A stretch of 64,000 nt of DNA from Patescibacteria group bacterium UBA6164 (GTDB taxonomy: Bacteria > Patescibacteriota > Gracilibacteria > BD1-5 > UBA6164): NCBI GenBank assembly GCA_002422305.1, contig DIUG01000068.1, forward strand, positions 2,811-66,810. Direction: 5' to 3'. Below are positions 1 through 64,000 of the stretch, piece by piece (the first letter of the stretch is position 1; the number at the start of each line of letters is the position of its first letter). The translations under genes were made by a program, and so were the position numbers. The notes under the pieces are model-generated. The model did not search any database. It saw nothing but the letters and a program-made list of their open reading frames with translations, and was not told the origin of the DNA.

Positions 1-90
1 TTTTTAAAAGCAGTCGTTCATTATGCTCTTAAAAGAGATGATTTAAAAGATGAGTTTAAAGATTATTTAAATAGTTTGGATTTAAAATAG
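1..90 (+). CDS. 3' end of an upstream gene (hypothetical protein, partial)
   Basis: Frame is open from the window edge (...FLKAVVHYALKRDDLKDEFKDYLNSLDLK) and ends at TAG 88-90. Confidence 0.4.
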   Translation, partial: FLKAVVHYALKRDDLKDEFKDYLNSLDLK

Positions 91-110
91 AGATGGATTA
101 AAATCTTAAT

Positions 111-533
111 ATGATTAACAAAAAAATAAATATGAATACATTTGCATGAAATATAACTCTAAAATGAAATAAAGTAATTAATTGAATAAATTTTGATTAT
201 GTAGAAAATTTTTCAAAAGATTGAAACAAGGTACTTTTTATTTTTTGAGATACTGAATTTGAATCATCTAATGAATTTATTCATGATATAAAAAATATAC
301 TTTGAGAAATATTAAATTATGATATATCAATTTCTAGTAAAGATAAAATAAATATTATATGAGATAGTTTTGAAGAATGAGTATATGAATTAGCTACATT
401 TGAATGAGAACAAATAGATTATGAAGAAATATTAGATAGATTTATAGATTTTGATTGAGTTATATCTGTTAGAGAATGAGAAATTTCAAATAAATTTTGA
501 AATAAAGTAGTGAAAGTAGATTTTGTTTATTAA
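111..533 (+). CDS. hypothetical protein (140 aa)
   Basis: ATG 111 to TAA 531-533. The frame is continuous only if about 12 in-frame TGA codons are read as sense. No recognisable domain. Confidence 0.55.
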
Positions 534-544
534 AAATTATTATT

Positions 545-1606
545 ATGGAATTATTTATACATATTTGAACAAATTTACAGTATTTTGATTTATTAAATAA
601 GTGAAAAATATTATCTCAATGAAAACAAGATAGGGAATTAGCTTCTTTTTTTATGGAAAATTTTCCATGAGAATTAGCAGAAAATATTTCTCCACAATAT
701 GAGGTGAATTTTATGGCAATCAGAGAAATAAAAAAAAGATTAGGACAAGATTATTTTAATAAAATATCATGAATATATTATTGAAGTGATAATTGTGAAT
801 ATTTGACACCTACAAAAATAGAGATAGATAAAGCTATACTCTATTTTAGAGAATTTAATAAAAATTTTCCACCACATAAAGTTAGAACCTTTACTTTTGT
901 TACACCTTATGTAGGTAACAAAATGATGGAAAGACTAGAAGAATCTTTAGAATATCTAAATTCTTTGAATATAAAAAATCCTATAGAAGTAGTTGTCAAT
1001 GATTTTTGAGTACTTAGGATTATTAATAAAAAATATACAAATTTAAAAATTATTTTTGGTAGATTAATACATAAGTTATTAAAGACCCCTCTTATAGATA
1101 CATATTGATATGAAGCTCATCCAGCTTGAGAATTGATAAAAAATAAATCTGAACAAGAAAAAATAAAAATTAAAAATGAAATAGTTAAATGGCAAATGAA
1201 GTTTTATTCTTCATCAGAAGTAAGTTTAGATATTTATAAAACTTTTTTAAAAAAACATTTAGTAGAAAGGGTTGCATTAGATTATATGGAAAAGAGAGAA
1301 GATTTATATAAAAATAATCAAATAGGAATAGATTTATATTATCCGTGGGCTTTAATTTTTACATGAAGACTTTGTGATACTAGTGCTATAGAAAATCCTA
1401 GTAGATGAATGTATGCTATTGATGATATATGTCCTAGAACTTGTGATAAATATGATGTTTCATATAAAATAAAAACTGTTTGATATAATATGATTCAAAG
1501 ATGAAATGCATGATATAGAAGTGAATTAAATTTAGATTATTTGAGTAATGAATTTATAAATAATGATAATAATAGATTTGTATTTGCTCCATTTATAACT
1601 GTTTAA
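545..1606 (+). CDS. hypothetical protein (353 aa), Cys-rich C-terminal part
   Basis: ATG 545 to TAA 1604-1606. It joins track ORFs 803..1009 and 1133..1366 (same frame) through TGA codons. I cannot assign a family. Confidence 0.6.
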
Positions 1607-1758
1607 TAATAGAGTTGTAGGGAAATAATTTCAAAATTAACCCTAACCTGAATCCTTTCCCTTAAATAAGGGCAAGGGGAACAATTGTAGCCTCTCTCCC
1701 TTAAAATAAGGGAGAGAATTTAATAGTGGGTTATTTCTCTACAAGTCTATTATTAAAC
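1601..1758. repeat. 28-bp imperfect inverted repeat enclosing two GC-rich hairpins (complex bidirectional terminator or MITE-like element)
   Basis: gtttaataatagagttgtagggaaataa (1601-1628) matches the reverse complement of 1731-1758 at 26/28 positions. Inside are the hairpins cccttaaataaggg and tctctcccttaaaataagggagaga, plus a taaccc/gggtta pairing. The element sits between convergent genes. Confidence 0.6.
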
Positions 1759-1765
1759 TTACTTT

Positions 1766-2623
1766 TTATTTTCTAATTTCTTTTTTATATTCTTCTTCAT
1801 CATAAATTAGATTAAATTTTCTAAGTAATTGAGTTCAAGAATCAGGTAGTACTACAAAAGAATTTTTTATTATAGCTTCTTTATTGTTTATTAGTGTATC
1901 AAGTAAGACTTTAGTGTAATTATTTAGATAATTATACTCTGATAAAAAGTGATTTATATATACTATGTATGTTCTAGCATAATAATACTCTTTTTTTAGG
2001 TCTAAATATGTATTTATATTTTCTAAACTTTCAGTAGATTTATTTGATCTAAAATCATTTTCTATTTTTTGTTTTAAAATTTCTATTTTTGAATCGGCAT
2101 TATTCATTGCAGTTTCAAAAATAGTTTTTTGTTCTACTAAATTTTTACTATTTTCTATTGATAAAACATATCTAAATTCTAATTGTTCTATAAAAGCATT
2201 TAATATTCTAGGTTTATCTAAGTTGGTATCAATCAATTGTTTTATATTAGTTTTTAGTATATTTCTATATTCTTCTATAACTAACATATTACTTCAAATT
2301 ATCTCATTATTTGCAATTTTTTGATCAGAAATTATTTCATTAATAGAAAAGATATCCTTATAAATAGTTACAGGAATGTCTTTTTTTTGTTTATATCTAA
2401 TTCAAATATTTGTACTAATTGCAACTCATGTTTTTCATAAAGTTGATGAATTAATTTTTTTAAAATTTGAATTATTTTCTTTTATTGTTATACTATCTTT
2501 GTTTGTATTGTCTATATTTTTATTTTTTGCATTTATCATATTATCTCATATGTTAAATACAATTACTATAAATGTACTTAAAAATAGAACTCTAATCAGA
2601 AAATTTTTAAATTGTTTTGACAT
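1766..2623 (-). CDS. hypothetical coiled-coil protein (285 aa)
   Basis: ATG at 2623 to TAA 1766-1768. Track ORF 1835..2287 is extended on both sides through TGA codons. Confidence 0.55.
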
Positions 2624-2673
2624 ATAAATGTTCGTTATTTTTAATATATTATTATTTTATCACAAAAATTCAA

Positions 2674-4548
2674 ATGATGAAAATTTTTTACATACTTTTT
2701 TTCTTTTTTTTATATTTTATGCATACTTTTGCATACAATGAAATAAAAATTATTTCTAGATCTCAATGGTGAGCAGATGAAAATATTAGATTTGTAGATT
2801 CTCCTGAATGGAAAAAAATATTAGAAGAAAGAGAAAAAATAGCTATAAAAAATAAAGATATTGTTTATACTCAAGCTCAGCTTGATGCACAAAAAATATC
2901 TCAAGATAGAAGAAATAAGATAAATGAATTATTTAATAAATATTCTTATCAAACTGAAATAAGTAATAAAATTACTCATGAAAATGGTAGAAAGTTATTT
3001 TGGCCAATAGAAAAGGCAAAAAAAATATGATGAATAGTTATTCATCATACTGGAACAGATTATGAGACTTCATTAGAATGAGTTAGAAATATTTATAAAT
3101 ATCATACATTGACTAATGGTTGGTGAGATATATGATATAATTATATTATATGAAAAGATGGTGAAATATATGAATGAAGAGCTTGATGAGATTATGTTGT
3201 ATGAGCTCATAATAAATATAATAATATTTGAACTGTATGAATATCAATAATATGAAATTATACAGAAAAGCCTATAAATTCAAAACAGTATGAATCGTTA
3301 AAATCACTTACTTCACATTTAATTAAAAAATATGATATAGATTTAACAAAAAAAATGTATTATCATAAAGAGTGTGTAGGTCGTAATTGTGAATTACCAT
3401 TAATAACAGAAAGTAATGATTTTTTAATATGACATAGAGATGCTTGACATACTGATTGTCCTTGAGAAGAATTATATAAACAAATACAAAATATAAAAAC
3501 TGATTTATTAAAACAAAAATCTTTTGTATCAAGTTGAAATTTATATAAAAAAAATATTTTTAAAACTTTAGAAAAAATACCAGATGATAAATTAATTGAT
3601 ATATTAGCAAATATAGAAATGCAATTAGATATAAAAAAAGATTCAAGTAAATTGAATTTAAAATTATTAATAATTGATTATTTTAAGGAAAGAAAAAATA
3701 CAAAAAATACTATAGTAAATAAAAAAGAAGAAATTATAGATATAAAATTATCATATCCTAATAATGATAATATAAAAATAAAGACAGGAAATATTACAAT
3801 TGATATTAGTAGAGAATGAAATGACTTATATTTGAAATGAAAAAAATTTAATACATTAAAAATTCCTAAAAAAGATCAGGAATCTATTTTAGAAATAATT
3901 TCTTGGGAAAGAATTCCATTATGGGATAAACAAAAAAGATATAATGATAATAAATTTAGATGAGATTTAATCTTATATGTAAAAGATGAAAAGTTGGTAG
4001 TTATTAATAGAATAAATGTAGAAGATTATTTAAAATGATTATGAGAGGTAAGTGATTATGAAACTCCAGAAAAAATAAAAGCTATAATTATTGCAGCTAG
4101 AAGTTATGCAATTTGGTATAAGACAAAAGATAGAAAATTCCCATGAGAAGATTATGATTGAATAGATGATCCAGAAGTTTTTCAAAGATATCTTTGATAT
4201 GGTTTAGAAGCTAGAAGTCCAAATATAAATAAAGTTGTTGATGAAACAAAATGACAAATAATTACATATAAATGAGAAATAATTAAACCATGGTATTTTA
4301 GTACTAGTAATTGAAAAACATTAAGTTATTATGAATATTGTAGATTAAAATATTCAGATGCAATTTGTAGTAAAGAAGCTAAAAAATACCCATATTTACA
4401 ATCGGTTTATGATATATGAAGTAAATGACAACAATCTGCATGACATTGAGTTTGAATTTCTTGAGCTTGAGTTAAATATTTTGCTGATAAATGATGGACA
4501 TTTGATATGATAATAAAATATTATTTAAAATGAGTTGATGTATTATAA
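2674..4548 (+). CDS. secreted N-acetylmuramoyl-L-alanine amidase (amidase_2/PGRP) fused to a SpoIID/LytB domain
   Basis: N-terminal signal-like MMKIFYILFFFFLYFMHTFA. Amidase_2 motifs IVIHHTGTDYETS...[36 protein letters not shown]. C-terminal SpoIID-like block EDYLKGLGEVSDYETPEKIKAIIIAARSYAIWY...GHGVGISGAGVKYFADKGW. Track ORF 3619..3819 is in the same frame. Confidence 0.8.
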
Positions 4549-4555
4549 AAAAGTA

Positions 4556-6688
4556 ATGAAAAAAATATTCAAATTAAAATCTAAATATTCTCCTAGTATT
4601 GATCAATTTAAAGCTATTGACACTATTACAAATTATATAAATGATTGACATAAAATTCAAACACTTTGGTGAGTTACTTGAAGTGGTAAAACTTTTACAA
4701 TGGCAAATGTAATAGAAAAAATAAATAAACCAACATTAATAATAGCTCATAATAAAACTTTAGCTGCTCAATTAGCTCAAGAATTTAAAGAATTTTTTCC
4801 AGAAAATTCAGTACATTATTTTGTATCATATTATGATTATTATCAACCTGAAGCATATGTAGCAAAAACTGATACTTATATAGAAAAAGAAGCAACAATA
4901 AATGAAGAAATAGATAGACTTAGACATGCAGCTACTCAAGATTTATTAACCAGAAAAGATGTAATAATAGTTGCTTCTGTATCTTGTATTTATGGTATAT
5001 GAGATATAGATTTATATACTGAACAAGTTTTTGATATAGTAGTTTGAAAAGAATATAAAATCGATGAATTATTAAAAAAATTAGTTTCTCTTCAGTACAG
5101 AAGATCTGCTAGTGATTTTAAACCTTGAATGGTTACAGTTAAGTGAGATATTTTAGAAATATTTCCTTCTAGTAGTGAGACAGTTATTACGATAGAATTT
5201 TGGTGAGATGAAGTAAGTCAAATAACTAGTAGAAATTATTTAACGGGAGATATTTATGAATATTTAAAAAATATAACTATTTTTCCAGCAAAACATACTG
5301 TAACTACAAAATGAAGAATAGAAGAAATAATTCCAGAAATAAAAAAAGAATTAGAAGATAGATTAAAATATTTTAAAGATGAATTATGAGATTTATTAAA
5401 ATATGAAAGACTTAAAACAAAAGTAGAATATGATTTAGAAATGATGCAAGAAGTTTGATATGTAAATGGTATAGAAAATTATTCTAGATATTTAGATGGT
5501 AGAAATGATTGAGATGCACCTGCAACTTTGATAGATTATTTTTGAGATGATTTTTTATGTTTAGTTGATGAATCGCATATGACTTTTTCTCAAATATGAT
5601 GAATGTATGCATGAGATAGGGCTAGAAAAATAAATTTAGTAGAAAATGGTTTTAGATTGCCGAGTGCTATAGATAATAGACCACTTAAATTTAATGAATT
5701 TGAAGCAAAAATGAAAAATATAGTAGCAGTTTCAGCTACTCCAGGTAAATATGAAATAGAACTTTCATGTACAAATCCTGAAAAATTTTTTGATTTCGAT
5801 CCTATAAAAGATTGAATTTGGGAATCTACACCTGATTGTAGAATAGTTCCTCAAATGATGAGACCTACTTGATTGCTTGATCCAGAAATAGTTTTAAAAC
5901 CTATGGAATTTATGATAGATGATATAATGAAAAACATAACTGATGTAGTAGAAAAAAATGAAAGAATACTTATAACAACTATTACAAAAAGATCAAGTGA
6001 AGAATTAACAGAATATTTATTAGATAATTGAGTGAAAGTAAAATATTTACATAGTGAAATAGAAACACTTGAAAGATTAGAAACATTGAAAGAATTAAGA
6101 GAATGAAAAATAGATGTAATAGTAGGAGTAAATTTACTTAGAGAATGACTTGATTTGCCAGAAGTAAGTAAAATATGTATATTAGATGCAGATAAACAAG
6201 GTTTTTTAAGATCAGTATCATCTCTTATTCAAATAATATGAAGAGCAGCTAGAAATGAAAATTGAATTGTTTATATGTATAGTGAACATTATAAAAAATT
6301 AGAAAATTTGGAATTAGTAGAAAATAATATTTATCTTTGAAAACTTTATAGAGTAGATAAAGCTAAATTGATTAATGAAAATTGATTAGTGATCTCTGAA
6401 GCTATGAAAAAAGCTATAAATTTAACTTATTATAGAAGAAATTTACAAGATAAATTTAATAAAGAAAATAATATAACTCCAAAAACGGTTTTTAGTGATA
6501 TAAAAGATATGTGACTAAAATCAAATAAAACAAAAAGAAGTTATTCTGTTTTAGAAAAAAAAGATATATTAAAGGAAATAACTAAGCTAGAATTAGAAAT
6601 GGATATAGCATCAGCAAATATGGAGTATGAAAAAGCAGCAGAATTAAGAGATGCTATTTTTTCACTAAAAAAAACTAAAAATAAATAA
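4556..6688 (+). CDS. uvrB: excinuclease ABC subunit B
   Basis: Walker A L-W-G-V-T-G-S-G-K-T, with TGA at 4670-4672 and 4679-4681 encoding both Gly residues. Also [34 protein letters not shown], and a C-terminal UVR motif ([11 protein letters not shown]). Contains track ORF 4700..5002. Confidence 0.95.
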
Positions 6689-6696
6689 AAAAAATT

Positions 6697-7536
6697 ATGT
6701 GTAGAATACTATTTTTAAAATGAACTAATAAAAAAAAAGCATTAGATTATATTGATGCTTTTTATAAAGCATGATTTGATGATCCTCATTTATGTAATGT
6801 TATCAAATCTTTAAATATTAAAAATATTAAAAATCAACATCTTCATTGATGGGGCTATTTATTAGTAACAAAAGATAATATTAATACTTATTTGAGTTGA
6901 GAGGCATTTTTTAATGATGAATTTGGTTTTGAAAATCTAAAAAATCAAATTTATAATATTTCATGAGAATTTTTATTAATGTCTGAACTAAGATTAACTG
7001 ATGAATGACATATAAGTTCTATAAATTCGCATCCTTTTTTCTTTTCTACATATAATTGATATGAGTGATGGTTTTTTTATAATTGACTTTTAGATCATGA
7101 AAAATTGGCTTTGTTAGACTGATTTGATTATAAAAACTTTGTAAGAAAAAATGGAACAACAATTATATGTCATTCAATATCTAAAGAGTTAGAAAAATGA
7201 TCAACTGTAAAAGAATCATTACTTAAACCAGTAAAAGCTGTAAAAAGTGGTTATAATATTATGTGTTTTTTAAATGATAATAATTGAAATTTTAAGGCAT
7301 ATATAAATGCATATTGTAAAGAAAAAATTTTAGAAAATTTAAATCATATGGAATACTCTAAACTTATAAAAAAATATGATGATGATTTATTTTTTGTATG
7401 ATCAAATGCTATATGAGTTTATAAAAAAGATAATTATATTGTTATGGAAAATTGAGAATTTTTAGAATTTGATATAAATTTTATAAATGAATATTATTTT
7501 AATTGATATGATGAGGGGATGGAGATGAATATATAA
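6697..7536 (+). CDS. class II (Ntn) glutamine amidotransferase-like protein, YafJ-type
   Basis: Starts M-C-R (nucleophile Cys2). Has HLHGWGYLL and SHPFFF...YNGLL motifs. Ends at TAA 7534-7536. Confidence 0.6.
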
Positions 7537-7541
7537 AAAAA

Positions 7542-7565
7542 ATCAAGCATTTTGCTTGATTTTTT
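7542..7565. terminator. bidirectional rho-independent terminator
   Basis: Hairpin atcaagc-atttt-gcttgat, with an A-run upstream and a T-run downstream, lying between convergent genes. Confidence 0.7.
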
Positions 7566-7800
7566 AGTATCAACTTATTCATTCAGTATCACAATTTTCT
7601 GGATCATCTATACATTTATTTATAGCAGTAGTTCTAACAGCTCTATTTGTAGCAAATTTATTTACTACTCAAAAAGTTTCTTTTGTAACTGTTGATATAG
7701 TGCTTCAAAAAACAGGTACATAAGATGTAGCATATTCTAATCATTCTCATAATAGTATACTTCATTTTAATACTTCTACTTTTCAAGCATCTAGTTTTCA
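7564..7800 (-). other. 78-codon open frame continuing in frame directly after the TAA of the lipoprotein gene, with no ATG/GTG/TTG start
   Basis: The frame GKLDAGKVEVLKGSILLGEGLEYATSYVPVFGSTISTVTKETFGVVNKFATNRAVRTTAINKCIDDPENCDTEGISGY is stop-free. That is unlikely by chance at this AT content. It ends at TAA 7564-7566. Confidence 0.4.
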
Positions 7801-8769
7801 TTATTTTCATAATTGTTCGATTTTATCTATTTTATCTTGTATGTCTTTCATTTTTTCATAAGCAGCTTTTAATTTTTCATATTTTTCATTAGCATTTTCA
7901 TACATTTTACTTCATTTATCATATGTTTCTTTTAATCATTCCATTTTAGATAGCATATATTTCATATTAGCTCATGATCTATTATATGCTTCTTCTAATA
8001 TTTTTTCTTGTGCTTCATCCAAAATAGCATCTTTTTTATCATTTACCATATCTACTAGTGTATTTTTTACTGTATCTACAAGTGTATTAGCATTTTCATC
8101 TAATTCTTTTGCTGTTTTTTCTGTTTCAGTAATATTTTTTAGTCCTTCTAATTGAGCTAAAATATCATCTTGATGTTTAGATCTATATGATGAATAGTTG
8201 TGAGCTATAGATTGTTTTAAGTCTTCATCATATATAAATTGTAATATTTCATCTTTTTTCTTTGTATAATATGCTGATTTTTCTGTTTCAGGTAATTTAT
8301 TAAAAGTATCTTTAAGCTTTATTTCTAAATCTTTTTTTTGTTTTAATAATTCGCTTGTTTCAGATCATATAGAAGTATTTAATTTTGAATTTATTTCTTC
8401 TAATTGTTCATCAACTGTTTTTACAACTTTAGTTCTAGTTTCTCATTGACATTCTTCTTTTGTATATGACATTAATCATCATTTTACATTATTACAAATA
8501 GATTCATCTCAAGTATTTATAGCTATTTGCATATAACATTTATCTTTTGGTGGATTTGATCAAGAATCTTTAAAAGCTGTTCATTTTATATTTTCACAAG
8601 CACTTGGTGAAGATGATTGTATTGCAACAAATTGAGAGCAATGATCTGAGTCTGGTACTAATTCACATACCATTCATCATATACTTTCTAAAAAACTACA
8701 TGAAGATAAAAATAGAACTGATAATAATGAAATAGTAATTATTTTAAAATTTGATTTTAAATTTTTCAT
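7801..8769 (-). CDS. lipoprotein with long coiled-coil region (322 aa)
   Basis: N-terminus MKNLKSNFKIITISLLSVLFLSSC has a lipobox L-S-S-C. Ends at TAA 7801-7803. Confidence 0.7.
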
Positions 8770-8790
8770 AAATCTAATTTATAGTATAAA

Positions 8791-9234
8791 TTATTTTTCA
8801 ATTTTTATTTTTTTAAATGAAAGTAATACAATTAATAAAAGTGTTATAATAGAACTTCCGATCAATGGAATAGAAAAGGTTTCAATTATTAATCTAGCAA
8901 AATCTGCAATTCTAGATTCAAAATACATAAAATCAATTCATAAAAATAAGAAAAAACCATAAGTCATAAGATATATTATAATCGTAACAGTCAAAAAATT
9001 TAGTCTTAAAATATATTTTATAAATATTAATAAATATATTATAAAAAGGCTTAGAAATCATAAAATAATAGGAGAAAACATAGTATATTTTAGATATATA
9101 TCTTTGTATTTTAAATCTGATATATTAGGTTCCTGGTTGAAGTATTTGAGTAATAATAAGTAAAAAGTAATTCAAAATATTACACTTACAATAATAGGTG
9201 TATTTTTTAGTTCAATCAATCTTTTATTTTCCAT
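8791..9234 (-). CDS. small multi-pass membrane protein (147 aa)
   Basis: ATG at 9234 to TAA 8791-8793. Contains several hydrophobic stretches. Confidence 0.55.
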
Positions 9235-9371
9235 AATTTAATAATTAAGAAATAAGAATTTATAAACATATATTATTATATAACTTTTTTATAGAAATCA
9301 ATAGATTTTCGTAGAAAGTATAATACATTTTTGTCTTTACTTTTTTTATTATTTAAGTACAATGTTTTTAC

Positions 9372-9817
9372 GGGGTTAATCTTGGTTTCTATCGGGAGAA
9401 TTGCTCGGGTTATATGCTATCTGGGAGGTGTTTATGACTTCCATAATCAATCATAAACAAGCATAAATGCAAAAAACAGAATCGCAGGTGGTTTAGCATC
9501 TTTTAAAAAAATACTAACTCCATCTTTAGTTATTGCCTAAGCATTAACTAGTAGTCTTCGCTAAGTCGATGAGCACCGTTTGGTCTACTACAAAGTCTAT
9601 AAAAATCCCCACTCTTGGAGTTTTACAGACTTATAAAAAAGAGTTTTTATTGAAACGGTTTTGATTTAATCTTGTTTCTTTAAAATATTAATAGATTAGA
9701 TTTTTATGTGTAATTTTTGTTTGTAATTTATACACATGAATATCAAAACAAACTATGATAGTAGATGTGTTTCTTTAGCCTTCCGAGACGTGAGTTCGAA
9801 TCTCACTAGCTCCACCA
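9372..9817 (+). ncRNA. ssrA: tmRNA (transfer-messenger RNA)
   Basis: 5' GGGGTTAATCTTGGTTTCTATCGGGAG and 3' GAGACGTGAGTTCGAATCTCACTAGCTCCACCA give a T-arm, an acceptor stem with a G3:U pair, and CCA. Candidate tag ORF at 9469-9540: AKNRIAGGLASFKKILTPSLVIA followed by TAA. Confidence 0.9.
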
Positions 9818-11350
9818 TATTGCAAAATTAGTATTTTTGATAAAATTGAAAGGTGTTTTTAGTTGATAACTAAGCACTTTTTTATTGCTTATTTTTAGGT
9901 TCTCAACTATGTGAAAAAAATGGTTAAACAATTGAGAACTTTTTTCTTCTAAATCTTTACTTTTTGTCTTATCTAAAAGGAAATCTAAGTATTTAATAAA
10001 ATCTATTATTTTTTTAAATACTTTTTTTGATTCTTCTTGATTTTGTAAAAATTTATTTTCATTAGTTAATTTTGTTATTTCCTCATCTATGTAAGTAGAT
10101 GACTTTTCTAAAATACTTTTTGTTATTTTACTTTCAATAAATGATTGAGTTAATTCTTCATTCTTTTTATTTAATTCTTCTATTTTTTTTATATTTTTCA
10201 TTATTATCAGTTTCTTTTCCTTATCTCAAATAGAGTATTCTTTATTTAATTTTTCAATACTTTTCTGTATAAAATCTTTACTTGGAAGAAATGATAAAAA
10301 TATTTGTTCAATTTCTTTTTCGATAAGATTCAAATTAGTATAAGGTTCATTACATTTATAAGTAAATACTGAATTTAATTGCTTAGGACATTTTAAATAT
10401 TTATTTAGTTTTTTATCATCTCTAAGCATCAATCTTCAACAACTACACTGAAAAGTTTTTGGTATTCAGGTTCTACTATAAACAAAACCTCATCTTCTGT
10501 CTTTTTGTTTTTTTATTTCCTGACATTTATTAAATAATTCTTCTGTAATTATTGGATACACAAAATTAAGATCATATTCTTCTTCATGTCTTCAAGGTTT
10601 TTCGACTCACCAGAAGATATATTCTTCTTTTGATAAATTCCAAACTTTCACTCTTTTTCATGTATATGTTTTAGTGTTTAAAATTACCTCCATTAGTCTT
10701 GTACTAATTTTTTTGTAATAATCCTCATCTCATTTTAAACCACTTTTTATTTTCTGAGTTAGACTTTTATTTCAGTACAATCATGTAGAATAAAGTTTAA
10801 AGATTTTTTGAACAATTTTTGCTTTGTCTCAGTCTTTTATGTAAGTTCAATTTATTCTTTTGTATCCAAAAGGTGTATTTCATCAAATATCTCAACCATT
10901 TTGTAGTTTTTTTCTGATTCAGAGTTTAATTCTGAAAGATAATTCTTCACTATATAATACACTTCTATTTTGTATATCTCTAATCATATATCTTCACATA
11001 TAACTATTTAACAATGGTTCAGATATAGATATTATATTAATATTTTTCTCTGTGATTAATTGGTCAATTAATACAAAATCATTTATGTTCCTACTTACTC
11101 TATCCCACTTAAATACAACAATTCATTGTAAATTTTTCTCTTTTTTTATAAATTGAATCATTTCATTAAAGATAGGTCTTGTTCATTTGTAAGCACTGTT
11201 TTCTTCTTTGTAAATTTTTACCAATTCAAAATCATGTTCAGAACAATATTTTTGAATTTGGTCTATTTGCGAGGGAATTGATATATTTCTCTCTTTTTGT
11301 TCCCATGAACTAACGCGAGCAAGAGCTACGTATTTTTTTCTTTCATTCAT
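9806..11350 (-). CDS. large serine recombinase (514 aa)
   Basis: N-terminal resolvase motif MNERKKYVALARVSSWEQ...VVFKWDRVSRN, a recombinase domain, a Cys-rich zinc-ribbon (CSCGRL...KCPKQ) and a coiled-coil tail. The last codons ata-tgg-tgg-agc-TAG are the reverse complement of the tmRNA 3' end. Joins track ORFs 10226..10432 and 9806..10201. Confidence 0.85.
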
Positions 11351-13020
11351 AGTATTTCTTTAATAAATAAGGATATTTTAATATTTTTAATAAATACTTG
11401 ATTTTTTTCATCTTTATCCAATTCAATTCCATCAACTAATACTTTTAATTTTTTATTTATATTTATATCAGTATCTTTTAGTGTTTCATTAATATTTTTA
11501 AAAATACTTAAAAATATTTGTATTTGATTATTAACATGAGAGTTTAAATTATACAACTTATCATTTATGTCTTTTAAATAATCATTATAATAAGACATTT
11601 CTTTGTTTATAGTTTTTAATTCATCATTTTTATAATTTATATTTTTTAATGCATATTCATAATTATTGACTATTCTCTCATATACCATTTTATTTGCTTT
11701 GAGTGATTTTTCATTTTTTTTGTAAAACTTTTGTATTTTTTCAAGAGTAAGTTTTTTTAAAAAATCTATTTGCGCATCATTAAAAACTATTTGTTTTAAT
11801 GTTTTATTTTTTTCTAATAATTTATCTATTTTTAGTTGAGATATAAATATTCATTTTTCATCTTTGGTACTTCTTTTTTTAGTTCTGTATTGAATACTTC
11901 ATTTTTTTAAATATGCTTCTAATTCTATTATTTCTCCATCTTCATTAATCATATAAAGTAAATTAGAATATTTTCATATTATTTTTTCTTCTTTTTTATA
12001 TGTTCTTTTTTGCTTTTTTGCTAATTTAAATTTATAATCATCTATAATTTGAAGATCAGAAAAATAAAAACTAAAAGTAATAGTTCATCATACTTCATTG
12101 AGTCAATTTATATCAAAATCATCATCTTGTTTTTCTCATATATTAGCAATATAGTTTACTATTAATTCATCATTTATATTAAGTTCATTGGTAAATTTTC
12201 AATTATACTTAAAACTATATTTATTATCATAATTATTTTCTAATACTTCTCTAATCAGTCTTAATTCATTATTTAAAGGAGTATCATAATTATCATTTTT
12301 ATTTAAATTATCACTTTTATGACTTCTTATAATCTTTTTTTCTTTTTCATTTAATTTTTGCCAAATAATATCCCATTTTTTATCCTCATTTTTAACATAT
12401 TCTTCATTTTCTTGATTACTTATCTTCAAATAAATATCAAAAATTCTATTTATAACTAAAGCATGATTTTTATCTATTTCTATTTTTTGAGTATTATAAT
12501 TTTTAGTGTATCAAAAAATAAGTTTTCATCATAATCCTCATATATTTCATCTGATTAAGTTTTGAATTCTTGAAAGACTTTGTCTGTTTGATAGTTTTTC
12601 ACTTTCAAATATAGCAAAACTTGAAAGCATTCTAAAAAGGAGTCTTCAAGTAGGAGTATTTTCCAATGTTTCAGTTGCTGATAATATTTTATATCATTCA
12701 TTTAAAAGTTTTTCTCATCTGGTGAAGTCAACAGAGTTTCTTGCAAATCTATCGAGTTTAAAAACATAAACTCATCAATATTTTCTATTTTCTTTTTTTA
12801 ATTTTGAATCTTCTATAAGAATTCTGATCATTTTATCAAATTCAATTCTATTTTCTTTTTTACCACTTGCCATTTCTTCAACTATGATGGTTTTATGTCA
12901 ATTATTATCGGCCATTCCAAGAAGAATATTTTTTTGATCTTCTAAACTCATATCATATTCTCACACTTTTGACACCCTTGTATAGATGAAATAAATTTTT
13001 TCTTCTTGTGATTTTGTCAT
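11326..13020 (-). CDS. large serine recombinase (564 aa), second copy
   Basis: MTKSQEEKIYFIYTRVSK...QD...VYVFKLDRFARN. Overlaps the downstream recombinase start by 25 nt. Joins track ORFs 12199..12429 and 11347..11688. Confidence 0.85.
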
Positions 13021-13154
13021 ATTTTTTAATTTAGATTTTAATATTTCTATAATATATATTTTTTAAAAAAATAAACTAAAAAATTAAAAAGTTATATATC
13101 TATTGTCATTTTTAGAAATATAAATTATATATTATGATAATACAATTCTAAACA

Positions 13155-14054
13155 TTAACCATGATAGTATCAAAATGCTTTTGTAATATATTCAACTCTA
13201 TTTATATTTTCAGATCCATGAAAATGAGTATGTCAGTATACAGCATATATCACTCAATATTTTTCATAAATTTTTGATAAATTATTATTGATATAAAAAG
13301 CATTTCAATAGATAGAATCAAGGTTATATAATTTTAATCATTTTGCTCAATCTTTTACTATTTCTTACCATTTTTCTGGGGAATAATCAAAGTAATATGG
13401 AGATTCTTTTTCAAGTTCATTGCTTGGTTTTATGTGTGAGATAGCAATAATCTCATAATTATTATAATACTTTTTTATGTTTCTAAGTCTCTCTACTAAT
13501 TTATCCTCTAAATATTTTGCAAAATCTATATTTCATTTTATTTTTTCATTGAATTTTATATATCTCCTATCATTAAAGATAGTACTTCAAAAAGACATCT
13601 TATCAAAATTTACATGATAATATTTTTCTAAATAAAATTTATCAACACTTCTTATTGTATAGTTATACCATCCCATATTTCATGTAATGATTTGTTTGTT
13701 TTCTTCAATAACAAAATCTTCTTTATCAATGATATGAATTTTATCTTTATATCCATGAAAATGGTTAATTAAAAACTCGTACTTCGATATTGAATCATTT
13801 ATATTAAAATCTTCATCAGATACATTAAACCGCAAATCATGATTTCCAAAAGTAACTATAATTTTCTTATAATTTGCATTATTTATTATATCATCAAAAG
13901 ATTTTTGTATTGTTGTTATTTCTTCATCAATGTCTCATGCAATGATTAAATAATTTCATGTTTGAAATAATACTCAATTGCTTCAAAAAATTGTTTTAAA
14001 GTTTTTATAGATGAAGTATGAATGAATATCTGAAGTTATATCTATATTTTTCAT
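13155..14054 (-). pseudogene. calcineurin-like metallophosphoesterase interrupted by an in-frame TAA
   Basis: Motifs DIH, GD, GNHD lie upstream of TAA 13365-13367. The final motif VYGHTHFHGS follows in the same frame, and the frame ends at TAA 13155-13157. Confidence 0.6.
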
Positions 14055-14063
14055 ATTTTGATA

Positions 14064-14097
14064 ATTAAAAAATAATGATTAGATATTAATCATTATT
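14064..14097 (-). terminator. rho-independent terminator
   Basis: Stem aataatgatt/aatcattatt followed by a U-run on the minus strand. Confidence 0.55.
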
Positions 14098-14161
14098 TTA
14101 GGAAAGCCCAGAGAATTTTTAAATCTCTATAAGTCAATTTTTGTTTTTTTTCAATCAATAC

Positions 14162-15046
14162 TTACATAATATAATTTAAAATATTTTTTAATATATTTTT
14201 CACACAATTCAATATTAAGTTTACGTTGACCAGTAACAACGATCATATTATAAAAAATGTAAATAAAATGACTATATCTCATATTTTAATTGAATATAAA
14301 ATATTTATGTTAGTAAAGAAAATATATATTATTCATAGTAAAATAACTAAAGTATAAACAAAAGCAGGAATACTTAATATTCTATGTTTTGTTTTTTTTC
14401 ATTCTTTGTATAAAATATATTTATATTTATTAATATCAATCCCCGTTAGAATTTTTGAAATAAATTTCATGACCATATGAAATATGAATAAATAAAGCAT
14501 TAATCAAAGTGAGAAATTATTATCTGATATACTATTAATATTTAAATATCATAAAATTTTAATTATAATATCTCATGGTAATTTATCAATTAATAATCAA
14601 AAAATAAATGCTATTATTATTATAAAAAATAATAATAGAGGAAAAGTAAATTGTAAATTTCATTGATTATCAACATCAAAGTCTTTATCATTAAGTCAAT
14701 AAAGCATATATCAGATAAAAATTAATTCACTTATAATTGGAAGTATATAATAGGAAAGACGTAATTGCTCTAATTGAAAATCTATTATTAAATTAGGAAA
14801 ATTTAATAATATTAAATATAACAAAATATATGATAATAAAAAAGGTAGGCTATAAAATAAAGGTTCAACTTTTCTAGATTTTATATCTTTAAGTTTTTCT
14901 ATTTCTTCTTTTAAAAGTTTTTCTTTATTATCATATTTTGTTAAAAATTTACTTGCTAAAATTTGTGATATTATTCAAAATTTATATGAGAATACTATTA
15001 TGGTATATGCAATTCAAACAAGTAACAATACTATTTTATAGTCCAT
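14162..15046 (-). CDS. multi-pass membrane protein (294 aa)
   Basis: ATG at 15046 to TAA 14162-14164. Hydrophobic throughout. Confidence 0.55.
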
Positions 15047-15075
15047 AAAATTTTATTAATAAATAAGTTTTTTAT

Positions 15076-17115
15076 TTAATTTATATTAATTCATAATTTA
15101 TCAAAAAATACTTTGTTTCTTTGTTCAGAATTTTTATAAACAAAATCAAATGATAAAACAGAATAATAGACATTTAAATTTTTATGATATCAGTAATAAC
15201 TTTCATTTTCTTCCAATTTAATAGCATCTAATAATTCTATTGATTCTCTTACTTTTTGAGTTATATCTCAAATAAAATATCAATAAATAGGTGTTTCTTT
15301 TACAACATTTATAGGTCTACCATCTACAGTTATATCATTATTTTCTCTTAATCTTTTTACATATCATAAAATTTGCTTTAAAGGATCATCTGAGTAATTT
15401 TTTCTTCAAGGTCTTTTAAATTCAACTATATAAATTGGAGAATATTTATCTTTTCAATCTCTAAATATCAAAATATCTGGTTCAGTTTTTTTTCAATCTT
15501 CTGCAATAATTGCTTTATCAGAAGTAATATAATCAGAAAATACTAAATTTTCATCAATCAACCATAAATTATGATTATCATAATCAAGATTGGTATTTTT
15601 TTTTCACATTGGAAAAATTAAATTATGTATTTTTTCTTCCTTTAGATATTTATTTTCTGAATTAAAACTAATAAATCTTTGATACAAATCTAATATTACT
15701 TTTCTTAGACTAATATAATGAACAAGTTCACTTTTATTTAAGTCTAAAAGTTCTTTTTCAATATCTATAACTTTCTGGTCTATATCTTCTCAATATTCTC
15801 AGTTTAATATTTTTCTAACTACAGATCTTGCTTTTCATTCTTTAGTAAATCTTAATTTCTCAAAGTAAATATCTACATCCTCATCACTTGGTTTATAAGG
15901 TAATTTATCAATATTTTCTTCTTTAATTCATTCACTTAATAAAGTTTTATGCCAAGGAAAATTATTATTAACAATATATTCAACACTTTCTATTTTTTTA
16001 AATTTTCTTTCTTTTAATTTTTCTGGAAAATATTTTTTAACTAGTTCAATTATTTCTTTTTCAACATCTTCCTTTCAAATTGATATAATAGATTTATCTT
16101 GATTAATTATTGGGAAAAAATTAAATCAAGTTCTTTCAGTGTTAACTGATTCATCTAAATATTTTCACTTTACATATATTTTTATAACAAAATTTTCTTT
16201 TTTAATTCAATCTGAAGATTTTTTTTCAAATTCATCATAAAACTCTTCTTTAAATTCAGGAATATATGTTTCTAGTGAAGTTGTAGGTCAAACAACTCTA
16301 TTGTGAGCAATTAAATTTATAGAACTTTTTTGATTTTCAGGATAATAAAATTTAAAAACATATACTTCAAAATTATTATCAATACAAATTAAAGTTGTTT
16401 TTTCATATCAAATTTTTTCAATTTTTGTATCAGTTCACTTAATATATTCATTCAATATAATACTATCTTCTTTTCAATTTCATATAATAGATATTTTTAT
16501 TATTGGACAATTATCATCTTCAATCAAAAATCATAGTAAATGTTCTGAAATTTTTCTAGCAAGTGTTAAAGTTTTTGTATTTAAAGTATTAATAAAATTA
16601 TCATTTGGGTATTGAAGAGTAATCTTTGTGTTATATTTACTTTTTCACAATAAATATTCATTATCATTTACTGATGAAATTCATTTACTAGCAAACTCAA
16701 ATTCTCTATTTCTAAAAGTATCTCAAACTTTATATATACTATCAATTTTTACTGATTTAAAATATTTAAGATAAGTTATTCTTCAGAATCATTTACCTCA
16801 TATTTCAATTTTTTTAGAAGAATGTAACTCATTAAAAGAAAGAAAGTTTTCATCTATAAATCAAATACCATTATCTATAATTTCAATATTATCTATTTTT
16901 GAATTTTCTTTATCATCTAATAAATTATCGATTTTATTGATTTTTACATGTATTTCTCATTTTTTAAAATTTAGATCAACCTTTTTTCTTTCACTAATAG
17001 AATCAATTCCATTTACAATTCATTCAATAATTGGAGTAAGTATATTTACTCCTTTATGAGGAAGAGTTTTTATAACTCTTTCTAGATCAACAGTCATTTT
17101 TTGAATTTCTGACAT
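15076..17115 (-). CDS. GHKL/HATPase_c_3-like ATPase with C-terminal PD-(D/E)xK nuclease-like motif (679 aa)
   Basis: N-terminal IVNGIDS...DNGIGF...GGKGFGR (Bergerat-fold motifs). C-terminal EPDILIFRD...IYIVEFKRP (D...ExK). Confidence 0.6.
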
Positions 17116-17201
17116 AATATTTCTTTAATAAATTAGAATTAAGTTTTATTTAATAAAATATATCTTTATATTAATTCATAATATAATTCATGATATTTAA
17201 A

Positions 17202-18395
17202 TTAATAACTTAAATTATATATTTTATCAACTTCTACAATTATTTCTGAAAAAGTTAATTCCTCAGAGATTGAAGATTGTAATCATGTATTTAAAACATT
17301 AACAAAATCCTCTTTTGAATAATAACTTTCAGCTTTTGCTAAAGATTTTTCTATACTTTCAGCTTTTGCGATAATTAATAATAGTTGATAATCTCTACAA
17401 ATAACTTGGGTATTATTATTAGGATGTGCTTTTGATAGATGTTGAGTAGGAGTTAAAAGTATTAAGTTTTCAGCAAAATAAGATATTTCTGGAAATTCTG
17501 ATGCCATAAATATATGATGTACCTGGGTAGCTGTTCAATTTGAAAATTCATCTTGTAATTCTGAATTTGGTTGATAAAGTCTTCTAATTAGCTTCTTAGA
17601 CTTATTCATTTTATAGTTATATAAAGCCAATCATTTAAATTCATCTTTTCATAATTTACTAATATGTTCTTCTCTAGTATCTGATTTAATTTTTCAGATA
17701 TCTCTCCAATTTGGCCTGTTATATAATAATTCATCTAATGTTATAGGAATCTTTGATATATGTCATTTAATAGTTCAATATTTTCAATATTTAAAAGCTA
17801 AAGGATTTAAAACTTTTGTAAAAATTCTTCAAGCTTCAACTTTTCAATTTATGTTTGTATTTTCAATAATAAAACTAATATATCCATTTCTTAAATATCA
17901 ATAAGATGATTTATCTTGTTTTACAAAAAAATTACTAAAGAATTCAAATATATCACTATCATTTAGAAGTTTTTCTAAATAAATTTGAATAAAATTAAGA
18001 GCATTTCTTTCTTTAATTGAAATATATTCTAGAATTTTATAATTATTTATTTGGTAGAAATTTCTATTAGATTTTTTTTCCAATTTTAAAATTCATGAAT
18101 ATGCTAGCATTCTTAATGGTTGAGAAAAAAATTTATCATATTCATTTTCAGCATTTATATTATCAACACTTGGTTTTCTAAATATATCCATAACATTTTT
18201 ATTAGTATATTCAAAATTCCATATATCATTAGCCGTAAATATTTTATTATTATCATCAGAAATAAATTCAATTACACAATCTGCAATTATACATAATACA
18301 TCTGGTGTAACTTTTTGATCCATAAAACGAGCATCATTTGTTTTTCTGATATCAAAATCATAATTATTAAAATGGTCTAATATTAAATCATTCAT
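17202..18395 (-). CDS. putative restriction endonuclease with HNH-like motif (397 aa)
   Basis: Starts 12 nt downstream of the methyltransferase. Has TQVHHIF...LLTPTQHLSKAHPNN. Joins track ORFs 18093..18395, 17898..18083 and 17283..17507. Confidence 0.55.
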
Positions 18396-18406
18396 AAAAA
18401 TAAAAA

Positions 18407-20860
18407 TTATAAAGGTAATCCAAAGAAATAAACTGAATTGGTATCAATATTTAAAGATCTAGTTCAAAAATTTCTTGCTATTTTGTAAAAATTTGTAAAT
18501 TCTTCACTTGAAAAATATTTAATCTTTTCTAAATTAATTTCTTTCTTTGGTATTAATATTGCTAATGAACCATCTGTAATTGTTCATTTAGGCATTATTC
18601 AAGCTCTAGGATAATATGATAAATTTGGAACAATAATAGTATTCTCTTTATTAAAAAATTTATTAATTTGTAAACTAGAGATATCATCAATAAATATATC
18701 TTCCTTTGTGTCAATAATTTTTCAATTTTTACTCAAATTTCTAGATTTAATTACTCTAATTTTTCCATTTATTGAACAATTCTTCTTTGTTATTTGCCTA
18801 TCTCTAAAAACATCAAAGATTCAGAAATGAAGTTTATTAGTAATCTCATCAAAAAAACTATTTCTATATAATAACCAATATGGAAAATTTGTATTTAAAA
18901 TATAATCTTTAATTTCATATTTATAAGAATTATTAATAAAAGACTCTATTAATACCAAATCACTTTCTTTTGATTTATCTTGTGAAAATTCTATATTAAT
19001 AGTCTCTATTTTTACTCATTCAAATCAACTTTCTCAAAAATCAATAATCTTATGAATTTTATTTTTTGATAAATCTACTCTTATATCATTATACTCAGGA
19101 GAAGATATAAATGATTTAGGAATTATTAGTGAAATATGTTTTCAAATTTCAAGGCTTTTTAATAAAAAATAAACAAAAATATTTGTAGTTTTAATATCAT
19201 AAGCTTTATAATTTAAATCTCATTTTTTTAATTTTTTAAATGGTGGATTTCATAAAATTAAATCATACTTTTTATCAGTATTATATTCTAAGTAGTTTAT
19301 ATTAATAAAATTAATTTTTATATTCTTAGGTAGATTTAGACATGTATCTAATAAAATTTTTAATTTATCTAAAGCATTATTATCAATATCAATAACATCA
19401 ATATTAACATTTTTAATATTTTTATATTTTTCTATAATTAAAGGAATAAAATTTCAAGATCATACTGATGGTTCAAGTATACTTAGTGAATCTTTTTTAG
19501 AAAAATCAGGCAAATCCTTTATAATACTAAATATGATATCTTTACGAGTATAGAATGCTGCAGTTTCATCTTTTGATAAATTACTTAATTCAATAATTTT
19601 AGACAAATTTGAAAATCATAAATCTTTGTGATTTTTTATATAACTTGTAAGATTTTTTTTATCAAATAAATTATTTTCTTTAATTATATTTAAAATTTCT
19701 TGTTTTGATAAATATTGAAAACTTTCTTGTATTCTTATATTTTTAGCTATTTTTTTAAAAACTAATGTAGGAACTGATTCTCATATAACATGTCTAATAT
19801 TCAACTCTTCTTTTTTTAATATTTTTTTCTTTTCTGCTAATGGTAACTTATTTAATTCTTTTAGAGGAGTATTAAACCATTCAAAAGTATTTGGAATTCA
19901 CATTAAATCCATAAGTTCTCTTATACTAAAAACTCTATCATCCTTTGGATGAATAGTATTTTGGCTTGAAAGAATATCATTTCTAGTATGTATACAAGGT
20001 CATATTTTATTCCAATACTGTCTTTTGTATTTATCTCAATTTTTGTTTTGATTTATTATAATTTTTCAATCAACAATTTTATGAGGTTTAAAATTTATAT
20101 CATCATTATCAAATGCACTTTCTCATTCTTTTAATTTTTTTATCCAATCTCTCATTTTAATAGAATATTCTCTAAAAGAGTGTAATAAATCTTTCTCATC
20201 TATTTCTCAAAAAGTACTCAAAGATTTATAATGTCATATACTTTCTTTAAGGGTAATTTCTTTTTTAATTTCATCAGGAAATAAATCATAAGGTGTAACA
20301 TTTTTTATATCTTTTCTTACTCAAATAACTAATGTTCTAGTTCTACTTGATGGAACTCAATAATCTTTAAAATTTATAATTCTACTTCATATATTATATT
20401 CTCATGCTAAATTATTACTGATAGAACTACTAATAGTTTTATCAATTCAATCTGTATCAGTACATAATGTTCATAAAAAAGCCCTAACATTTTCTAAAAC
20501 AAAATATTTAGGTTTGATTTTTGATATAATTTTTAATGATTCAACTACTAAAGAGTTTCTAGATCATTCATTTATTTTTTTATGATTTGCAACTGACATT
20601 CATTGACATGGTGGTGTTGCTACTATAACATCAATATTATGTCATTCTGCTTGTTTAAAAATCTTAGTTTGAACGTCTATATTTCTTATATCTCATAGAA
20701 TATATCCATTTTTATTTTTACACTTATTATTAAATTTTTGAATTTCTAGTCTTTTTTCTAATAATTCATTTGTAGCTATACAATCAAATCACTCATCCTT
20801 AAATCCATAACATCAAACTCATCATCAACTAAAAAGAGAAATATATTTATTTTTTTTCAT
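18407..20860 (-). CDS. fused DNA methyltransferase: N-terminal C5-cytosine MTase + C-terminal N6-adenine (Eco57I-like) MTase (817 aa)
   Basis: C5 motifs FSGGGVG, ATPPCQGMS, ENV. N6 motifs ILEPSVGSGNF and ILGNPPF. Frame verified at both motif sets. Confidence 0.8.
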
Positions 20861-20935
20861 AATGTTATTTAACATAAAGTAAAAGTTAGGAATACTATAT
20901 AAAAAAAATAAAAATTATCAAGGAATATTTATATA

Positions 20936-21760
20936 TTAAACATCTCTATGAAATAAATTATCTATTTCAATATCATTATTAATAGAAACTATATTAATAT
21001 CATTTTTATTACTTGTAAATCTTTCTTTATCATAATATCAATTGCCTTTAATATAATCATCAATAATTCATTTAATATTAATATTAGAAGAAGAAAATAT
21101 TTCATATGTATCAAAATCTTTTTTATCAATAATATTAAAAGTAAATTCACTAATATAGTCATCTATCATATTTTCTATTTCATGAATAATATCAGATTCA
21201 TCATAATAAAATTCAACTTCTCAATCTTCATAACGTTTTATTGTTACAAACTTTTCTAAATTAACTTCATGATACTCATCTTGAATTTTATCTATTAAAT
21301 AATATTCAATATTTTCTTTAAAATAATATAACAAATCTTGACTATGTATTATATAAAATAGATTTGATAATTTTTCTAAGAAATTTCATACAATATTTAT
21401 ATCATCTATATTTAATTCAAGTTGTTTTCACACAATATAAATATCTAAAAATAAAGAAGATTTTATATTTAACTTATCAACATACTTATCAATTAATTTT
21501 ATAATATCAATAAAGGTGTTTTGAAAAATATCTTCTTCTTCAGTATTTTTAATAAAATCCTGTAATTTATTGATAATACTTTCTTCATTAATAGATTCTT
21601 CTGAAAATAATTTAAATATATAATATAAATAATCTAAATTAGTATTATCATCAAAATTATCAATTATTGAACTTAATATAGCATGATAAACTCCTTTTTC
21701 TATATACAATTTTTTTTCTGATTTATCTAATCCAGACTTATAAATCGAATATAAGTTTTT
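20936..21760 (-). pseudogene. C-terminal continuation of the Mrr/NTPase gene in another frame
   Basis: The frame is open from 21760 to TAA 20936-20938 with no plausible start. The frame switch coincides with the A7 homopolymer at about 21758-21764. Contains track ORF 21428..21709. Confidence 0.55.
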
Positions 21761-23297
21761 TTATTGAAATATAAGTATCTAAATTTTTATATATACTTAT
21801 TAATTCATTTTGATTATTTATATATTCATTAATTACAAAATCTGATATTGATGGATTGAATAATGTGTAACTAACTTCTAAATTTTTAGGATTAATATTT
21901 CTATTTAAAAATGATTTTACAGCAACTTTGATTACAAAATTAAAATCTTTTGATTTATGAGTTGGTGAAATAATAGAATCTTTTATCTTATTATAAGAAT
22001 GTAATAGATCTTTTTCAATTATATATCATCCATTAAATACAACTAATTTTATTAATAGTCTAATATATTCATTAGATTGATTATAAAATGAATCTCTCCA
22101 TATATCCTTAGGATTATCTAATTTATCAATTAAAAAATTAAAATATTTATTAGCTTCTACATTAATTCTATCTTTTGTTGTGATAAATTCTATTAATCTT
22201 GGATTAAAACTTTTGTGTTTTATTATTTTTAAATAATTTTTATTTTTATAAATTTCATCAATATATTCATTATCTAAATCTGAATTGTATATATGTTTAT
22301 ATAATATTTGGGCTTTTTCATAATCACTAAAAGATTTTATTTCTAATGTAAACTCATTATTTTGGATTTTTGATTTTCAAAATATAGTACTATAATTTAA
22401 TCAATAATTAAGAATATTACTTCTTGAATTTAAGATAAATTTTTTCTTTCAAGTAGTATTTTTTTTAACTCTATTTATAAAACTTATAATATGACTATCT
22501 TGGTTATTATTTATTGCTTCAAAATAATTACTTCAAAGAAAGTCATCAAAATAAAATAATTGTTTTTCTTCTTTATTCCATACATTTTCTGCTTCAATTA
22601 TTCAGTCTTGAATTTCATAAAATTTATAATCATGTAAAGCAACTAATTTTAAGCATAAATTTTCTGATAGTGTTGTCTTTCAAATTCAAGGATCTCATGT
22701 TATTATTAATACATTTTCATCTTCAAGTTTTTTTAATGCATCATTAAAACTTGAAATTTCAATAAAAAATTTACTTTTTTCTATAATTTGTTCAAATTGA
22801 AATTCACTTCTTCAAATAATAGCATTATTTAAAATGTTTTGAAGTACATTTGTGCTTGTTATCCATAATCTGTAATATTTTCTTTCTATATCATTATTTT
22901 TAGAAAGTTCTGAATTTAAATTTTCATTTCAAAAAATATCATCAGTAGTTTCAATATATGGACTAAAAATAGATTTTATCTCTTTTTTATTTTCATCTGA
23001 TAATAGTAAATCAGTAACAAATATATATTTATCTAACTCTCAATTTAAAGATAAATTTTTAACCTTTTCAACTTCATATTTTTTCAATTTTCTAATTAGT
23101 CAATCATATCAAGTTTTTAAATATTGTTTTGTTTGAATTATTGCAGTTTTATTATTATCATAAAAAAACTTTCAATCAATTCATTTATCTTTTCATGATT
23201 TAAATCTATCAATTTTTGTATTATAAACTTTTTCTAATAAGTCATTTACAAAAATTTCAAATTCTTTATCATCCAATTGTGAAAAATCATAAGCCAT
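21738..23297 (-). CDS. Mrr-like restriction-endonuclease domain + P-loop NTPase, N-terminal 519 codons of a frameshifted gene
   Basis: DDKEFEIFVNDLL...GKDKGIDGKFF (Mrr_cat-like), Walker A ITGDPGIGKTT, Walker B LFYFDDFLG. Ends at TAA 21738-21740 just after an A7 run. Confidence 0.7.
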
Positions 23298-23317
23298 AAT
23301 TCTATCTTACTTAAAAA

Positions 23318-23914
23318 CTAAAATTTTCTCACTAATCCTTTCACAACTCAAATGATATTTATTTGATTTGCTTCAATTATTTTTGTCTTATATTTGTTAT
23401 AATTTTGAAACTCTAAAATTGCCTTTCAAGTCTTATCTTTTGAATATCTTTTTAGAGTAAATTCATTATCTCAATCAATAGTTGCTATTACTAAATCTCA
23501 AATATGAGGATATCTATTATTTAAATCAACAGAAACTATATCTCACTCAAATATTCAAACATCTATCATACTATCTCATTTTACCTCAACAAGAACAACT
23601 CAAGTAGGATTTCAACCTAAAATATATTTATTCAAGTCAATATAGTTAACAATATTAGACTCTATTTCATCAGCAACTCAACAAGTTATATTTCCATAAA
23701 GTCCTGCTCAAGATAATTTTTCAGTAGGAAAGTATTTTTTGTCTTCTTTTGTTAAATATCATTCTTCTACTAATTTTGTAAAAAATCTCGCAATACTATC
23801 TCTTGATGAAATTTTTAATAAATCTATCAAAATATCAAAAGTTGGAATAATTCATTTATCCCAATAATATGATCTCAATTTAGATAAATATAAATCAAAA
23901 TTGCTTTTTCTCAT
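23318..23914 (-). CDS. LexA-like repressor (wHTH + S24 peptidase)
   Basis: C-terminal EVKGDSMIDVGIFEGDIVSV...GDLVIATIDGDNEFTLKRY...IIGVVKGLVRKF (Ser/Lys dyad context). Lies 21 nt upstream of the Mrr/NTPase gene. Confidence 0.75.
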
Positions 23915-23927
23915 AAAAAATATATTA

Positions 23928-23973
23928 TTACTAAAAATATAACTAACATTACTATTTATACCTATTTTAGTAA
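23928..23973. promoter_or_regulatory. candidate operator in divergent promoter region
   Basis: 9-bp inverted arms ttactaaaa (23928-23936) and ttttagtaa (23965-23973), between the lexA-like start and the DUF2779 gene start. Confidence 0.25.
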
Positions 23974-24013
23974 AATAAATATTTTTTGCAAATAATTATT
24001 AATCATTCAAAAT

Positions 24014-25807
24014 ATGTTAATAACAAAATCCCTTTTTGTAGACTACAAAGAATTTCCAAAAGTAGCTTGGTGGAAACAAAATTCAATTGAAACTTACAAA
24101 AAAATTAAATGACTTGAAACGGAAGAACAAGAAATAGCTATTATGGAACTTGGTCAAAAAGTAGAAGATCTGGTTTGAGAATATTTCTTAAAAGTTGAAT
24201 GAATTGAAAAACTTGATGTTTTTTGAGATAATACTGCTTTTGATAATCAAAATGAAGATGATATTGATATGATTATTATAGAGGAGTCATACAAAGAAAA
24301 AAGAGAAAGAAATTTAAAACAAACTATTGAAGCTATAAAAAGAAAAGAACCTCTTATTTATCAACCATGATTTTTAATAGATAATCTTTTTGTGAGATGA
24401 GATTATTTAAAGTTAAATGAAAATTGAAATTATGATTTATATGAAGTAAAAGCAAAAACTTGAGTAAGAAAAGATAAAACTCATGAAAAAATAAAATACA
24501 AAAAAATATGGGAACTTGAAAATAAATTTGTATATGATATTTCTTTTCAAAAATATGTTATCAATAAAGTCCTAAATAGTGAGTGATTATGACAAATAGA
24601 GAATTTTTATTATGTTTACCTTAATTCAGAATATAAAAAAGATTGAGAAATAAATTTAAGAAAAATAATTACAGTGGATCAAGTAGATATTCAAAAAACT
24701 ATTACCTTAGAATGAGAAAAAACAACTAAAGATTTTATAAGAAATGATTCATTACTTACTCCTTTAGTTATAGAATGAACTATACAAAAAATGAGAGAAG
24801 AATTAAATTTTATTGAAGTAGAATTCAATAAAATTCATCCTTTTTCTTGAAGTAAATCTATAGAATATTTTGGAAAAGATAGAGAATTTTGAACTATTTA
24901 TTGAAAATGACTTAATCATTGTAATAAAGCCGTAAAAGAGCTACATTATTCATGAAAAAGTATACTTGATGATTTAAGTGAAAATGAACAAATATTATTC
25001 AATAAAACTGATTGAAGTATTTGAGATGCAAGACAATATATTATTAACTATTTAGAAGCAAAAAACATTTGAGAAGATTTTATAGATAAAGAAAGTATAA
25101 AACTTGAACTTGATGATTTAAAATATCCAATTTGTTTTTATGATTATGAAAGTTGTAGTGTACCAATTCCATTTTTAGATAATACTTCTCCTTATCAACA
25201 TGCTGTTGTTCAATATAGTATGCACAAAGTTTATGAGGATTGAACTATAAAACATTTTGGTTGAGTTTTAGTTGGAACTTGAGAAAAAGAAGTAAAACAA
25301 ATAGTAATAAAAAATAATAAAAATAAAGTTGATTTTGAAAGTGAGAAAGTAATAACTTGATGATACAAGGATTTATTAGATGAATTTATAGCTGATATAT
25401 GAGAGGATTTAGATAAAACTTTTATAGTTTGGTATAAACCTTTTGAAAATACAAGAAATAAAGAAATTGCTGAAACTTTTCCAGAACTAAAAGAGGCATT
25501 TGAAATGATAAATGAAAATACTTATGATCTGATGGACATATTTTCAAAATGATATTATTATTCCTTAAGATTTGAGTGATCTAATTCAATAAAATATGTA
25601 TTACCAGCTCTTGTTTCAGAAATGACATACAAAGACATGGAAGTCCCAAATTGACTTGTTGCAATGCAAACCTTAAATCAAATAATTGAGTGAAAAATTA
25701 CTTGAGATGAAAAAGAAAAACAAATAAGAAATTTGCTATTATATTGTGGGCAAGATAGTTTGGCTATGTATAGAATTTATGAGAGGATAGTCGAAAGCAT
25801 TAAATAA
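24014..25807 (+). CDS. DUF2779-family protein (RecB-like/exonuclease-like), 597 aa
   Basis: N-terminal LITKSLFVDY and the central block FYDYESCSVPIPFLDNTSPYQHAVVQYSMH resemble the DUF2779 signature. Confidence 0.55.
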
Positions 25808-25826
25808 AATAAGTTTTAAATTAAAA

Positions 25827-25863
25827 AAGATTTTCTAAAAATATTTTTAGAAAATCTTTTTTT
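25827..25863 (+). terminator. rho-independent terminator
   Basis: 15-bp stem aagattttctaaaaa/tttttagaaaatctt followed by a T-run. Confidence 0.75.
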
Positions 25864-25981
25864 GATTCTTCCAATCAGCACATTTTTTACAATAGCCCAG
25901 TCAATTTTTAAAATCAACCCTGACAAACAGAAAAAACCGAATAAAATCACAAAACTATTTTATTTCTTTAATATAATATAT

Positions 25982-27232
25982 ATGACTCAAGAAAGCCAAG
26001 AAATAAAATGAGAAGAAAATATTTTCTCTGTTCCTGAAATCTACAAACAAGATTATAGAAATATGAATTATGAGGATGTACAAAAAATGTTTAAGAATAA
26101 TGAAGAAAGGAAAAATAAAAATGATGAAATACCTTGATTTGATGATGATAATACAGAAAAAATGGAAAAAGAAAATAATTCAAAAACTTTAAAAGAAAGT
26201 GTATCTAATTTTAAAAAAAATACTATGAAACAAGAAGATGATAAGCTCTATAGTTTTAATATTGATAAAATTATGGAATTAGAAAAATATTTAAAATCAA
26301 AAATATTTGGGCAAGATAATGTAATTGATCAAATCATTGATAATATGTTAATGTATACATATAGAACAAAAAATAATGAAATCAATGCCTGAATCTATCT
26401 ACAATTTGGAATCTCATGAAGTTGAAAAAATTATATATGGGAACTTATTGCAGAAAAATTATGATTTGAACTAGAAATTATAGATATATCGTCTTTACAC
26501 TTTGTTGAGGCATGAAGTTTACTCTGAGTTACATCATGATATGGTAATTGAGATGAATCAATATTACAAAATATCTATGAAAGATCTAGCAATAATAATG
26601 GTAAAGTTATTCTTATATTTGATGAATTTGATAAATGACAAGTAACTGAAAACTGAAGTTGTGCTAAGTTTTTAAGCAGTATAATGAGTATTTTATGAAA
26701 TAAAAAAGTAAGAACAAAAGACACGAATACAGAAATTATTTTATCTAATTTTATATTTGTATTTAATTCAAACTATTGATTTGATAATTTTAAAATCGAT
26801 GAAAAAGTAGCTAAAATATGATTTGATATTGATGAAAAAAATAAACAACCATATCAAAATGATAATGAAAATCATCTTACTAAAAAGGATATAGAAAAGT
26901 ATTTTAAAAAAGATTTAAAGGTTCAAGTGAGTGTTTATAATAGGCTAAAAAAGACAAATAATATTATTATATTTAATCAAATAAACAATCAAATTTTAGA
27001 GAATTATAAAAATGAAAAATATGAAGAATTAAAAGAAGAAATATCACATTATTTATGAGTAAAAAAGCATAAAATACCAAAAATAAATTATTTTCATAAT
27101 AAATTTCAAAACTTTGAAATAAATTGATGATTTAGACTCTTAAACTATATTATATTTGAGGAAATAAAATTATTTTTAATTAAGAAATTTGGTTTAAAGA
27201 AAAATATAAAAGGCTTAAAAATAAATGTTTAA
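25982..27232 (+). CDS. Clp/Hsp100 D2-like AAA+ ATPase with acidic N-terminal extension (416 aa)
   Basis: IFGQDNVIDQIIDNM (like the ClpB GQ..A motif), Walker A GISGSGKN, Walker B VILIFDEFDKG. Contains track ORF 26162..26392. Confidence 0.6.
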
Positions 27233-27235
27233 AAA

Positions 27236-27270
27236 ATAGGAATTAAAATTAAATTTAATTCCTATTTTTT
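27236..27270 (+). terminator. rho-independent terminator
   Basis: Stem ataggaattaaa/tttaattcctat followed by a T-run. Confidence 0.7.
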
Positions 27271-27498
27271 CTATATGTGTTGTTGATTTTTGAAGTATTA
27301 AAAACATCTTATCACAATCAATAATTTATATTTCAAAAAATTTTTTCATTTTTAAAAAAAATACTTAAAGATAAATTCAACTTTTCACAAAATATCCGCA
27401 AAAATAAAAGAAAAAATCAAAAAAAAAACAAAAAATCATATATATAATATTAATGTAATTTTATTACAATATTTTAATTTAATAATTTTTTTATAAAA

Positions 27499-27828
27499 AT
27501 GAAAAAAGTAATATGAAACAGATTATATGATACAGATAAATCTGAAATGATTTGAGAATGTAAATTTAATGAAGATTTAAGAAATTCTTTTTATGAGGTT
27601 TTATTTAAATCTCCATGAGGACAATATTTTATTTATGGTCAAGGTTTAAGTTTTATTTTCTACAATGATCTTTGAAAATTTGGGAAGTATTGAGTTAATA
27701 CTTATGATATTGTGCTTGTTACACCTGGGATTATAAATAAATGGTTAGAGGTTAGAGCTCAATTTTTTAATCATTGAGAAGTGGAAAAAATTCTAAAAAA
27801 AATAACTTATAAAATAACCGAAGGATAA
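27499..27828 (+). CDS. small hypothetical protein (109 aa), paralog of the next gene
   Basis: MKKVIGNRLYDTDKSEMIG...GGQYFIY. Shares YDT..K.IG and GQYFIY with 27831..28151. Confidence 0.5.
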
Positions 27829-27830
27829 TT

Positions 27831-28151
27831 ATGAAAAAAACAATAAAATATAAAAATTATGACACTAGTACTGCAAAACTTATTTGAAAAATGACTAAAT
27901 TTTCACCTAGAAAAGCAATGAATTTTAATAAGTTTCTTTATAAAACTAAGAAATGACAATATTTTATTTACCAATTTCATGAGGACACAATGAGATGGAG
28001 GAAGTTTTGATTTAAGAAAATTTTTGAGCAATTTTATCTTGTTGAATCTGATGATATTGTTAAATGGCTGGAAGATGATTTTAAAGACTTTAAAAAAGAA
28101 GAATATGACAAAATAGTTGAGGAAGTTAAAGGAGTGTTGGCAATAGGATAA
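27831..28151 (+). CDS. small hypothetical protein (106 aa), paralog of the previous gene
   Basis: MKKTIKYKNYDTSTAKLIG...KGQYFIY. Starts 3 nt after the previous stop. Confidence 0.5.
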
Positions 28152-28153
28152 GA

Positions 28154-28186
28154 AAAAAGTATAGTTTTGAAACTATACTTTTTTTG
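28154..28186. terminator. bidirectional terminator between convergent genes
   Basis: Stem agtatagtt/aactatact flanked by an A-run and a T-run. Confidence 0.65.
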
Positions 28187-30368
28187 ATTTTTTAAAATAT
28201 AAATAAGTTCACAGTGCTGTTAATATCCAAAAAATCAAAAATCAAACAAGTATTAAAATATTACCATCAAAATCTAAAACTTTTTGTAAATCTCACTCTG
28301 GATTTAGGATTGTATGAATTAAAAATAAAAATACTATAAAGGTAAAAAGAAACCATTTTATCCTTAACTTTTTTTCATTAAATATATAAACTCACCATAA
28401 TAATCAAAAAGGAAGTAATGCAAAAAATACATCATTCACTATTCAAAAATATGCTATTATAAAAAATTTATAAAAAAATGATTCAGGAGAAAAAAGTAAA
28501 GTCAAAAACCAAAAACTAAGTCAAACTAAAAAAGTAATAAACAAAACTTTAAATACCAATTCTCAAGATAATATTTTTTTTTCAATTTTATCATTTTTAG
28601 GTTTGATTCTTAAAACATTTCAAAATAACATATTTGGTTCCAGTCAAACACTTCTTCCACTTGAAGCGACTATAGTTGCTAATAAAAATCAAATAGGAAT
28701 ATTTTCTATTTTTATATTTTCTTTTTCTTTTGATTTGTTTAAAAAGTATAAAACAAAATCTTTAAAAAATGTTATGAGTCATAAGATAAATATCATAATG
28801 ATTATAGTTAATAATCATTTAACTGATAATATATCAAAATCATCAACAGTTATTTGTCATATAATTCACAAGAATAACAATCATAATATTATCCATATTT
28901 TATGTTCATTTTTATGTAAAAAAGAAGAAATTTTATCATCTATTTCAAGTAATTTTTTATATTTTCTTTTTTCTAATAATTTTCTTAAAAAATGATTTAT
29001 TTTTAAAAAAGGTGTTTTAAGGATCAAAGTAGTGAAATCACTTAACTTTTTATTTATATTATTTTTTGTTGCTACTTTTTCAAAGTATGAGTTAAAGAAT
29101 TGAGCAGTAAAATAAAAAGTAATAAGGTATAATAAAGCAAGTATTATATTAAATCAAATCATAAAAGGATTTGTATTTATGTCTTTTGGAGATGCTATTT
29201 TTGATGCGAGTGGAAGGATATCATTTTTTGTAGGAATATAAGGAAAATAATAACCATCTTCATTAATCCCAATATTAAAAATATTAGATAAAATATTTTT
29301 ATTATTTATTAATCATTGATCATAAACATATTCAATTAATTTAGATATATTAAATAATATCTTATTTCATGAAATAATTTGAAAATTATTAAAATTTATA
29401 TCTATACTTACTCAATTCTCATTTTCACATTTACCTGTATCATTAAAATCATGACAAGAAAAGTTATCAAGAGATATAAAATTATTTCCAAATTCTTGAG
29501 TTTCTCAAATATAAAATAATTCATCTTTTTGATTTAAATATAAATTTCATTTATTAATATTAAGAGGAATTGAATTACTAGCATTTCTTAAAATAAGACT
29601 ATAAAATATATTATCTGTTATATAGTCATATAAATCATTTTTATTATTTTTAATATGAAATACATATCTATTTTTTTCTTTATCAAGATATTTATTATAA
29701 AGACTCATATAATCATGACCTTCATAATGAAGAAAATTAATAAAATCATTTAAAAAATATTCATTATTATATTGATTAATATCAACTTTATTCCAAATTT
29801 CTCAAAAACTTTTATAATCTTTTTTAATTAATGAAACTAAAATTTCTTTTTTTTCTTCATTATTTGTTTGAAACCCAAAATGAGTATTAATTAAATATGT
29901 TAAAGTTTCACTTATACTACAATCAAAAATAATAGTATTTCATATAATTTTAGTTAAAGTATCATTACTACAAAAACTTTGCCAATTATCTCAATTTGAA
30001 TCTATTTTTAAATATTCATCAAAATTATCCAAATGATATTGTAAATATTTATCTACAATATCTCATTTATAGAATATAATATTTACTTTATCTCAAACAT
30101 ATTTTATTTCTGTTTTAATTTCTCAAACATTTTCCCAGAAAAGTATATTTTTTCATCCATATGCTTTTACTAAAATTTCATAATAGTTTTTATCATATTC
30201 AACTAATAATTTTCATTTTTCTACAAACTCAAATTTGGTAAAAGCATTAATATATGGGCTTTCAGGGGCATATAATCTATATTCTTCATCATTTATTATT
30301 TGAGTATCTCAATAAGAAAATGAAAAAAATCAAAAAAACAAAACAAAAAATAGCAATAATTTTCTCAT
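28173..30368 (-). CDS. large membrane protein: signal peptide, ~440-aa extracytoplasmic domain, C-terminal multi-TM region (731 aa)
   Basis: Every 60-nt line was reverse-complemented and read in frame from ATG at 30368 to TAG 28173-28175 with no TAA/TAG. N-terminus MRKLLLFFVLFFGFFSFSYG. Confidence 0.7.
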
Positions 30369-30390
30369 AAAAAGAAATAAAAAAATAAAA

Positions 30391-31071
30391 TTATTTAAAC
30401 TTTTTTAACACAATAGTCATACTTGAAAAAAATAAATAAAAAGTTTTCATCAAAATATAAAATGGCATTTTTATTATTTCTATAATAAAATCAACTGCTG
30501 AATATATTGTAAAAATAAAAAAAAATTTAATAACTTTTCATAGTTCTTTTATTGATGATATTCATTCATGTACTTCCTTTTTCTTTTTTCTTTTATATTG
30601 AAACATCTCTATATCAGAAAAAGCATCTTCATTTATTTTATCTCTTACAAGTTTTGAATAATATAAAAATCCATGATAAACTCATTCTCAAACTTCTTTT
30701 TTTACTCATTTAATAGAAATAAATAATTGTCTAAAACTATCATCTAAATAATTTAAAATATCTTTTTGTCATAATTTTCTTGATTCTCTATATGAATAAT
30801 AAAGATATATAGGAAATAAAAATCAAATAATATTAGCAACCATATCTCATAAACTTGCTTCTCAAAATCAAAGTAAATCTATAAATTCTTTAAATAATCA
30901 TATCATTATTGTATCTCTAAGAGCAAAAGCAAATGCATAAGATCAGTTTTGTTTATTCTGAATAAAATAATACCTAACAATAAAATCAAAAATCAATATA
31001 AATGCACTTACAATTATATGTTTTTGTTTATCATTTTGATAGAAAAAATCTATTATTAAAGAAAAATCCAT
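30391..31071 (-). CDS. multi-pass membrane protein (226 aa)
   Basis: ATG at 31071 to TAA 30391-30393. Hydrophobic segments throughout. Confidence 0.55.
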
Positions 31072-31099
31072 GTTTAATAAATTAGGAAATATTTATAGA

Positions 31100-31612
31100 T
31101 TATTTATTATTATTTTCAATATATTGAATTGTTTTTTTTGTACTTTTTATCTCTTTAATTATTTTATACAGCCTATAAGGTCATACAAATCCTCATATAA
31201 TACAAGAAAATGCTAACTTAATTACTTTTTTCATAATTAAAGAAATTATTGATTCATTTACTACTATTTCTATAGTATTAGGGTCTTTTAATGAGTTTAA
31301 AAAACTCCATCAAAATCAAACAAATATGGTAAAATAAGTGATAAAAAATATCTTTAAATATCATTCCATATTAAATGAAAAATTTCTTTCATTAGTAATT
31401 TGATAAACATAAAATAATGATACCAAACTTCATATTAAAAAATATTTTATTATATCTGTATAGTAATTCTTGATATCAAGATTTAATGCTTTTAAATTAC
31501 ATTTATCACATACAGGTATAGTAAATTGATTAAAACAATCTTTACATAATCACACAGAACAATATTTACAAGTTCAAATTGTGTCTTTATCTCCATGTTT
31601 ATAACATTTCAT
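31100..31612 (-). CDS. B-box-type zinc-finger membrane protein (170 aa)
   Basis: MKCYKHGDKDTIGTCKYCSVGLCKDCFNQFTIPVCDKCN followed by 3-4 TM segments. Confidence 0.6.
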
Positions 31613-31625
31613 AATAAAAAATAAT

Positions 31626-31820
31626 AAAAAAATAAGATAAGCAGATTTGCTTATCTCATAATTGTTTATAACAAAGTGGAGAAAGCAACCCTGCTTACCC
31701 AATCTTGAATGATTTTTAATAATTCGTAAAAAACTGGAAGGTTACTTTCTCCAGTTTAACTACGAAATTAAATACAATAAAAACCTGCCATTATTGGCAT
31801 CACAAGATGTGGTAAGCAAA
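31626..31820 (-). ncRNA. unclassified structured RNA (~190 nt), stand-alone sRNA or riboswitch-like leader of the membrane-protein operon
   Basis: Relatively GC-rich. Closing helix ugcuuacc..aucuug / caagau..gguaagca. Internal hairpins gcca-auaa-uggc and uucgua[cuggag...cuuccag]uacgaa. A 14-nt alternative pairing joins uggagaaaguaacc and gguugcuuucucca. G:U pairs occur only in minus-strand sense. A terminator hairpin plus U-run lies at 31626-31656. Confidence 0.65.
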
Positions 31821-31823
31821 AAG

Positions 31824-31851
31824 AATATACTTTTTTATTTTAAAAAGTCAA
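31824..31851 (-). promoter_or_regulatory. sigma70-like promoter for the structured RNA
   Basis: On the minus strand: TTGACT (31851-31846), a 16-nt spacer, TATATT (31829-31824). This places the start at the first base of the closing helix. Confidence 0.5.
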
Positions 31852-31960
31852 CAAAAACCACTTAAATAACTGCTTTAAAAGTAATTTTATACACATTTAT
31901 TTTGCATTTTAAAAAAATAAATGCTACAATATACACATATAAAAGTAATATATCTTTCTT

Positions 31961-33871
31961 ATGTGAATTGAAACTTCAACATATGATACTAATGAGACTC
32001 TGTCTACTCTAGAAACTCAAAATAATACTCCTCTATCAAATGAAGAAATAGAGGATATTTCTGTTTCAAGAATGTTATACAAAGAAAGACTTGCTTTAGT
32101 TGAACAAAGAGCAAAAGTAAAAGATGAAAATTATGACAGAGCACAAGATTTATTAAAAGATTATCCTCATCAAAACAATTTCATAAAATATAATGGACTT
32201 TTTTACAGAGATATAATAAGTGTTGATTTTTGAGAGTCAGGCAGACCTTTTGTAATTTATGTTCCAAAATTTTCAAGACAAGATTTAGAAGAATATATTA
32301 CTGATTTTGATAAAGAACAAGAAAACTTAAAAAGTATTGAAAGACTTTTAAGAGATAATCCAAATAATCAAACTTTTTATGAATTAGATGGAAAATATTA
32401 TACTTCAAATCCAAGTAGAGTTCCTTGAAATAATATAAATGCTATTTTAAGAGTCAAACAAGTTTCCAGAACTCACCTTGAAGCAAAAGTTGAAAGTATA
32501 GAAAAATGAAGTATTGAAAGTATTTCTCTGCAACTTGATAGAGCAATAGCAAATACAAATAATTGAAACATAAGAAATTATTTAATGGATTTAAGGATTT
32601 GAATCAGTTTAAATGGAAACAATGATTTAATACTTACTTTTTGAGAAAGAATTTGAAGTTTAATAAATCTACTAGAAAAGTCTGAAGTACAACCTCTTAG
32701 TATATCTGAAATATGAGAAATAATGTTACTTATTTTTAATATTCTAAGAAGTTGAGTAAGTGATTGAATTAGAATAATGATATCACTCATAAAAGATGTT
32801 AGTTCAAATAAACTTTATAAATTTTGAGAAGAAGATAGTGAATATGAAAAAATTATTAGAGAAAGTTTTGAAACTGGAAATATTTGAGTTGCTATTTCAT
32901 TTTTAGAAAAGATTTTTCCTACAAACTTTGTAGAGTGAGTAAGAGAATGATGAATTGATACTGCTTCACTTCCTCTTGCAATTTGAGCAGGGTGAATTGA
33001 TGGTTTTTTAGATTATATACAAGCAAGTGTTGATATAGTTGTTATTCCAGATACTATTATTCAAAATATATGACAACTTAGTGCTGAAATTTATAGAAAT
33101 GGAGGAGATTTAATAAATGAACTTGCTAAAAATTTTACAAAAGTAAGTGATTATATGTATGTTTTATCATATATAGTTGCTGTTGTATTATCATTTAAAG
33201 TTTTACCTTCAAAATTTTGAATTCTTGCTTTACCAAATGTAATTATGAGATGATTACAAGCAAGTTGAAAAATCCCTGCAAATATGCTTGGATGAGTAAA
33301 TAATTTTTTAACAAATAATATTCAAAAAATTGAAGTATTAGTAAATAACAATATAAAATGAGTTACTATTAGTAGTGAAAAAATATGAACTTGAATCAAT
33401 ACAGCTCTCAGATGAAGTCAAAAAGTGAGAGATAGTGTTGATGGAAGTAATACTTTAATAAATTCTATTTGAGTAAATGCTAGACAAGTAAGAGCATCAA
33501 GAGAAGCACTTTCTATAACGAATAATTCACTAAAACTTGCATCTATTTTTTGAGAAAGTGTTGTTTGAAGAACAAATGAAACACTCACAACAAAAAATGC
33601 TATGAGTGCTTATAAAGAAATGATTTTAAAGTTAAATGGATTTAATAATGATGATATAGATGCACTTATAACTGAAACTAAATGAGAAGTAAGGTATAAT
33701 CTCGTTTTAATAAGAGAAAGACTTATGGAAGTGGAAGAGGTTATTGAGAGTGAGGTTTTGCCTATATGGAATAGTCGTGATAAATTAACATTAAATCAAA
33801 AAATTACTATATTAAGCCAAATGCATAAATATAGTGATTTATGAAAATTAATAATAAAAATGTTAATTTAA
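31961..33871 (+). CDS. large hypothetical protein (636 aa) with central hydrophobic segments and a variable C-terminal tip
   Basis: ATG 31961 to TAA 33869-33871. The C-terminal 60 aa before the tip are duplicated at 34564-34746. Confidence 0.6.
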
Positions 33872-33887
33872 TAAATAAATAAAATTA

Positions 33888-34493
33888 TTAATCTCAAAAA
33901 ATTTTCATTAATCATAAAATGAATATTAAACTATTTACTGTGTATTCATTAAAACGAGGGTCTTTTATTCAAATTCTTTCGATTTCTTTAAAATATTCAC
34001 TTATTACAATAAATAAATTTCAATTTTTATCTCTATCATAATAAAATCAACTTCAAACTTTTTCTCAATTTTTTAATCTTTTTTCAGTGTATTGTCTATC
34101 AGTAAACAATTTTTTACTAAGAATATTTCAAAAATTATCAATATCATATCATTTTATATCAAATATTGTTCTTCATAAATCATCTACATAAGCTGATAAT
34201 TCTCAATTTGATATCCTAATAGAATATATATTAGTTCAAGTTATTTCATTTAAAATTTTTTTATGTTCATCTATATTTTTTCCTAACTGCATAAGTTTAA
34301 TAATAGCACTTTCAAAAAAACACTTTTGTTCAGGATACTTTTCAATAAGTTTTTGTCTCAATTTTTCTACTAAAATCTCTTCATTTAGTTTTTCTCTTTC
34401 TTCTCTACTCCAATTAAAAGTATCTGCTATTTCAGGAGTTTCTAGATTTTGTTTTATTTCACAAGTTTGTGATGAAGTTTCTAAATTTTTCAT
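33888..34493 (-). CDS. hypothetical protein (201 aa), conserved N-terminus / variable C-terminus, cassette partner A
   Basis: Extends track ORF 34236..34493 through TGA to TAA 33888-33890. Convergent with 31961..33871. Confidence 0.55.
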
Positions 34494-34542
34494 ATTTTTT
34501 ATTATTTTTAATAATATTTATGAAATTGTATCATATTTTTAT

Positions 34543-34896
34543 ATGTTTTGCAAAAATTATGCTACAAAAAATGCTATGAATGTTTATAGAGAAATGATTT
34601 TAAAATGAAATGGATTTAATAATGATGATATAGATGCACTTATAACTGAAACTAAATGAGAAGTAAGATATAATCTTGTTTTAATAAGAGAAAGACTTAT
34701 GGAAGTGGAGGAGGTTATTGAGAGTGAGGTTTTGCCTGTTTGGAATGAGAATGAAAAAATATTAAATGAATGATTATTAGAAGGAGATAGTATTATAATT
34801 TATAACAACTTTAAAGAAAATATTATAAAAGATATAACAAAATATGATGAATTATCACAAATAATTTTTAGACAATTTATTTTAAAGACCCTTTAG
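34543..34896 (+). CDS. orphan alternative 3' cassette of gene 31961..33871 (117 codons)
   Basis: MFCKNY-ATKNAMNVYREMILKGNGFNNDDIDALITETKGEVRYNLVLIRERLMEVEEVIESEVLPVWN is followed by a different tail. Ends at TAG 34894-34896. Confidence 0.45.
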
Positions 34897-35404
34897 GTAA
34901 ATAATATATATAGATATACATATTAAATCTTGTACTTCATTCAGGAAAAAAAGTATTATCTTTAGGATTAAATAAAACAAATTTTCAATCTTTTTTTATA
35001 ATATGTGAATTTCATATTCTTCTACTAAGTAAATTTGCAAAATCATTATCAAAATCAAAACTTGAAATATCAAATAATGTATTTCAATTTTGGTCTAAAT
35101 AAGATAGTAAATCTCAATTAGATGCAAATAATAAAAATATATTACTATTTGTTACTTTTTCTATTGCTTCTAATTGTCTTTCATAATTTCATCACAACTG
35201 CATAATTTTAATAACAGCACTTTCAAAAAAACATTTTTGTTCAGGATACTTTTCAATAAGTTTTTGTCTCAATTTTTCTACTAAAATCTCTTCATTTAGT
35301 TTTTCTCTTTCTTCTCTACTCCAATTAAAAGTATCTGCTATTTTAGGAGTTTCTTGATTTTGGTTTATTTCACAAGTTTGTGATGAAGTTTCTAAATTTC
35401 ACAT
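34877..35404 (-). CDS. hypothetical protein (175 aa), cassette partner B (paralog of 33888..34493)
   Basis: The N-terminal ~70 aa are nearly identical to partner A (..NLETSSQTCEI.QN.ETP.IADTFNWSREEREKLNEEILVEKLRQKLIEKYPEQKCFFESA) and the C-terminus is unrelated. Overlaps the orphan cassette 3' end by 20 nt. Confidence 0.5.
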
Positions 35405-35515
35405 ATTTTTTATTATTTTAATAATATTTACAAAATTGTATCATATTTTTATATGTTTTGCAAAAATTATAGATTTCATTTTTAACTGAAAATAGAAATA
35501 TAAACAGATAGTAAC

Positions 35516-35541
35516 AAAAAAAGGCATAAATGCCTTTTTTC
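35516..35541. terminator. bidirectional terminator
   Basis: aaaaa-aaggca-taaa-tgcctt-tttt. Confidence 0.65.
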
Positions 35542-35709
35542 TTAAATACCAAATTCATCATCTCACAAAAATCATTCTAATTTATTTTCAAAATTCATCA
35601 ATCATTTTTCACTTAACTCAATTTTCTTTAACTCTATATCTTTTTTTGATACTCATTTTTTAAATTCATTAGATTTCTCTAACTCTTTCTTAATTTTAAT
35701 ATTTTTCAT
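35542..35709 (-). CDS. small charged hypothetical protein (55 aa)
   Basis: ATG at 35709 to TAA 35542-35544. Weak support. Confidence 0.3.
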
Positions 35710-36079
35710 AATAAACTTTTTGTTATTATGAAAAATAATTTCTCAAAGATCTTGTATTGAAAGTATTTTTCATTTATTAAATAAAATAATTTTTACACTT
35801 TTATAAAGACCATAAAATTATATAATTTTTATGGAAGATATTTAGGGGTAAATTGGGAACAATTGAAAAAAATACCATTTTCTTCAATCAAGAATTCTTA
35901 AAACTATATAGTTAGCATGATACAGAACATCTTATACCTTACTTTTATATATTATATTAAGATTTTTAAAAAAAATTGAGTTTTGTATATTTTTATTATT
36001 TATTTTTTATAGGTTTTTGATTTTTTTCAGAAAATTTATATTATATCCAAGTTAATTCTTATATTTTAATTTTATAAAT

Positions 36080-36334
36080 ATGGATAATAATTGATTAAAT
36101 GATATTTTAACAGGATTAATCACAAATTGACTTTGGGATTTTATAAAAGTTTTTTTAAAGTTTTTATTCTGAGGTATAATTTTATGATGATTATCATTTT
36201 TGGGATATAAATCATATAATAAAAATATTAAAATTTGAGATAGGACAAAAATTAAAAATAGTTTTAAATCAAAAATAAATCAAGATATTGAGATTTGAAA
36301 ATGAGTTGAAGTTGATGATAGCTTTAAATCTTAA
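36080..36334 (+). CDS. small single-TM protein (84 aa) overlapping the start of the STAND NTPase gene
   Basis: MDNNGLNDILTGLITNGLWDFIKVFLKFLFGGIILGGLSFLGY... Ends at TAA 36332-36334, giving a 20-nt overlap with the next gene. Confidence 0.45.
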
Positions 36335-39300
36335 AAATCTATTGATGAATAAAAATATACAAATATGAGATTTTGCAAGTGTAAAGGATAGTTTTAATAA
36401 CTATAAAACTATCAATATTTTATGATTCCAAAATATAAAATGATTTCTAAAACAAATAGATTGAAGAAAAAAAGAATTAGATTTACTTTGAGAAGATTAT
36501 TATATTTCTTTAGATTTTTCTGAGTGATGAAAAATTAATTCTATTTTAAATGAAGATAGATGTATTATTATTTGAAATCCTTGAAGTTGAAAAACTCAAT
36601 TATTAGTAGACATATTTTATAGAATAAAAAATAATTTAAATAAAAGATGGTGATTTTATAAAAACAATGAATTTTTACCTTTTTTTATATCCTTAAGAAA
36701 TTTATGAGAAAATAGTTTAGAAGGATATTTAGATGAAAAAATAACTAAATTTAATATCAAATGAGATCAAAAATTTATTTTACTTTTAGACTGATTAGAT
36801 GAAATAAATTTAGATAAAACAGCTGATATATTAGATTTTATAGAAAATAATCAAAATTATAAATATATAATTTCTTCAAGAAAAACTAGTAATAACTTAT
36901 GACAACTTTTATCTAAATATTCAGAATTCAGGCAATATACTATACAAGAATTTAATTTTGATATTGAAAAATGATGAAATACTCAAATTTTAGAAGAATA
37001 TTTTAAAAATAAATGAAAATTTATAAATTTAGAAAAGTATAAAAAATTACAAATAGAAATAAAAGATATCTTTTATTTAGAACAATTTTATGAAGTTTAT
37101 GAAAAATTAGAAGAAAAAGATTGAAAATTAGAACTAACTGAGAAATTTTTGAAAGAAATTTCTAATAAAAATAATGAATTAATAAAATTCGAAATTAATA
37201 CAGATGATTTATTTTTATTATTAACAAAAGTTTCAGAACTTTTATATAAGATTAATTCATTGACTTTAGAAAAAGAAAAAATACAAGAATTTATTAAATC
37301 TCTGTCAATTCAACAAAAAAAGAAAAAAATGTTTTTAGATTATATGTTAAAAACATTTTTTATTGAATCTGAATGAAAATATTCTTTTTACCATAAAACT
37401 TTTTATGAATATTTTTTAGTTAGATATATTTCAGAAAAATATTTGAAAAACAAATTAAGTATTAGAGAATGAAATATTTTACTTGATAATCAATTTATTA
37501 TAAAAATATTTTTTCCTTATTTACAAAGAAGTTATATTGAAAATGAAAACTATTCTTGAATTGTTGGATTGAATCTATTTATGCAATATTATTTAAGTCA
37601 TAATCCTATAGATGAAATTAATTCAGAAATTTTTCTAAAATGACTTTTTAATTTATCAGAAGATTTATTAAGGTATTATATTTTAGAAAAAACTTCACCA
37701 ATTTATCATTGGTTTAATAATTTTCATTATTTAAATTTTAACATTATAAAAATAGCTTTAGATAAATGATATAAGGATATAGCAAATGGTTTTTATAAGA
37801 AATTAAATGATTTGATAGAAGAAAAAACACAAGAAAGAAAAAATATTAAAGAAAAATTATGAAAATTAGACAAAAACGATGAAAAATATAATTTTAACAA
37901 GCATGAATTAGAACAAGAATTAGAACATTTATTTGATGGTATTAATTTCAAAGATCAAGCATATATAAATAAAAATCTGAATGAAAATATTAAATCTTAT
38001 TCTGATTTATATGAAAAGATAAAATCAAATTATGAAATAAATATTTATACAAGAATAGATTTTACTTCAAATTTTTTTGATTCACCTTATTATGCTTTTT
38101 TTGATAATCTATTAAAATATTGAAATAAAGAAGAAATTTTAAAAATAATAAATCAATTTGAAAAGGATGAATTTTATACATTTTTACAAGTTTGACTAAA
38201 ATTAGAAAATATAAAAAATATTTTGTGAAATCACAATATCTTAAATTTAATCAAAGAAAAATTTATTTTTTATAAATGAGATTTTAAAGAATTTATAAAC
38301 TATAATAAAGAAGATTTGAAAATAAAAGATAGTGCTATTACTTTATTTTTGAAATATATTTTTTGATTATACGAAGATGAAAAAGAAATATTTGAATCAG
38401 AAGATTTTAAAGAATTAAAAGAATGACATAATTGATTTTTTAATATCCATTGGTGATTTTATGAATCTAATATAAATAATTCTCAATTAGCTTCATATTT
38501 GTTTTATAATCAAGTAAATTTAAAAGAAATTGTTGAAAAAGAATTTATTTTCTCAAAAACTGAAACAGAAGAAGAAAGCATATTTAGGTATAAATATTGA
38601 TATAATATAAGGTGTATTTATCAATATAGTTATAGTATTTTTATTGATAGTATTTTAAAAAATGAAAAAATAATTTTTCAAGAATATATTGAAATAATAA
38701 AAAGCTATTCATCAATGAGATTAATGGATGATTTTAATATAAGAATAATTTATTCAGAAATTTTAGCATATATATTTTATTATAATATTGAATGAGATTA
38801 TTTTAAAAATATAAATCTAATTTGGGATAATTTAAGTGATTTTGTTGATGAAATTAATTTTTACAAAACATTACAGAAATTAGATGAATTAAATAAAACC
38901 AATAAATTATCAAATACTATTAATGAAGAAAAAATTATATTTTTAGAAAATAATATAGAGAAAAAGTTCGATTATCCTGCTTCAGAAGTAGAAGATTATA
39001 TTTTTATTTCTCAGTTATATTGATTAATCTGAAATAATGATTTACAAATTAAAAGTTTTGATAGTTGAATTGCACATTCTTATGTAAAATATTGATTTAG
39101 AAAAGATTACTATCTTACATATGTTTTTGAAATATTGGAAGAGTTAAAGTATAATTCTATAATTACAGAACAAGAAACATATCAATATTTAGATGAAATA
39201 ATTGATTTGTATTGAAAAATTGATTGAATTACTGAAAAATGAGTTGCTTATTTATGAAAAAATATAGTTAAATTTCTTTTAACATTTAGTTTTAATAAAG

Positions 39301-39983
39301 CTATAGAATATAAAAATAAGATAAATGAAATTAATTATAGTTATTATGATGAGATAGAAACTAGTATTTTAATTCAAAAAATAAATAATAATAATTTTAC
39401 AGATGATGAAATTGAAAATTTATATTTCTATGATACTAGAACTAGTTTATTAGAATTAAAAATATATTTGTATTTGGTTGATATTTGAAGAGATGACTTT
39501 ATAGAAAAGGTTAATGACTTATTAGTAGATATAGAAAAAGAAACTAATATTGATTATTATTGGAATAGTGAAGATTATGAAGTTTATAAAAAATTATATG
39601 ATTTATGAAAAATTAATAAATCTGAATCAATATTAAAAGAATTAGAAAAACCAGAGAGAGAAATAAATGAAATAATTTCTTTAAAAGATTTAAATGATGA
39701 TGAAGTAGTTAAAATTTTAAATGACAAAGTTTGTTATTGAATGTACCATACTAGTTTTTCATGAGATTATAATTATTTATTAAATGAATTATATATAAAA
39801 GATAAAAAATTATTTAATTCCTATATATCAAGAACAAATTTTAAATATGATGATAAATATGAATATGAGTTTTTTGCAAATATTCAGTGATTAACAAAAG
39901 TTTACATAGAAAATAAAGAGAGAGAGAAAGTAATTTTATTATTTGAGGAACTATTAAGTTTTTCTTGATTATTGATAAAATAA
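36315..39983 (+). CDS. NACHT-like STAND P-loop NTPase with long helical C-terminal region (1222 aa)
   Basis: Walker A IIIGNPGSGKTQLL, Walker B ILLLDGLDEI. Contains track ORF 37149..37376. Ends at TAA 39981-39983. The start could alternatively be ATG 36345. Confidence 0.7.
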
Positions 39984-40011
39984 TTACCAAAAATCTAAAC
40001 AATTAAATAAC

Positions 40012-42300
40012 ATGGATAAAACTTATTATAACAACAAAAAACATTTATTTATTAATGAAAATAATGAAGTATTAGAAAATATTTCATATTTTCAGTTTGC
40101 TTGAAATAAAATAAATATTAGGTTTAGTAATTGAGATAAAATTTATTCATATAAATCTAATTCCATAACAATTTTAAAAGATCCCAAAAATATAGATATA
40201 TATAGTAATTTATTTTATCTTGAAAAAACATTATTATTTAATATTAAAGAGGTTTTATATTTCTGAAATAAATATTATAGAGTGTTTTTAAAAGAATGAT
40301 GAGTTATTACAAGTGATAAAATCAAAATTATTGAAAATATTATGAAAGATGAAAAAGTATCTTCTATTATAGATTATTTAAAGTTAGTTTTAAATAATAT
40401 TGAAAATAATGAAGTAACAAAACATTTAAAAAGAGAATATGAAAAATTAGAGAATATATTACCAGGTAGTGTATTGTGAGATTTTCTTTTCAAAAAATTT
40501 ACAAATAAAACTAGCTACTTTAAACCGAAAGAATTAATTTATCCTTTCAATTTTAATCTTAGTCAAAAGAGAGCTCTTGAAAGTGTTTTTGATTCCAATA
40601 TATCTGTTATTGAATGACCTCCTTGAACTTGAAAAACTCAAACTATTTTGAATATAATTGCAAATCTTGCCATAATGCAAGATAAAACTATTGCTGTAGT
40701 TTCAAATAATAATTCTGCAATAGCAAATGTAAGAGAAAAATTAGAAAAAGATTGATATGATTTTTTTGTTGCAATGTTAGGAAATAAAGGGAATAAAAAT
40801 ACATTTTTTTCTAATATTCCTGAACTAAAAGAATTCAAAAGTGATAAAGATTGAAATTATACTTCAAAATTAGAAGAGATTTCTAATTTAATGAATATTG
40901 ATAATGAGAAGCAGAAAATAAAACTTGAATTATCAGACTATATTTTAGAACAAGAACATTTTGAAAACTATTTTAAAAAACAAGAAATAAACGAATTATT
41001 TAAATTACCAATTTGGGCTAAAAATTCAGATAAAATAATGAATTTTCTAGTTTTAAATTCTAAAAAATCTAAAAAATGAAAAAATAAATGATGGTTGTAT
41101 AAGATAGAGCTTTTCATAAAGTTTTGATTTACTGAATTTAAAAAATTAGACACAAGTGAAATAGATCTTATTTTATCGTATCAAAGAAAATTTTATGATT
41201 TTAAAATATGAGAATTAATGGATTTATTATCTGAATTAGATAAAAAACTTCAAGATAATAAGTATGAGAATTTAGTCTCTGAATACATTAAGTTTTCTAA
41301 AATATTCTTTGAAAACAAACTTAATTCAAAATTTAAAAAATTTAAGTGATTAACTTTTTCTTCAAAAGATATTTTTAATTTATCTTCAGGTTTTACAGAA
41401 AGATTTCCTGTAATTTTAAGTTCAACCTATGCTTTATTAAACTCTATACCGAAGTGATTTTTATTAGATTATGTAATAGTTGATGAATCTTCTCAAGTTG
41501 ATCTTATTACAGGTATCCTTATTCTTTCATGCTGTAAAAATGTTATAATTGTATGAGATAGGAAACAACTTACTCATATTACAAATTGAGAAAAGGTAAG
41601 TGTAAGTGTTGATGAAGATTTTGATTATTATAAGCATAATATTTTATCATCTGTTTTAAATATTTATAAAGATAAGATTCCAATTACACTCTTAAAAGAA
41701 CATTATAGATGTCATCCAAAAATAATTAATTTTTGTAATCAAAAGTATTATAACTGAGAACTTATTATTTATACATCTAAATGAGAGAATACAAATCCGC
41801 TTGTTATTTATCGTAGTGCAGAATGAAATCATATGAGAAGTATAACTCAATGAGATAGTACTTGAAAATATAATCAAAGAGAAATTGATATTATTCAGGA
41901 TATTTTATTGAGTAATAAAGAAAATTTTACTGAAAAAGATGACATATGAATTATAACTCCTTTTAGAAAGCAAGTAGAAAAATTAAATAGCATAATTTGA
42001 GAAACTATAGATATTGATACTGTTCATAAATTTCAATGAAGAGAGAAAGATATTATTATTTTTTCTACAGTATTAGATAACTCAAAAGATTGAAATTTAA
42101 CTCTTAAATTTGCAGATCAACCAAATCTTATAAATGTTACAATTTCTAGAGCAAAAAATAAATTTATAGTTGTTACTGATAATGACTTATTTTTTAAAAG
42201 ATGAAGAGAAATTAAAGATTTTGTTAAATATGTTGAATATAGTTCTTTAGATGAAAACATTAAAAATAGTGAAATAGTTTGAGTATGATCTTTTGTATAA
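40012..42300 (+). CDS. SF1 (Upf1/DNA2-like, AAA_11/AAA_12) helicase (762 aa)
   Basis: IEGPPGTGKTQTILNIIANLA, VIVDESSQVDL, LKEHYRCHPKIINFCN, VHKFQGREKDIIIFS, INVTISRAKNKFIVV. Contains track ORF 40891..41079. Confidence 0.85.
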
Positions 42301-42762
42301 AAATTATTCAGATAAAATATCTATTAGTTTAGATAGTATAGAAAAAGTTTCTATACATGATTCTGAAAATATTTGAAATGCTTTAATTAAAGATATTTTA
42401 ACAAATCATGAAGAATTTACTAATTTAGACTATAGAAGAGAATATCATTTAAAATTTCTTATAAATGATACAAGCAAATTAAGTGATGTTGAGATACTAC
42501 CAGTGATGTTGAGATAAAATTTTTAAATAATAACTCAAGAATTGATTTTCTTATTTTTGAAAAGTTTTGAAAAACACCTATACTAGTTATTGAAGTTGAT
42601 TGAGTTGCTTTTCATGAAAATAATTTAGAACAAATTGAAAGAGATAAAAAGAAAAATAGTATTTTAGAAAAATACAATATTCCTTATTTAAGATTATCTA
42701 CAAATTGAAGTTGAGATAGAGAGAAAATAATAGAAAAATTAAAGTTATTAATTTATGAATAA
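42278..42762 (+). pseudogene. DUF2726-like C-terminal domain detached from the helicase by a +1 frameshift and a 20-bp tandem duplication
   Basis: FEYDLLYKNYSDK... reads in the +1 frame from 42278. agtgatgttgagata is repeated at 42482-42496 and 42502-42516. The final segment ...IDFLIFEKFGKTPILVIEVDGVAFHENNLEQIERDKKKNSILEKYNIPYLRL ends at TAA 42760-42762. Confidence 0.6.
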
Positions 42763-42763
42763 T

Positions 42764-42791
42764 AAATACTACTAATTTTAGTAGTATTTTT
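42764..42791 (+). terminator. rho-independent terminator
   Basis: aatactac-taatttt-gtagtatt followed by a T-run. Confidence 0.65.
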
Positions 42792-42880
42792 ATTACCTAT
42801 TCTTTTTTTGTATAGAATATTTTTTGTCTTACTTTTATATAAACATTTATTACTATAAAAAAAATAACTTATAAAAATAA

Positions 42881-43091
42881 AGTTCTAAAAAAGACTTGCT
42901 TATAGATTAAGTAAGTCTTTTTATTGTATTTAAATGATTTAGTTTGTATTTTTCTTTTTTCTTCTGTAGTACTCCATTGGTTTTCATTGATATTTATAAT
43001 ATTCAATAAAATCTTCTTTATATAGACCATTAATATCATATTCAATAGTTCATTCAAAAAAAGTTCTCAATTCTATTATTGTGCTCCACCA
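42881..43091 (+). repeat. ~212-nt junction repeat R1, ending in the tmRNA 3' core GCTCCACCA
   Basis: Aligns with 49998-50211 and 57097-57309. Has an internal hairpin aagacttgctta/taagtaagtctt and is followed by its own small terminator hairpin (43106-43133). Confidence 0.8.
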
Positions 43092-43153
43092 TTTTTTTAT
43101 TGATTATTAAGCGAAAAAACTCTATATTTTTTAGAGTTTTTTGGTTTTTAAAA

Positions 43154-44101
43154 TTATACATTTTCAATTATTCAATACTTAAACATATTACAATCATATC
43201 TTGGTAATAAATATTTATTATTAATTATATCATCTGTTTTAATATTTCTTGGTTCTACAATAAAAGAATATTTTATATTTGAATTTTCTAATTTTCTAAC
43301 AGTTTCTATATTATATGAATCTTTTCATCAATAAGGATAACAAAAACAATCAATTTCAGAATTAATGATTTTGCTTAAAAAATTATTTGATTCATCAATT
43401 TCATTATTTAACTCATTATAGCTAAAATTAGACAATAAATGATGAGATTCTGCATGTCATCAAATTATATTTCATGCATTTTTAATCTCACTTATTTGAT
43501 TTTCATTTAAATATAATTTTTCCCATATAATATCTATTGGATCTCAAAAAATACTTATTAATTTATCTAAAACTATAGTTTGAGTATCCAAATTTAAAGA
43601 ATAGTTTATTTTTTTTATAATAAGTGAATATTTATCCATTTCTTGTTCAGAATATGCAATTCTATTTTCTATTTTTTTTATTTCAGATTCTAAATTTAAA
43701 TTTTTTAAGATATCTACAAATTTTTCATAAATATTTTTTGAATTAAATCTTCACAATAAATAATGTATTTTATGAACATTTAATATACTTCTATCTCTTA
43801 ATTGCTTAGTTCATACAAAAAATATTCACCATAAATTTCTTTCTTTTAAAATAGGAAGTACATATTTATAATGATCTATTAATCAATCATCAAATGTTAA
43901 TATTATTCAAGTTGGAACATTGGTTTTATTATTTATAAAATTAATCCAATCCTCTTTTCTTACAAATCAAAATTCTTTTTCAAAAAAATCTAACTGTTTT
44001 TTAAAATTATCAATACCTAAATACTTAAGTCATGGTATAAAATCAGAATTAATTCTGATATAATGATACATTATTGCTTTACATCAATTTTTATTATTCA
44101 T
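43154..44101 (-). CDS. polysaccharide deacetylase (NodB/CE4 family)
   Basis: IILTFDDGLIDHYKYVLPILKERNLWGIFFV, GGHAESHH, FCYPYGG. Confidence 0.75.
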
Positions 44102-44105
44102 AAAA

Positions 44106-44666
44106 TTAATTTTTAAATTTTCTTTTAAGTATTCCAGTATTTTTTGATACTCTTTCTGAGGTTACTTTAGATATTGAAGATAATATATCTGGTGCTTTTT
44201 CTCAACAAGTTTGATTAATAAATTCATTCAATGTATCTTGAACAATTTCTTTTCTTGACCAAAAATTAAGTCATCAGCCATCTATATTTAAATTATTAAC
44301 TTTTTTGATATTTTCTCACTTATAAATTGGAATAAGATGAAAGTGAAGATGTTTTGAATTTTCTCAAGAATTTAATGATATAATATTTACTCTATCAATA
44401 TTTACATCACATTTTTTTATTGTTACACATGCTTTATTTAATAATATTCCTAATTCTATAATTACTTCTTGAGGCAATATACAATCACTGATGTCATTAA
44501 TATGTTTACCTATATCATTTATTAATTCTTTTTTTAAAATTAATAAACAATGAAAATCACACAATGGGTTTATACTGTGTACAAATTCCCAATATTTCAA
44601 TGTATTATCAATCTGTTGTTCTTTATTAGGAAATGAACTTTTACAAAATATACAATTTTTTTTCAT
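44106..44666 (-). CDS. HIT-family nucleotide hydrolase/transferase
   Basis: MKKNCIFCK... and the histidine triad HLHFHLIP. Track ORF 44364..44720 is trimmed to ATG 44666 and extended through TGA. Confidence 0.65.
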
Positions 44667-44695
44667 AGTACTTTTATAATATTTAATAATATATT

Positions 44696-45844
44696 CTATT
44701 TCTGAATAGAAGTATTCCAAAATTCTTCTGTCTCAATTATTTTTATAAATCTTTCTGTCTCAATTATTTTTATAAATCTTTCTCATGCTTTTCAATCACC
44801 AAAAGTTAAACATTTAGGATATATTTTATTTTCTTCCCATAATTCATTAATTTTGTTTTTAACTTCATCTGAATCATAGTTAACATTATGAATACTTTCC
44901 CAATTATTTCTATTATTTTGTCTTGTTCATATATTTACAGTCGGTACTCAAAGTGTTGGTGCTTGTCTAACTCAAGCACTAGAATTTCAAACAATACATT
45001 TAGAACTTTTTAATATAGTTAAAAAATCATTAAAAGGAATTGAGTCAAATATTCTATAAGATTCTTTAAATTTCTTATCAATTATATATTTGTTAAAATA
45101 TTTTATAACAATATCAGAACTAGGATCATTATTAGGATATATAAGTATAAATTTTTTATTAGATTGTATTAATCCATCTAAAACATTAATGCAATGTTGC
45201 TCAAAACTTGATGTTTCAGTAGTAACTGAGTGGAAAATAAATATTCAGTATTTTTCAAAAGGTATATCATATTTAATTTTAAGTTCATCTATTTTAGATA
45301 ATTCATCTCAAAACATTACATCAAAATCTGGAGATCATATAGAATATATATTTTCTCTTTTTTCTCACATTATTTCTAACTTGTCAGCAGATTTATCATT
45401 TGCCACAAAATGTACATGTGAAAGTTTAGATATAAAATGTCTAACTGATTCATCAATACTACCTGAAGATTCTCATCATTCTACATGTGCTACAAGAGTA
45501 TTTGTAAAAGATCAAGCAATTACTCAAGCTAATGCTTCAACTCTATCTCCATGAATTACTATTAAATCTGGATTAATTTCATGAATATAGTGAGATAGAT
45601 TTATTATAGTATTTGCTATAACTATTTCCTGCTTTTCTCAAACATGTTGATTTATATTTAGATAAACATTCTGATGATTTTCATCTAAAATCTCTTTGAA
45701 AGTAAATCAATACTTTCAAAGCATATGCATTCAAGTTACAAATACATAACTCTCAAAGCTATAATGTTTATCGACCTCTCTTATTAAAGATCTTATTTTT
45801 CAATAATCAGCTCTCGTTCATGTAAGAAATAAAATTTTCTTCAT
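44696..45844 (-). CDS. neuC: UDP-N-acetylglucosamine 2-epimerase (hydrolysing), NeuC-type
   Basis: [61 protein letters not shown]. Has a C-terminal in-frame 27-bp duplication. Confidence 0.8.
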
Positions 45845-45855
45845 TTTTAGATATC

Positions 45856-46914
45856 TTAATTATTTAAATTAATATCACTATAAGATAAGTGTGTGTCAGT
45901 ACATATATCTTTAGACGATTTTTTTCATAAAATTTTCTCAAACTCTTCTGCTCTTATCTCTCATGTTCCAGGTCTTTTAACCCAAATATTTTCATTTGAA
46001 AATATTTCTCATTTTTTAATATCTTTAATTGTTACGACTGTTGCAAAAGCAAAGTTTATACAAGGTTCTTCTTCTTTTACAGGTCATTTAGATCATCATC
46101 TACATTTTGCAATTATTTTACTTCATTCAATTAATTCTTTTAAATCATTTTTATCCATAGAACATATAATATCAGGTCATATTCTATCCATAGTATCAGT
46201 AAAATGTCTTTCCAATATAGATGCTCCTAAAGCTACAGCTCATAAACATGCATAATTGGAAGTAGTGTGATCAGATAATCATATAACAGCATCTGAAAAT
46301 CTTTCTTCTAACTCATTTAATGCTCATAATCTTACTAATTCTGGAGGAGTTGGGTATACATTAGTACAATGTAACAAAGCATAAGGAATATTAGCATCTC
46401 TAATAATATTTACAGCTTTTTCTATACTATTTAAATCGTTCATTCATGTTGATAATATTATTGGTTTTCAAAAAGATGCTACATGTTTTATTAAAGGATA
46501 GTTATTACATTCTCAACTACCTATTTTATAAGCAGGTATATCAAACTTTTTTAATCTTTCAGCAGCAGCTCTAGAAAAAGGAGTGCTAATAAATATCATT
46601 CACTTTGATTTTACATAATTCATCAATTCATATTCATCATCTTCATTTAAAGCACAAGATTCCATAATTTCATATATAGAAATACTTGCATTTCAAGGAA
46701 TAACTTTTTTAGCACTTGAGCTCATTTCATCTTCAATGATATGTGTTTGATGTTTTATAACCTCTGCTCATGCTTCATATGCAGCATCAACCATTTCTTT
46801 AGCAATTTTTAAAGACCCATTATGGTTAATTCAAATTTCAGCAATAACTAAAGGATCTGATTTTTCAGATATTAATCTGTTTCAAATATAAAAACTAGGT
46901 ATTATTTTATTCAT
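45856..46914 (-). CDS. neuB: N-acetylneuraminate (nonulosonate) synthase
   Basis: [50 protein letters not shown], LSDHT, and a C-terminal SAF-like domain. Confidence 0.85.
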
Positions 46915-46972
46915 AATATTTATATATATTCTAAATTAGATTTATTTATAGTTATTTTTAAATAAAAGTCAA

Positions 46973-47005
46973 CAAAAAAAGGCATTACAAATAAAATGTA
47001 ATACC
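46973..47005 (-). terminator. rho-independent terminator
   Basis: On the minus strand: gguauuaca-uuuuauu-uguaaugcc followed by a U-run. Confidence 0.6.
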
Positions 47006-47022
47006 TCATGAAAATTTAAATA

Positions 47023-47583
47023 TTATATATTTTTAAATATTTTATTTTTTAATTCCTCCTCTTTTCATAAAAATATTTCTCTTAAAACTTCTAAAGCAAA
47101 TTCTTGAACTCTAAACTTTGGATTAGCTACTATACATAAAAAGTCAGACCAATTCATAACTTTTATTTTTATCTTTTCTCAAGCGTCTAAGTTTTGTTCT
47201 TGAATTTTATTACAATTTCTGGCAATAAATATATTGCTTTTATGATCTATTCTAGAAGATCTAGTATAAGATCAAAATAATTCCCAATCATCACTTTTAA
47301 GTCAAGTTTCTTCTAATAATTCTCTTTTAGCAGTTTCAATTGGAGTTTCTCAATCTTCACATGTTCATCCGACTAATCAAAAAAAAGGTTCTCTTCAAGG
47401 ATGTTGTTCTTCAAGAATATAAATATTGTTATTCTTATCTATTGCTACGATATCTACACTATCGTTTCTTTTTAGCTTTTCAAAAACTTTTTTACTTCAA
47501 TCAAACATTTCTTGTTCCCATTGATATACATCAAATGATTTTCAACTAAAAACTTTTTTAGCATTTTCAGGTATTCATGCCAT
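47023..47583 (-). CDS. NUDIX hydrolase
   Basis: Nudix box GGTCEDGETPIETAKRELLEETG. Confidence 0.75.
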
Positions 47584-47643
47584 AATAATAATTTTAAAAA
47601 ATAAGTATTTGAATTATAATAATATTTTTTTTATAATCAAAAT

Positions 47644-48441
47644 TTAAATAAAAGTTTTTTCTGCTTCTAATACAAATTTAACTAACAAATCTCATTTTAA
47701 TTTACGAGCCTTTACTATTGTTCTAATGTACTTTTCTTTCCATGCTTTTTTACTTTGAATAGGATTAAAATTAGGCAATTTTATATCTAATAATTTTAAT
47801 TCAGGAAAAACAGCAATTAATTTATCTAAAAAGAAAAACCATCATAATATAAATTCTTCTTGATTAATTCATTGGTTATGAGGTAAATATAAACCATTTT
47901 GTTCAATATATCATGAAACACTTATATCTAATCAATCTTGATAAAATTGTCCTAAAGAAAATCATTCACGAACTTTTGTTGATGATGTAGAAATTATTGG
48001 ATTTATTTCTACTAATTTTATTCATTTTTTTGCGGAAGTATTATGTGCTCCATCAAGATTCTCAAATTCAGGTCTACAAATCATTCAAAAAGTATCTCAC
48101 GAATTTCAATATATCTCCATTTCACGTATTGCTTTATCAGATCAACAGATGTTTATAACATTCCTTCAATATTTCTTTCTTAAATCTAGTAATTCATCAA
48201 TATGTCATCTTACATTTTGTCTTTGGATATCTATAGGAAGACTATATTGAGCTAGATGTATCCTTATCATTTCTAAACGTTCTTCTAATGAAGCTATTGG
48301 TTCCTTTTCTCAGATAAATTTTACTATTACATATAATTGTGACAAAGTTAAGGTTTCTATAGCACTAATCATAGCACTAATATGACCTTTATGTACAGGA
48401 TCAAAAACTCACCTAATAACTCATATATTTTCGTTTTTCAT
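47644..48441 (-). CDS. cytidylyltransferase-fold nucleotidyltransferase (NadD-like) with C-terminal extension
   Basis: GVFDPVHKGH near the N-terminus and ISSTKVRE. Confidence 0.6.
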
Positions 48442-48518
48442 ACATATATTGATTTTTAATAAATTTTAGTTATTATATAATAAAGTCATAAAAAATCAAT
48501 TATTAATAATAAGTATAA

Positions 48519-49226
48519 ATGATAAATATAAAAAAAATTGCAATTATTCCTGCAAGATGAGGTTCAAAATGAATCCCTAAAAAAAATATTGTAGAATTAT
48601 CTTGAAAACCTTTAGTTAATTATAGTATTGAAGCTGCTATTAAGTCTAAGTGTTTTGATAAAATATGTGTTGCAACAGATTCTTCAGATATAATTAAGGT
48701 TGCTTCCACTTATGATGTTGAAATTATTAGATTACCTAGTGATTTAACTACCGATGAATCTAAAATGATAGATGTTGTTTTATTTGTATTAAATTATTAC
48801 GAAGATAATAATGAAAAATTTAACATTACTATATTATTACAGCCTACTTCACCATTAAGAACATATATTGATATACAAAATGCTTTAAAAGAATATTTAA
48901 ATTTAAATAAATATAATAGTCTAGTTAGTTTTTGTGAAACTAATGAACATCCATATAAAAGTTTCTTGTATAATGATAATGAAATAAAACCAGTTTTCTG
49001 AGAAGAATATATTTCTCTACCTAGACAATTATTACCAAAAACAATACAACAAAATTGAGCAATTTATATAAATAAAGTAGAAGATTTAAGAAAAAATAAA
49101 AGTTTTTTTACTCAACCTGTGTATCCCTTTATAATGGATGAATTATCATCTATTGATATAGATAAAAAACTTGATTTACTATTTGCAGAATTTTGTATAA
49201 ATAACTCCAATAAATATGAAAAATAA
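48519..49226 (+). CDS. neuA: acylneuraminate cytidylyltransferase (CMP-nonulosonate synthetase)
   Basis: IAIIPARGGSKGIPKKN, LLQPTSPLRT. Contains track ORF 48765..49001. Confidence 0.85.
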
Positions 49227-49836
49227 TTTATACTATTCATCATTTATTTTTTTAATATGATGAGCTTTTCAAGGAAAAAGTCTAATTTCTATTAAAATTG
49301 CTGAAAAATATAATTTTTCTGGTGTAATATCAACAGATTTATTTAGAAATATTTTAAGAATTAATAATCCTACGAATGCAATATTATGTTCAACTTCAAA
49401 ATTAAATGATGATATTTTTAATATACAAAGAAAAGAAGTATCAGATTTATTATATAAAACTCTAGATTTTTATGCTGATAGAAAAGAAAAGTTGGTTATT
49501 GAATGAGTACACTTTTCAAAAGATTTCCTAAAGTTTGCTTTGAAAAATTGAGCTAAATGTATTTGTTTAAATAATTCGCTTCCTTGGAGAGATAAAGTAA
49601 ATCTTAAAAAAATAACTACTCCTATAACAAGGGTAATTAATAGAGATACTTTAGAAGAAAATTTTGCTAACCATACAGAAGATTTAAATATAGAGGATAT
49701 TTTCTACACACATAAAGAAAAAGAATATAGTTTAATGCATAACATTATATTATCTGATGTAAAGGAATTAGGTATTAATATTATATCTTATAGTAGTATT
49801 GATGAGGCAATTATTAAAATAAAAGAATTTATTTAA
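49216..49836 (+). CDS. P-loop kinase (2-phosphoglycerate-kinase/zeta-toxin-like fold)
   Basis: Walker A LIGGAFQGKS. Overlaps the neuA stop by 11 nt. Confidence 0.45.
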
Positions 49837-49997
49837 AAAATTATTAACTAATAATTCATAATGATAAACAAATCCATAAAATGATATAACTATTAATAAT
49901 GATTATACTAATTATTCATAATAATTGATAAAAATATATAAATACATTTATTATTTTACATTTATGAAATTGATAAAAATATAATACTAAAAAATAT

Positions 49998-50211
49998 AGT
50001 TCTAAAAAAGACTTGCTTATAGATTAAGTAAGTCTTTTTGTAGTATTTAAATGATTTAGTCTGCATTTTTCTTTTTTCTTCTGTAGTACTCCATTGGTTT
50101 TCATTGATATTTATAATAGTTTGTGAAATCTTCTTTATATAGAGCATTAATATCATACTCAAGGGGGGTTGATTCAAAAAAAGTTCTCAATTCTATTATT
50201 GTGCTCCACCA
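49998..50211 (+). repeat. junction repeat R2
   Basis: Near-identical to R1 over most of its length. Ends in GCTCCACCA at 50203-50211 and is followed by the hairpin ctcaagttttatgatttgag plus a T-run. Confidence 0.8.
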
Positions 50212-50369
50212 TTTTTTATTTATTATTAAGCTAAAAGCTCAAGTTTTATGATTTGAGTTTTTTGTTTTTTCTAAAAAGTTGCATTTCGTGGTAGATTGTA
50301 AGAATTAAAAATTGACAAAAAATTATTTTTTTGTATAAAATTAATAATTTTATTATCTAATTTATTTTT

Positions 50370-51608
50370 ATGATTAAAATACTTGATAACTATTATAAAT
50401 CTATAAACAAAGAAGATTATGAGTTTGTAGAAAGAAAATGAATTTGACATCCTGATACATTATCAGATTTAATAGCTGAAATTTTTGTTATTAATTATTC
50501 AAATTATACAAAATCTAAATATTGATATATTCCAAACCATTGGGTTGATAAAGTTCTTTTATCTGGAGCAAAATCAGAAGTAAAATTTTGAGATTATACA
50601 ATTATAAAACCTATAAGATGTTACTTATTTTGAAAAGTAACCCAAAAGATAGAAAATGAAGATATACCAATTTATTCAATTTTTAAAGATAGTGTATTTC
50701 AAGTTTTCACTAAAATATTTAAAAATTTGGATATATTAAATTATATTGATTTAATAGTTGATATTAATGATTGAATTTGAGTTGGAAGACCAAAAAATTG
50801 GTATCAACCTAAAAATACTCAAGAGGTTCAAGATTCAAACAATAAATTAAGATCAAATGATAGTGTTATTTGTTCTGCTTATTCTCCACTATCTTGACTG
50901 GAAAAAATAGTTATTTTTTTAGAAAATTATATTAATTGATTTAAATTTAAAAATAATTTTCCATTTACTGGATATGATGTAAAAGTACTTGCAAATAGAA
51001 AATTAAATGATATTGATATAACAATTTGTATTCCTTTTTTAGCTAAATTAACACCTAATAAAGAATTTTATTATAAAAATATAGAAATTATTAATACTGA
51101 TTTAAAAAATCAATTAGAAAAATATTTAAAATTAAATAATTTAAATTTTAATCTAAATAACATTTTTATAAATAATCGTGATGAATGAGATATTGTATAT
51201 ATGGTGCCATTTTGATCAGCATTAGATACTTGAGATTATGGAGTAGTTGGTCGTTGAAATAAGTATAATTGAGTAATTTCAATCGTAAGAGAAAGTAATA
51301 TTGAAGCATTTTCTTGAAAAAATCCAATATACCATGGTTGAAAATTATTTAATTATATCGCATGAAAGATTTCAGAAGAAATATATTTACAATTATGATA
51401 TGAGAATTATGTAAATATAGTTGCAAAAGTTTGAGATAATATAGATAATCCACATGAGGTTTTAGTAAAAATAGTTTGAGATGTAAAAGATAATACGAAT
51501 ATAGTTAATGAAATTGTAAATATTAATTTAAAATCAATTACTAATATTCACGAATGACTTTTAAACTATAATCCTATTTTAAGATTTAATCCAAATTTAT
51601 ATGAATAA
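50370..51608 (+). CDS. archaeal-type S-adenosylmethionine synthetase
   Basis: VERKGIGHPDTLSD and ALDTGDYGVVGRGNKYNGVISIVRESNIEAFSGKNPIYHGGKLFN parallel the archaeal MAT blocks ERKGLGHPDS and GDDGSVGRGNRVNGLI...EAASGKNPVNHVGK. Confidence 0.8.
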
Positions 51609-52626
51609 AATTAAAATCTGATTAATTTGAATTTGAAATTGTGCAAAATCAATAGTTGAATGAATACAATACTATAAAGAACATTCTCATAAAGAAGTTT
51701 TTTGATATAAAATTAGCGATATTGATATTGTATGTGCAATTGATATAGGAAAAAATAAAGTTTGAAAAGATTTGAATTTGGCTATTTATGAGTTTCCAAA
51801 TAATGCTTATACTATTAAAAAAGTTGAAAATATTTCATGAGTTAAAGTTATATTATGAAATACATTAGAAGGTGTCTTTGATAAGACAATTCATTTAGTA
51901 AGTCCTATTGATAATATAGAGTTTAATGAATTATTCTTTATTGAAGAAATAAAAAAATCATGAGCAGAAATTTTTATAAATATGCTTCCTACTTGATCTG
52001 ATAAAGCATCTCATTATTATGCAGATTTGATAATTAATAAATTAGGATTATCTTTTATAAATTGAATTCCTTCAAAAATTATAAATTCATGAAAATATCA
52101 TAGTAAAAAATCTGTTTTAGTTTGAGATGATATTAAAAGTCAATTATGAGGTTCTATTCTTAATAGATATATTAACAAAATTTTTAATATAAGAGATAAT
52201 TTATTTTTAGATAAAATGTATCAAATTAATTATGCATGAAATACAGATTTTTTAAACTTAATGTATAGATGAGAAAGTAAACATAAATCTAAAAAAAATG
52301 CTGTTTCAAATTTTGATAATATTCATGTTCCTACGTCCATTAATGTTTCTTATGTAGAAAATATGTGAGATAGAAAGACTTGTAAAATAAATTATGAATG
52401 AAGAAATTTTTGAAATGCTCCTTTTAATATAAAAGTTGAAATGGAAGTTGAAGATAGTCCAAATTTTGCTTGATCTATGCTAGATGTAGTAAGATATGTA
52501 CAAAAGTCATTAGATTTAGAAAATTATTGAATACTTGAAAATGTATCGGCTTTATATATGAAAACTCCACCTAAATCCATTGATGAGGAACTTGCTCTAA
52601 AAAATATAAATAATTTTATTTTTTAA
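51601..52626 (+). CDS. myo-inositol-1-phosphate synthase (short archaeal/bacterial type)
   Basis: N-terminal IGLIGIGNCAKSIVEGIQYY, GDDIKSQLGGS, NYAGNTDF. Overlaps the previous stop by 8 nt. Confidence 0.7.
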
Positions 52627-52637
52627 TTTGTGATAAT

Positions 52638-53922
52638 ATGCAATATAAATCTTTAGAAGAGAAATTAATATTACAAGATAGAGAAAAAAAAGAATTATCA
52701 CAACAAATAGATAATTTAATAATGAGTTATTGATTACAAATTAATTCAATACTAAAAGACAAAGAAGTCTCATGATTCATATCAAGAATAGATAGTGATG
52801 AAAATTATTTATATTTTTATTTAACAAATCAGTATTGAACTCAAAAATTCTTTTTAAGTAAAAATATTTTAAAAGATGATGATATAATACTACTTAAAAA
52901 TTTATTAAATTCTAATGTTTCAATAATTACTCAAGATTGAGAAGTTAAGTGATTAAAAGTAAATTGAATATCTATTAATAATGAATTTATTAATGATAAT
53001 CAAATAGATTTAGTATGACAAGAGGAGCAAAGAAAGAGAAAGTATTATAAAAAATATTAGAAGATACTTTGAAAATAATTGATTTATAGAAATTGAAACA
53101 CCCATTTTATGACCAGTATTTAGTGAATATGCTGATGAAAGTTTTTTAGTTTATGATGAAAAATTAGGATGAGTATATTCTTTACCACAATCACCCCAAG
53201 TTTATAAACAATTATCTATTTTATCTGGAGTTCAAAAATATTTTCAAATTGCTAGATGTTTTAGAAGAGATGCTGATAGTGAATTTAAAAAAATTGAATT
53301 TACTCAAATGGATGTTGAAGTTGCAAATATGGCATCTAAGGATATTAGAAGAATATTAGAAAATTTAGTAAAAGAATTATTTAAATTAAAGTGAATAAAT
53401 TTAGATTGAGATATTCCTGTTTTTACTTATCAAGAAGCAATGAGTAAATTTTGAACAGAAAAACCAATTTTAGAGTGAAAAGATTATTCATTATGTTGGG
53501 TAATTCAGAGCCCTATGTTTGAAATGTCAAATTGAAAAATTCAGCCAAGTCATCACATAGTTTCAAAACCTCTTGAAGAAGATTTAGAATTATTAGAGAA
53601 CAATCCTTTATCTGTTAGATGAGATAATTATGATTTAATCTTTAATTGACAAGAAGTTGCTGGTTGAGATATTAGAATAAATGATCCATTATTACAATAT
53701 AAAATGTTGAAACTTATCTGATACTCAGATGAATATATTGAAGAATATTATTCTTGGTATATAGAAGCATTATCTAATTGATGTCCTCCTCATGGATGAT
53801 TTGCTACTTGAGTAGAAAGGATAGTTACACTATTAAATAAAAATAAAGATATTTCAAAATATATAATGTTTCCAAAATATGCTAATTGAGAACCAATATC
53901 TTGATTTCCTAAAAAAATGTAA
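52638..53922 (+). pseudogene. AspRS-like class II aminoacyl-tRNA-synthetase paralog split by a +1 frameshift
   Basis: The first frame runs 52638-53060 (TAG). The catalytic core reads from 53014 in the +1 frame: IRRYFENNGFIEIETPIL, SPQVYKQ, RCFRRDADSEFKKIEFTQMDVE (motif 2), GCPPHGGFATGVERIVTLL (motif 3). Ends at TAA 53920-53922. Confidence 0.65.
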
Positions 53923-53925
53923 AAT

Positions 53926-54519
53926 ATGAAAAAAATATGAATTGATATAGATGATGTTATGAATGATTTTATTTCATTTATAATTGATGAATTAAATTTT
54001 TATACTTGAAAAAAAATTAAAAATACAGATATTGATTTTTGGCATTTAAATCAAATATGGTGAGTATCTTTTGATGAATTAAAAGATATTTATAAGAAAT
54101 CGGATATTTATAGTAAAGTACCTTTATTACAAGAAAATATAGATATTATTAAAAGGTTAGAAAATAAAAACTATCAAATAATTTTTATAACAAGTAGATT
54201 TTTATATCACGATTACGATACAAAAAATGTAACTAAAATGTTATTTAGAAAGTTTTGATTAGATAATGATATTTATATTTGAATGAATAAGTCCTCTGTT
54301 TGTAAAGAATTATGAATAAATATATTTATAGATGACGCATTATATAATTGCTTGGATGTTAAAAATAATAATGATAATATTGATGTATTTATATTGGATA
54401 AATTGTGGAACTGAGAAAAAGAATTAAAAAGATTAGAAAAAGAATGATTTGATGTTAAAAATATGGATCAAATAAATAGAATTTATTCTCTTAATGATTT
54501 ATTATTATGAATAAATTAG
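53926..54519 (+). CDS. HAD-superfamily 5'(3')-deoxyribonucleotidase-like phosphatase
   Basis: N-terminal IGIDIDDV (DxDx motif) and FIDDA near the C-terminus. Confidence 0.6.
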
Positions 54520-55421
54520 ATATTACAAAATCTCTTTGTGAATTATATTGATTAGATTCTAATGAATTAAAAATAATAAAAGAAAGAAGAAATTGAACTT
54601 TATTATTAAGTGATACAGTAAATTATTATAGAGTAGGATTAATAAATATTTTAGATAAAGAACTATATTATCATTTATTATTTGAAAAGTATTGATTTAA
54701 AGTACCTAAAATCGTGGCTTCTTTTAAACAAGGTAATTTTTTATATATAAAAGAATCAAGTATTTGAAATGAACATTTTTGAAAAAAACTTAACAATAAC
54801 ATATCTAATAAAGATGAATTTGAGTTAGTATTTGAAAATATGTTAAATATTTGTAATGAGTATTTTATTAGACAAAAAAATATATGTGATAAACCTATAA
54901 GTATAGATGAGATTTTAACATCATTTAAAGTTGAATGTTTTTTAAAAGAATTTTTTTTAAACAAAGAATTGTATAATCTTGCAAATGAAATAAAAACTAA
55001 AATAGTTAGTATTTTATGAAGTAATCAATATTGAGAATTAACTCACTGAGATTTCAATCCTTTTAATATTTTAGAGGGCTGAATAATTGATTTTGAAAAT
55101 TCTCTTATATGACCAATAAATACAGATAAATTATCCTTTTTATTCACACAAATTGAGGTACCTAAAAATTGAACTGAATTAAATCAATATTATAAATTAG
55201 ATGTTAATAATCTTGATAAAATCTTAAAAATATTTAATTATTCATGAAATTATGATTATTTGTTTATTTTAAAATTATTTTGGTTGACAGTTAATCTATC
55301 TGATAAACCATTGTTACAACAATATAGAATTAACAATTTTAAAAAATATTGAAATCAATTTTTAATATGATGAACAGTATTAGAGAATTTTATAGATTTT
55401 TATTTATATAATGATAATTAA
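54507..55421 (+). CDS. aminoglycoside/choline-kinase-family (APH-fold) small-molecule kinase
   Basis: LTHGDFNPFNILEGGIIDFENS (the H.D....N...DFE catalytic block). Confidence 0.6.
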
Positions 55422-55432
55422 AAAATTAAAGT

Positions 55433-56011
55433 ATGATAATTTGAATAGAGTGATGAATATGTTCGTGAAAAACAACGATATCAAAATTATTAGCTGAAAA
55501 AATAAATTGAGTTTTTATTGAAGAACATACTCCAAGAATAAAAAATAAAGAGGCATTTAATTTAGATTTTAAATCTGAAACTGACTTCAAAAAAGCATTT
55601 AATTATTTTTTAGATGTTGAATTAGAAAGAAATTTAGATTTAATTAAAAATAAAGTTTATATTTTTGATAGAACTATTTATAGTTTATTATGATTTGCTT
55701 ATGCTAAATGAAAAATTGATAAATTAAATTATTTAAGTACTATTAGTGATAAAGAATATAAAACAAAAATAGGCAAAATAGATTTTATTTTTATTATAAA
55801 AATTGATAATGATACTAGAATTAGCAGATTAGATAATGATATTTTTAGAAAAAATAATACTCCAGAGTTATTTTATAAATATGATTTTAATGAATATAAT
55901 AATTATTATTTAGAAAATATTAATCATAATAAAAAATTTTATATAAACTGAAATGATTCAATAGAAAATATTTTAAATTTTATCTTAAAAACAATATGAA
56001 AAAGTATTTAA
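55433..56011 (+). CDS. deoxynucleoside/nucleotide kinase-like P-loop protein
   Basis: MIIGIEGGICSGKTT Walker A. Confidence 0.6.
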
Positions 56012-57012
56012 ATTTCATTCTATTAAAACCAGATTTATTAAATAGAAACTTAGAAGAATCTGTAAAACAAGAATTAATAAATAAAGGTATTACTATTATG
56101 TATGAATGAAATAAAATCATAGATAATAATGATATTGATTGTTTATATGGTTTTTTAAGAAATAAATCTTTTTTTTCAGTATTAGAAAAAAGTTTAATTC
56201 AAAAAAAAATAATTTATTATGTGGTATTATCAAATTATTCTTTTGATGTTTTTGATAAAATTATTGGGGAAACTGACCCTAGTCATGCCAATAAAGACTC
56301 ATTAAGAAACAAGTTTTGATTATCTATTTTAGAAAACTCTATACATTCGTCTAAAAAACATTTAATTGTAAAAGAAATTAAACATTTTCTTAAAAATAAT
56401 GATTTTGAGCAATTGTTAGAATTAATAAATAATTTTTATTTTGAAAATAAAATAACATTACACTGATGATCAACTTCAGAATATTGTGAAAATAATTTAA
56501 ATTTCTATAATTCTATATTATCAGATTATATAGAATGAGAAGATAGTATTTTATATATTCCATTTGCTTGATATGATAAAGATTGGAATACAGAAAAAAT
56601 TAGTAATAATTTAGAAAAATTTTTATGAAAAAAATACAATGTAATTTTATGAAAAAAATACAATGTAATTTTATGAAATCTAGATAATTTAGATAATCAA
56701 ATTTTATATTCAAAATATATTTATATAAATTGATGAGATTATAAAAAACTATTCAATTATATTTGATATTTAAAAGATAAAAAATATTTATTACATTGAA
56801 AAAATATTATTTGAGTTTCTGCATGAGCAAATATATTATCAAAATATAGTTATTCAAATGATTATAATGAAGTTTTTGAGTGAATTTGATTATTAGATAT
56901 AAAAACTATATGTCACTTTAATTGAGATAGTAAATTAATTGAAATTTTAAAAAATAAATGAGAAAATACTAATATTATCAATTTGAAAGAAAAAGAAATA
57001 GTATCATTATAG
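55996..57012 (+). CDS. nucleoside-diphosphate-kinase-like domain fused to an unknown C-terminal domain (338 aa)
   Basis: FILLKPDLLNR..., DSLRNKFG, ENSIHSSKK (NDK N..H motif). Contains a 24-bp in-frame tandem duplication. Confidence 0.55.
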
Positions 57013-57096
57013 ATAATAATTCATAATGAAATAAATCCATGTAATTTTTCAATCTACTAAAATTATTTATAAGTAAAATTATTATACTAAAATTAT

Positions 57097-57309
57097 AGTT
57101 CTTATATATGTATGCTTATATATAAAACAATAAAAAGAAAAGAAGAATACTAAAAAAACTAGCATTTTTCTTTTTTCTTTTTATAATACTCAAGAGTTTT
57201 TCATTGATATTTGTAATATTCAATAAAATCCTCTTTATATAGAGCATTAATATCATACTCAAGGGTCGATTTAAAAAAAGTTCAAGAGTTCTATTATTGT
57301 GCTCCACCA
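57097..57309 (+). repeat. junction repeat R3 (more diverged 5' half)
   Basis: The 3' half is conserved with R1/R2 (ttttcattgatattt...ctttatatagagcattaatatcatactcaag...ctattattgtGCTCCACCA at 57301-57309). Followed by the hairpin tagcactaaa...tttagtgcta. Confidence 0.75.
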
Positions 57310-57437
57310 AATAAATAAAAATTAGCACTAAATGAGTTTTTTCTCTTTAGTGCTATTTACTTAAGTTCGACAAAAATAGCATGTTTTAGCACTTTTTAAG
57401 TGAAATATTATAAAAATAATATATTGTTTAATAAAAA

Positions 57438-57480
57438 TGCCTTAAAATATGGAGTTCGACCGAGTTCAAATCTTACAAGG
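57438..57480 (+). other. degenerate remnant of a tmRNA 3' end (T-arm)
   Basis: gcctt...cgaccGAGTTCaAATCTtAC compares with tmRNA gccttccgagacgtGAGTTCgAATCTcAC. The acceptor/CCA part is not conserved. Extra agttcga fragments lie at 57363 and 57452. Confidence 0.45.
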
Positions 57481-57508
57481 TGTAAAACTATTTTTTAATA
57501 AAAAATCT

Positions 57509-59083
57509 ATGTCAGAAGCACAAAAACAATTACTAGAAAAACAACTTTGGAGTATAGCTGATGAGCTAAGATGAAAAATGTCAGCTGATGAATTTAGAGA
57601 TTATATTTTAGGGTTTATTTTTTATAAATATTTATCTGAAAAAATTCAATTAAAAGCAAATAAATTATTACAAGATTGATGAATAAATAAAAAATATAAT
57701 GAATTAAATGAAAAATCTGAATCTGATATTATTGAAGCTATAAAAGAAGAATGTATAGAAGATTTGGGTTATTTTTTAGTACCTTCAGAATTATTTTGTG
57801 AAATAGCAAAAAAGTGAAATAGTACAAGTGAAAAAAATGATACAAATTTCATTCTTGATGATTTACAAAAGATATTAAAAAATATAGAAAGTTCAACTAT
57901 GTGAACAGATAGTGAAGATGATTTTGATGATTTATTTGCCGATTTAGATTTAACTTCTCAAAAATTAGGAAAAACTGCAGAGCAAAAAAATACTCTTGTT
58001 TCAAAAATATTATGACATCTTGATAAGATAGATTTTGCTTTGGAAAATACTCAAATCGATGTTTTGTGAGATGCTTATGAATATCTTATTTGACAATTTG
58101 CAAGTGGAGCTGGGAAAAAAGCAGGAGAATTTTACACACCACAACAAGTTTCAACAATTCTTGCAAAACTAGTAACTAGTTGAAAAAATCAATTAAAATC
58201 AGTTTATGATCCAACTTGTTGAAGTTGAAGTTTACTTTTGAGAGTTGCAAAGCAAGTAAAACAAGTATGAGAGTTTTTTGGTCAAGAAATGAATAGAACT
58301 ACATACAATCTTGCTCGTATGAATATGATTTTACATGATGTAAATTATAGAAATTTTGATATAAAACAAGAAGATACTCTAGAAAATCCACAACATAGAG
58401 ATAATAGATTTGAAGCAATAGTTGCAAATCCTCCTTTTTCTGCTATTTGGAAAGCTGATTCTTTAAAACTTACTGATGATAGATTTAGTCAATATGGAAA
58501 ATTAGCACCAAGTTCAAAAGCTGATTTTGCTTTTATACAACATATGATTTATCAACTTGATGATAATGGTGTCATGGCTGTAGTTGTACCACATTGAGTT
58601 TTGTTTAGATGATGAGCAGAATGACATATAAGAAGATATTTAATAGAAAATAAAAATTATCTTGATACTGTTATCGGTTTACCTGCAAACATATTTTATG
58701 GAACTTCAATTCCTACTTGTATTTTAGTATTTAAAAAATGTAGAGAAAATCCTGAAAATGTGTTTTTTATAGATGCTTCAAATGATTTTGAAAAACAAAA
58801 AAATCAAAATAAACTTAGAGATTCTGATATAGAAAAAATTATAGATACTTATAAAAATAGAAAGCAATTAGAAAAATATTCTCACATTGCCAGTTTAGAA
58901 GAAATAGCAGAAAATGATTATAATCTAAATATTCCTCGTTATGTAGATACTTTTGAAGAAGAAGAGCAAATTGATCTAGATTTAGTTGCAAATAGAATTA
59001 TAGAAATAGAAAAAGAAAGCAAGGAACTTAATGAAAAAATAAAAAATTATTGTGAGGAGTTAGGAATTAAAAGTCCTTTTTAA
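57509..59083 (+). CDS. hsdM: Type I restriction-modification system methyltransferase subunit
   Basis: LWSIADELRG, GAGKKAGEFYTPQQVS, YDPTCGSGSLL, IVANPPFS. Contains track ORFs 58289..58597 and 58760..59083. An in-frame upstream ATG at 57449 is possible but overlaps the tmRNA remnant. Confidence 0.9.
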
Positions 59084-59093
59084 TAATAGAAAT

Positions 59094-59639
59094 ATGATAA
59101 ATAAAATTACATTTAAAGAAGAAGATATAACAATATATGAAGCTAAAAATATTTTAGATATTTATTTTGATTCTAAAAATGAAAATTATAAAAAATGACT
59201 AAAAGAAATTACTCCATTTGAATGATGACCATTTAAGAATTACTTTTATAAACTTATAGCTTATTTCTGAATTAAAAAAGAATTAAAAAATAATAAAAAG
59301 GCTTTTGTTTATAGATTAGCATTGATTACATGAATTACTAAGTCCAATAAAGAATATTTTTATTTAAAATGATTAGTAAATTGAGAATCTAAAGTATTTT
59401 TTTATATATCTAGAAAATCTATTAAATCTAAGAAAAATATTTTTATAGATAAAATGATATCAATTGAAAAATGATTATGAAGACAAGCTATAAACGATTT
59501 ATGTGATTATTATAATATTTACAATATAGTTGTAGAACCTTCAAAATATTGAATTTGATTTTGGGAAAAAATGAAGAAAGAATATAAGTGAAAAATTAAT
59601 ATAACAATAAAAAAAATTAATAATCTATGACACAAATAA
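59094..59639 (+). CDS. hypothetical protein (181 aa) inserted between hsdM and hsdS
   Basis: ATG 59094 to TAA 59637-59639. Overlaps the hsdS start by 13 nt. No recognisable domain. Confidence 0.5.
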
Positions 59640-60880
59640 AATCAAATATTCCGAAAATAAGGTTTAAAGAATTTTCTTGAGAATGGGAGGAAAAGAAAAT
59701 AAATCAAACAAATTTAGAAGTTATTGACTGAGATAGATGAAATAATTATCCAAATTGAGATGATTTTTCTTCTGAATGATATTGTTTATTTATGAATGCT
59801 AAAAATGTAACAAATTGATGATTTGTCTTCAATGAAAAATCATTTATAACAAAAGAAAAAGATGAACAATTAAATAAATGAAAGTTAAAAAGGTGAGATT
59901 TAGTTTTAACTACAAGATGAACAATCTGAAATTTTGCATATTTTGATGATAAAATAAAATTTGATAATTTAAGAATAAATTCTTGAATGGTAATATTAAG
60001 AAATAATAATCAAAATTTATCATCAAATTATATTTATAAATATTTTGATTTTAGTTTATTAAAAAAACAAATTTCAAGAATATCATTTTGAAGTGCTCAA
60101 CCACAACTAACAGTTAAAGATATAAAATCTTTAAATATTTCTTTTCCAACTTTAAAAGAACAACAAAAAATATCTTCTTTTTTATCATCAGTTGATGAAA
60201 AAATAGAAAAAATAAAAGAAAAAAAGAAAAATCTTCTAGATTATAAAAAGTGAGTTATGCAAAAGATTTTTAACCAAGAAATTAGATTTAAAGATGAGAA
60301 TTGAGAAGAGTTTAGAGAATGGGAAAAAAAGAAGTTGGGAGAGATTGTAACTTTTTCAAAATGAAAATGACTTTCAAAAGATGTTATAACTGAAGATTGA
60401 AAAAATAAATGTATTCATTATTGAGAATTATTTACTAAATACTGACCAAAAATTAAAAGTATATTGAGTAATACTAATTTAGAATGAAATTTAATTTTTA
60501 GTGAATGAAATGAAATTTTAATGCCAACTTCTGATGTTACTCCAAATTGATTAGCAACTTGAAGTGCATTATTAGAAAAAAATGTAATTTTATGATGAGA
60601 TATATTGATAATAAAATGAGAAAAATTATATAATTTATTTTTTGCTTATTACATATCTTCTCATAAACAAGATATAATGAAACTTGTTTCTTGAAGTACT
60701 GTATATCACTTATATGGCTCTGATATGAAAAAATTAAAACTTTTTCTTCCAACTTTAAAAGAACAAGAAAAAATCGCAGATTTTTTAAGTGGAATTGATG
60801 AGAAGATTGAAAAAGTAAGTGATGAACTTGGAAAAATTGAAGAGTTTAAGAAAGGTTTGTTGCAGGGGATGTTTGTTTAG
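59627..60880 (+). CDS. hsdS: Type I R-M specificity subunit (two target-recognition domains)
   Basis: The conserved spacer motif is repeated: FPTLKEQQKISSFLSSVDEKIEKIKEKKKNL and LPTLKEQEKIADFLSGIDEKIEKVSDELGKIEEFKKGLLQGMFV. Confidence 0.85.
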
Positions 60881-60908
60881 AGGAGTTTATATTTTAATTT
60901 ATAATTTA

Positions 60909-62150
60909 ATGACTTTTTGGGAAACTGTTTTAGCTACAGTTATTGCATGAGTAATAATTTCACTAATAACTTGAATATGAGTATATAGAAGAGAAATATT
61001 TTTATTTTTTAAAAGATATAAATTAAAATATCTTCCGGTTACTTTTAATTTTGCTTTTTCTATTGAATTTCAGGAATGACTTAATACTTGAAAATATTTT
61101 AATGAATTGATTAAAAATTTTAAAAAAATTATATCGGATGAAAGTTTAAGTGATGTAATAAAAATTAATAATTTTTCTGATATTTATTTGTTCAATAATA
61201 AAGAAGAGGCTGAGATATTTAAAAAGAAAAAAGATTTAGATTTAATTATTTGGTGAGATTTTTCAAATGATGTATTAAAAGAAAAATGAAAATGAAAATT
61301 AAGTAAATTAGATTTAAAATATACATATTGAATATTAAATGATGATAAATGAAATATTTGAAGATTAGTTCAAAATGATTTATCTACAAAATTTGCCGAA
61401 AAAAATTATTGGACTATATATGATGAAAATTCTTATAATGATATTAAAATAGTTTGAAATAACTTATGAGATATGGCTTTATATATTTTATCAGTTTCTT
61501 TAAAATTTCAATGAAATTTATTAAAAAGTACAGAAATATTAGAAAAGCATTTAAATAATTTATTAAAAAGAAATGATAATTTTATAAGACATATTAAATT
61601 TCATTTATTTAATAATTATGAATTATTTATAAAAGATATACTATTTAATACAAATAAATACAATAAAGAAAAAAGATATTTTTTATGAAAAGAATATTGT
61701 AATAAAATTTTAAATTTATTTCCTGATAATTTTTTTGCATTAACTAATTTAGCATATTTTGAATATAATACATGAAATAAATATAAAGCTAAACAATTAA
61801 TTGAAATAATTAAAGATAAATACTCAAAATCACCTTGTTATATGGTTAATATTTGATTTTTTTATTTACTTGATAATAAGTATAAAGAAGCTTATAAATG
61901 GTATAATCAAATTTATAATATAAAAAGAGAATTAATAGATTTTGAACCAATAGATGTTATATCTTTTTTATCTTTAGAATATGAAAAAATTAAAAATCCT
62001 TGATTACTATTTGCTTCATGATTATTATCACATTTATATTGAGATAAGAGTATTGCAAAAAAGGATTTATCAAATTTTATAAAAATAACTGATAAAGAAA
62101 AAGCGAAATTAATGTATAGTAAGGCAGAAAAAATTTTACAGTATTTATAA
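60909..62150 (+). CDS. N-terminally membrane-anchored helical-repeat (TPR-like) protein (413 aa)
   Basis: MTFWETVLATVIAGVIISLITGIGVY then a soluble helical region. Ends at TAA 62148-62150. Confidence 0.5.
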
Positions 62151-62274
62151 CTTTATATATGAATAACATTCAAACTGAAGCACAATTAGAAGAAAAATCA
62201 GCTTGTTAATAAATAGATAGATAGCTATTTGAACCCTATATTGAAAGAATATTTTATATTTTAATTTTCGTATT

Positions 62275-62793
62275 ATGAAAGAGTTTATTATAAATCATTG
62301 GGATAAAATAATTTTTATTTTACCTTTTTTCTTTTGAATCTATCAATTTTATAAAACAAAAAAAGCAGAAATAGAAATTGAAAAATTAAAAGCTAAGTTA
62401 GAATTAGAAAAAGATATAGATATACTTAATAATAAAAAATATAGAGAAGGCTATCAAAATTATCTTAACTTAATATTTAATGATATAGAAGAGAAAAGAT
62501 GAATAAATATGACAAAAAATGAAAAATGAATAAATGATTTTATGAGAGTAGCTTTATTATTTGCTTGACCAGAAACTATAAAAGCATTTTGATTATATAG
62601 AAAGGCATGCTGAGTTAATAAAAATAATCTTTTATATATGGAATCTTTACTTTTTTCTATGAGAAAAGATTTATGAGTAAGTAATGATTGATTAAAAGAA
62701 TATGATATTTTGCAAACACTAGTTATATGAGACATAAAACAAGAAATTGAAATTTTTGAAAAGATAAATTCTATTAAAAAATCAGCTAGTTAA
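62275..62793 (+). CDS. hypothetical protein with N-terminal TM segment (172 aa)
   Basis: ATG 62275 to TAA 62791-62793. Flanked by related ~40-bp sequences at 62196-62237 and 62778-62818. Confidence 0.45.
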
Positions 62794-62901
62794 CAGATAG
62801 CTTTAGCTATTTGAAATTATAAAAACTAAAATTAATCTATAAATTCCCATAAAAACTTTCCAATCAGAAGCACAAAAGAAAATAATCTATAAAAACATGT
62901 A

Positions 62902-62940
62902 AACTTTACTTTACATATAAGTTTAATATGTAAAGTAAAG
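62902..62940. promoter_or_regulatory. perfect 16-bp inverted repeat operator upstream of the Fic gene
   Basis: actttactttacatat (62902-62917), a 7-nt spacer, atatgtaaagtaaagt (62925-62940). A third half-site ctttacatataat follows at about 62949. Confidence 0.5.
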
Positions 62941-63019
62941 TATCAAAATCTTTACATATAATTTGACTTTTTTATAAAAAATATATACTAAAATATAAAT
63001 ATAAAATAATTTTTAATCT

Positions 63020-64000
63020 ATGTTTGATCCTAAAAAACCATATAATGAACTTCCTTTTCTTCCTTGAAATTTCGATTTTGAACAAAAAGAAATTTTAAAA
63101 CTTACTATTAAGGCTAGTGAGTCAATTTCAAAATTGAATTGACTAATTTATTTAGTTCCAAATCTTGAAATACTTATATCTCCACTTTTGACAAAAGAAT
63201 CAGTAGAATCATCAGCAATAGAAAATATAAATACAACTACAATAAAAGTTTTACAACAACAAGCACTTTGAGAGAAATATATTAAATGACCAGAAAAAGA
63301 AGTATTACATTATCATAATGCTATTTTAAATTGATTTAAAGAACTAAAAAAACAATGATGAATTGGATATAATTTTTTACTTAATTTACAAAGCATAATT
63401 GAACCAAATAAAACTTGAGTGAGAAAAATCCCTTGAACTGTTATTGCTAATAGTTTATGAGAAGTTTTATATACTCCTCCAGATTCTGAGCAAAATATTA
63501 CAAAATTACTTACAAATCTAGAAAAATTTATAAACGATTTTTGAGATGATATTGATCCACTTATAAAAATGCCAGTTATTCATTATCAATTTGAAAGTAT
63601 TCATCCATTTTATGATTGAAATGGGAGAACTTGAAGGATTTTAAATGTATTGTATTTAGTTTTAGCTGAAAAACTAGATTATCCTATACTTTTTTTGAGT
63701 GAATATATAAATAAAACTAGATCAGATTATTATAAACTTTTAAATCAAACTACAAAAACAGGAGAATATAGTGATTTCATAATTTATTTATTAAATTGAA
63801 TTATAGAGCAATCAAAAAATACTTGAAAAAAGATTTTAGAAATTAAAAAATTAATGAATCAAACACAAGATAAATTAGAAGTTTTAAATATAGACTATCA
63901 TAAAATTACAAATATATTATTTTCTTTTCCATTTTTAACTGTAACAGAATTTTCAAAACAAATTTGAGTTTCAAGACAAACAGTAACAAAATATATAACT
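63020..64000 (+). CDS. Fic-domain protein (AMPylase family), 3'-truncated by the window edge
   Basis: Fic motif HPFYDGNGRTGR, with TGA at 63617-63619 and 63632-63634 encoding the two Gly residues. Has an N-terminal Fic_N-like region, and a wHTH-like region begins at the end. Confidence 0.85.

What the first reader, a model, noticed from the sequence alone, without database searches (positions are those of the whole stretch)
15076..23914. Five-gene operon with a LexA-like repressor at its head, coupling R-M to two extra NTPase/nuclease proteins
All genes are on the minus strand with 12-80 nt gaps.
- The order is S24/LexA-type repressor, Mrr-nuclease + P-loop NTPase, C5+N6 dual methyltransferase, HNH-like endonuclease, then a GHKL ATPase carrying a C-terminal PD-(D/E)xK motif.
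- An R-M pair sandwiched between an Mrr/STAND-like NTPase and a MORC/GHKL-like nuclease, under a self-cleaving repressor, looks like a composite multi-layer defence module rather than a textbook Type II system.
Basis: partly seen in the sequence, partly recalled or inferred. Interest (0 to 1): 0.7.

Follow-up and report, generated by a model that had tools for sequence, protein, structure and literature searches.

The report
Mosaic defence island downstream of lexA
The cluster is real, but it is a patchwork of separately mobile anti-phage modules in a Gracilibacteria chromosome rather than one five-gene machine, and the one unusual point is that lexA heads a different defence cassette in each related genome.

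Summary
The domain calls hold:
- a LexA/S24 repressor;
- an Mrr-nuclease + nSTAND3 NTPase, which is PADLOC candidate PDC-S73;
- a fused m5C+m6A methyltransferase with its restriction enzyme;
- a GHKL ATPase with a C-terminal PD-(D/E)xK nuclease, which is the paraMORC3 architecture ('GHKL-Shedu'). An enzyme of this architecture (VcSduA) was shown in 2025 to defend alone.

Corrections:
- The second gene is split by a 1-nt insertion in a poly-A run. A relative at 81% identity has it intact at 786 aa.
- The genes are not a co-inherited unit. Of 88 loci holding the GHKL gene, 0-2 hold any of the other four.
- Relatives share only single cassettes, and similarity breaks in the spacers between genes.
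- The R-M pair also occurs on a small Acinetobacter plasmid without the other genes.
- The island runs on to two large serine recombinases that abut a tmRNA gene.

New observation: in six Gracilibacteria loci, lexA is followed after 17-75 nt by a different defence cargo each time (PDC-S73, a CBASS-type cyclase, a DISARM-like set, an MBL protein). This may be an SOS-coupled defence hotspot, but co-transcription is untested.

Verdict: an ordinary defence island made of known parts, with a moderately interesting link to lexA.

The parts
23964..23991 (-). Candidate lexA promoter, TTGCAA-N16-TAAAAT. It is followed at 23947-23964 by a block, TAGGTATAAATAGTAATG, that is conserved in close relatives.
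   Evidence: The promoter scan lists it. The region is conserved in the window, L142, L093 and L140 even though the sequence further upstream differs. The block is unique in the window at 0 mismatches. No operator was proven.
23318..23914 (-). lexA: a LexA/UmuD-type S24 self-cleaving repressor, 198 aa.
   Evidence: Pfam Peptidase_S24, E 3e-20. TIGR00498 lexA aligns over residues 12-198 at 67.8 bits, below its cut-off of 110.95. PDB alignments to UmuD and LexA show a C-G cleavage site (ITCG), the GDSM serine and the FTLKRY lysine. Orthologues at 55-81% identity are in Gracilibacteria, and the next-best hits are annotated CPR LexA proteins.
21738..23297 (-). PDC-S73 gene, 5' ORF (519 aa): Mrr-type nuclease + nSTAND3 P-loop NTPase.
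   Evidence: PADLOC PDC-S73, E 2e-199, profile positions 3-510 of 752. Pfam nSTAND3 E 1e-45 and Mrr_cat E 1e-6.
21756..21762 (-). Frameshift site: an A7 run on the coding strand, carrying one base more than the intact orthologue.
   Evidence: Deleting one A restores a 786-aa ORF. L142 reads AATAAAAAATTTA where the window reads AATAAAAAAACTTA. Two public assemblies, L009 and L010, are identical to the window here.
20936..21760 (-). PDC-S73 gene, 3' part in the +1 frame (C-terminal region, presumed sensor).
   Evidence: The repaired protein covers the PDC-S73 profile to position 751 of 752, and the score rises from 662.9 to 690.9 bits. Homologues are single proteins of about 750-786 aa.
18407..20875 (-). 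Fused m5C + m6A DNA methyltransferase, 822 aa.
   Evidence: PADLOC MTase_II PDLC03277 matches full length, E 1e-235. Separate models for each half also match. Pfam DNA_methylase E 4e-43. The motifs PPCQG, ENV and GNPPF are visible in the translation.
17202..18395 (-). Restriction endonuclease, 397 aa, with an HNH-like C-terminus.
   Evidence: PADLOC REase_II PDLC03488, E 5e-122. The HH...N...H motif is visible. The only Pfam trace is the colicin/pyocin DNase domain at E 0.05. A 44%-identical homologue sits next to a methyltransferase on a 10-kb Acinetobacter plasmid.
15076..17115 (-). paraMORC3-type GHKL ATPase + transducer domain + C-terminal PD-(D/E)xK nuclease ('GHKL-Shedu' architecture), 679 aa.
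   Evidence: Invariant in 47 sequences: N35, D81, K108, R112 (GHKL part) and E493, H497, D547, E565, K567, Q581, Y585 (nuclease part). In at least 90%: E31, G83, G85 and most of the GGKGFGR lid. The AlphaFold2 model of homologue P0015 (pLDDT 83) matches Topo VI-B, Hsp90, SMCHD1 and GyrB at E down to 1e-11. The architecture is described in PMC2292703 and PMC12137116.
14162..15046 (-). Hydrophobic, probably membrane-spanning protein, 294 aa, 29 nt after the GHKL gene. Function unknown.
   Evidence: No Pfam hit. The sequence is very rich in hydrophobic residues.
13365..14054 (-). Calcineurin-like metallophosphoesterase, 229 aa.
   Evidence: Pfam Metallophos, E 6e-6.
9806..13020 (-). Two tandem, overlapping large serine recombinases (564 aa at 11326-13020 and 514 aa at 9806-11350).
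   Evidence: Precomputed Pfam Resolvase on both. The last codons of the distal one overlap the 3' end of ssrA.
9372..9817 (+). tmRNA gene (ssrA), which bounds the island.
   Evidence: Rfam RF00023, 73.7 bits against a gathering score of 47, full model.
24014..25807 (+). DUF2779 gene, divergent from lexA. It flanks the locus on the other side.
   Evidence: Precomputed Pfam DUF2779. It is syntenic with lexA in L142 and L093. In L002 it is present without lexA.

Best explanation
The region is a chromosomal defence island of about 14 kb in a code-25 (Gracilibacteria) genome. It lies between lexA and the tmRNA gene and is assembled from modules that move and act independently.

1. PDC-S73 is an Avs-like STAND protein: an N-terminal Mrr-type nuclease effector, an nSTAND3 NTPase switch and a C-terminal sensor. 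Here a 1-nt insertion in a poly-A run switches it off.
2. The Type II (probably IIS-like) R-M pair has a fused methyltransferase, which probably puts m5C on one strand and m6A on the other strand of an asymmetric site. Its HNH-type enzyme cuts unmodified DNA.
3. The paraMORC3 / GHKL-Shedu protein is thought to use an ATP-driven GHKL clamp to license a PD-(D/E)xK nuclease against phage DNA. It acts on its own, as shown for VcSduA, which has the same architecture.
4. Two further small genes and a pair of large serine recombinases lie next to ssrA. The recombinases probably account for the mobility or inversion of the block.

lexA is most likely the lineage's SOS repressor. Because only 20 nt and no terminator separate it from the next gene, at least the first cargo gene is probably transcribed from the lexA promoter. 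It would then be raised when LexA cleaves itself after DNA damage.

Shown here: gene content, family assignments, the frameshift, the mosaic boundaries and the lack of co-occurrence.
Inferred: co-transcription with lexA, SOS control, and the activity and specificity of each enzyme.
For: Family assignments.

Independence of the modules:
- Among 88 loci with a GHKL homologue, LexA occurs in 2, PDC-S73 in 1, the methyltransferase weakly in 1 and the restriction enzyme in 0.
- L001 and L002 match the window at 81-83% nucleotide identity only over 15067-17157, which is the GHKL gene, and they have other neighbours.
- L142 and L143 match at 87.6% from DUF2779 through lexA and PDC-S73. The match stops at 20896, in the spacer, and a Type III-like methyltransferase follows instead.
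- The R-M pair occurs on an Acinetobacter plasmid without the other genes.
- VcSduA, with the same architecture, protects as a single gene, and E27A or K557A abolishes protection (PMC12137116).

Island context: the tmRNA gene abuts the serine recombinases. There is a precedent for ssrA-specific islands with serine recombinases (PMC3146451). The window also carries core genes such as uvrB and a SAM synthetase.

lexA link:
- Six of six Gracilibacteria lexA loci carry different defence genes 17-75 nt downstream.
- Between lexA and 9806 the only minus-strand terminator-like site lies inside the methyltransferase ORF.
- In 15 distant lexA loci used as a control, only TatD-like hits appeared.
Against: - No transcript data exist. 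The promoter scan is at chance level in this 21% G+C DNA (181 sites found, 168 +/- 15 expected), so internal promoters cannot be excluded.
- No LexA operator was identified.
- No displaced ssrA fragment or att repeat marks an island end.
- The tight same-strand packing, and the fact that 41 of 88 GHKL homologues have an upstream same-strand gene ending within 100 nt, leave room for functional coupling of the GHKL protein with whatever R-M system it follows. Iyer et al. proposed such coupling (PMC2292703).
- L002 has the DUF2779 flank and a defence island but no lexA.
- L140 has the lexA-cargo block inverted relative to ssrA. lexA may therefore belong to the mobile block.
Confidence: 0.72

Rival explanations
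1. The LexA-like protein is not the cell's SOS regulator. It is a dedicated regulator that travels with the defence block, playing the role of CapW/BrxR, CapH-CapP or CapK-CapS. It keeps interchangeable and potentially toxic defence cassettes repressed until DNA damage or infection triggers its self-cleavage. The lexA-cargo-recombinase block is then a mobile or invertible unit docked at ssrA.
For: - lexA and about 100 nt of its promoter region are conserved, while the sequence further upstream differs: DUF2779 in the window, L142 and L093, and ssrA in L140.
- The block is inverted relative to ssrA between the window and L140.
- L002 has the DUF2779 flank plus a defence island without lexA.
- In L091 defence genes lie on both sides of lexA.
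- The cleavage site is C-G, as in UmuD, rather than A-G.
- The TIGR00498 score is below its cut-off.
- DNA-damage-responsive regulators placed ahead of diverse defence operons are an established pattern (PMC9122601, PMC9122588, PMC13373217).
Against: - The nearest relatives outside the lineage are annotated chromosomal LexA proteins of other CPR bacteria.
- Between the window and L142, lexA (81% aa), DUF2779 and PDC-S73 all lie in one 87.6% nucleotide match, as expected for vertical descent.
- The low HMM score is expected for a 21% G+C, code-25 lineage.
- Only one lexA copy is in the window, but whole genomes could not be searched for a second.
Confidence: 0.25
2. One reading: the five genes form one integrated, multi-layer defence system. 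The STAND NTPase and the GHKL nuclease work together with the R-M pair under one self-cleaving repressor.
For: - The genes share a strand, the spacers are short and no terminator separates them.
- paraMORC-type GHKL proteins were predicted to work within R-M systems (PMC2292703).
- GHKL homologues here often follow R-M genes directly.
Against: - The specific families do not co-occur.
- Cassette-level mosaicism has break points in the spacers.
- The STAND gene is frameshifted in this genome, while the downstream genes keep intact ORFs and conserved catalytic residues.
- The R-M pair and the GHKL gene each occur alone elsewhere.
- A protein of the same architecture works as a single gene (PMC12137116).
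Confidence: 0.06
3. The adjacency to lexA has no regulatory meaning. The space next to lexA, between DUF2779 and ssrA, is simply a permissive integration hotspot. Each cassette brings or uses its own promoter.
For: - Promoter-like sites are everywhere in this AT-rich DNA, for example TTGATA-N16-TATAGT at 20921-20894 just ahead of the methyltransferase.
- tmRNA genes are classic island integration sites (PMC4383910, PMC3146451).
- Defence islands cluster at hotspots in general.
Against: - The first cargo gene starts 17-23 nt after the lexA stop codon in five of six loci, although it is a different gene in most of them.
- That leaves no room for a terminator plus a promoter.
- The GHKL cassette carries only 17-42 nt of upstream sequence when it moves. 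This suggests reliance on read-through transcription.
Confidence: 0.2

Closest known systems
paraMORC3 family (Iyer, Abhiman and Aravind 2008, PMC2292703), also called GHKL-type Shedu, type I-D; VcSduA of Vibrio cholerae (PMC12137116; classification in bioRxiv 10.1101/2023.08.10.552793)
   Same: - N-terminal GHKL ATPase with motifs I-III, an Hsp90/Topo VI-B-like middle domain and a C-terminal E-D-ExK (+QxxxY) nuclease, in about 665-680 aa.
- Found alone or at the tail of R-M or Type IV operons. VcSduA follows a GmrSD-like pair, as the L002 homologue does.
- Positions equivalent to the residues mutated in VcSduA (E27, K557) are conserved: E31 in at least 90% of sequences and K567 in all.
   Different: - The Pfam DUF4263 and PADLOC Shedu models do not detect this protein or six homologues.
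- This copy is written in code 25, with 32 TGA-Gly codons.
PADLOC candidate system PDC-S73, compared with Avs (antiviral STAND) proteins; Avs5 also uses the nSTAND3 NTPase (bioRxiv 10.1101/2025.07.08.663546)
   Same: - One polypeptide with effector, STAND NTPase and a C-terminal region.
- Full-length match to the PDC-S73 profile, E 8e-208 after frame repair.
- The nSTAND3 domain is the one found in Avs5.
   Different: - The effector is an Mrr-type nuclease rather than Sir2.
- This copy is split by a frameshift.
Type IIS R-M systems with an HNH nuclease and paired or fused m5C + m6A methyltransferases (Alw26I/Eco31I/Esp3I, MnlI, HphI, Hin4II types; named from my own knowledge)
   Same: - A fused C5 + N6 methyltransferase next to a restriction enzyme of about 400 aa with a C-terminal HNH-like motif.
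- PADLOC Type II models match both proteins over their full length.
   Different: - It is not in the Alw26I family. TIGR02987 scores only 47 bits against a cut-off of 353, and no Alw26I-type restriction-enzyme model was hit.
- The prototype and the recognition site are unknown without REBASE.
DNA-damage-responsive regulators placed ahead of diverse defence operons: CapW/BrxR (PMC9122588, PMC9122601), CapH-CapP (bioRxiv 10.1101/2022.04.27.489752), CapK-CapS (PMC13373217)
   Same: A repressor gene sits at the head of interchangeable defence cassettes, and its inactivation is tied to DNA damage.
   Different: - Here the regulator is a LexA/S24 self-cleaving repressor, possibly the housekeeping one.
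- It is on the same strand as the cargo and 17-75 nt upstream of it.
- Regulation has not been demonstrated.
ssrA-specific genomic islands with serine recombinases (Dehalococcoides, PMC3146451; Islander database, PMC4383910)
   Same: Large serine recombinase genes sit directly next to the 3' end of the single tmRNA gene, with variable cargo beyond.
   Different: - No duplicated ssrA 3' fragment was found.
- There are two recombinases in tandem.
- The cargo is defence genes.

Membership tests
LexA (S24 self-cleaving repressor) | S24 peptidase domain with a Ser-Lys dyad | tested here: met
   Pfam PF00717, E 3e-20. GDSM and FTLKRY align with the catalytic Ser and Lys of UmuD and LexA.
LexA (S24 self-cleaving repressor) | Scissile Ala-Gly or Cys-Gly bond ahead of the peptidase domain | tested here: met
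   ITCG aligns with VQCG, the Cys24-Gly25 site of UmuD.
LexA (S24 self-cleaving repressor) | N-terminal LexA-type winged-helix DNA-binding domain | tested here: inconclusive
   TIGR00498 aligns over residues 12-198 but scores 67.8 bits against a cut-off of 110.95. T. maritima LexA (3k2z) aligns from residue 33. Pfam LexA_DNA_bind is not hit in this protein but is present in homologues at about 35% identity.
LexA (S24 self-cleaving repressor) | Autoregulation through an operator in its own promoter, and control of an SOS regulon | tested here: inconclusive
   A conserved block follows the -10 element in 4 close loci, and L092 has a palindrome there. No common operator was found, and nothing comparable lies elsewhere in the window.
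PADLOC PDC-S73 | Full-length match to the family profile | tested here: met
   E 7.7e-208 over profile positions 3-751 of 752, after removing one A.
PADLOC PDC-S73 | One uninterrupted ORF of about 750-790 aa | tested here: not met
   Split into a 519-aa ORF and a 3' remainder in another frame (274 codons stop to stop; called as 257 aa in the public assemblies) at the A7 run. Most listed homologues, including P0246 at 81% identity, are single proteins.
Avs-like STAND NTPase | Effector domain + STAND NTPase with Walker A + C-terminal sensor | tested here: inconclusive
   Mrr_cat and nSTAND3, with GDPGIGKT, are met. The C-terminal 260 aa match no family, and no Avs model in PADLOC is hit.
Type II R-M system | DNA methyltransferase with catalytic motifs | tested here: met
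   PF00145, E 4e-43. PADLOC MTase_II matches full length, E 1e-235. PPCQG, ENV and GNPPF are present.
Type II R-M system | Adjacent cognate restriction endonuclease | tested here: met
   PADLOC REase_II PDLC03488, E 5e-122, 11 nt downstream of the methyltransferase. The same pairing occurs on plasmid NZ_CP101116.1.
Type II R-M system | HNH catalytic fold of the endonuclease | tested here: inconclusive
   An HH...N...H motif is visible in residues about 300-335. The only Pfam trace is Col-Pyo_DNase at E 0.05.
Type II R-M system | Type IIS behaviour: asymmetric site and cleavage outside it | not testable with these tools
   Inferred only from the fusion of two methyltransferase types. It needs a REBASE comparison or a methylome.
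paraMORC3 | GHKL ATP-binding motifs | tested here: met
   N35, D81, K108 and R112 are invariant. E31, G83, G85 and most of the GGKGFGR lid are conserved in at least 90% of 47 sequences. Homologues carry PF02518.
paraMORC3 | S5/transducer-like middle domain after the GHKL domain | tested here: met
   The model of homologue P0015 aligns over 400-500 columns with Topo VI-B, Hsp90/TRAP1, SMCHD1 and GyrB ATPase modules, probability 1.0.
paraMORC3 | C-terminal restriction-endonuclease-fold domain with E-D-ExK | tested here: met
   E493, D547, E565, K567, Q581 and Y585 are invariant. The fold itself is unconfirmed. The C-terminal-only model has pLDDT 59, and its best matches (McrC, E 0.2) are not significant.
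Shedu (SduA) | DUF4263 (PF14082) nuclease signature, or a match to the PADLOC Shedu model | tested here: not met
   No hit at E up to 10 in the C-termini of this protein and six homologues. No PADLOC hit.
Shedu (SduA) | Sequence homology to VcSduA | not testable with these tools
   The sequence is not held here, and Supplementary Table 7 is truncated. The resemblance rests on architecture and motif positions.
ssrA-integrated genomic island | Recombinase gene adjacent to the 3' end of the tmRNA gene | tested here: met
ssrA-integrated genomic island | Displaced copy of the ssrA 3' end at the far boundary | tested here: not met
   No second copy within 3 mismatches, and no local similarity.

The most novel reading that the evidence does not exclude
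In this Gracilibacteria lineage, lexA is the fixed head of a swap-in slot for immune genes. Unrelated defence cassettes (PDC-S73, a CBASS-type cyclase, a DISARM-like SNF2 + methyltransferase set, an MBL-type candidate) are inserted 17-75 nt after its stop codon. They are transcribed from the LexA-repressed promoter. Anti-phage immunity in these tiny-genome bacteria would then be part of the SOS regulon and be switched on by RecA-stimulated LexA self-cleavage. The serine recombinases next to ssrA would exchange or invert the cargo.
Probability: 0.3. Interest if true: 0.7.

Novelty: new variant of a known kind. Interest (0 to 1): 0.42.

Why it matters
Each gene belongs to a family that is already described, so the locus adds members rather than a new mechanism. 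Three points have wider use.

1. It shows that defence cassettes circulate among TGA=Gly bacteria. The cassettes are written throughout in code 25, and public databases hold them mistranslated with Trp. This will hide catalytic glycines from any automated defence finder.
2. It is a natural example of the paraMORC3 / GHKL-nuclease gene moving as a single-gene cassette that attaches to the 3' end of many kinds of R-M operon. That bears on whether this protein acts alone or assists R-M systems.
3. If the repeated placement of variable defence cargo directly behind lexA reflects co-transcription, it would be a simple way of putting immunity under SOS control. That would parallel CapW/BrxR-type regulators, in a lineage whose phage biology is almost unknown.

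Tried and rejected
I modelled the standard-code homologue P0015 instead.
- C-terminal nuclease domain modelled alone: low confidence (pLDDT 59), and no significant Foldseek match. Profile and sequence searches of the PDB found nothing useful. A permissive Pfam scan gave only traces of HSDR_N and Uma2.
- Direct comparison with VcSduA: five accessions of my homologues are not in the supplement as held, and Table 7 is truncated.
- att sites: no meaningful direct or inverted repeats across 9300-24100, and no second copy of the ssrA end.
- Promoter scan: at chance level in this AT-rich DNA.
- LexA operator: not definable from six promoters.
- ARAGORN found no tmRNA, but Rfam did.
- The metagenome scan with LexA returned only distant LexA genes. 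I used them as a control.
- Considered and rejected: that the window is a phage or plasmid (it carries uvrB, ssrA and a SAM synthetase); that TGA is Trp; that the frameshift is peculiar to one assembly (two public contigs are identical, though they may derive from the same sample).

Full report
**1. What is in the sequence**

The window has 21% G+C. Under table 11 it contains almost no long ORFs (5 of 150 aa or more). With TGA read as a sense codon it contains 56.

TGA is glycine rather than tryptophan:
- It supplies the glycines of the Walker A motif GDPGIGKT and of m5C methyltransferase motifs I and IV.
- At the 32 TGA columns of the last gene, 44 homologues from standard-code bacteria have G in 30% of cells against a background of 4.8%. 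They never have W.
- Five of these columns are invariant G.
- Public databases hold the same proteins with W at every such position (P0001, P0247).

The nearest named relatives are 'Candidatus Gracilibacteria'. Two public contigs, ENA k141_1915249 (67.8 kb) and JGI 3300001605 Draft_10005547, are 100% identical to the window over 22 and 14 kb.

**2. The genes**

All are on the minus strand.

| Gene | Coordinates | Size | Assignment |
|---|---|---|---|
| lexA | 23318-23914 | 198 aa | Pfam S24, E 3e-20. Alignment with UmuD and LexA structures shows a Cys-Gly cleavage site, the GDSM serine and the KR lysine. |
| PDC-S73 | 20936-23297 | 786 aa if repaired | Mrr_cat + nSTAND3. PADLOC candidate PDC-S73. 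|
| Methyltransferase | 18407-20875 | 822 aa | Fused m5C + m6A enzyme. PADLOC MTase_II full length, E 1e-235. |
| Restriction enzyme | 17202-18395 | 397 aa | PADLOC REase_II, E 5e-122. HNH-like motif; Pfam gives only a colicin-DNase trace at E 0.05. |
| GHKL + nuclease | 15076-17115 | 679 aa | No hit in Pfam, NCBIfam or PADLOC. Identified through homologues (section 3). |

The spacers are 20, 60, 11 and 86 nt.

The PDC-S73 gene is not one ORF:
- It reads 21738-23297, then shifts frame at an A7 run (21756-21762).
- Removing one A gives 786 aa, which cover the PADLOC profile 3-751 of 752 (E 8e-208).
- Among more than 2,000 homologues the norm is one protein of about 750-786 aa.
- The 81%-identical orthologue in L142 is intact and reads A6T where the window reads A7C.
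- This copy is therefore a frameshift mutant. It could be a pseudogene or a phase-off state; which one was not tested.

**3. The last gene**

It has at least 258 homologues in the protein search, and 540 encoding stretches were confirmed in the scan of GTDB species-representative genomes. These span many phyla, and most of those listed are 640-680 aa long.

- A 47-sequence alignment keeps N35, D81 and the lid residues K108 and R112 invariant. E31, G83, G85 and most of the GGKGFGR lid are conserved in at least 90% of sequences. These are the GHKL motifs.
- In the C-terminus E493, H497, D547, E565, K567, Q581 and Y585 are invariant. This is the E-D-ExK plus QxxxY pattern of RecB-like PD-(D/E)xK nucleases.
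- An AlphaFold2 model of homologue P0015 (pLDDT 83) matches the ATPase + transducer modules of Topo VI-B, Hsp90/TRAP1, SMCHD1 and GyrB, with E down to 1e-11.
- The C-terminal fold could not be confirmed independently.

This is the architecture that Iyer et al. named paraMORC3 and linked to R-M systems (PMC2292703). Gu et al. list GHKL-ATPase-fold Shedu homologues among those with enzymatic N-terminal domains. Adams et al. showed that VcSduA of this architecture is a single-gene anti-phage system that needs both the GHKL glutamate and the nuclease lysine (PMC12137116).

The DUF4263 and PADLOC Shedu models do not detect the present family, and I could not obtain the VcSduA sequence. I therefore file the gene under paraMORC3 and say only that it most likely works like VcSduA.

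**4. Do the five genes belong together?**

No, for four reasons.

- Co-occurrence: in 88 loci with a GHKL homologue and 10 kb on each side, a LexA homologue occurs in 2, PDC-S73 in 1, a weak m5C match in 1 and the restriction enzyme in 0.
- GHKL cassette: the two closest relatives (73-77% aa) match the window at 81-83% nucleotide identity only across 15067-17157, the GHKL gene itself.
  - In L001 it follows an Eco57I-like enzyme and an AAA_15 ATPase.
  - In L002 it follows a methyltransferase, an unknown gene and a GmrSD_N protein.
  - In L003 it sits in a prophage-like context.
- lexA and PDC-S73: L142 and L143 match at 87.6% from DUF2779 through lexA and the intact PDC-S73. The match stops at 20896, inside the spacer, and a Type III-like methyltransferase follows.
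- R-M pair: the restriction enzyme has a 44%-identical homologue next to a methyltransferase on a 10-kb Acinetobacter plasmid that has none of the other genes.

The cluster is therefore a mosaic of at least four evolutionary units.

**5. What survives of the 'coupling' idea**

The GHKL gene is often a tail gene. In 41 of 88 loci, a same-strand ORF of 180 aa or more ends within 100 nt of its start.

Of the 53 upstream neighbours scanned:
- 16 are the T5orf172 nuclease of a conserved MmeI-like enzyme / DEAD helicase / T5orf172 / GHKL operon;
- others are Eco57I, N6_Mtase, MmeI, ResIII, HsdS, Type ISP, C5 methyltransferase or Mrr genes.

When the cassette moves it takes only 17-42 nt of upstream DNA with it. 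Two readings fit. It may be an autonomous gene that relies on read-through transcription, or it may be a generic helper of R-M systems. The single-gene activity of VcSduA favours the first.

**6. Beyond the stated coordinates**

- The same-strand string continues with a 294-aa hydrophobic, probably membrane protein and a metallophosphoesterase. Two overlapping large serine recombinases follow at 9806-13020.
- The last codons of the distal recombinase overlap the 3' end of a tmRNA gene at 9372-9817. Rfam scores it at 73.7 bits; ARAGORN missed it.
- tmRNA genes are classic island targets, and ssrA-specific islands with serine recombinases are known (PMC4383910, PMC3146451).
- No displaced ssrA fragment or att repeat was found, so the island ends are not defined.
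- On the other side lies DUF2779. Elsewhere the window carries uvrB, a SAM synthetase, NeuB, an amidase, a Type I R-M system and a P-loop + SF1-helicase pair. The locus is chromosomal.

**7. lexA**

Its orthologues at 55-81% identity are all from the same lineage, and the next-best hits are annotated CPR LexA proteins. In every related locus I could fetch, lexA is followed on the same strand by defence genes, and the cargo differs between loci. Only L142 shares its first gene with the window, and L093 and L140 share a DrmD-like core.

| Locus | Spacer after lexA | What follows |
|---|---|---|
| Window | 20 nt | PDC-S73 (frameshifted), then the R-M pair and the GHKL gene |
| L142 | 23 nt | PDC-S73 (intact); in L143, which overlaps it, a Type III-like methyltransferase follows |
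| L093 | 19 nt | 314-aa unknown gene, then DUF2188, a DrmD-like SNF2 helicase (E 9e-191), a Type III-like methyltransferase and a KAP NTPase |
| L140 | 75 nt | DUF2188, then DrmD-like helicase, methyltransferase and Res-like helicase |
| L092 | 17 nt | CBASS-type oligonucleotide cyclase (E 9e-43), then a Type III methyltransferase and a helicase |
| L091 | 17 nt | MBL-type protein (PDC-M48B, E 8e-12), then an HpaII R-M pair; more defence genes lie upstream |

- A rough control used 35 downstream ORFs in 15 distant lexA loci. It gave only TatD-like hits.
- A promoter, TTGCAA-N16-TAAAAT, and the following block are conserved with lexA even where the upstream flank differs.
- No terminator-like hairpin follows lexA.

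I infer, but have not shown, that the first cargo gene is co-transcribed with lexA and is therefore damage-inducible. The general idea has precedents in CapW/BrxR, CapH-CapP and CapK-CapS.

Open points:
- No operator could be defined.
- L002 has the DUF2779 flank and an island but no lexA.
- In L140 the lexA-cargo block is inverted relative to ssrA. lexA may therefore belong to a mobile or invertible block rather than to the core genome.

**8. Verdict**

- The interpretation as a single composite system is not supported. The locus is a defence island made of known, separately mobile modules.
- The parts are 'new members of known kinds'.
- The recurrent lexA-headed, ssrA-bounded slot for variable defence cargo in a code-25 lineage is a new variant of a known theme. 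It is the only element that merits follow-up.

Noticed in passing
window 9372-9817 (+): A tmRNA (ssrA) gene: Rfam RF00023, 73.7 bits, full model. ARAGORN did not report it. The stop codon and last three codons of the serine recombinase ORF on the opposite strand overlap its 3' end (CTAGCTCCACCA).
   Followed up: partly
L140 1106-1572 and 2012-2608, compared with window 9372-9817 and 23318-23914: In L140 the tmRNA gene lies 440 nt upstream of lexA in the same orientation. In the window, lexA points towards ssrA from 13.5 kb away. The whole lexA-cargo block is therefore inverted between two related genomes.
   Followed up: partly
window 57446-60880 (+), and probably beyond: A Type I R-M system: HsdM (N6_Mtase E 2e-115, HsdM_N) and HsdS (Methylase_S E 3e-38). 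It is a second, separate R-M locus in the same window.
   Followed up: no
window 36279-42300 (+): A 1222-aa protein with a P-loop (GNPGSGKT) and no Pfam family, followed with a 5-nt overlap by a 762-aa SF1 helicase (AAA_11/AAA_12). This may be another defence pair.
   Followed up: no
window 11348-11393, 15044-15089, 17113-17158: A shared sequence of about 25 nt (coding-strand consensus ...TTATTTATTAAAGAAATAYTATG) lies directly ahead of three start codons: the second recombinase, the 294-aa membrane protein and the GHKL gene. It is probably a translation-initiation region.
   Followed up: no
P0001, P0247 and other database entries for this contig: Public protein collections hold these genes translated with TGA as Trp. 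Conserved glycines then read as W, for example IWGKWFWR for IGGKGFGR. This lowers profile scores and could hide such genes from defence-finding pipelines.
   Followed up: yes
L040 2587-11449, and about 16 similar loci, mostly labelled Alphaproteobacteria: A conserved four-gene operon: an MmeI-like Type IIG/L enzyme, a DEAD/ResIII helicase, a T5orf172/MUG113 protein and a paraMORC3 GHKL-nuclease. The last two genes are only a few nucleotides apart or overlap. I did not check whether this set is already a named defence system.
   Followed up: partly
window 50361-51608 (+): The S-adenosylmethionine synthetase is of the PF01941 type (archaeal-type, from my own knowledge), E 4e-79, rather than the usual bacterial MetK.
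   Followed up: no

Follow-up and report, generated by a model that had tools for sequence, protein, structure and literature searches.

The ZTP/pfl, fluoride, and preQ1-I riboswitches are terminator-type riboswitches in which the 3′ strand of a pseudoknot is the switching sequence, and the pyr/PyrR leaders of Bacillus subtilis, the T-box leaders, and the SAM-I platforms work through tiers of anti-antiterminator, antiterminator, and terminator helices. The mRNAs of type I toxins (hok, tisB, and zorO types) have a long structured 5′ region, in which the 5′ end is paired with a distant segment, and a small hydrophobic ORF. Meanwhile, 6S RNA, which is not a gene leader, is a single-copy rod of approximately 180–200 nt with a large central bubble. 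Next to nothing is known of how Gracilibacteria and their ultrasmall, host-dependent relatives control their genes. Here, we describe an RNA from such a bacterium; it represents a structured RNA family that is new and previously uncatalogued and that belongs to an established regulatory kind.

The DNA analyzed is a stretch of 64 kb (hereafter, the window) with a G+C content of 20.9%. ORFs of at least 100 aa amounted to 20,751 aa with translation table 25, versus 1,325 aa with table 11; because coding is legible only when TGA is read as a sense codon (code 25), the window points to a Gracilibacteria/Absconditabacteria-type genome. Only one of the 47 genes in the window has GGAG, GAGG, or AGGA within 20 nt upstream of its start, and Shine-Dalgarno pairing seems to be unused in this genome; a TTATTTnTTAA-like motif precedes many gene starts. 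The tmRNA at positions 9372–9817 (plus strand) was the sole RNA in the window to pass the Rfam gathering score. The original prediction had placed a structured RNA of no recognized class on the minus strand, with a promoter and a terminator of its own, and the element sits between divergent genes, a 636-aa ORF (31961–33871, plus strand) on one side and three minus-strand ORFs for membrane proteins on the other. The promoter, closing helix, hairpins, 14-nt tail pairing, and terminator that had been listed were all recovered on the minus strand, where the RNA runs from 31817 to 31625, with the following parts and downstream genes.

31851–31846, minus strand: −35 box TTGACT; most homologs have a TTGAYT-like box at this distance
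31829–31824, minus strand: −10 box TATATT, 16-nt spacer after the −35 box, 6 nt between the box and G31817
31817, minus strand: predicted transcription start, the first base of P1 (G), 7 nt past the −10 box
31817–31803, minus strand: 5′ strand of P1, GCUUACC-AC-AUCUUG (P1a GCUUACC, then AC, then P1b AUCUUG), from the fold and covariation
31799–31786, minus strand: P2 hairpin UGCCA-AUAA-UGGCA with an A-rich tetraloop, from the fold and covariation
31785–31711, minus strand: P3 arm, made of P3a, an internal loop, P3b, and the apical P3c
31785–31778 and 31718–31711, minus strand: the two strands of P3a
31766–31760 and 31729–31723, minus strand: the two strands of P3b
31757–31731, minus strand: apical hairpin P3c, AAACUGGAG[AAAGUAACC]UUCCAGUUU
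31753–31740, minus strand: segment A, UGGAGAAAGUAACC, the common switching sequence, comprising the 5′ strand and loop of P3c and able to pair with A′ or B
31739–31734, minus strand: A′, UUCCAG, pairing with A in P3c
31707–31693, minus strand: 3′ strand of P1, CAAGAU-UG-GGUAAGC, in which UGG is conserved and an A:G mismatch is formed with A31810
31690–31677, minus strand: segment B, the 14-nt tail GGUUGCUUUCUCCA, which can pair with A (14 bp) or C
31676–31671, minus strand: U-rich run CUUUGU 3′ of B (4–9 U in homologs)
31659–31648, minus strand: segment C, the 5′ half of the terminator, AUGAGAUAAGCA, A-like, pairing with B with one bulge
31643–31625, minus strand: segment D, the 3′ half of the terminator, UGCUUAUCUUAU, B-like, plus the U7 tract; near-identical in sequence in 10 homologs
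31659–31632 (stem) and 31631–31625 (U7), minus strand: intrinsic terminator, a 12-bp stem followed by U7
31612–31100, minus strand: downstream gene, the first of the three membrane-protein ORFs, encoding a 170-aa membrane protein with a Cys-rich N-terminus
31071–30391, minus strand: second membrane-protein ORF
30368–28173, minus strand: third membrane-protein ORF

The 5′ and 3′ ends of the P1/P2/P3 domain (approximately 125 nt) pair with each other, and its fold is a three-way junction, beyond which the tail B (31690–31677) reaches back to A (31753–31740) in a duplex of 14 bp, including one U:G, with an energy of −21.5 kcal/mol. The distance from the end of U7 to the ATG at 31612 is 12 nt, not the 14 nt first given, and therefore there is no space for a separate conventional promoter between them. 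A B-box had been read in the downstream membrane protein, for which Pfam gave no confirmation. The description of the element as the most GC-rich patch other than the tmRNA also had to be corrected: the 226-nt patch has 27.9% G+C and is exceeded by 235 of 6378 windows, whereas its 147-nt core, with 34% G+C, is equalled at only three other spots, one of which is the tmRNA.

When compared with the systems above, the element resembles ZTP/pfl, fluoride, and preQ1-I riboswitches in having a domain in a 5′ leader, a pseudoknot with the tail, and a tail or neighbouring segment that would compete with a terminator before an ORF. However, its pseudoknot helix of 14 bp is far longer than the ligand-dependent ones and displaces a local hairpin, its regulon is incoherent, and neither its sequence nor its structure matches any riboswitch model in Rfam. 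With the pyr/PyrR, T-box, and SAM-I leaders it shares mutually exclusive helices (A:B, B:C, and C:D), of which the upstream one would decide the fate of the terminator; unlike them, it has an extra tier, A:A′, and possibly a first terminator made from A:B, and the genes that follow it are not biosynthetic. It also lacks the PyrR loop, the T-box sequence, and the specifier loop, and the Rfam T-box and PyrR models gave no match. Like the leaders of the hok, tisB, and zorO types, it is a long structured 5′ region with a paired 5′ end, which at five loci is followed by ORFs of 46–71 aa; however, it is separated from the ORF by a terminator, we saw no antisense RNA gene, and several of the ORFs are large (170–377 aa) or not hydrophobic. 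It is also like the orphan motifs of Weinberg/Breaker-type lists (PMC2864571, PMC1950547), which are covarying 5′ leaders with terminators from uncultivated bacteria and have no assigned ligand; unlike those, the present RNA is not in Rfam 15, has so far been found only in TGA = Gly Patescibacteria of 17–28% G+C, and stands ahead of small genes for membrane or surface proteins within mobile and defence islands.

The status of the RNA as unclassified was upheld by searches against Rfam 15 (4227 models, including 6S, SRP, RNase P, tmRNA, T-box, and riboswitches). The element matched no family at the gathering score, and none at E ≤ 10 either, at which the best results for 31500–32000 were miRNA or sRNA noise of 9–21 bits; when six homologous loci were searched, no family recurred at the position of the RNA. 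ARAGORN reported nothing, and a brief literature search found no paper describing this RNA family or any regulatory RNA specific to Gracilibacteria-like ultrasmall bacteria. Known mechanisms were also considered and rejected. A T-box leader is contradicted by the T-box model, which had no match at E ≤ 10, and by the absence of aminoacyl-tRNA synthetase or amino-acid genes downstream; a T-box-like mimic of the tRNA 3′ end (NCCA), by which CUCCA/UGGAG might be explained, likewise finds no support in the gene content. For 6S RNA there was no model match, and the three-way junction in place of a rod, the two copies per MAG or locus, and the leader position do not agree with it. A Shine-Dalgarno/anti-Shine-Dalgarno role for GGAG/CUCC was set aside given the single gene in 47 with such a motif. 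By reading of the sequences, the short ORFs inside P2 are unconserved, contrary to leader-peptide attenuation, and a pairing between the 3′ strand of P1 and the 3′ half of the terminator is not kept in L009.

The sequence of the window taken by itself does not go far. The minimum free energy of the element is −56.8 kcal/mol (z = −6.8), which none of 200 shuffles equalled, and three terminator-like sites were observed against 0.2 expected in shuffles. However, the plus strand folds nearly as well (z = −6.5), and promoter-type matches (21 observed, 22 expected) are not significant by themselves. Furthermore, a helix of at least 14 bp arose in 10 of 300 dinucleotide shuffles (approximately 3%) of this AU-rich stretch, and the A:B complementarity in one sequence taken alone is thus weak evidence. 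Because of the near-equal fold of the opposite strand, the ordinary promoter match, and the 3% of chance helices, the case had to rest on relatives.

Within the window, BLASTN, nhmmer, and two covariance models (R1 and R2) found only the element itself. The downstream 170-aa Cys-rich protein is an orphan, and the seven contigs that carry it have a 100% identical RNA and are thus uninformative. In contrast, a 731-aa protein led to five distant homologous loci, one of which, L009 (48–51% protein identity), has the RNA ahead of the operon (nhmmer E = 1.4e−4), with its helices rewritten by compensating changes. Synteny through a 311-aa FISUMP-like protein revealed the RNA in L043/L044 and none in L045 to L049. 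A scan pattern made of two conserved blocks from the pair of the window and L009 gave 11 matches in metagenomes, 6 of them true copies, and its relaxed form gave 12 matches in GTDB genomes, 5 of them true; in IMG/VR, two patterns produced only chance matches in high-GC coding DNA. Covariance model R1 recovered all the copies found by pattern and added L037:49-191 (74.6 bits) and later L043/L044, and model R2, applied to 265 kb of related loci, added no further copy. The family therefore totals 15 copies, 14 of them distinct, that is, the window and 14 further copies (13 distinct): window, L009, L020, L023, L026, L027, L029, L030, L032, L037 (two copies), L038, L039, L042, and L043/L044. All of them lie on contigs of 17–28% G+C (metagenome and MAG), with in-frame TGA verified in genes of the window, L009, L020, L023, L037, and L044. 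An affinity with the CPR was borne out, as every homolog is on a low-GC TGA = Gly contig labelled Gracilibacteria, Peribacteria, or Patescibacteria. Two copies (L039 and L042) are on different contigs of one MAG, and the two in L037 are 3.8 kb apart; the RNA thus forms a family, represented once or twice in a genome or locus.

Homologs and covariation had been proposed as a check, and compensatory changes were abundant among the 14 distinct sequences. When each copy was folded alone, the same plan was obtained (P1a, the A:G mismatch, P1b, P2, P3a, P3b, and P3c), with P2 missing in the shorter variants of L027, L029, and L037. In alignment A4, 90.5% of the cells of the nested helices were paired, compared with 40–49% when the partner strand was slid, none of 500 shuffles did equally well, and both-sided changes occurred in 31 of 42 pairs; these counts lean towards the model, because A4 is fitted to it, whereas neither the folding of each sequence alone nor the MAFFT/RNAalifold result depends on A4. 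P1 had 96.7% of its cells paired and both sides changed at 10 of 13 pairs, and compensatory changes were found in 4/5 pairs of P2, 8/8 of P3a, and 7/7 of P3b. At pair 98/120 of P3c, which flanks UGGAG, GC, CG, AU, and UA all occur. The A:B helix was paired in 99% of cells, with both-sided changes at 4 of its 14 pairs (AU/GC/UA at position 6, AU/UA at 7, GC/AU at 9, and CG/GC at 13), and 0 of 500 shuffles were as good. The copy L037:49-191, found by the covariance model only and hence free of any pattern, has A = UGGAGGAAAUAACC and B = GGUUGUUUCCUCCA, in which all 14 pairs are kept with two double changes. These results show a conserved structured domain backed by covariation in P1, P2, P3, P3c, and A:B.

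The tail pairing had been predicted to exclude the hairpin, as a switch or a pseudoknot, and covariation was found both for this pairing and for the excluded hairpin (pair 98/120). Because P3c and A:B both covary, A is common to two helices, which suggests a switch. Conservation is highest in A, B, C, and D, as expected when each strand has two partners, and P1 to P3 diverge; the apparent conservation of A and B is inflated, since the pattern through which most copies were found fixed parts of both. The same alignment bears on the strand. The G:U at pair 103/115 (P3c) is conserved in 12 of 14 copies and that at pair 108/184 (A:B) in 14 of 14; because the plus strand would have A:C mismatches in their place, these pairs, the promoter, and the U-tracts jointly fix the minus strand. 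The strand originally called therefore stands on these grounds, although folding energy does not discriminate (z of −6.8 and −6.5).

In ten copies, there is a second hairpin of near-constant sequence, (G)AGAUAAGCA...UGCUUAUCUU, despite the divergence of P1–P3. Its C strand resembles A and its D strand resembles B, and the terminator itself thus appears to join the alternative pairings. The B:C duplex of the window has an energy of −9.8 kcal/mol, matched by 2.2% of shuffled B sequences; across all ten copies that have C:D, the B:C duplexes range from −5.9 to −13.9 kcal/mol, and eight of the ten are in the best 4% of shuffled-B controls. Over 13 columns, 76% of the B:C cells are paired, compared with 31–51% when slid, and covariation is limited to one pair, with 16 of 500 shuffles reaching the observed percentage paired. 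The C:D hairpin is absent in four copies, including L037:49-191 and L042. A U-run follows B in every copy and is the sole U-tract in L037:49-191, L027, and L029, so that the A:B helix with its U-run may act as a first terminator.

With regard to the position of the RNA, a TATAAT/TATATT-like box stands 6–7 nt before the first G of P1 in 13 of the 14 distinct copies, so that P1 starts at the predicted +1. At the other end, a same-strand ORF starts 8–64 nt past the end of the model in 11 of 13 evaluable loci, beginning approximately 12–20 nt from the last U-tract. The exceptions are L027 and L029, which have no same-strand gene downstream and have instead convergent toxin-antitoxin-like genes and an integrase. 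Most likely, then, the RNA behaves as the 5′ leader of the downstream gene and not as a free-standing sRNA gene. The ORFs that follow different copies are unrelated to one another, being small membrane, surface, and mobile-island genes, and besides the gene in the window they include the following.

Downstream of the L009 copy: a YccF-domain protein
Downstream of an L037 copy: a membrane-anchored DUF2726 protein
Downstream of several copies: a family of 46–71-aa membrane or Cys-rich proteins, with a FISUMP-like protein of 303–311 aa next in L020, L037, and L043 and not in L023
Downstream of the L038 and L026 copies: hydrophobic or secreted proteins of 59 aa and 101 aa, respectively
Downstream of further copies: two soluble proteins of unknown kind

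Such differing genes are as expected of a portable cis-regulator. In this set (YccF, DUF2726, the 71-aa membrane protein with the FISUMP-like protein, the 731-aa family, and the unknowns), we found no coherent regulon that would point to one metabolite.

On this evidence, the RNA is probably a cis-acting attenuator or riboswitch-like leader, the family of which governs transcription read-through in Gracilibacteria-type (TGA = Gly) bacteria. In the scheme that we propose, the conserved promoter would start the transcript at the first base of the closing helix P1, and the outcome would depend on a chain of pairings, A′:A, A:B, B:C, and C:D, in which A could pair locally with A′ (P3c) or with the tail B, and B could alternatively pair with C, the mimic of A. 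In the OFF state, A:B would be an anti-antiterminator that leaves C free for D; the terminator would then form and yield a short RNA of approximately 190 nt, and A:B with the U-run after it could perhaps terminate transcription even earlier. In the ON state, A would be held in P3c, B:C would be the antiterminator, and the polymerase would enter the gene. The choice between A:A′ and A:B could be made by a protein, or by a small ligand or second messenger that binds the P1/P2/P3 domain. The OFF pairings (A:B, −21.5 kcal/mol, and C:D, −13.3 kcal/mol) are far more stable than the ON pairings (P3c, −8.6 kcal/mol, and B:C, approximately −10 kcal/mol), and the ON state would therefore need kinetic trapping or a factor. 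We infer where transcription starts, that it terminates, which way the switch works, and that a ligand exists. A more specific version, which is conceivable but doubtful, is that alternative-code Patescibacteria have in this family a new riboswitch class of their own, the ligand of which is a small molecule or second messenger, with one switching strand locking two tandem terminators and thereby controlling surface, membrane, and host-interaction genes, including moving cassettes.

That P3c covaries and yet is incompatible with the full A:B helix, and that the sequence of the terminator is constrained to mimic A and B, would be hard to understand if the element were a free-standing sRNA gene of approximately 150–190 nt, trans-acting or protein-binding, in which the tail and the loop form a static pseudoknot, P3c is a folding intermediate, and the downstream genes are independent. 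We regard such a gene as unlikely, although it would account for the own promoter, the 5′ end paired in P1, the one or two terminators after the RNA, the thermodynamic dominance of A:B, and the two loci with only convergent genes downstream (L027 and L029), and although terminated RNA would predominate whichever model applies. The same-strand ORF near the last U-tract in 11 of 13 loci, though the ORF families are unrelated, and the occurrence of two copies in one MAG and of two within 4 kb in L037 also argue for a leader.

The RNA might also be a 5′ module that senses no signal, is constitutive, and is carried along with accessory cassettes, either as a stabilizer of the mRNA (a 5′-terminal helix against 5′-end-dependent RNases) or as a put/EAR-like cis-acting antitermination RNA. 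P1 does begin at +1, unrelated accessory genes in islands are headed by the element, as is the cassette between the two halves of cas12a in L044, and nearly the same RNA occurs in another context in L020; however, a stabilizer needs neither terminators before the ORF nor conserved mutually exclusive helices, and the put and EAR models of Rfam show no resemblance, making this account quite improbable. As for a palindromic DNA repeat (a MITE-like element ending in inverted repeats) or a fold that arose by chance in AU-rich DNA, the element is single-copy in the 64-kb window, its promoter and U-tracts are oriented, and five separate helices covary among copies that have diverged with compensatory changes and have kept the strand-specific G:U pairs (12/14 at 103/115 and 14/14 at 108/184). 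The similar folding of both strands (z of −6.8 and −6.5), the 3% of shuffles with helices of at least 14 bp, and the mobile contexts are what such a repeat or fold would predict, but this reading is largely refuted and has hardly any probability left.

As an attenuator-like leader, the family offers a testable element with a defined promoter, a predicted start, a covarying fold, and competing helices that predict the outcomes of mutations, and the membrane and surface genes behind the RNA are candidates for host interaction. If it were indeed ligand-sensing, it would point to a signal that these organisms monitor, which would raise its importance; even if there were no ligand, it would be a compact promoter–leader–terminator module that accompanies horizontally moving gene cassettes.

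Several of the loci have features of mobile or defence islands. In L044 (and L043), within 3658–9273, a cassette at 5419–7092 consists of the promoter, the RNA, a 71-aa gene, and a 303-aa gene and is flanked by ORFs matching Cas12a, the N-terminal piece covering approximately residues 13–409 and the C-terminal piece starting from approximately residue 665. In other words, the cassette headed by the RNA divides or disrupts cas12a; genes for Cas1 and Cas2 follow. The RNA of L020 is nearly identical to that of L044 and has a different upstream gene. In L045/L046, where the RNA is absent, a tandem unit of approximately 6.08 kb contains bAvd, 401-aa, 73-aa, and 304-aa FISUMP-like genes, and this unit is probably a diversity-generating retroelement that targets the FISUMP-like family preceded by the RNA in L020, L037, and L043. 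In L027 and L029 (1100–3600), the convergent genes are XRE, Doc, and toxin-antitoxin-like genes with a tyrosine-integrase-like gene, as judged by sequence only; a partial tRNA (3710–3765) adjoins the integrase in L029, and in L030 a tRNA gene (357–429) lies 145 nt upstream of the RNA. The RNA may mark the edge of integrative elements.

The window itself contains comparable regions. Two large minus-strand ORFs (9806–11350 and 11326–13020), which are serine recombinase-like by their N-terminal sequences, with no domain search, abut the tmRNA gene and are followed by further large ORFs, and the region from 9372–13020 onward looks like an island integrated at ssrA. In L001, which is the same contig, the stretch equal to approximately 21700–25800 of the window has matches to nSTAND3, Peptidase_S24, and DUF2779. 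The C-terminal 60 aa or so of the 636-aa ORF are repeated in an orphan ORF (34543–34896, plus strand), and the ORFs 33888–34493 and 34877–35575, both on the minus strand, are paralogues of each other. The ORFs of 31961–35575 had zero matches in a Pfam search, and their layout resembles that of polymorphic-toxin/immunity cassette arrays. In L008, L009, and L010, homologs (approximately 900–990 aa) of the 731-aa secreted or membrane protein are followed by a gene for a patatin-like phospholipase and a gene of approximately 390 aa, which is MFS-like in L010, a set that could represent a conserved operon for the envelope or for host interaction.

Follow-up and report, generated by a model that had tools for sequence, protein, structure and literature searches.

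Among described systems, the orphan Rhs loci of Salmonella come closest to the arrangement considered here. Their main and orphan genes share a 522-bp region of 95% identity, recombination that fuses an orphan tip to the main gene has been documented, and orphan tips occur on full-length genes of other strains (PMC3967940). The present locus lies in a 64,000-nucleotide stretch of DNA (the window) from a member of the Gracilibacteria, and comprises a large gene A, a convergent partner gene B and, directly beyond them, a second copy of the A 3' end (A2) facing a partner of its own (B2). The Gracilibacteria and their relatives are uncultured, recoded and probably episymbiotic or predatory; to our knowledge, their machinery for cell-cell interaction is almost undescribed. 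On balance, we lean modestly toward a model in which A and B form an exchangeable module, a new allele has been installed, the old cassette has been displaced as an orphan, and the module acts as a specificity interface.

The genes read correctly only with TGA as glycine (code 25). Under table 11, ORF calling yielded fragments only, and reading TGA as sense restored the full frames; no tRNA genes that might corroborate the code were found in the 64-kb window. With code 25, the open reading frames bear out what a sequence-only reading of this DNA had proposed, namely a 636-aa protein, paired convergent partners, and alternative tips of 32 and 49 aa (Table 1). Gene A has neither a signal peptide nor an N-terminal hydrophobic signal. 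The N-terminal 70 aa of B are 95% identical to those of B2, the 3' ends of B2 and A2 overlap by 20 nt as at most other loci, and the first seven codons of A2 fall inside the promoter arm of B. A scan for promoter-like elements found 52, against 46.5 expected, and so did no better overall than shuffles, which makes the duplicated TG-extended element upstream of B and B2 a hint only; no comparable element was found upstream of A2. A 234-codon open frame runs from A2 back through the antisense of B; it is compositional, since one antisense frame of the B N-terminal region is stop-poor in every locus.

Table 1. Features of the duplicated A-B locus, in order of position in the window.
Feature	Positions	Strand	Remarks
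Promoter-like element upstream of A	31901..31930	+	TTTGCA-18-TACAAT, extended TG; consensus match only
Gene A, 636 aa (code 25)	31961..33871	+	Mostly alpha-helical; conserved hydrophobic hairpin-length segment, aa ~394-428; uncharacterised family
Left arm, copy 1	33590..33772	+	Last 61 conserved codons of A, TKNAM...EVLPIWN; 94.5% identical to copy 2
Tip 1, divergent 32-aa C-terminal tail of A	33773..33871	+	Atypical short allele; degenerate KY.DL..II motif
Gene B (partner 1), 201 aa	33888..34493	-	Convergent with A; distal part the most divergent of the whole family
Conserved island in core 1 (B aa ~95-120)	34134..34212	-	72% identical to 35045-35123
Right arm, copy 1	34285..34560	-	B N-terminal ~70 codons and upstream region
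Promoter-like element for B	34525..34553	-	TTGCAA-17-TACAAT, TG-extended; duplicated in unit 2
A2, orphan A 3' fragment, 117-codon ORF	34543..34896	+	Homologous to A from 34564; without the A body
Unit junction GCT	34561..34563		End of unit 1, start of unit 2; new join, absent from both outer boundaries
Left arm, copy 2	34564..34746	+	Nearer the L001 ortholog (91.8%) than is copy 1 (88.5%)
Tip 2, 49-aa tail	34747..34896	+	Typical '...SQIIFRQFILKTL' type; present on full-length A of L001, L010, P0032
Gene B2 (partner 2), 175 aa	34877..35404	-	Intact; start MGNLETS; end-to-end alignment with partners of all other genomes
Right arm, copy 2	35196..35470	-	B2 N-terminus and upstream region; homology stops at 35470
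Duplicate of B promoter-like element, upstream of B2	35435..35463	-	Unit-2 copy of the element at 34525..34553

The locus is built of two tandem units of ~0.95 kb each (33590-34563 and 34564-35470). On the left, a direct repeat (33590-33787/34564-34761) is 91% identical over 198 nt, and the 183-nt arm within it reaches 94.5%; on the right, direct repeats at 34223-34508/35134-35419 and 34496-34560/35406-35470 contain a high-identity stretch of ~275 nt (96-98%) that forms the right arm. The tandem repeat and its left arm thus lie where the sequence-only reading had placed them; its second arm, of ~270 nt, is likewise conserved, with the correction that the unit-2 copy begins near 35196, not 35206. 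When unit 1 is compared with unit 2, identity changes abruptly along the sequence in a mosaic pattern: it breaks at 33772/34746 and near 34285/35196, and the cores lie near background. Metagenome assembly, from which this contig derives, could have wrongly concatenated two strain alleles of one locus, and assemblers evidently struggle here, given that the contig of the closest relative (L001) stops inside the B arm. However, an independent assembly (JGI contig L015 from sample 3300001605) matches window positions 30450-36022 at 100% identity, and these take in both units and both outer flanks, so that the repeat is no one-off assembly artefact. The join between the units is, moreover, a new sequence of a kind not produced by a strain bubble, and the arms can be told apart because ~3-5% of their sites differ. 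We regard misassembly as most improbable.

The cores between the arms, first described as unrelated, are in fact homologous, because the island shared by the two units (repeat D3), which lies within them, is 72% identical. Pairwise alignment of B with B2 extends through aa ~130 (core score 109, 0/2000 shuffles), and in the family alignment the two match end to end, with insertions of 18 and 6 aa in B. The tips align weakly (3/2000 shuffles), and both carry the family tail motif KY.xL..II. In tblastn comparisons with other partners, B2 aligns full-length with every one, B only to aa ~130. Core homology is therefore detectable, which the sequence-only reading had listed as a sign of simple duplication plus drift; the lack of allelic diversity that it had listed with it is clearly not seen, the population loci being diverse.

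This homology, from the B/B2 match to the shared tip motif, speaks for an incidental tandem duplication from arm to arm followed by divergence, in which A2 would be dead, B and B2 would be ordinary paralogs without cassette function, and the likeness of the arms would reflect purifying selection or occasional gene conversion. The synonymous divergence of the B/B2 core is also moderate (dS ~0.39, with omega ~1.45 from small numbers). Arm dS, however, is 0.056-0.16, and a 2.5- to 7-fold difference between arm and core means that purifying selection cannot explain the likeness of the arms; the mosaic pattern of dS likewise excludes plain duplication with uniform drift. The core of unit 1 may have diverged quickly in place while the arms underwent gene conversion, or it may have been imported as a foreign allele; a core dS of ~0.39 fits both.

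Comparison with L001 shows which cassette is the older. Core 2 is 78% identical to its L001 counterpart and core 1 59%; the two arm copies share 13+8 derived sites relative to L001, with 8 private changes in arm 1 and 2 in arm 2. Judged by these comparisons, cassette 2 (A2 and B2) is the resident ancestral allele, orthologous to L001, and the core of cassette 1 a much more divergent allele, apparently a newcomer, that now sits on the full-length gene. Core 1 diverges more than do the partners in lineages with A bodies of no more than 57% identity, a degree of divergence that argues against incidental duplication.

The same pair of genes recurs elsewhere. Convergent A and B are conserved in 12 independent loci; Gracilibacteria and some of their relatives share this two-gene module, in which A measures ~640 aa, B ~175-215 aa, and the partner, convergent in 12/12 loci, usually overlaps the 3' end of A by 20-36 nt. 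The last 30-50 codons of A and about two-thirds of B, at its distal end, make up a single hypervariable module and are inherited together. Identity collapses right after the motif EVLPx[WF]N, in the window as well as in the comparison of the 12 loci; in the population profile the collapse falls at window-equivalent positions 34717-34746 and the recovery at about 35180-35195, conserved-to-variable transitions that coincide with the arm boundaries of the window. In Mantel tests that left out the overlapping terminal codons, the tip was correlated with the B tail (r=0.67, 0/5000) and B mid region (r=0.58, 0/5000) but decoupled from the A body (r=0.21, 429/5000); part of the co-variation of tip and tail is forced by adjacency and antisense overlap, and co-inheritance is therefore no proof of protein interaction. 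Tip type is incongruent with the A body: L002 and L009 have bodies 93% identical and tips 21% identical, and for L011 and L005 the figures are 61% and 68%.

Rates of substitution set the module apart from its surroundings. Between the window and L001, dS is 0.34-0.47 everywhere, and omega is 0.95 in the tip and 0.70 in distal B, against 0.11-0.23 in the flanks; the variable module evolves at a dN/dS of 0.7-1.0 and the flanks at 0.1-0.2. Change in place at this speed (omega 0.7-0.95 with dS unchanged) means that much of the divergence needs no import, which again favors incidental duplication. Set against this, exchange between genomes is demonstrated for exactly the A-tip/distal-B module, with the same boundaries. 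For L002 and L013, dS is 0.59 in the body and 0.65 in the arm, vs 0.05 in the tip, 0.00 in the B tail and 0.09 in B mid, which shows a recent transfer of the module between genomes; in the pairs L002/L009 and L008/L009, body dS is 0.2-0.3 but B dS is 0.8-1.9. The module is exchanged between lineages by homologous recombination in its conserved flanks, the 61-codon A arm (to EVLPxWN) and the B N-terminal block. The joint swapping of tip and partner through the arms that the sequence-only reading had envisaged is accordingly supported, by tip/body incongruence, tip/B co-variation, matching breakpoints and the L002/L013 transfer, and a survey of related genomes of the kind it had called for returned diverse tip/partner alleles, including the tip type of the orphan on full-length A in L001 and L010.

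Orphan-like fragments that hold only the C-terminus of A recur in other lineages, a further point against incidental duplication. One (P0057) lies in a contig interior between two minus-strand genes; two (P0043, P0047), each on an ENA contig of 1970 nt, have unrelated tips but share ~85% identity in the arms; others (P0066, P0054, P0061) lie on contigs of 110, 42 and 25 kb. Within the available flanks, none of the other 11 loci with DNA has a second arm or a second B. The tandem state, present in just 1/12 loci, is thus rare or transient, and its rarity fits incidental duplication. A scan of reference genomes returned two family loci only, both in one MAG; neither the protein profile nor an exact 30-nt pattern from the arm matched anything in the metagenomes scanned, and viral contigs and phage records held no relative of the family. 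Taking these points together, we consider duplication without cassette function unlikely, and retain the exchangeable module as the preferred reading.

The partial nature of A2 invites comparison with programmed silent-cassette variation of the pilE/pilS or vls type, in which A2 would be a silent donor copied into A so as to vary an exposed epitope. A2 is indeed promoterless and partial, with a conserved segment in common with the expressed gene, and the tips are hypervariable, with omega near 1. Yet the 64-kb window holds a single donor copy, and a whole partner gene, promoter included, forms part of the cassette, a component foreign to silent-cassette systems. Surface exposure of the tip is unsupported, because A lacks a signal peptide and the tip lies C-terminal to a single hydrophobic hairpin; no intermediate mosaics of arm 1 and arm 2 were seen, and the two assemblies are identical. 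Such programmed variation is, in our estimation, very unlikely. Candidate-phyla bacteria often carry diversity-generating retroelements (DGRs), whose targets are C-terminal regions, and one might be imagined acting on the A 3' end. Neither variable core, however, recurs in the window, where only AT-rich matches of <=20 nt turn up; the mismatches between the arms show no restriction to adenine (G>A 3, A>G 3, C>T 2, T>G 1, A>T 1); and no reverse-transcriptase-like ORF occurs in the window. In the absence of a template repeat and of an RT-like ORF, and with a mixed mismatch spectrum, a DGR was rejected for the window and deserves virtually no credence.

Searches for domains and folds place both families apart from those in the libraries. 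Pfam, PHROGs, NCBIfam and PADLOC gave nothing credible for A, B, A2, B2 or 10 distant relatives, and profile searches of both families against PDB sequences gave no match. Structures were predicted for homologs (P0003 and P0017) in place of the window proteins. The model of the A homolog was poor (pLDDT 49) and its fold search empty; that of the B homolog was good (pLDDT 85), but it matched nothing in PDB (best E 0.06) or in BFVD (best E 0.1), and B is a predicted soluble alpha/beta protein without a solved structural relative. Because neither family matches any library or solved fold, function stays a matter of inference. No signature of a toxin, immunity, delivery, secretion, defence or surface protein was found in A or B, and the labels of polymorphic toxin/orphan immunity and of antigenic variation, under which the locus had first been discussed, are not established, toxin, immunity, delivery and surface features being absent from these searches.

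In the exchangeable-module reading, a new allele would have reached the expressed position in one of two ways. Either the segment from arm to arm would have been duplicated in tandem and one of the two cores then replaced, or a circle carrying arm, core and arm would have integrated in Campbell fashion. The previous tip would thereby have been displaced as a fragment lacking promoter and body, and the previous partner, B2, would have stayed whole and retained a promoter copy. A crossover joining the two 183-nt arms would remove 974 bp and put tip 2 back on A, next to B2. The weakest steps concern the proteins. We infer that the variable module may be a binding-specificity interface at which the distal half of B recognises the C-terminal helix of A. 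Diversifying selection may act on this interface, and B may neutralise or regulate a membrane-active A in the manner of a cognate immunity protein or antitoxin, which would explain the retention of the old, intact B2. More tentatively, and with considerable doubt, A-B can be proposed as an undescribed polymorphic effector/neutraliser or self-recognition system of candidate-phyla bacteria, in which a short C-terminal helix of a membrane-inserting protein of ~640 aa would set specificity, to be read by a partner of new fold, and displaced spare partners would accumulate as alleles switch. Tip and partner would, on such a proposal, be exchangeable only together because the partner gene overlaps in antisense.

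With its signatures of diversifying selection, cassette exchange between lineages and an orphan copy, in proteins without described relatives, the A-B module is a candidate for strain-level recognition, competition or addiction in Gracilibacteria and relatives. The putative interaction is directly testable by tip swapping, because two short segments would carry the specificity.

Comparison with known systems finds likenesses in several directions. In Proteus mirabilis, IdsD and IdsE are encoded by adjacent genes, each with a variable region; from strain to strain these regions vary in concert, and they are believed to determine what binds what. Ids function requires type VI secretion, and displaced cassettes are not known for this system. 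A and B are similarly adjacent, each with a co-varying variable region, but have no known sequence or fold relationship to IdsD/IdsE. Neisseria pilE/pilS, Borrelia vlsE and the Mycoplasma MgPa repeats also pair an expressed gene with a promoterless partial copy, the two having in common conserved stretches on either side of variable sequence, and use homologous recombination as the engine. Unlike them, A-B has a single donor and a complete partner gene bearing a promoter, its exchange is documented between genomes and not within a clone, and surface exposure of A, with its one internal hydrophobic segment of hairpin length and no signal peptide, lacks support. In the phage Mu G segment and P1 C segment, one switch changes both the C-terminal tip of a large protein and its small cognate partner gene, whose alternative versions point toward one another. 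Those segments invert site-specifically between inverted repeats beside an adjacent invertase; the A-B repeats are direct, the nearest recombinases are of the large serine type (9806-13020, about 20 kb away), and no member of the family occurs in the phage and viral collections searched.

The Rhs and CDI systems share the most with the locus. As in these, a large conserved body ends at a sharp demarcation, beyond which the C-terminus varies and is linked to a cognate partner gene. Like orphan rhs-CT/rhsI and cdiA-CT/cdiI, A2 is a body-less, promoterless 3' fragment that retains a conserved stretch of ~95% identity (183 nt vs 522 bp); as with orphan Rhs, the orphan tip type occurs on full-length genes elsewhere, direct repeats allow fusion of the orphan tip to the main gene, and the old partner gene is intact. 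In contrast to Rhs/CDI toxin domains of about 100 aa or more, the A tips are 32-49 aa, all homologous, and share an amphipathic motif. The partner is convergent with an overlapping 3' end, whereas Rhs/CDI immunity genes lie immediately downstream and co-directional, and B is itself a mosaic of conserved N-terminus and variable distal part. No RHS/YD repeats, haemagglutinin repeats, TPS/FHA, PAAR, LXG or other delivery domain was found in A or 10 distant relatives; A has an internal hydrophobic hairpin and no signal peptide, both families are uncharacterised, and the fold of B has no solved relative. Membership in the polymorphic toxins thus fails on tip size, partner orientation and the absence of delivery and toxin domains, although the orphan architecture matches that of Rhs/CDI. 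A-B would escape searches that demand a large toxin domain and an immunity gene of the same orientation; in it, the orphan-cassette logic of Rhs/CDI arises with a very different layout, that of a convergent, overlapping partner and a tip of ~40 aa.

At the 3' end of gene A, a 636-aa gene with a variable C-terminal tip, and its convergent partner B, a repeat finder and global alignment of both units place two units in tandem, the second holding another tip (A2) and partner (B2; see table). The 183-nt left arm, A's last 61 conserved codons, is 94.5% identical between units, and the right arm, covering B's first ~70 codons and the upstream region, reaches 96-98% identity; similarity falls off sharply at 33772/34746 and ~34285/35196. 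A JGI contig from an independent assembly (L015, sample 3300001605) matches 30450-36022, both units included, at 100% identity, and a novel 3-nt junction joins the units, which makes concatenation of strain alleles by the assembler very unlikely. The sequence-only reading of tandem units with conserved arms and divergent cores is confirmed, with one correction: the cores that it called unrelated are homologous. Past the arm, the match of B to B2 is still significant (score 109, 0/2000 shuffles), the family alignment covers B over its whole length with two insertions, a 79-nt island within the core is 72% identical between units, and the tips align weakly (3/2000) and have the family terminal motif in common. 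A terminator-like hairpin with a 14-bp stem straddles the duplication's left boundary at 33590, its second half mutated in unit 2, and might have favoured the breakpoint.

Features of the A-B locus and its surroundings (window positions)
Feature	Position	Strand	Description
Large serine recombinases	9806-13020	-	two adjacent, slightly overlapping, 514 and 564 aa; both Resolvase N-terminal domain, first also Recombinase domain
C5 cytosine methylase fusion	18407-20875		
Mrr_cat+nSTAND3 protein	21738-23297		
DUF2779	24014-25807		
Small paralogous genes	27499-27828, 27831-28151	+	109 and 106 aa, in tandem
A	31961-33871	+	636 aa, code 25
Hairpin	33579-33611	-	14-bp stem
Unit 1	33590-34563		tip 1 and B
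B	33888-34493	-	201 aa, code 25
Right arms	34285-34560, 35196-35470		
Promoter-like elements	34553-34525, 35463-35435		TG-extended; upstream of B and B2
A2	34543-34896	+	117-codon ORF; A homology from 34564 on
Unit 2	34564-35470		A2 and B2
B2	34877-35404	-	175 aa, code 25
STAND NTPase, then SF1 helicase	36315-42300		NTPase 1222 aa, weak mad8 match; helicase resembling Mokosh MkoA/MkoC
Overlapping ORFs	44106-44813, 44696-45844	-	amino acid repeats at overlap
Type I R-M HsdM/HsdS	57449-60880		

These gene calls depend on the genetic code. The window is 21% G+C, and the standard bacterial code leaves it with hardly any long ORFs; once TGA is sense, ORFs of 100 aa or more add up to 23,777 aa instead of 3,225. 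TGA positions coincide with expected glycines, GxxGxGK (P-loop) and ARGGSKG (nucleotidyltransferase) motifs are legible only with TGA as glycine, and gene A contains 32 TGA against 12 GGN codons. The whole window (1-64000) uses code 25 (TGA=Gly); among named relatives, a Candidatus Gracilibacteria MAG is the closest, and no tRNA genes were found in the window.

Comparison with the closest relative (L001) gives the two cassettes different histories. The A body is 87% identical at the nucleotide level, core 2 is orthologous at 78%, and core 1, at 59%, does not rise above background. By tblastn, B2 aligns over its full length with all other partners and B only to aa ~130; B is the family outlier in the middle region (31-44% identity, versus 56-94% among the others). 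Against L001 the two arm pairs have 13+8 derived sites in common, with eight private changes in arm 1 and two in arm 2. Between cassettes, the arms have dS of 0.06-0.16 and the alignable B core 0.39, the latter with omega ~1.45. On these patterns, cassette 2 is the resident allele, now displaced, and cassette 1 carries a highly divergent allele at the putative expressed position. The split from L001 came before the tandem state, or else before the arms were last homogenised. A TG-extended promoter-like element is kept upstream of both B and B2; A2 has none. Cassette 1 could have arisen by import of a foreign core via recombination in the arms, or by duplication, after which one copy diverged very rapidly while gene conversion kept the arms alike; the locus-history data fit both routes alike.

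Convergent B follows A in 12/12 independent loci, usually with a 20-36 nt overlap. Antisense 3' overlaps of ~20-36 nt are seen at L001, L002, L003, L010, L011, L012, and L013, and A2 and B2 overlap by 20 nt (34877-34896); cassette 1 has a 16-nt gap without overlap, and a few nucleotides separate the two genes at L006 and L014. Each A tip type (...LPGF..., ...SQIIF..FILK..., ...ANIIFRNYIK) occurs with its matching type of B tail, and tip types do not follow the A body: in a clade with 85-95% identical bodies, tip identity ranges from 15% to 97%, and between L011 and L005 the tips are 68% identical and the bodies 61%. In Mantel tests excluding the overlapping terminal eight codons, the tip correlates with the B tail (r=0.67) and B mid region (r=0.58; 0/5000 each), and with the A body at r=0.21 (429/5000). 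Sliding nucleotide identity, 85-93% over body and arm, collapses at the arm end (window-equivalent 34717-34746) and recovers at ~35180-35195; these population breakpoints are the window's own arm boundaries.

Exchange of the tip/B module between lineages is proven by contrasts in dS. Between L002 and L013, dS is 0.59 in the body and 0.65 in the arm, versus 0.05 in the tip, 0.00 in the B tail, and 0.09 in B mid; conversely, L002/L009 and L008/L009 have body dS of 0.2-0.3 and B dS of 0.8-1.9. The module changes rapidly in place as well: dS from the window to L001 is 0.34-0.47 throughout, and omega is 0.95 in the tip and 0.70 in distal B, versus 0.11-0.23 in the flanks. One genome (MAG JBLJBH01, contigs 38 and 1) carries different alleles at two complete loci, L008 and L009, with A bodies 93% identical in amino acids (dS 0.21) and very different tips and B genes. 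B itself has long and short forms, distinguished by a ~35-45-aa N-terminal insertion (…INHQERIINPPAVVRTAESLGISEKTAGN…) and compared as L013, L014, L006, L009, and L003 versus L002, L008, L010, L011, and the window; since the B tails of L002, a short form, and L013, a long one, are identical, N-terminal form assorts independently of tail type.

Cassettes may recur in other lineages. Exhaustive search returned many proteins matching arm and tip only, some of which are artefacts, such as ORFs called after a TGA. Public protein collections mostly translate these genes with TGA=Trp (e.g., P0001 and P0014) or break them at TGA, yielding short, spurious "proteins", among them those that begin with MESEVLP. 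Among the candidate orphans, P0057 has eight unrelated residues before the arm and lies in a contig interior with minus-strand genes on either side, the geometry of B, A2, and B2; P0043 and P0047, each recorded on one 1,970-nt ENA contig, have ~85% identical arms and unrelated tips; and further arm-and-tip fragments lie on 25-110 kb contigs. These are suggestive of recurrence. The L001 contig ends (12371) inside B's conserved N-terminal arm, and those of L005 and L012 end within or just after B; such ends may be repeat-induced assembly breaks, i.e., undetected cassettes. In a distant 184-aa family member from two sources (P0049/P0069), the N-terminal ~52 residues of a P0035-like protein run directly into the last ~130 (arm and tip), as if by internal deletion, giving a "mini-A" without any of the middle part.

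The A family is small: 5.8 billion clusters contain 12 close homologs, and an exhaustive profile search covering 1.84 billion representatives gave 39; some members lack TGA recoding and one is G+C-rich, so the family extends beyond Gracilibacteria. B has 17 relatives. Pfam, NCBIfam, PHROGs, and PADLOC gave no match for either family or for ten distant A relatives, PDB sequences none for either family, and viral contigs and phage genomes contained no relative. The model of an A homolog is of low confidence (pLDDT 49) and nearly all helical, best defined in an N-terminal pair of beta-hairpin/helix repeats, and fold search gave no match; A has a single conserved hydrophobic segment (aa ~394-428), long enough for a helical hairpin, and no signal peptide was found. 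Modelling of a B homolog gave a confident structure (pLDDT 85, pTM 0.83), which has no significant match in PDB or viral models.

In the window the A-B pair lies within a mobile/defence island, whose defence content spans 15076-25807, 36315-42300, and 57449-60880. Elsewhere, three lineages (L001, L002, and L006/L007) have a large serine recombinase directly beside the pair, and other loci occur in ordinary chromosomal context. The two small tandem paralogs have similar N-termini (MKKxI..YDT...LIG), a common GQYFIY motif, and no confident family match; the overlapping ORF ends further on carry in-frame direct repeats (RKIYKNNWD and FIKIIETE, twice each).

The function that would best fit the genetics is a co-evolving recognition interface in which the C-terminal helix of A meets the distal half of B, and B would neutralise or regulate, as cognate partner, a membrane-active A; such a role would account for the keeping of an intact B2 with its own promoter. 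Of the initial comparison with polymorphic toxin/orphan-immunity or antigenic-variation loci, cassette geometry and recombination are supported, and toxin or antigen identity stays putative. Silent-cassette antigenic variation, an invertible shufflon, and a DGR each fail their defining tests. Membership in polymorphic toxin systems is not supported, because the tips measure only 32-49 aa and are homologous from allele to allele, the partner is convergent, and A and B show no delivery or toxin domain. The architecture nonetheless behaves like Rhs/CDI orphan modules. In Salmonella, orphan rhs-CT are body-less with 522 bp at 95% identity common with the main gene, recombination joins them to it, and their tips occur on full-length genes of other strains (PMC3967940); all three features have counterparts at the A-B locus, a variant of the orphan-cassette kind built from two uncharacterised families in a recoded candidate-phylum bacterium.

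Follow-up and report, generated by a model that had tools for sequence, protein, structure and literature searches.

The window analysed here, a 64,000-nucleotide stretch of a contig from a Gracilibacteria-type bacterium, contains no open reading frame longer than 154 aa between positions 30000 and 50000 when translated with table 11; tables 4 and 25 open three consecutive genes on the forward strand, at 36080-36334 (84 aa), 36288/36315-39983 (1231/1222 aa) and 40012-42300 (762 aa). TGA codons encode all three glycines both in the Walker A motif GNPGSGKT of the second gene product, a STAND NTPase, and in the GPPGTGKT of the third, a helicase, as well as the glycine of the Walker B motif LLLDGLDE, which shows directly that the host reads TGA as glycine (table 25). 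The three genes of the original prediction are confirmed as real at the positions that it gave, but only with TGA read as an amino acid. For the STAND gene, the starts of its relatives make ATG 36345 (MNKNI...) a more likely start than ATG 36315: when aligned, seven of eight database relatives start no more than two residues from ATG 36345 (five with MNK/MSK, two with MFNNK; P0010 has a longer N-terminus), and in a related locus from a Gracilibacteria MAG (L005) an in-frame TAA lies immediately 5' of the equivalent ATG. Given this start (36345-39983), the NTPase gene itself stands as predicted with its product shortened from 1222 to 1212 aa, and the proposed 20-nt overlap with the small gene is replaced by a 10-nt gap. 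The 28-nt gap between the STAND and helicase genes is correct. A promoter-like site on the same strand (TTGATT, 16 nt, TATTAT; 36017-36044; 9 of 12 matches, weak evidence) sits in a block of ~44 nt that, compared by eye, recurs in conserved form ahead of the L005 small gene; promoter-like sites were not enriched overall (88 observed against a mean of 88.8 in shuffles).

The NTPase core of the STAND protein (Pfam NACHT match, residues 72-221; 36558-37007; pLDDT 65-84) carries Walker A at 36573-36596 and Walker B at 36780-36803, and the protein also has an ISSRK stretch; Walker A, the DGLDE of Walker B and this stretch are what we take to be NACHT hallmarks. Residues N78, P79, S81, K83, T84, D149, D152 and E153 are invariant. 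Pfam NACHT is the best Pfam match, below its cut-off (E 3.5e-4, 20.9 bits against 26.7), and at E up to 0.01 it matches only two of nine family members; the cut-off is passed by six of eight distant relatives tested. Downstream lies an all-helical C-terminal region of ~800 aa (37545-39980; AF2, low confidence), presumed to be a sensor solenoid, in which no Pfam repeat family was found. In Foldseek searches with the weak STAND model (pLDDT 58), Avs4 and Avs3 ranked first, at E 5e-6 to 4e-4 and TM 0.10-0.20, followed by TPR, PPR and HEAT proteins, all at TM 0.1-0.2. Avs3 and Avs4 (PDB 8dgc, 8dgf) likewise join a STAND NTPase to a long alpha-helical sensor, but Avs proteins fuse nuclease or other effectors N-terminally, whereas here the partner is a separate gene. 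The NACHT motifs, the distant relatives and these fold matches together bear out the prediction of a NACHT-like STAND NTPase whose C-terminal part is long and helical. Searches of Pfam, PADLOC and NCBIfam recovered no other recognisable effector domain in the protein, and PADLOC gave no Avs match. The gene was found in one of 61 related genomes and one of 401 genomes of the class, in both cases the window's own genome.

The 84-aa protein begins with a long helical stretch of ~46 aa, in which residues 24-42 are hydrophobic and rich in glycine, and ends with two 18-aa repeats. The predicted membrane segment is backed both by the Kyte-Doolittle 19-residue maximum of 1.93 at residues 24-42 and by the AF2 model of the orthologue P0011, which consists of a single helix (residues 3-48, pLDDT 76-87) and a tail (49-84) at pLDDT ~40. 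The layout recurs in seven small relatives, most members begin M-D or M-E, and the ORF is conserved as a protein, with 64-82% identity and invariant columns. It belongs to no family in Pfam, PADLOC or NCBIfam, with Pfam RHIM absent at E up to 0.1, nor could homology to Bell or Babybell be detected.

The two proteins share an 18-aa motif, encoded on the forward strand in three copies. Repeat r1 (NKNIKIGDRTKIKNSFKS, 36218-36271) is basic, with a net charge of +5; r2 (NQDIEIGKGVEVDDSFKS, 36278-36331), which follows after a 2-residue linker and abuts the stop codon, is acidic, with a net charge of -3; and r3 (NKNIQIGDFASVKDSFNN, 36348-36401) occupies STAND residues 2-19, possibly with a degenerate fourth unit behind it that is clearer in L005. 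The pattern N..I.IG.{4}[IV]..SF, built from the same three copies that it then counted, has three matches in a six-frame translation of the genome (2.89 million residues), and these lie within 140 nt across the boundary of the two genes. Comparison of the small-protein tail with the STAND N-terminus gave a score of 55, reached by none of 5000 shuffles (maximum 45), and among the 980 ORFs compared the best of the other 979 N-termini scored 39. The polarity of the repeats is constant, r1 having a net charge of +3 to +7 and r2 of -2 to -6 in all nine small proteins of the family, and r1 and r2 placed in register present 30 opposite-charge against 11 same-charge positions. The motif is enriched in N, slightly above the proteome in G, I and V, free of P and L and, at 16.7% K, richer in lysine than the proteome (10.4%). 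In monomer models both tags are unstructured (STAND residues 1-62 at pLDDT < 40; the repeats as low-confidence coil only, pLDDT ~40), a result that speaks neither for nor against a templated fold. Among STAND relatives, the tag is shortened and lacks the IG in P0002, P0005 and P0007, and the N-terminus of P0006 and P0009 is a different one, rich in N/Q. The coupling of a small membrane protein to a STAND NTPase is, through this common motif, tighter than the original prediction recognised, and the pair is kept in L005.

On balance we favour the view that these genes encode a two-gene receptor/effector pair of the amyloid-signalling type, acting in phage-triggered abortive infection. The receptor would be the STAND protein, comprising a disordered N-terminal tag with one clear motif, a P-loop NTPase switch and the ~800-aa helical sensor, and the executioner would be the 84-aa protein, in which a glycine-rich membrane helix precedes the basic and acidic motif copies. 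Binding of a trigger, probably a phage component, to the sensor would be followed by oligomerisation of the NACHT domains, gathering several N-terminal tags that may co-fold into a stacked beta, amyloid-like template. This template would then recruit and convert the small-protein tails, which carry the matching motif, with the oppositely charged r1 and r2 stacking as two rungs, and the helices clustered in this way would disrupt the membrane, such that the infected cell dies.

The layout of the pair resembles those of known NLR/effector amyloid-signalling pairs, namely HET-S/NWD2, the Bell/NLR BASS pairs and Bab/Agp. In the HET-s beta-solenoid the repeats carry complementary charges, as r1 and r2 do here, and the executioner of HET-S is an N-terminal membrane-inserting helix; its HeLo domain, however, has ~220 aa, and its repeats are 21 aa long with a flexible loop between them, compared with 18 aa and a 2-residue linker here. 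The effector of HET-S/NWD2 (Podospora anserina, HRAM) has two pseudo-repeats and the NLR one, an arrangement that Dyrka et al. (10.1101/2020.01.06.895854) give for BASS1 and BASS6 as well as for fungal HRAM, with two or three pseudo-repeats in the effectors of some BASS families. For Bell/NLR pairs they report collinear genes in 91% of cases and a distance of no more than 10 bp in 57%, and the pair studied here resembles the BASS1-10 pairs in its adjacent collinear genes with a gap of no more than 10 nt, in the placement of the motif at the effector C-terminus and the N-terminus of the NACHT or NB-ARC protein, and in a motif rich in N, G, I and V and poor in P and L. It differs from them in that no Bell domain was detected (~46 aa before the repeats, compared with ~100 aa for Bell), the motif is 18 aa long and K-rich rather than ~25 aa and K-depleted, the C-terminal sensor has no recognisable TPR or WD array, and the host is a Gracilibacteria-type bacterium rather than one of the filamentous Actinobacteria and Cyanobacteria in which BASS pairs are mainly described. 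Bab/Agp, shown by Ibarlosa et al. (10.1101/2024.11.07.622273) to be an abortive-infection system in E. coli and bearing a BASS11 motif, combines a 109-aa effector bearing an N-terminal hydrophobic helix with a sensor carrying the same ~20-aa motif. In both systems a small effector places a hydrophobic helix N-terminally and a motif of ~20 aa C-terminally, an adjacent collinear gene encodes a sensor of more than 1000 aa with the motif at its extreme N-terminus, and the setting is a mobile or defence island. Bab, however, has a folded helical Babybell domain of ~85 aa and a single motif, compared with ~46 residues modelled as one helix and two charge-complementary repeats here, and the motif sequences differ.

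The same shared-motif evidence would also apply if the 18-aa segment were a plain heteromeric beta-strand docking tag of non-amyloid type that holds the STAND protein permanently at the membrane, where it would work, through a small anchor, without prion-like templating and without the small protein itself killing. The motif is short and K-rich, atypical for BASS, and the small protein is barely more than a single membrane helix, both of which suit an anchor. Nonetheless we consider docking unlikely: a pure anchor would leave the system without an output, since the STAND protein has no other recognisable effector domain, and the presence of two repeats against one, together with the r1/r2 charge complementarity, is what stacked-rung templating predicts. 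In addition, Bab/Agp, the closest experimentally studied architecture, works by templating.

The original prediction had gone further than the receptor/effector pair that we favour, grouping both of its genes with that of the helicase and its endonuclease-like DUF2726 domain as a candidate three-gene system in which, for example, the STAND protein senses while the membrane effector and the helicase-nuclease both execute. The third gene encodes an Upf1-like SF1 helicase (40012-42300, forward strand, 762 aa; Pfam AAA_12 5e-33, AAA_11 9e-18) that ends before the nuclease domain. By comparison with an intact 908-aa helicase-DUF2726 orthologue from another genus (G017, 80% identical), a middle piece in frame +1 (42293-42517, forward strand) holds the linker and the N-terminal third of DUF2726, and the detached C-terminal two-thirds lie in frame 0 at 42487-42762 (forward strand), where 42487-42759 matches Pfam DUF2726 at E 1.4e-12 over profile positions 47-123 of 126. 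The detachment of this tail had been noted from the sequence and is explained by two frameshifts: compared with G017 and with X5, a contig from another study, 2 bp are deleted near 42284-42285, and 20 bp are inserted at ~42482-42501 (forward strand) as a partial tandem duplication of AGTGATGTTGAGATA that restores frame 0, is missing from both G017 and X5, and is not spanned by the source-sample contigs X1 and X2. In the PADLOC search the helicase core alone gave partial matches to MkoC (1e-58), MkoA (6e-49) and Hhe (2e-20); that check returned no family for the small protein. All NCBIfam matches were far below cut-off (Hhe 97 bits against 2000, ProA 122 against 1500). The gene resembles Hhe and Mokosh MkoA/MkoC in joining an Upf1-like SF1 core to an endonuclease-like domain, but differs in that its nuclease is DUF2726 rather than PLD or Vsr and in being frameshifted in the window.

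In L005 the small gene and the STAND gene are separate, as in the window, with the STAND protein 72% identical. There the small ORF ends in TAG, followed by an in-frame TAA and then ATG (MNKNI), and in the window TAA and a 10-nt spacer precede the STAND gene in a different relative frame. These differences in stop codons, spacers and frames make a conserved read-through or frameshift fusion look unlikely. As to the check proposed with the original prediction, 36080 and 36315 are two genes in relatives too. At the DNA level the pair is known from these two loci and one partial contig, X5, which spans the start of the small gene and the STAND gene; the equal size of the longest contig also pairs P0013 with P0003 (4075) and P0014 with P0004 (5247). 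P0010 was considered as a fused small protein-STAND form, which was unsupported (BLASTP E 0.26; hhalign probability 1%, on a different region).

A three-gene system is consistent with the 28-nt gap on one strand and with the absence of a terminator-like site between the STAND and helicase genes, the sole such hairpin in 35400-43200 being at 42888-42922, as well as with the partial matches to defence helicases and with X5, where at ~86-93% nucleotide identity the small gene and the STAND gene adjoin an intact helicase-DUF2726 gene. We nevertheless hold it to be quite improbable. L005 has no helicase at the pair locus, its next gene being unrelated and on the opposite strand; G017 has its intact helicase-DUF2726 among different neighbours, with no match to the STAND gene found; and in the window two frameshifts sever the nuclease domain while the pair is intact. 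X5, the only close relative with all three genes adjacent, is so close that adjacency reflects shared ancestry rather than independent conservation. Judged by these comparisons, the conserved unit appears to be two genes, not three, and the helicase-DUF2726 gene a separate single-gene module, apparently inactivated here by frameshifts.

The pair sits at the far end of an accessory genomic island inserted at the tmRNA gene (ssrA, 9372-9817). The far end of this first island is marked by a junction repeat at 42858-43066 (families D2, D4; further copies at 49975-50183 and 57166-57283), inside which the terminator-like hairpin lies. Directly upstream of the pair are duplicated cassettes of unknown proteins. 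Such cassettes, and a 1.45-Mb genome in a group described as host-dependent (PMC11452946), would fit the same pair serving another role than phage defence, be it cell-cell conflict, episymbiont-host control or an addiction module stabilising the island; we regard this as very improbable, as the bacterial NACHT and Avs proteins studied, and Bab/Agp, are antiphage systems.

Least probable of all is that the small ORF is a fission relic without a signalling role, left when a stop codon split an ancestral helix-repeats-NACHT protein, with the shared motif a mere remnant of an internal tandem repeat: the three repeats are indeed nearly tandem (starts 36218, 36278 and 36348), in P0010 the NTPase directly follows a longer, hydrophobic N-terminus, and all-in-one forms are described for other NLRs by Dyrka et al. 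(10.1101/2020.01.06.895854), but the split persists at 72% STAND identity although stop codons, spacers and frames differ, the small ORF is conserved at the protein level, the basic/acidic polarity holds in all nine members, the P0010 N-terminus shows no significant homology to the small protein, and a fission origin is in any case compatible with signalling, being the proposed origin of such pairs.

The conserved unit at this locus is a pair of adjacent genes, encoding an 84-aa small protein and a NACHT-like STAND NTPase, the products of which share an 18-residue motif. The original prediction had placed a downstream helicase-DUF2726 gene with this pair in a three-part module; that gene is separable, and it is absent downstream of the second copy of the pair, found in a Gracilibacteria MAG (locus L005).

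Reading these genes depends on the genetic code. Table 11 was rejected for this window of ~20% G+C, as it leaves no ORF longer than 154 aa in 30000-50000, and taking TGA as a sense codon opens long frames throughout. TGA accounts for ~4% of codons, with 49 among the 1231 of the STAND frame, and recurs in the Walker A motifs of both the STAND protein (TGA-AAT-CCT-TGA-AGT-TGA-AAA-ACT) and the helicase (TGA-CCT-CCT-TGA-ACT-TGA-AAA-ACT). Table 4 also keeps the frames open and would place tryptophan at ~4% of positions, P-loop glycines included; since TGA is too frequent for tryptophan and falls on invariant P-loop glycines, table 4 was rejected in favor of table 25 (TGA=Gly). A scan of species-representative genomes gave a Candidatus Gracilibacteria MAG as the nearest named relative; the source assembly comprises 76 contigs totaling 1.45 Mb (94% complete). 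Under table 25 all three genes lie where they had been predicted, at 36080-36334 (84 aa), in a STAND frame ending at 39983, and at 40012-42300 (762 aa). The STAND frame opens at 36288 and contains two possible ATG starts, at 36315 and 36345. Seven of eight database relatives start no more than 2 residues from the position aligned with 36345 (MNKNI...), with MNK or MSK in five and MFNNK in two; the N-terminus of one relative, P0010, is longer than those of the others. In L005 an in-frame TAA directly precedes the ATG aligned with 36345, and on the basis of this stop and the starts of the relatives the STAND start is taken as 36345, giving a protein of 1212 aa. The 20-nt overlap previously proposed for the two genes is thereby replaced by a 10-nt gap.

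In a collection of 5.8 billion proteins the STAND protein has nine full-length relatives besides itself, all with tryptophan at glycines that the window encodes by TGA, so that they derive from TGA=Gly organisms. The STAND gene is an accessory gene, and scans of 61 related genomes and of 401 from the class each recovered it once, in the window's own genome. Species-representative genomes yielded one close locus, L005, with a STAND protein 72% identical, and 15 distant ones; metagenome and viral scans for STAND loci returned one distant NACHT relative each, and the JGI contig of the relative P0005 was not among the returns. Directly upstream of the STAND gene of L005 is P0011 (ATG 7761, end 8015), the 84-aa orthologue of the small protein, the junction reading small ORF, TAG, two codons, TAA and STAND start at 8025, and an unrelated gene on the opposite strand follows. 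The question raised earlier, whether the ORFs at 36080 and 36315 are one gene in relatives, is answered for L005, where they are separate. Moreover, the window and L005 differ in the stop codon, in the spacer (10 and 9 nt) and in relative frame (shifted versus the same), for which reason a conserved translational fusion looks unlikely and the split old. A fused, all-in-one form was considered for P0010 and is not supported: the best BLASTP segment fell at the expected place with an E of 0.26, and hhalign aligned another region at 1% probability. The window and L005 also share a conserved block of ~44 nt ahead of the small gene, which contains a promoter-like TTGATT-16-TATTAT; promoter-like sites were no commoner in the scan than in shuffled sequence, and the scan carries no statistical weight here.

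Small-protein relatives number four from a word search and three more from an exhaustive profile search. An identical longest-contig size joins the small proteins P0013 and P0014 with the STAND relatives P0003 and P0004, respectively, which probably represent two further pairs; the same size matching linked no more partners for P0015, P0016, P0027 and P0012. The profile search gave 21 matches at E <=0.001, five of which were examined, the 16 long, multi-stretch matches including P0017 being left out. Three of the five are small proteins and true relatives. The two long ones, P0018 and P0021, are false relatives, namely DUF285/BspA-like proteins with FNQDIGxWDTS repeats, which matched because the profile carries tryptophan at TGA positions; predictions of TGA as tryptophan from TGA=Gly organisms are thus a general trap for family searches under code 25. 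A 6.5-kb contig from another study (X5, record 17) spans the start of the small gene and the STAND gene. In place of the stretch corresponding to 36148-36431, which encodes the receptor tag as well as the membrane segment and repeats of the small protein, it has 249 unalignable, diverged letters, 33 nt fewer than in the window; the contig is otherwise 86-93% identical. Evolution may be quicker in the tag region than elsewhere in the locus.

The helicase-DUF2726 gene is a separable, broken neighbor of the pair. Its DUF2726 tail is indeed detached, as had been noticed, the domain being split over frames: frame 0 ends at 42300, the linker and the initial third of the domain are in frame +1 (42293-42517), and frame 0 resumes to 42762 with the last two-thirds (Pfam DUF2726 positions 47-123 of 126, E 1.4e-12). 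In G017, a genome of the same family and another genus, an 80%-identical gene encodes the helicase and DUF2726 together in a single unbroken ORF of 908 aa, among neighbors unlike those in the window, and no STAND match was found in that genome. Alignment of the two DNA sequences places two lesions in the window copy, a 2-bp deletion near 42284-42285 and a 20-bp insertion at ~42482-42501 that partially duplicates a 15-base word in tandem; together they sum to +18 bp, which explains the return of the last piece to frame 0. The X5 contig retains the deleted TT and is free of the 20-bp insertion, and the gene is therefore intact in that relative. A contig from the probable source sample (X1, ~5-fold depth) spans the deletion site without differences and ends 8 nt past it, and the contigs of neither X1 nor a second source-sample set, X2, span 42356-42582, where the insertion lies; the deletion is thus independently supported by assembly and the insertion by none. 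The helicase core gave partial PADLOC matches to MkoC, MkoA and Hhe and falls far under the NCBIfam antiphage cut-offs: for Hhe it scores 97 bits in the window and 90.5 bits in the intact G017 copy against a cut-off of 2000, and no full-length Hhe or Mokosh match exceeded the curated cut-off. The gene belongs to no named system; annotation should treat it as a decaying module in its own right and should not score the locus as a new system of three genes. In G017 the intact gene is closely preceded (locus L022, 377-1135) by a 252-aa ORF, absent from the window, with a sub-threshold match to Cthe_2314-like HEPN (23.1 bits against a cut-off of 27.1), which may act there together with the helicase-nuclease.

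NACHT proteins are characterized by a Walker A motif of the form GxxGxGK[ST], a Walker B motif of the form hhhhDGhDE and a subsequent S/T-R sensor motif. Their counterparts in the STAND protein, GNPGSGKT (77-84), LLLDGLDE (146-153) and ISSRK (176-180), are invariant in nine sequences. NACHT (PF05729) is its best-scoring Pfam family, at 20.8 to 20.9 bits (E 3.5e-4), under the gathering score of 26.7, and two of nine family members match at E <=0.01, the tryptophans at TGA codons in database entries lowering their scores. Sixteen loci gave tblastn matches to STAND residues ~80-375, and six of eight distant relatives tested pass the Pfam cut-off. With these hallmarks, and with NACHT proteins as the nearest recognizable relatives, the earlier assignment to NACHT-like STAND NTPases holds. 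The AlphaFold2 model is weak (pLDDT 58.4, pTM 0.30), with a reasonable NTPase core, a disordered stretch over the first 62 residues and a C-terminal region of ~800 residues that is all helical. Its top Foldseek matches were Avs4 and Avs3, then TPR, PPR and HEAT proteins, at TM scores of 0.1-0.2 from this weak model, and would back the overall architecture only. The C-terminus matched no Pfam repeat family, and a search of solved-structure sequences with the STAND profile gave no match at E <=1. The suggested check against known defense systems returned no significant full-length match for the STAND or the small protein in PADLOC-DB 2.0 or the NCBIfam antiphage models, the only STAND matches being mad8 (8e-5, over the P-loop region) and HyoA (14 bits against a cut-off of 1200).

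In most of the distant NACHT relatives an extension of 57-320 aa is fused to the N-terminus, and in four of the loci (L009, L013, L020 and L012) the protein opens with a hydrophobic helix of M-[DE] type fused directly to the NTPase. Two others, on an IMG/VR contig (L004) and in a Tenericutes MAG (L010), have identical first 90 residues, so that one such NACHT gene lies on a contig classed as viral.

Kyte-Doolittle hydropathy over 19 residues peaks at 1.93 in the small protein, in a glycine-rich stretch at residues 24-42, and its relatives often have an acidic second residue. AlphaFold2 models the orthologue P0011 as a single helix at 3-48 (pLDDT 76-87) with an unstructured tail at 49-84 (pLDDT ~40). 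Neither Pfam, PADLOC nor NCBIfam contained a family that it matched, and for P0011 all ESM Atlas feature scores were at most 0.85, with nothing above noise; its structural neighbors there were generic single membrane helices.

The tail of the small protein contains two successive 18-aa units, r1 (NKNIKIGDRTKIKNSFKS) and r2 (NQDIEIGKGVEVDDSFKS), and a third, r3 (NKNIQIGDFASVKDSFNN), lies at the N-terminus of the STAND protein. The pattern N..I.IG.{4}[IV]..SF, which was built from these copies, has exactly three matches in the six-frame genome (2.89 million residues), all at the junction. When the tail is aligned locally with STAND residues 1-30 the score is 55, a value that none of 5000 shuffles reached (maximum 45), the next best of 980 ORF N-termini in the genome scoring 39. 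In L005 the tail and the receptor N-terminus score 54, again reached by none of 5000 shuffles, and their alignment points to a second, weaker unit in the receptor. Across 18 loci scored for a shared terminal motif only L005 also pairs (56 versus 13-32), and no upstream partner with such a motif was present in the 17 other NACHT loci. The repeats differ at synonymous sites and are thus not a recent DNA duplication. All nine small proteins (eight distinct sequences, P0013 being P0011 with tryptophan at TGA codons) combine a basic r1 (+3 to +7) with an acidic r2 (-2 to -6), and with r1 and r2 in register opposite-charge positions number 30 versus 11 of the same charge. The IQIG of the motif presumably resembles the RHIM core; Pfam RHIM matched neither protein at E <=0.1. 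Among the STAND relatives, P0006 and P0009 (52-62% identity) lack the NKNIxIG tag in their first ~25 residues and begin with an N/Q-rich stretch that also has alternating hydrophobic residues, and P0002, P0005 and P0007 carry a shortened tag without IG. Such variation suggests that tags may have been swapped within one receptor family.

The organization of this pair recalls known amyloid-signaling systems. Effector and NLR are adjacent and collinear in that order, with a gap of 10 nt in the window and 9 nt in L005, and the motif common to the effector C-terminus and the extreme NLR N-terminus exceeds chance over 18 aa, where at least 15 aa was looked for. Five features can be listed: a short collinear pair; a hydrophobic helix at the effector N-terminus; a short tag carried by the effector at its C-terminus and by the receptor at its N-terminus; two repeats on the effector side versus one on the receptor side; and disorder of both tags in monomer models. 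The same layout has been reported for fungal HET-S/NWD2 and Bell/NLR BASS pairs (Dyrka et al., 10.1101/2020.01.06.895854) and for Bab/Agp, an experimentally proven abortive-infection system (Ibarlosa et al., 10.1101/2024.11.07.622273), and a templating mechanism is therefore proposed. In such a mechanism the STAND receptor would oligomerise, its tags would fold cooperatively into a stacked beta template, this template would convert the effector tails, and the clustered effector helices would damage the membrane.

Real weaknesses of this proposal are that the motif is K-rich, that no homology to Bell was detected, that the NACHT score falls under its threshold and that the loci are few. Dyrka et al. 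(10.1101/2020.01.06.895854) describe BASS-type motifs as rich in N, Q, G, V and I and poor in K, P and L. Compared with the proteome, the present motif is rich in N (14.8% versus 8.4%) and K (16.7% versus 10.4%), contains no P or L, and is only slightly raised in Q, G, V and I. The main rival explanation is that the shared segment serves as a constitutive docking tag instead of a template. Under templating, the charge complementarity of r1 and r2 would fit two stacked rungs. We put the chance at somewhat below even that the pair represents a new 18-residue I-x-I-G amyloid-signaling motif family together with the smallest NLR-controlled death effector so far, one glycine-rich membrane helix, whose repeats form a HET-s-like two-rung beta-solenoid when seeded by the tag of a NACHT receptor, in an ultra-small TGA=Gly Gracilibacteria episymbiont.

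Amyloid signaling between NLRs and membrane-killing effectors was first linked to multicellular fungi and filamentous bacteria. Its role in phage defense was shown only in 2024, in E. coli (10.1101/2024.11.07.622273). If the proposal is true, prion-like immune signaling is not tied to multicellular or large-genome bacteria and is workable with an effector of only ~85 residues, and a pair of the same logic in a 1.45-Mb CPR genome would carry the principle to the most reduced bacteria known. The 84-aa effector and its 18-aa tag would also offer a very small system for the study of templating that opens a membrane-active helix. Systems of this kind escape standard pipelines when the genome reads TGA as glycine; their database copies have W in place of G in both the P-loop and the motif, and no defense model matches them. 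A literature search on amyloid signaling and Patescibacteria found no paper, supplements aside, that combines the two. The mentions of amyloid signals and the candidate phyla radiation in PMC8195603 are unrelated, and the main text of a 2026 STAND survey does not mention amyloid. What appears to be new here, as judged from sequence, is the motif and a candidate minimal effector in a new lineage.

The setting of the pair is consistent with serial island insertion at the tmRNA gene (ssrA, 9372-9817), a junction repeat being present in three copies (~42858-43066, 49975-50183 and 57166-57283) spaced ~7.1 kb apart. The copy at 42858-43066 would therefore place the pair at the distal end of a first island of ~33 kb, and the only terminator-like hairpin in 35400-43200 lies within it (42888-42922). 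Upstream of the pair, 33590-35470 contains a tandem duplication with a unit of ~910-975 nt (families D1, D3 and D5; 87-91% identity), which copies the C-terminal end of a 636-aa protein (31961-33871) as an orphan 117-aa ORF (34543-34896) and also the N-terminal half of a minus-strand gene (33888-34493 versus 34877-35575). The proteins of this duplicated cassette match no Pfam family; its layout may recall polymorphic toxin/immunity cassette arrays. Two more accessory-looking genes of this island, at 24014-27232, encode a DUF2779 protein (E 8e-28) and, on a weak match, an AAA/Torsin-like ATPase.

Follow-up and report, generated by a model that had tools for sequence, protein, structure and literature searches.

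The 64-kb window, the whole stretch of DNA analyzed here, contained almost no open reading frames under translation table 11, and 83 long ones once TGA was treated as a sense codon. Because the TGA codons fell on invariant glycine columns of standard-code homologues and never on tryptophan, these alignments verified the genetic code of the window as code 25 (TGA = Gly). In this code, positions 50370−57012 read as one tight operon of seven + strand genes in the order archaeal-type methionine adenosyltransferase (MAT), myo-inositol-3-phosphate synthase (MIPS), a GAD-less AspRS-like protein, a HAD phosphatase, an APH-fold kinase, a dTMP/deoxynucleoside-kinase-like P-loop kinase, and a fusion of NDK with a Peptidase_S51 domain. 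The co-directional genes with overlapping or near-touching ends described in the original prediction were borne out, with intergenic distances of −8, +11, +3, −13, +11, and −16 nt. The best σ70-like promoter of the region (TTGACA-18-TAAAAT, 50312−50341, + strand), a consensus match only at 11/12 positions, was located ~30 nt upstream of MAT, near the point (~50330−50340) where homology to other cassette copies began. Including its ends, this stretch (unit C, 50212−57309) was a ~6.6-kb single-promoter operon, and its composition was the same as that of the rest of the genome. All cassette genes showed purifying selection relative to a 93%-identical copy (dN/dS 0.08−0.31).

The activities given below are predicted from annotation. 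The MAT or SAM synthetase (412 aa, 50370−51608, +; dN/dS 0.16) matched PF01941 over its full length (3.9e-79) and scored 308.6 bits against NCBIfam MAT, under the cutoff of 481. The MIPS family protein (341 aa, 51601−52626, +; PF01658, 2.3e-19; dN/dS 0.12) aligned end-to-end with M. tuberculosis Ino1 (1gr0, 9.6e-51), sharing the motifs GDDIKSQ, NxAGNTDF, and DSPN. Downstream of the AspRS-like gene, the HAD-superfamily, 5′(3′)-nucleotidase-like phosphatase (197 aa, 53926−54519, +) displayed a DIDDV motif I and matched phrog_420 (2.1e-13) and, below cutoff, NT5C (6.8e-4); a PDB sequence search with this protein returned no match. The small-molecule kinase of APH/choline-kinase fold (304 aa, 54507−55421, +; Pfam APH, 0.0039) carried HGDFNPFN and IIDFE, both invariant even in the 28%-identical protein P0123, a fusion of an APH-like domain with a P-loop kinase. 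The APH-like gene was missing from several cassette copies (L007/8, L014-16, and L020) and is an optional member. The P-loop dNMP (thymidylate) kinase or deoxynucleoside-kinase-like protein (192 aa, 55433−56011, +) matched both Thymidylate_kin (3.4e-8) and dNK (1.3e-7) above cutoff, as well as the phage thymidylate kinase phrog_761 (2.5e-14). The last gene (55996−57012, +) joined an NDK domain (~aa 1−140; 1.3e-18), whose catalytic His aligned with that of solved NDKs, to a Peptidase_S51 domain (~aa 150−338; 3.5e-13), and carried an in-frame 24-nt tandem duplication at 56621−56668. The four housekeeping-type enzymes of the cassette were all divergent and scored under the NCBIfam equivalog cutoffs.

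The AspRS-like gene was spread over two frames. Its N-terminal part, a helix and diverged OB-fold with no Pfam match (52638−53060, +), was separated from the class II catalytic core, open in the +1 frame (53014−53922, +; PF00152, 9.1e-72), by a 53-bp deletion located at 53027/53028 by comparison with intact relatives of 431−445 aa. The deletion, which showed AAAGAA microhomology, removed the hinge sequence RYKYIHYRQ and shifted the frame. The original prediction had correctly assigned the protein to class II, but took the gene for an intact one. The split allele recurred at 100% identity in at least five datasets (ENA, JGI, and three Logan assemblies). Since a scan of the catalytic frame for ATG, GTG, or TTG found no start before 53308, the core is probably not translated into a functional enzyme in the window strain, which would make this gene, at least, dispensable there. 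The other six cassette genes were intact in this strain, which was abundant in several datasets. Elsewhere in the family the core was the most conserved part of the cassette (80−83% identity where MAT had 71% and NDK 50%; dN/dS 0.084), whereas the N-terminal part evolved fast, with 40−42% identity at the same divergence and a dN/dS of 0.58. Such high conservation of the core is expected of an essential enzyme or a key pathway enzyme, and fits an accessory role less well.

NCBIfam ranked bacterial aspS far above genX or asnA for this protein, and the aspS match came in two stretches, indicating that the GAD insertion is absent; the score of 277 was under the cutoff of 374. The core retained the Asp and ATP-binding motifs (QSPQxYKQ, the motif 2/3 Arg, HH, and GGDIRI). 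A structural model of the intact relative P0001 showed a helix followed by β1-β2-β3-α-β4-β5 in the N-terminal region, and in a Foldseek search the top matches were bacterial AspRS, with T. thermophilus AspRS at 2e-28. As modeled, the protein has the full two-domain AspRS architecture of OB fold and core. Canonical AspRS of the CPR type (~460 aa, Patescibacteria) shares its domain order and likewise lacks the GAD insertion. Unlike that enzyme, however, the AspRS-like protein gave no PF01336 match and had a shortened OB domain, an extra N-terminal helix, and a truncated C-terminus. Its flipping loop read SEYADESFLVYDE in place of PEGARDFLVPSR in the canonical enzymes, and its motif-2 loop RDADSEFKKI in place of DEDxRxDRQP. 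Tentatively, then, the protein is a diverged, GAD-less bacterial-type AspRS that probably activates aspartate and charges tRNA-Asp, the charging being less assured because both loops are altered and the OB domain is shortened and fast-evolving.

Several aminoacyl-tRNA synthetase (aaRS) paralogues have non-translational roles, among them MshC of mycothiol synthesis, AsnA, EpmA/GenX, and the fungal AspRS-DUF2156 enzyme ErdS. The AspRS-like protein resembled these in being a diverged class II AspRS relative beside small-molecule enzymes and outside the usual translation-gene context. In contrast to AsnA and EpmA it kept the OB fold together with the core, in contrast to MshC it belonged to class II, and it had no DUF2156, MprF, or Fem-type transferase partner. 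The aminoacyl-inositol or mycothiol-like chemistry proposed in the original prediction found no support, as the ligase has the full AspRS architecture rather than that of a class I MshC, genes resembling MshA, MshB, or MshD were not present, the ligase is knocked out with the six other genes intact, and several cassette versions lack the APH-like kinase.

Upstream in the window, the tmRNA gene (ssrA, 9372−9817, +; Rfam RF00023, 73.7 bits, E 8.9e-27) overlapped the open reading frame of a large serine recombinase on the opposite strand (9806−11350, −; Pfam Resolvase and Recombinase), next to a second recombinase (11326−13020). The serine recombinase ended in NFAIWWS*, with the WWS codons being the reverse complement of the tmRNA 3′ end. 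The last 9 nt of ssrA, GCTCCACCA (9809−9817), formed the att core on the attL side and recurred only at the right ends of three repeats, R1, R2, and R3 (0.004 occurrences expected), spaced by 7117 and 7100 bp. R1 (42858−43097, −), which closed the 33-kb island A, consisted of a terminator hairpin, a recombinase-tail frame, and the core GTGCTCCACCA (43081−43091). R2 (49975−50217, −), left of the cassette and 81−90% identical to R1, likewise had a hairpin (50005−50039), tail frame (50059−50211, minus strand), and core GTGCTCCACCA (50201−50211). R3 (57162/57166−57309, −), on the right, had the core GTGCTCCACCA at 57299−57309 followed by a hairpin, and its tail frame was degraded by an indel and had no start. 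Both repeats that the original prediction placed around the cassette, R2 and R3, were real. The tail frame differed between repeat copies by synonymous changes, and a chimera of the recombinase C-terminus and the R2 tail was colinear with P0264 (score 202; highest score in shuffles, 69), showing that the reading frame of the repeats continues the recombinase C-terminus. A conserved AT-rich stretch with a terminator-like hairpin followed the R2 core at the left end of unit C (50212−50262, +; by alignment and from the L005 sequence), and the same arrangement followed the R1 core and the genuine ssrA of L005. These alignments identified R1−R3 as attR-type junctions, each combining the tmRNA 3′ core with the distal end of the serine recombinase frame that adjoins ssrA.

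At least five genomic contexts with no relation to one another carried the cassette block, its copies sharing up to 93% DNA identity. Window positions 50330−56947 were 92.8% identical to three other loci (L001-3), and the rest of the window gave no other match to their ±10-kb flanks. In L001-3 and in L020 the block had 17−23% GC, a GC3 of ~0.1, and mostly TGA for Gly, whereas the hosts around it had 36−45% GC and used TGA sparingly; the flanks of these hosts broke apart under table 11. The block is thus a ~20% GC, TGA-rich island in two mid-GC, TGA-recoded hosts. In L001-3 it lay between attC-like sites (0 in shuffles; hairpin z −2.1 to −4.5) and adjoined a XerA/integron-integrase-like recombinase; between L001 and L002, where it came after a type IIG restriction-modification (R-M) cassette, the upstream neighbours differed and the sequences were identical from GTTAGAC onward. 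In L005 the cassette began right after the tmRNA 3′ end (E 1.2e-13), directly abutting ssrA. L014 was a further context, and in both L014 and L020 the flanks were core-type genes (pseudouridine synthase, deformylase-like, SHMT, PBP, and GidB); such flanks would also be expected if the operon were a housekeeping resident of some lineages, which speaks against a mobile accessory block. In the window, the accessory region around the block exceeded 50 kb and contained many defence genes, and a type I R-M system followed the block immediately downstream. As judged from these comparisons, the cassette has been transferred horizontally block-wise, which strongly supports the mobility postulated in the original prediction; the salvage role postulated with it is only plausible, drawn from annotation and from Patescibacteria neighbourhoods. 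Gene order was strictly colinear over 50−80% protein divergence, and L004 retained adjacent AspRS-like and S51 genes with a GT2 glycosyltransferase and without MAT or MIPS. This colinearity and recurrent pairing could reflect a single pathway, contrary to a bundle of independent enzymes. The AspRS-like family itself was rare: a family-specific DNA pattern occurred in 2 of 185,579 species genomes and in 0 viral and 0 metagenome contigs, and a protein search found only 4 close clusters among 5.8 billion proteins.

At tRNA and tmRNA genes, tandem arrays build up from integrative elements together with cis-mobilisable islands that lack a recombinase (CIME/IME type). The window resembled such arrays in having direct repeats of the ssrA 3′ end bounding successive downstream units, in that island A carried recombinases while units B and C were bounded alike and held cargo only, and in that a cargo unit lay directly against ssrA in another strain. 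It differed in that the recombinases were large serine recombinases and not tyrosine integrases, the shared core was only 9−11 nt, and the two cargo units were near-equal (7117 and 7100 bp). A further difference was that the recombinase frame ran across the att core, so that each repeat holds its displaced 3′ tail. In the ~43% GC host, the block instead resembled an integron cassette: it was flanked by RYYYAAC...palindrome...GTTRRRY sites and lay downstream of a divergent tyrosine recombinase, which a small cassette followed, and strains differed in the preceding cassette, with identity starting at GTTAGAC. Unlike a typical cassette of one promoterless frame, however, it spanned ~7.1 kb with 6−7 genes and its own promoter, and the XerA/IntI-like recombinase (XerA-like integron integrases as named by NCBIfam NF040815) scored just below both family cutoffs. 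No attC-like sites were found in the window, L014, or L020.

It is very improbable that the cassette consists of ordinary housekeeping genes, each vertically inherited and present in a single copy, that cluster by chance, with repeats and flank differences reflecting local rearrangement only. Each enzyme type does represent a housekeeping function, the composition of the block matches the genome in the window, and the flanks in L014 and L020 are of core type. This reading is nevertheless contradicted by the stable AspRS-like knockout allele, the ~20% GC islands in two different hosts, the unrelated contexts at up to 93% identity, the rarity of the family, and the att-type junctions. Flanking synteny was not conserved, and cassette carriers, which include the ERZ27315062 bin, GCA_965656795.1, GCA_018457305.1, and GCA_041859205.1, probably have aspS, metK, ndk, and tmk elsewhere as well, which argues against these being the sole copies. 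We considered it improbable, though less so, that the block provides backup iso-enzymes serving the defence islands with which it travels, either as divergent MetK, AspRS, Tmk, and NDK resisting phage- or competitor-encoded inhibitors, or by guaranteeing SAM and nucleotides for neighbouring SAM-dependent R-M systems. Consistent with this are the defence-rich surroundings and the type I R-M system in the window, the type IIG cassette in L002, an archaeal-type MAT homologue directly after an MmeI-type IIG enzyme in L027/28, and the sub-cutoff scores of the four enzymes. However, PADLOC yielded nothing in the region beyond weak generic P-loop kinase matches, the AspRS-like family was not on the viral contigs searched, the neighbours in L014 and L020 were not defence genes, R-M adjacency is expected by chance in variable regions, and MIPS would have no role.

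A better but still unlikely alternative, generalising the second reading of the original prediction, is that the seven genes form a single pathway dedicated to a small molecule or surface modification with an aspartyl, inositol, or nucleotide component. In this pathway the AspRS paralogue would activate aspartate, S51 would act as an aspartyl hydrolase or transferase, and assembly or tailoring of the acceptor would fall to the kinases, the phosphatase, MIPS, and MAT. The strict gene order and translational coupling kept over large divergence, the AspRS-like/S51 adjacency persisting in L004, the kinase fusion in P0123 that mirrors the adjacency in the window, and the rare AspRS-like family, altered where canonical AspRS contacts tRNA and poorly constrained in its OB domain, all favour a pathway, as does the Asp specificity of S51 peptidases such as PepE and cyanophycinase. 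Yet the ligase is inactivated in an abundant strain with six genes intact, the APH-like gene is dispensable, and the AspRS-like protein keeps its two-domain architecture; in Pfam and NCBIfam searches, none of the transferases, transporters, carrier proteins, or regulators usual in biosynthetic clusters turned up, and mycothiol-pathway components were absent. Moreover, in a standard-code Patescibacterium the S51 subfamily of the cassette shares an operon with MAT and a class I aaRS, surrounded by ordinary housekeeping genes.

On balance, we favour the cassette being an accessory, horizontally mobile bundle of stand-alone enzymes for supply and salvage in TGA = Gly Patescibacteria, neither core housekeeping nor a demonstrated new pathway. 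MAT would convert Met and ATP to SAM, MIPS would convert glucose-6-P to inositol-3-P, and the AspRS-like protein would activate aspartate and probably charge tRNA-Asp; the 5′-nucleotidase-like HAD phosphatase, the optional APH-fold kinase, the dNMP/dN kinase, and finally the NDK fused to a PepE/cyanophycinase-type S51 hydrolase would be further cargo. Presumably acting independently rather than in one pathway, the enzymes would supplement a host of minimal metabolism with SAM, inositol phosphate, and aspartate in charged or activated form, and would replenish its NTP/dNTP pools. Downstream of ssrA the operon is the last of three successive units, and each of them ends in an attR-type junction (R1−R3) that a serine-recombinase element targeting ssrA has left behind. 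Units B and C had no recombinase of their own, and unit C may be mobilised in trans by the recombinase; alternatively, B and C could be what is left of decayed elements, with no capacity for mobilisation. The mobile bundle is favoured by the rarity of the AspRS-like family and by related MAT-S51-aaRS neighbourhoods in standard-code Patescibacteria. In one such MAG, a single operon combined an archaeal-type MAT, the S51 subfamily of the cassette as a stand-alone protein beside MAT (36% identity, 7e-20), a GluRS-type aaRS, pyrophosphatase, Ham1, and Nudix. These loci differed from the cassette in their standard code, in the absence of MIPS, NDK, and dNMP kinase, in showing no sign of mobility, and in having class I aaRS (GluRS-, MetRS-, and TyrRS/TrpRS-type) rather than AspRS. 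Other MAT homologues likewise adjoined aaRS genes.

The window had a GC content of ~20%, and under translation table 11 only a few short ORFs were found within 50370-57012. With the stops restricted to TAA and TAG, ORFs of 100 codons or more in the window increased from 26 to 83 and formed a dense gene map, in which TGA made up ~5% of codons. The TGA codons of the AspRS-like and MAT genes aligned on invariant-glycine columns of their standard-code homologues (116/250 and 123/168 aligned residues, respectively) and never with tryptophan, indicating that the organism uses genetic code 25, which is known in the Gracilibacteria/Absconditabacteria branch of Patescibacteria. Proteins were translated with code 25 throughout, and profile searches then confirmed the seven genes listed for 50370-57012 in the original prediction: MAT, MIPS, an AspRS-like protein, a HAD phosphatase, an APH-like kinase, a dTMP-kinase/dNK-like P-loop kinase and an NDK-S51 fusion. 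Adjacent genes of this cassette overlap by 8-16 nt or are separated by 3-11 nt, and the best promoter-like site in the region lies ~30 nt upstream of MAT.

The MAT protein gave a full-length match to PF01941 (3.9e-79, residues 2-399 of 412), with a best score of 308.6 bits against the archaeal-type NCBIfam equivalog (PRK04439), under its cutoff of 481. Its closest homologues outside the cassette are 40-51% identical, a level at which archaeal-type MATs are common in uncultured bacteria. The MIPS protein matched PF01658 (2.3e-19) and aligned end-to-end with Ino1 of M. tuberculosis (1gr0; residues 3-340, 9.6e-51), including the GDDIKSQ, AGNTDF and DSPN motifs; it scored below the TIGR03450 equivalog cutoff (185.8 bits versus 638). 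Since the second-best PDB match was a five-membered-cyclitol-phosphate synthase, glucose-6-P is not certain as the MIPS substrate. Menderavirus phages also encode a MIPS homologue with 31% identity (Stenotrophomonas phage Marzo, MZ326868.1, 31545-32795), its gene lying within a 7-deazaguanine DNA-modification cluster with FolE, QueC-like and TGT-like genes. This phage context hints at a non-inositol role for some enzymes of the MIPS family.

Assignment of the remaining phosphotransfer genes relied on motifs as well as on profiles. The HAD protein scored 20.0 bits against Pfam NT5C, under the gathering threshold of 24.8, and its assignment as a phosphatase comes only from a DxDxV motif and a match to phrog_420 (2e-13). 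The APH-like kinase also fell below its Pfam cutoff (17.4 versus 23.2); HGDFNPFN and IIDFE were invariant in the alignment and match the HxDxxxxN catalytic-loop and DFE/DxD metal-binding motifs. The sole distant homologue of this kinase, P0123 (L006, 2634-3962), carries an N-terminal P-loop kinase fusion (AAA_33/KTI12-like) and adjoins a Nudix gene; the fusion mirrors the adjacency of APH-like and P-loop kinases in the cassette. The cassette P-loop kinase gave Pfam matches above cutoff and matched a phage thymidylate-kinase PHROG at 2.5e-14. In the last gene, the NDK domain (PF00334, 1.3e-18) retains the catalytic histidine, the His of NSIHSS aligning with that of NVIHAS in solved NDKs. The S51 domain (PF03575, 3.5e-13, above cutoff) contains a predicted GxSAG nucleophile motif, present as GVSAGANI also in the homologues from loci L004 and L022. 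A perfect 24-nt in-frame tandem duplication at 56621-56668, which repeats GKKYNVIL, was found in the S51 domain of this strain only. In three related loci from a mid-GC host (L001-L003), an A-run is longer by one A, so that the P-loop kinase and NDK-S51 are read as a single triple-domain ORF of 518 aa (L001, 10775-12331), joined by an out-of-frame linker of 20 aa. The two genes are separate in the window and in L005, L007, L014 and L020, and the two-gene form is the native one.

The AspRS-like protein matched PF00152 (9.1e-72) and kept the class II D/K/N core with its Asp-recognition and ATP motifs (QSPQxxKQ, motif 2 fRxE/D, GGxIRI and the motif 3 Arg). Against the bacterial aspS equivalog it scored 277.2 bits (cutoff 373.85) in a two-stretch match that skips the GAD insertion; GAD-less AspRS is normal in Patescibacteria. 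Pfam gave no PF01336 match in the N-terminal part. An AF2 model of the intact relative P0001 (pLDDT 70.6) showed an N-terminal helix, a domain of OB topology (pLDDT 58-84) and the class II core, and a Foldseek search with this model ranked bacterial AspRS structures first (2e-28, full-length alignment). The predicted structure thus points to a full AspRS architecture, with flipping and motif-2 loops unlike those of canonical AspRS, an OB domain that is shortened and a C-terminus that is truncated. Conservation across the cassette is highest in the AspRS-like core (80-83% identity, versus 71% for MAT and 50% for NDK) and lowest in the N-terminal domain (40-42% identity, dN/dS 0.58). The family is also rare: among 5.8 billion proteins only four close clusters were found (49-84% identity), followed by ordinary AspRS at ~40% over the core. 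A DNA pattern of the motif-2 stretch specific to this family, YFQIARCFRRDAD, which matches every known member, placed the family in 2 of 185,579 species-representative genomes. The same pattern had no match in the viral contigs of IMG/VR and none in metagenome contigs, though a JGI contig with the gene is known, so the metagenome collection was incomplete for this purpose.

In the window the AspRS-like gene is split over two frames. Relative to four other copies of the cassette, 53 bp flanked by AAAGAA microhomology are absent at 53028; the hinge motif RYKYIHYRQ is lost with them, and the reading frame is shifted. A start-codon scan of the core frame found no ATG, GTG or TTG before 53308, a position downstream of motifs 1 and 2. 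Records of the truncated product (204 aa) exist in ENA, JGI and three Logan assemblies, with DNA 100% identical to the window including the deletion; the allele is therefore real and established. The gene is intact in all relatives (431-445 aa), and its core still showed a dN/dS of 0.084 against a 93%-identical copy, indicating that the loss was recent. We found no canonical start, recognizable slippery site or SD use in the window that would point to an alternative start or programmed frameshifting; translation of the split core by either route may still occur. From the knockout allele, the recent arrival of the block in two mid-GC hosts, which must have had an AspRS already when it arrived, and the rarity of the family, we infer that in these genomes the AspRS-like gene is not the only housekeeping copy. 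With its natural knockout allele, this rare AspRS family makes the choice between essential enzyme and paralogue directly testable.

BLASTN of the whole window against the loci of relatives, taken with 10 kb on either side, matched only 50330-56947, at 92.8% identity, and nothing else. Counting the window, the block was found in at least five contexts. L001 and L003 carry a tyrosine recombinase and a small glyoxalase gene upstream of it, and L002 shares their downstream flank and has a type IIG R-M system upstream. In a low-GC host, a MAG of a Patescibacteria group bacterium (L014-L016), its neighbours are SNase, pseudouridine synthase and deformylase-like genes; in L020/L021 it adjoins SHMT, PBP, GidB and a MacB-type transporter. 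The cassettes of L007/L008, L014-L016 and L020 have six genes, without the APH-like kinase. The flanks in L001-L003 and L020 have 36-45% GC, encode glycine chiefly by GGN and contain only occasional in-frame TGA codons; table 11 fragments the genes there, which shows that these hosts, too, have recoded TGA. The block in the same loci has 17-23% GC, a GC3 of ~0.1 and glycine encoded mostly by TGA, and is a recent import from a code-25 donor of ~20% GC. In the window the block has the composition of its surroundings, which makes this lineage a plausible native host. One of the contigs (L002/L018; JBHEKU010000329.1, GCA_041859205.1) is titled 'Ignavibacteria bacterium bin.543'; its flank genes have ~43% GC and in-frame TGA and break under table 11, and it is probably a mis-binned contig of a TGA-recoded Patescibacterium.

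The boundaries of the block in the window are formed by two members of a three-copy repeat family, R2 (49975-50217) on the left and R3 (57166-57309) on the right, with R1 at 42858-43097; the copies are 80-90% identical and spaced by 7117 and 7100 bp. Each copy ends on the + strand in GTGCTCCACCA (three matches versus none in shuffles). The sequence GCTCCACCA occurred in the window only at 9809, 43083, 50203 and 57301, all on the + strand, against an expectation of 0.004 per strand. Its single site beyond R1-R3 is the 3' end of the tmRNA gene (ssrA, 9372-9817), on the same strand. A large serine recombinase gene (9806-11350, minus strand) abuts the tmRNA gene, and the protein ends in ...NFAIWWS, where WWS corresponds to the reverse complement of GCTCCACCA. 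This is the first of two large serine recombinase genes on the minus strand directly after the tmRNA gene (9372-13020 in all), and its stop codon and WWS overlap the tmRNA 3' end.

The R copies share a conserved minus-strand frame of ~45 codons, which opens with WWS; a terminator hairpin lies beyond its stop. Among 1.84 billion representative proteins the only match to this frame was P0264, a 79-aa protein colinear with a chimera of the recombinase C-terminus and the R2 frame (score 202; shuffle mean 32, maximum 69); for the recombinase part alone, p was about 0.002. The tail frame together with the core therefore indicates that the recombinase ORF spans its own att site and that R consists of a displaced 3' tail plus the core, making each R an attR-type junction. 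R as a stand-alone small gene or RNA was rejected, because Rfam found nothing, R3 lacks a start, and a recombinase tail plus an att core explains the repeat. A single far repeat of the tmRNA end as the one island boundary was likewise set aside, the search having shown three R cores instead. Exact-pattern scans for R in metagenome and viral collections were empty.

The window thus reads, from left to right, ssrA (attL), the 33-kb island A with the two serine recombinases and defence-type genes, R1, unit B (7.1 kb), R2, the seven-gene block as unit C, R3 and a type I R-M system. No recombinase is encoded in unit B or unit C, and in both units a conserved stretch of ~30 nt followed by a hairpin lies to the right of the core. 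In an independent strain (L005, 93% identity), the contig begins with the tmRNA 3' end (Rfam E 1.2e-13) and its homology to the window begins exactly at the core, with unit C directly at ssrA. The att-type bounds and the several contexts of the block bear out the original prediction of a mobile cassette more literally than expected.

Different boundaries were found in L001-L003, where the block lies between sites composed of an inverse core RYYYAAC, an imperfect palindrome and a core GTTRRRY. Shuffles gave no such sites, and the hairpin z-scores of these attC-like sites were -2.1 to -4.5. The upstream cassettes and upstream sites of L001 and L002 differ, and the two sequences turn identical at GTTAGAC. 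The L001 recombinase scored 216.8 bits against an NCBIfam XerA-type recombinase/integron integrase profile (cutoff 220) and 188.4 bits against TIGR02249 (cutoff 265). The array looks like an integron-type one, a candidate rather than an established member of the class. It occupies L001 3893-12640 and L002 405-11481 in a TGA-recoded bacterium, with the XerA/IntI-like recombinase and attC-like sites, and the strains differ in what it carries, one having a glyoxalase and the other a type IIG R-M system. No attC-like sites were found in the window, L014 or L020. A literature search returned nothing relevant on this gene combination, on integrons in Patescibacteria or on archaeal-type MAT in CPR.

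Bacteria of the Candidate Phyla Radiation are metabolically minimal and host-dependent, and little is understood of how they acquire or shed core functions. In this case an entire housekeeping-type operon including an aminoacyl-tRNA synthetase behaves as mobile cargo, moving between TGA-recoded lineages more than 20% apart in GC content, as an att-bounded unit at ssrA in one host and as part of an integron-like array in a second. These findings suggest that members of a code-25 gene pool can trade supply functions as cassettes; the cassette would not work in standard-code organisms because its glycine is heavily encoded by TGA. Both kinds of mobility, the att-bounded island at ssrA and the integron-like cassette, are known. 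The cargo, a seven-gene housekeeping-type operon that has an aaRS among its genes and is confined to the code-25 gene pool, is unusual, and so are the equal-sized recombinase-less units, the natural aaRS knockout and the recombinase ORF across the att site, the last a clean natural example of a serine recombinase reading frame spanning its own att site.

As to what the cassette does, we favour a bundle of independently acting supply enzymes over a single pathway. The gene associations that recur elsewhere are loose. One Patescibacteria MAG with the standard code has MAT overlapping a stand-alone gene for an S51 that belongs to the subfamily of the cassette S51 (36% identity, 7e-20), and the locus continues with a GluRS-type aaRS, a pyrophosphatase, Ham1 and Nudix amid ordinary housekeeping genes. 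Among the genes adjoining other MAT homologues are radical-SAM genes, a type IIG R-M enzyme and aaRS of MetRS type or TyrRS/TrpRS type. L004, a distant relative, has a gene encoding S51 alone (Pfam 4e-10; phmmer 3e-14) right after its AspRS-like gene, in an otherwise different neighbourhood; further neighbours were considered as HAD-like and NDK-like, for which Pfam and phmmer gave no support, so that only the S51 link stands. These loose associations, the optional APH-like kinase and the intact cassette around a dead ligase all argue for separate supply enzymes; a single pathway built on an aspartyl-transfer pair of AspRS-like protein and S51, to which the L004 pairing would correspond, appears rather unlikely. 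We consider it improbable that this conserved pair is an aspartyl-transfer system, as opposed to a translation enzyme and a peptidase, and is at the same time carried on recombinase-less satellite islands. Under that joint scheme, the AspRS paralogue would make Asp-AMP or Asp-tRNA, and S51, as a Ser-His hydrolase fold with N-terminal-Asp specificity, would transfer the aspartyl moiety to an acceptor of nucleotide, inositol or glycan type built by the co-encoded kinases, phosphatase, MIPS and MAT (with a GT2 in L004). The ~7.1-kb islands would hijack the ssrA-targeting serine recombinase and might also be captured as integron-type cassettes in TGA-recoded Patescibacteria.

The aminoacyl-inositol or mycothiol-like pathway also offered in the original prediction found no support: MIPS alone is shared, the ligase is of the wrong class and no other components are present. 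Specifically, a mycothiol-type MshA-D pathway was rejected because the ligase is a class II AspRS-type enzyme and not a class I CysRS-like MshC, and the block contains no GT, deacetylase or GNAT, the enzyme types of MshA, MshB and MshD. A known defence system was also rejected, as PADLOC-DB 2.0 gave only weak generic kinase matches to the P-loop kinase (VakA 2.8e-6, PDC-M51B) and nothing for the other seven proteins scanned. Against a phage origin, archaeal-type MAT occurred in 0 of 50,697 phage records, the AspRS-like family is absent from IMG/VR and the phage MIPS lies in an unrelated cluster. As a separate observation, in standard-code bacteria (L022-L028) archaeal-type MAT lies repeatedly beside Peptidase_S51, aaRS of GluRS, MetRS and TyrRS/TrpRS type, radical-SAM/SPASM genes and MmeI-type IIG R-M enzymes.

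The remaining units of the window carry other cargo. Island A (13365-42300, between the recombinases and R1) holds 33 kb of defence and accessory genes, among them a metallophosphatase, a C5-cytosine MTase fused to a second MTase domain (822 aa), a Mrr_cat+nSTAND3 protein, a LexA-like S24 protein, a DUF2779 protein, a 1222-aa STAND-like NTPase and an SF1 helicase (AAA_11/AAA_12); several of its large ORFs had no Pfam match. Two pairs of duplicated segments ~0.9 kb apart (33590-35470, 87-91% identity) correspond to paralogous small genes at 33888-34493 and 34877-35575 on the minus strand, right after a 636-aa ORF (31961-33871), and could represent a toxin/immunity-type array. Unit B (43092-50211) has the same R/core ends as unit C and is nearly equal to it in size (7117 versus 7100 bp). 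It encodes a polysaccharide deacetylase, a NeuC-type UDP-GlcNAc 2-epimerase, NeuB, a Nudix protein, a cytidylyltransferase-like protein, a PseF/NeuA-like CMP-sugar synthetase and a P-loop protein, and is a cluster for a nonulosonic-acid (sialic-acid-like) sugar. To the right of R3, the type I R-M system consists of hsdM (57449-59083) and hsdS (59627-60880) with a 181-aa ORF of no assigned function between them; no hsdR was found before the end of the window (57449-64000). Beyond hsdS lie genes for a 442-aa TPR-like protein, a 172-aa ORF and, from 63020, a Fic-domain protein.
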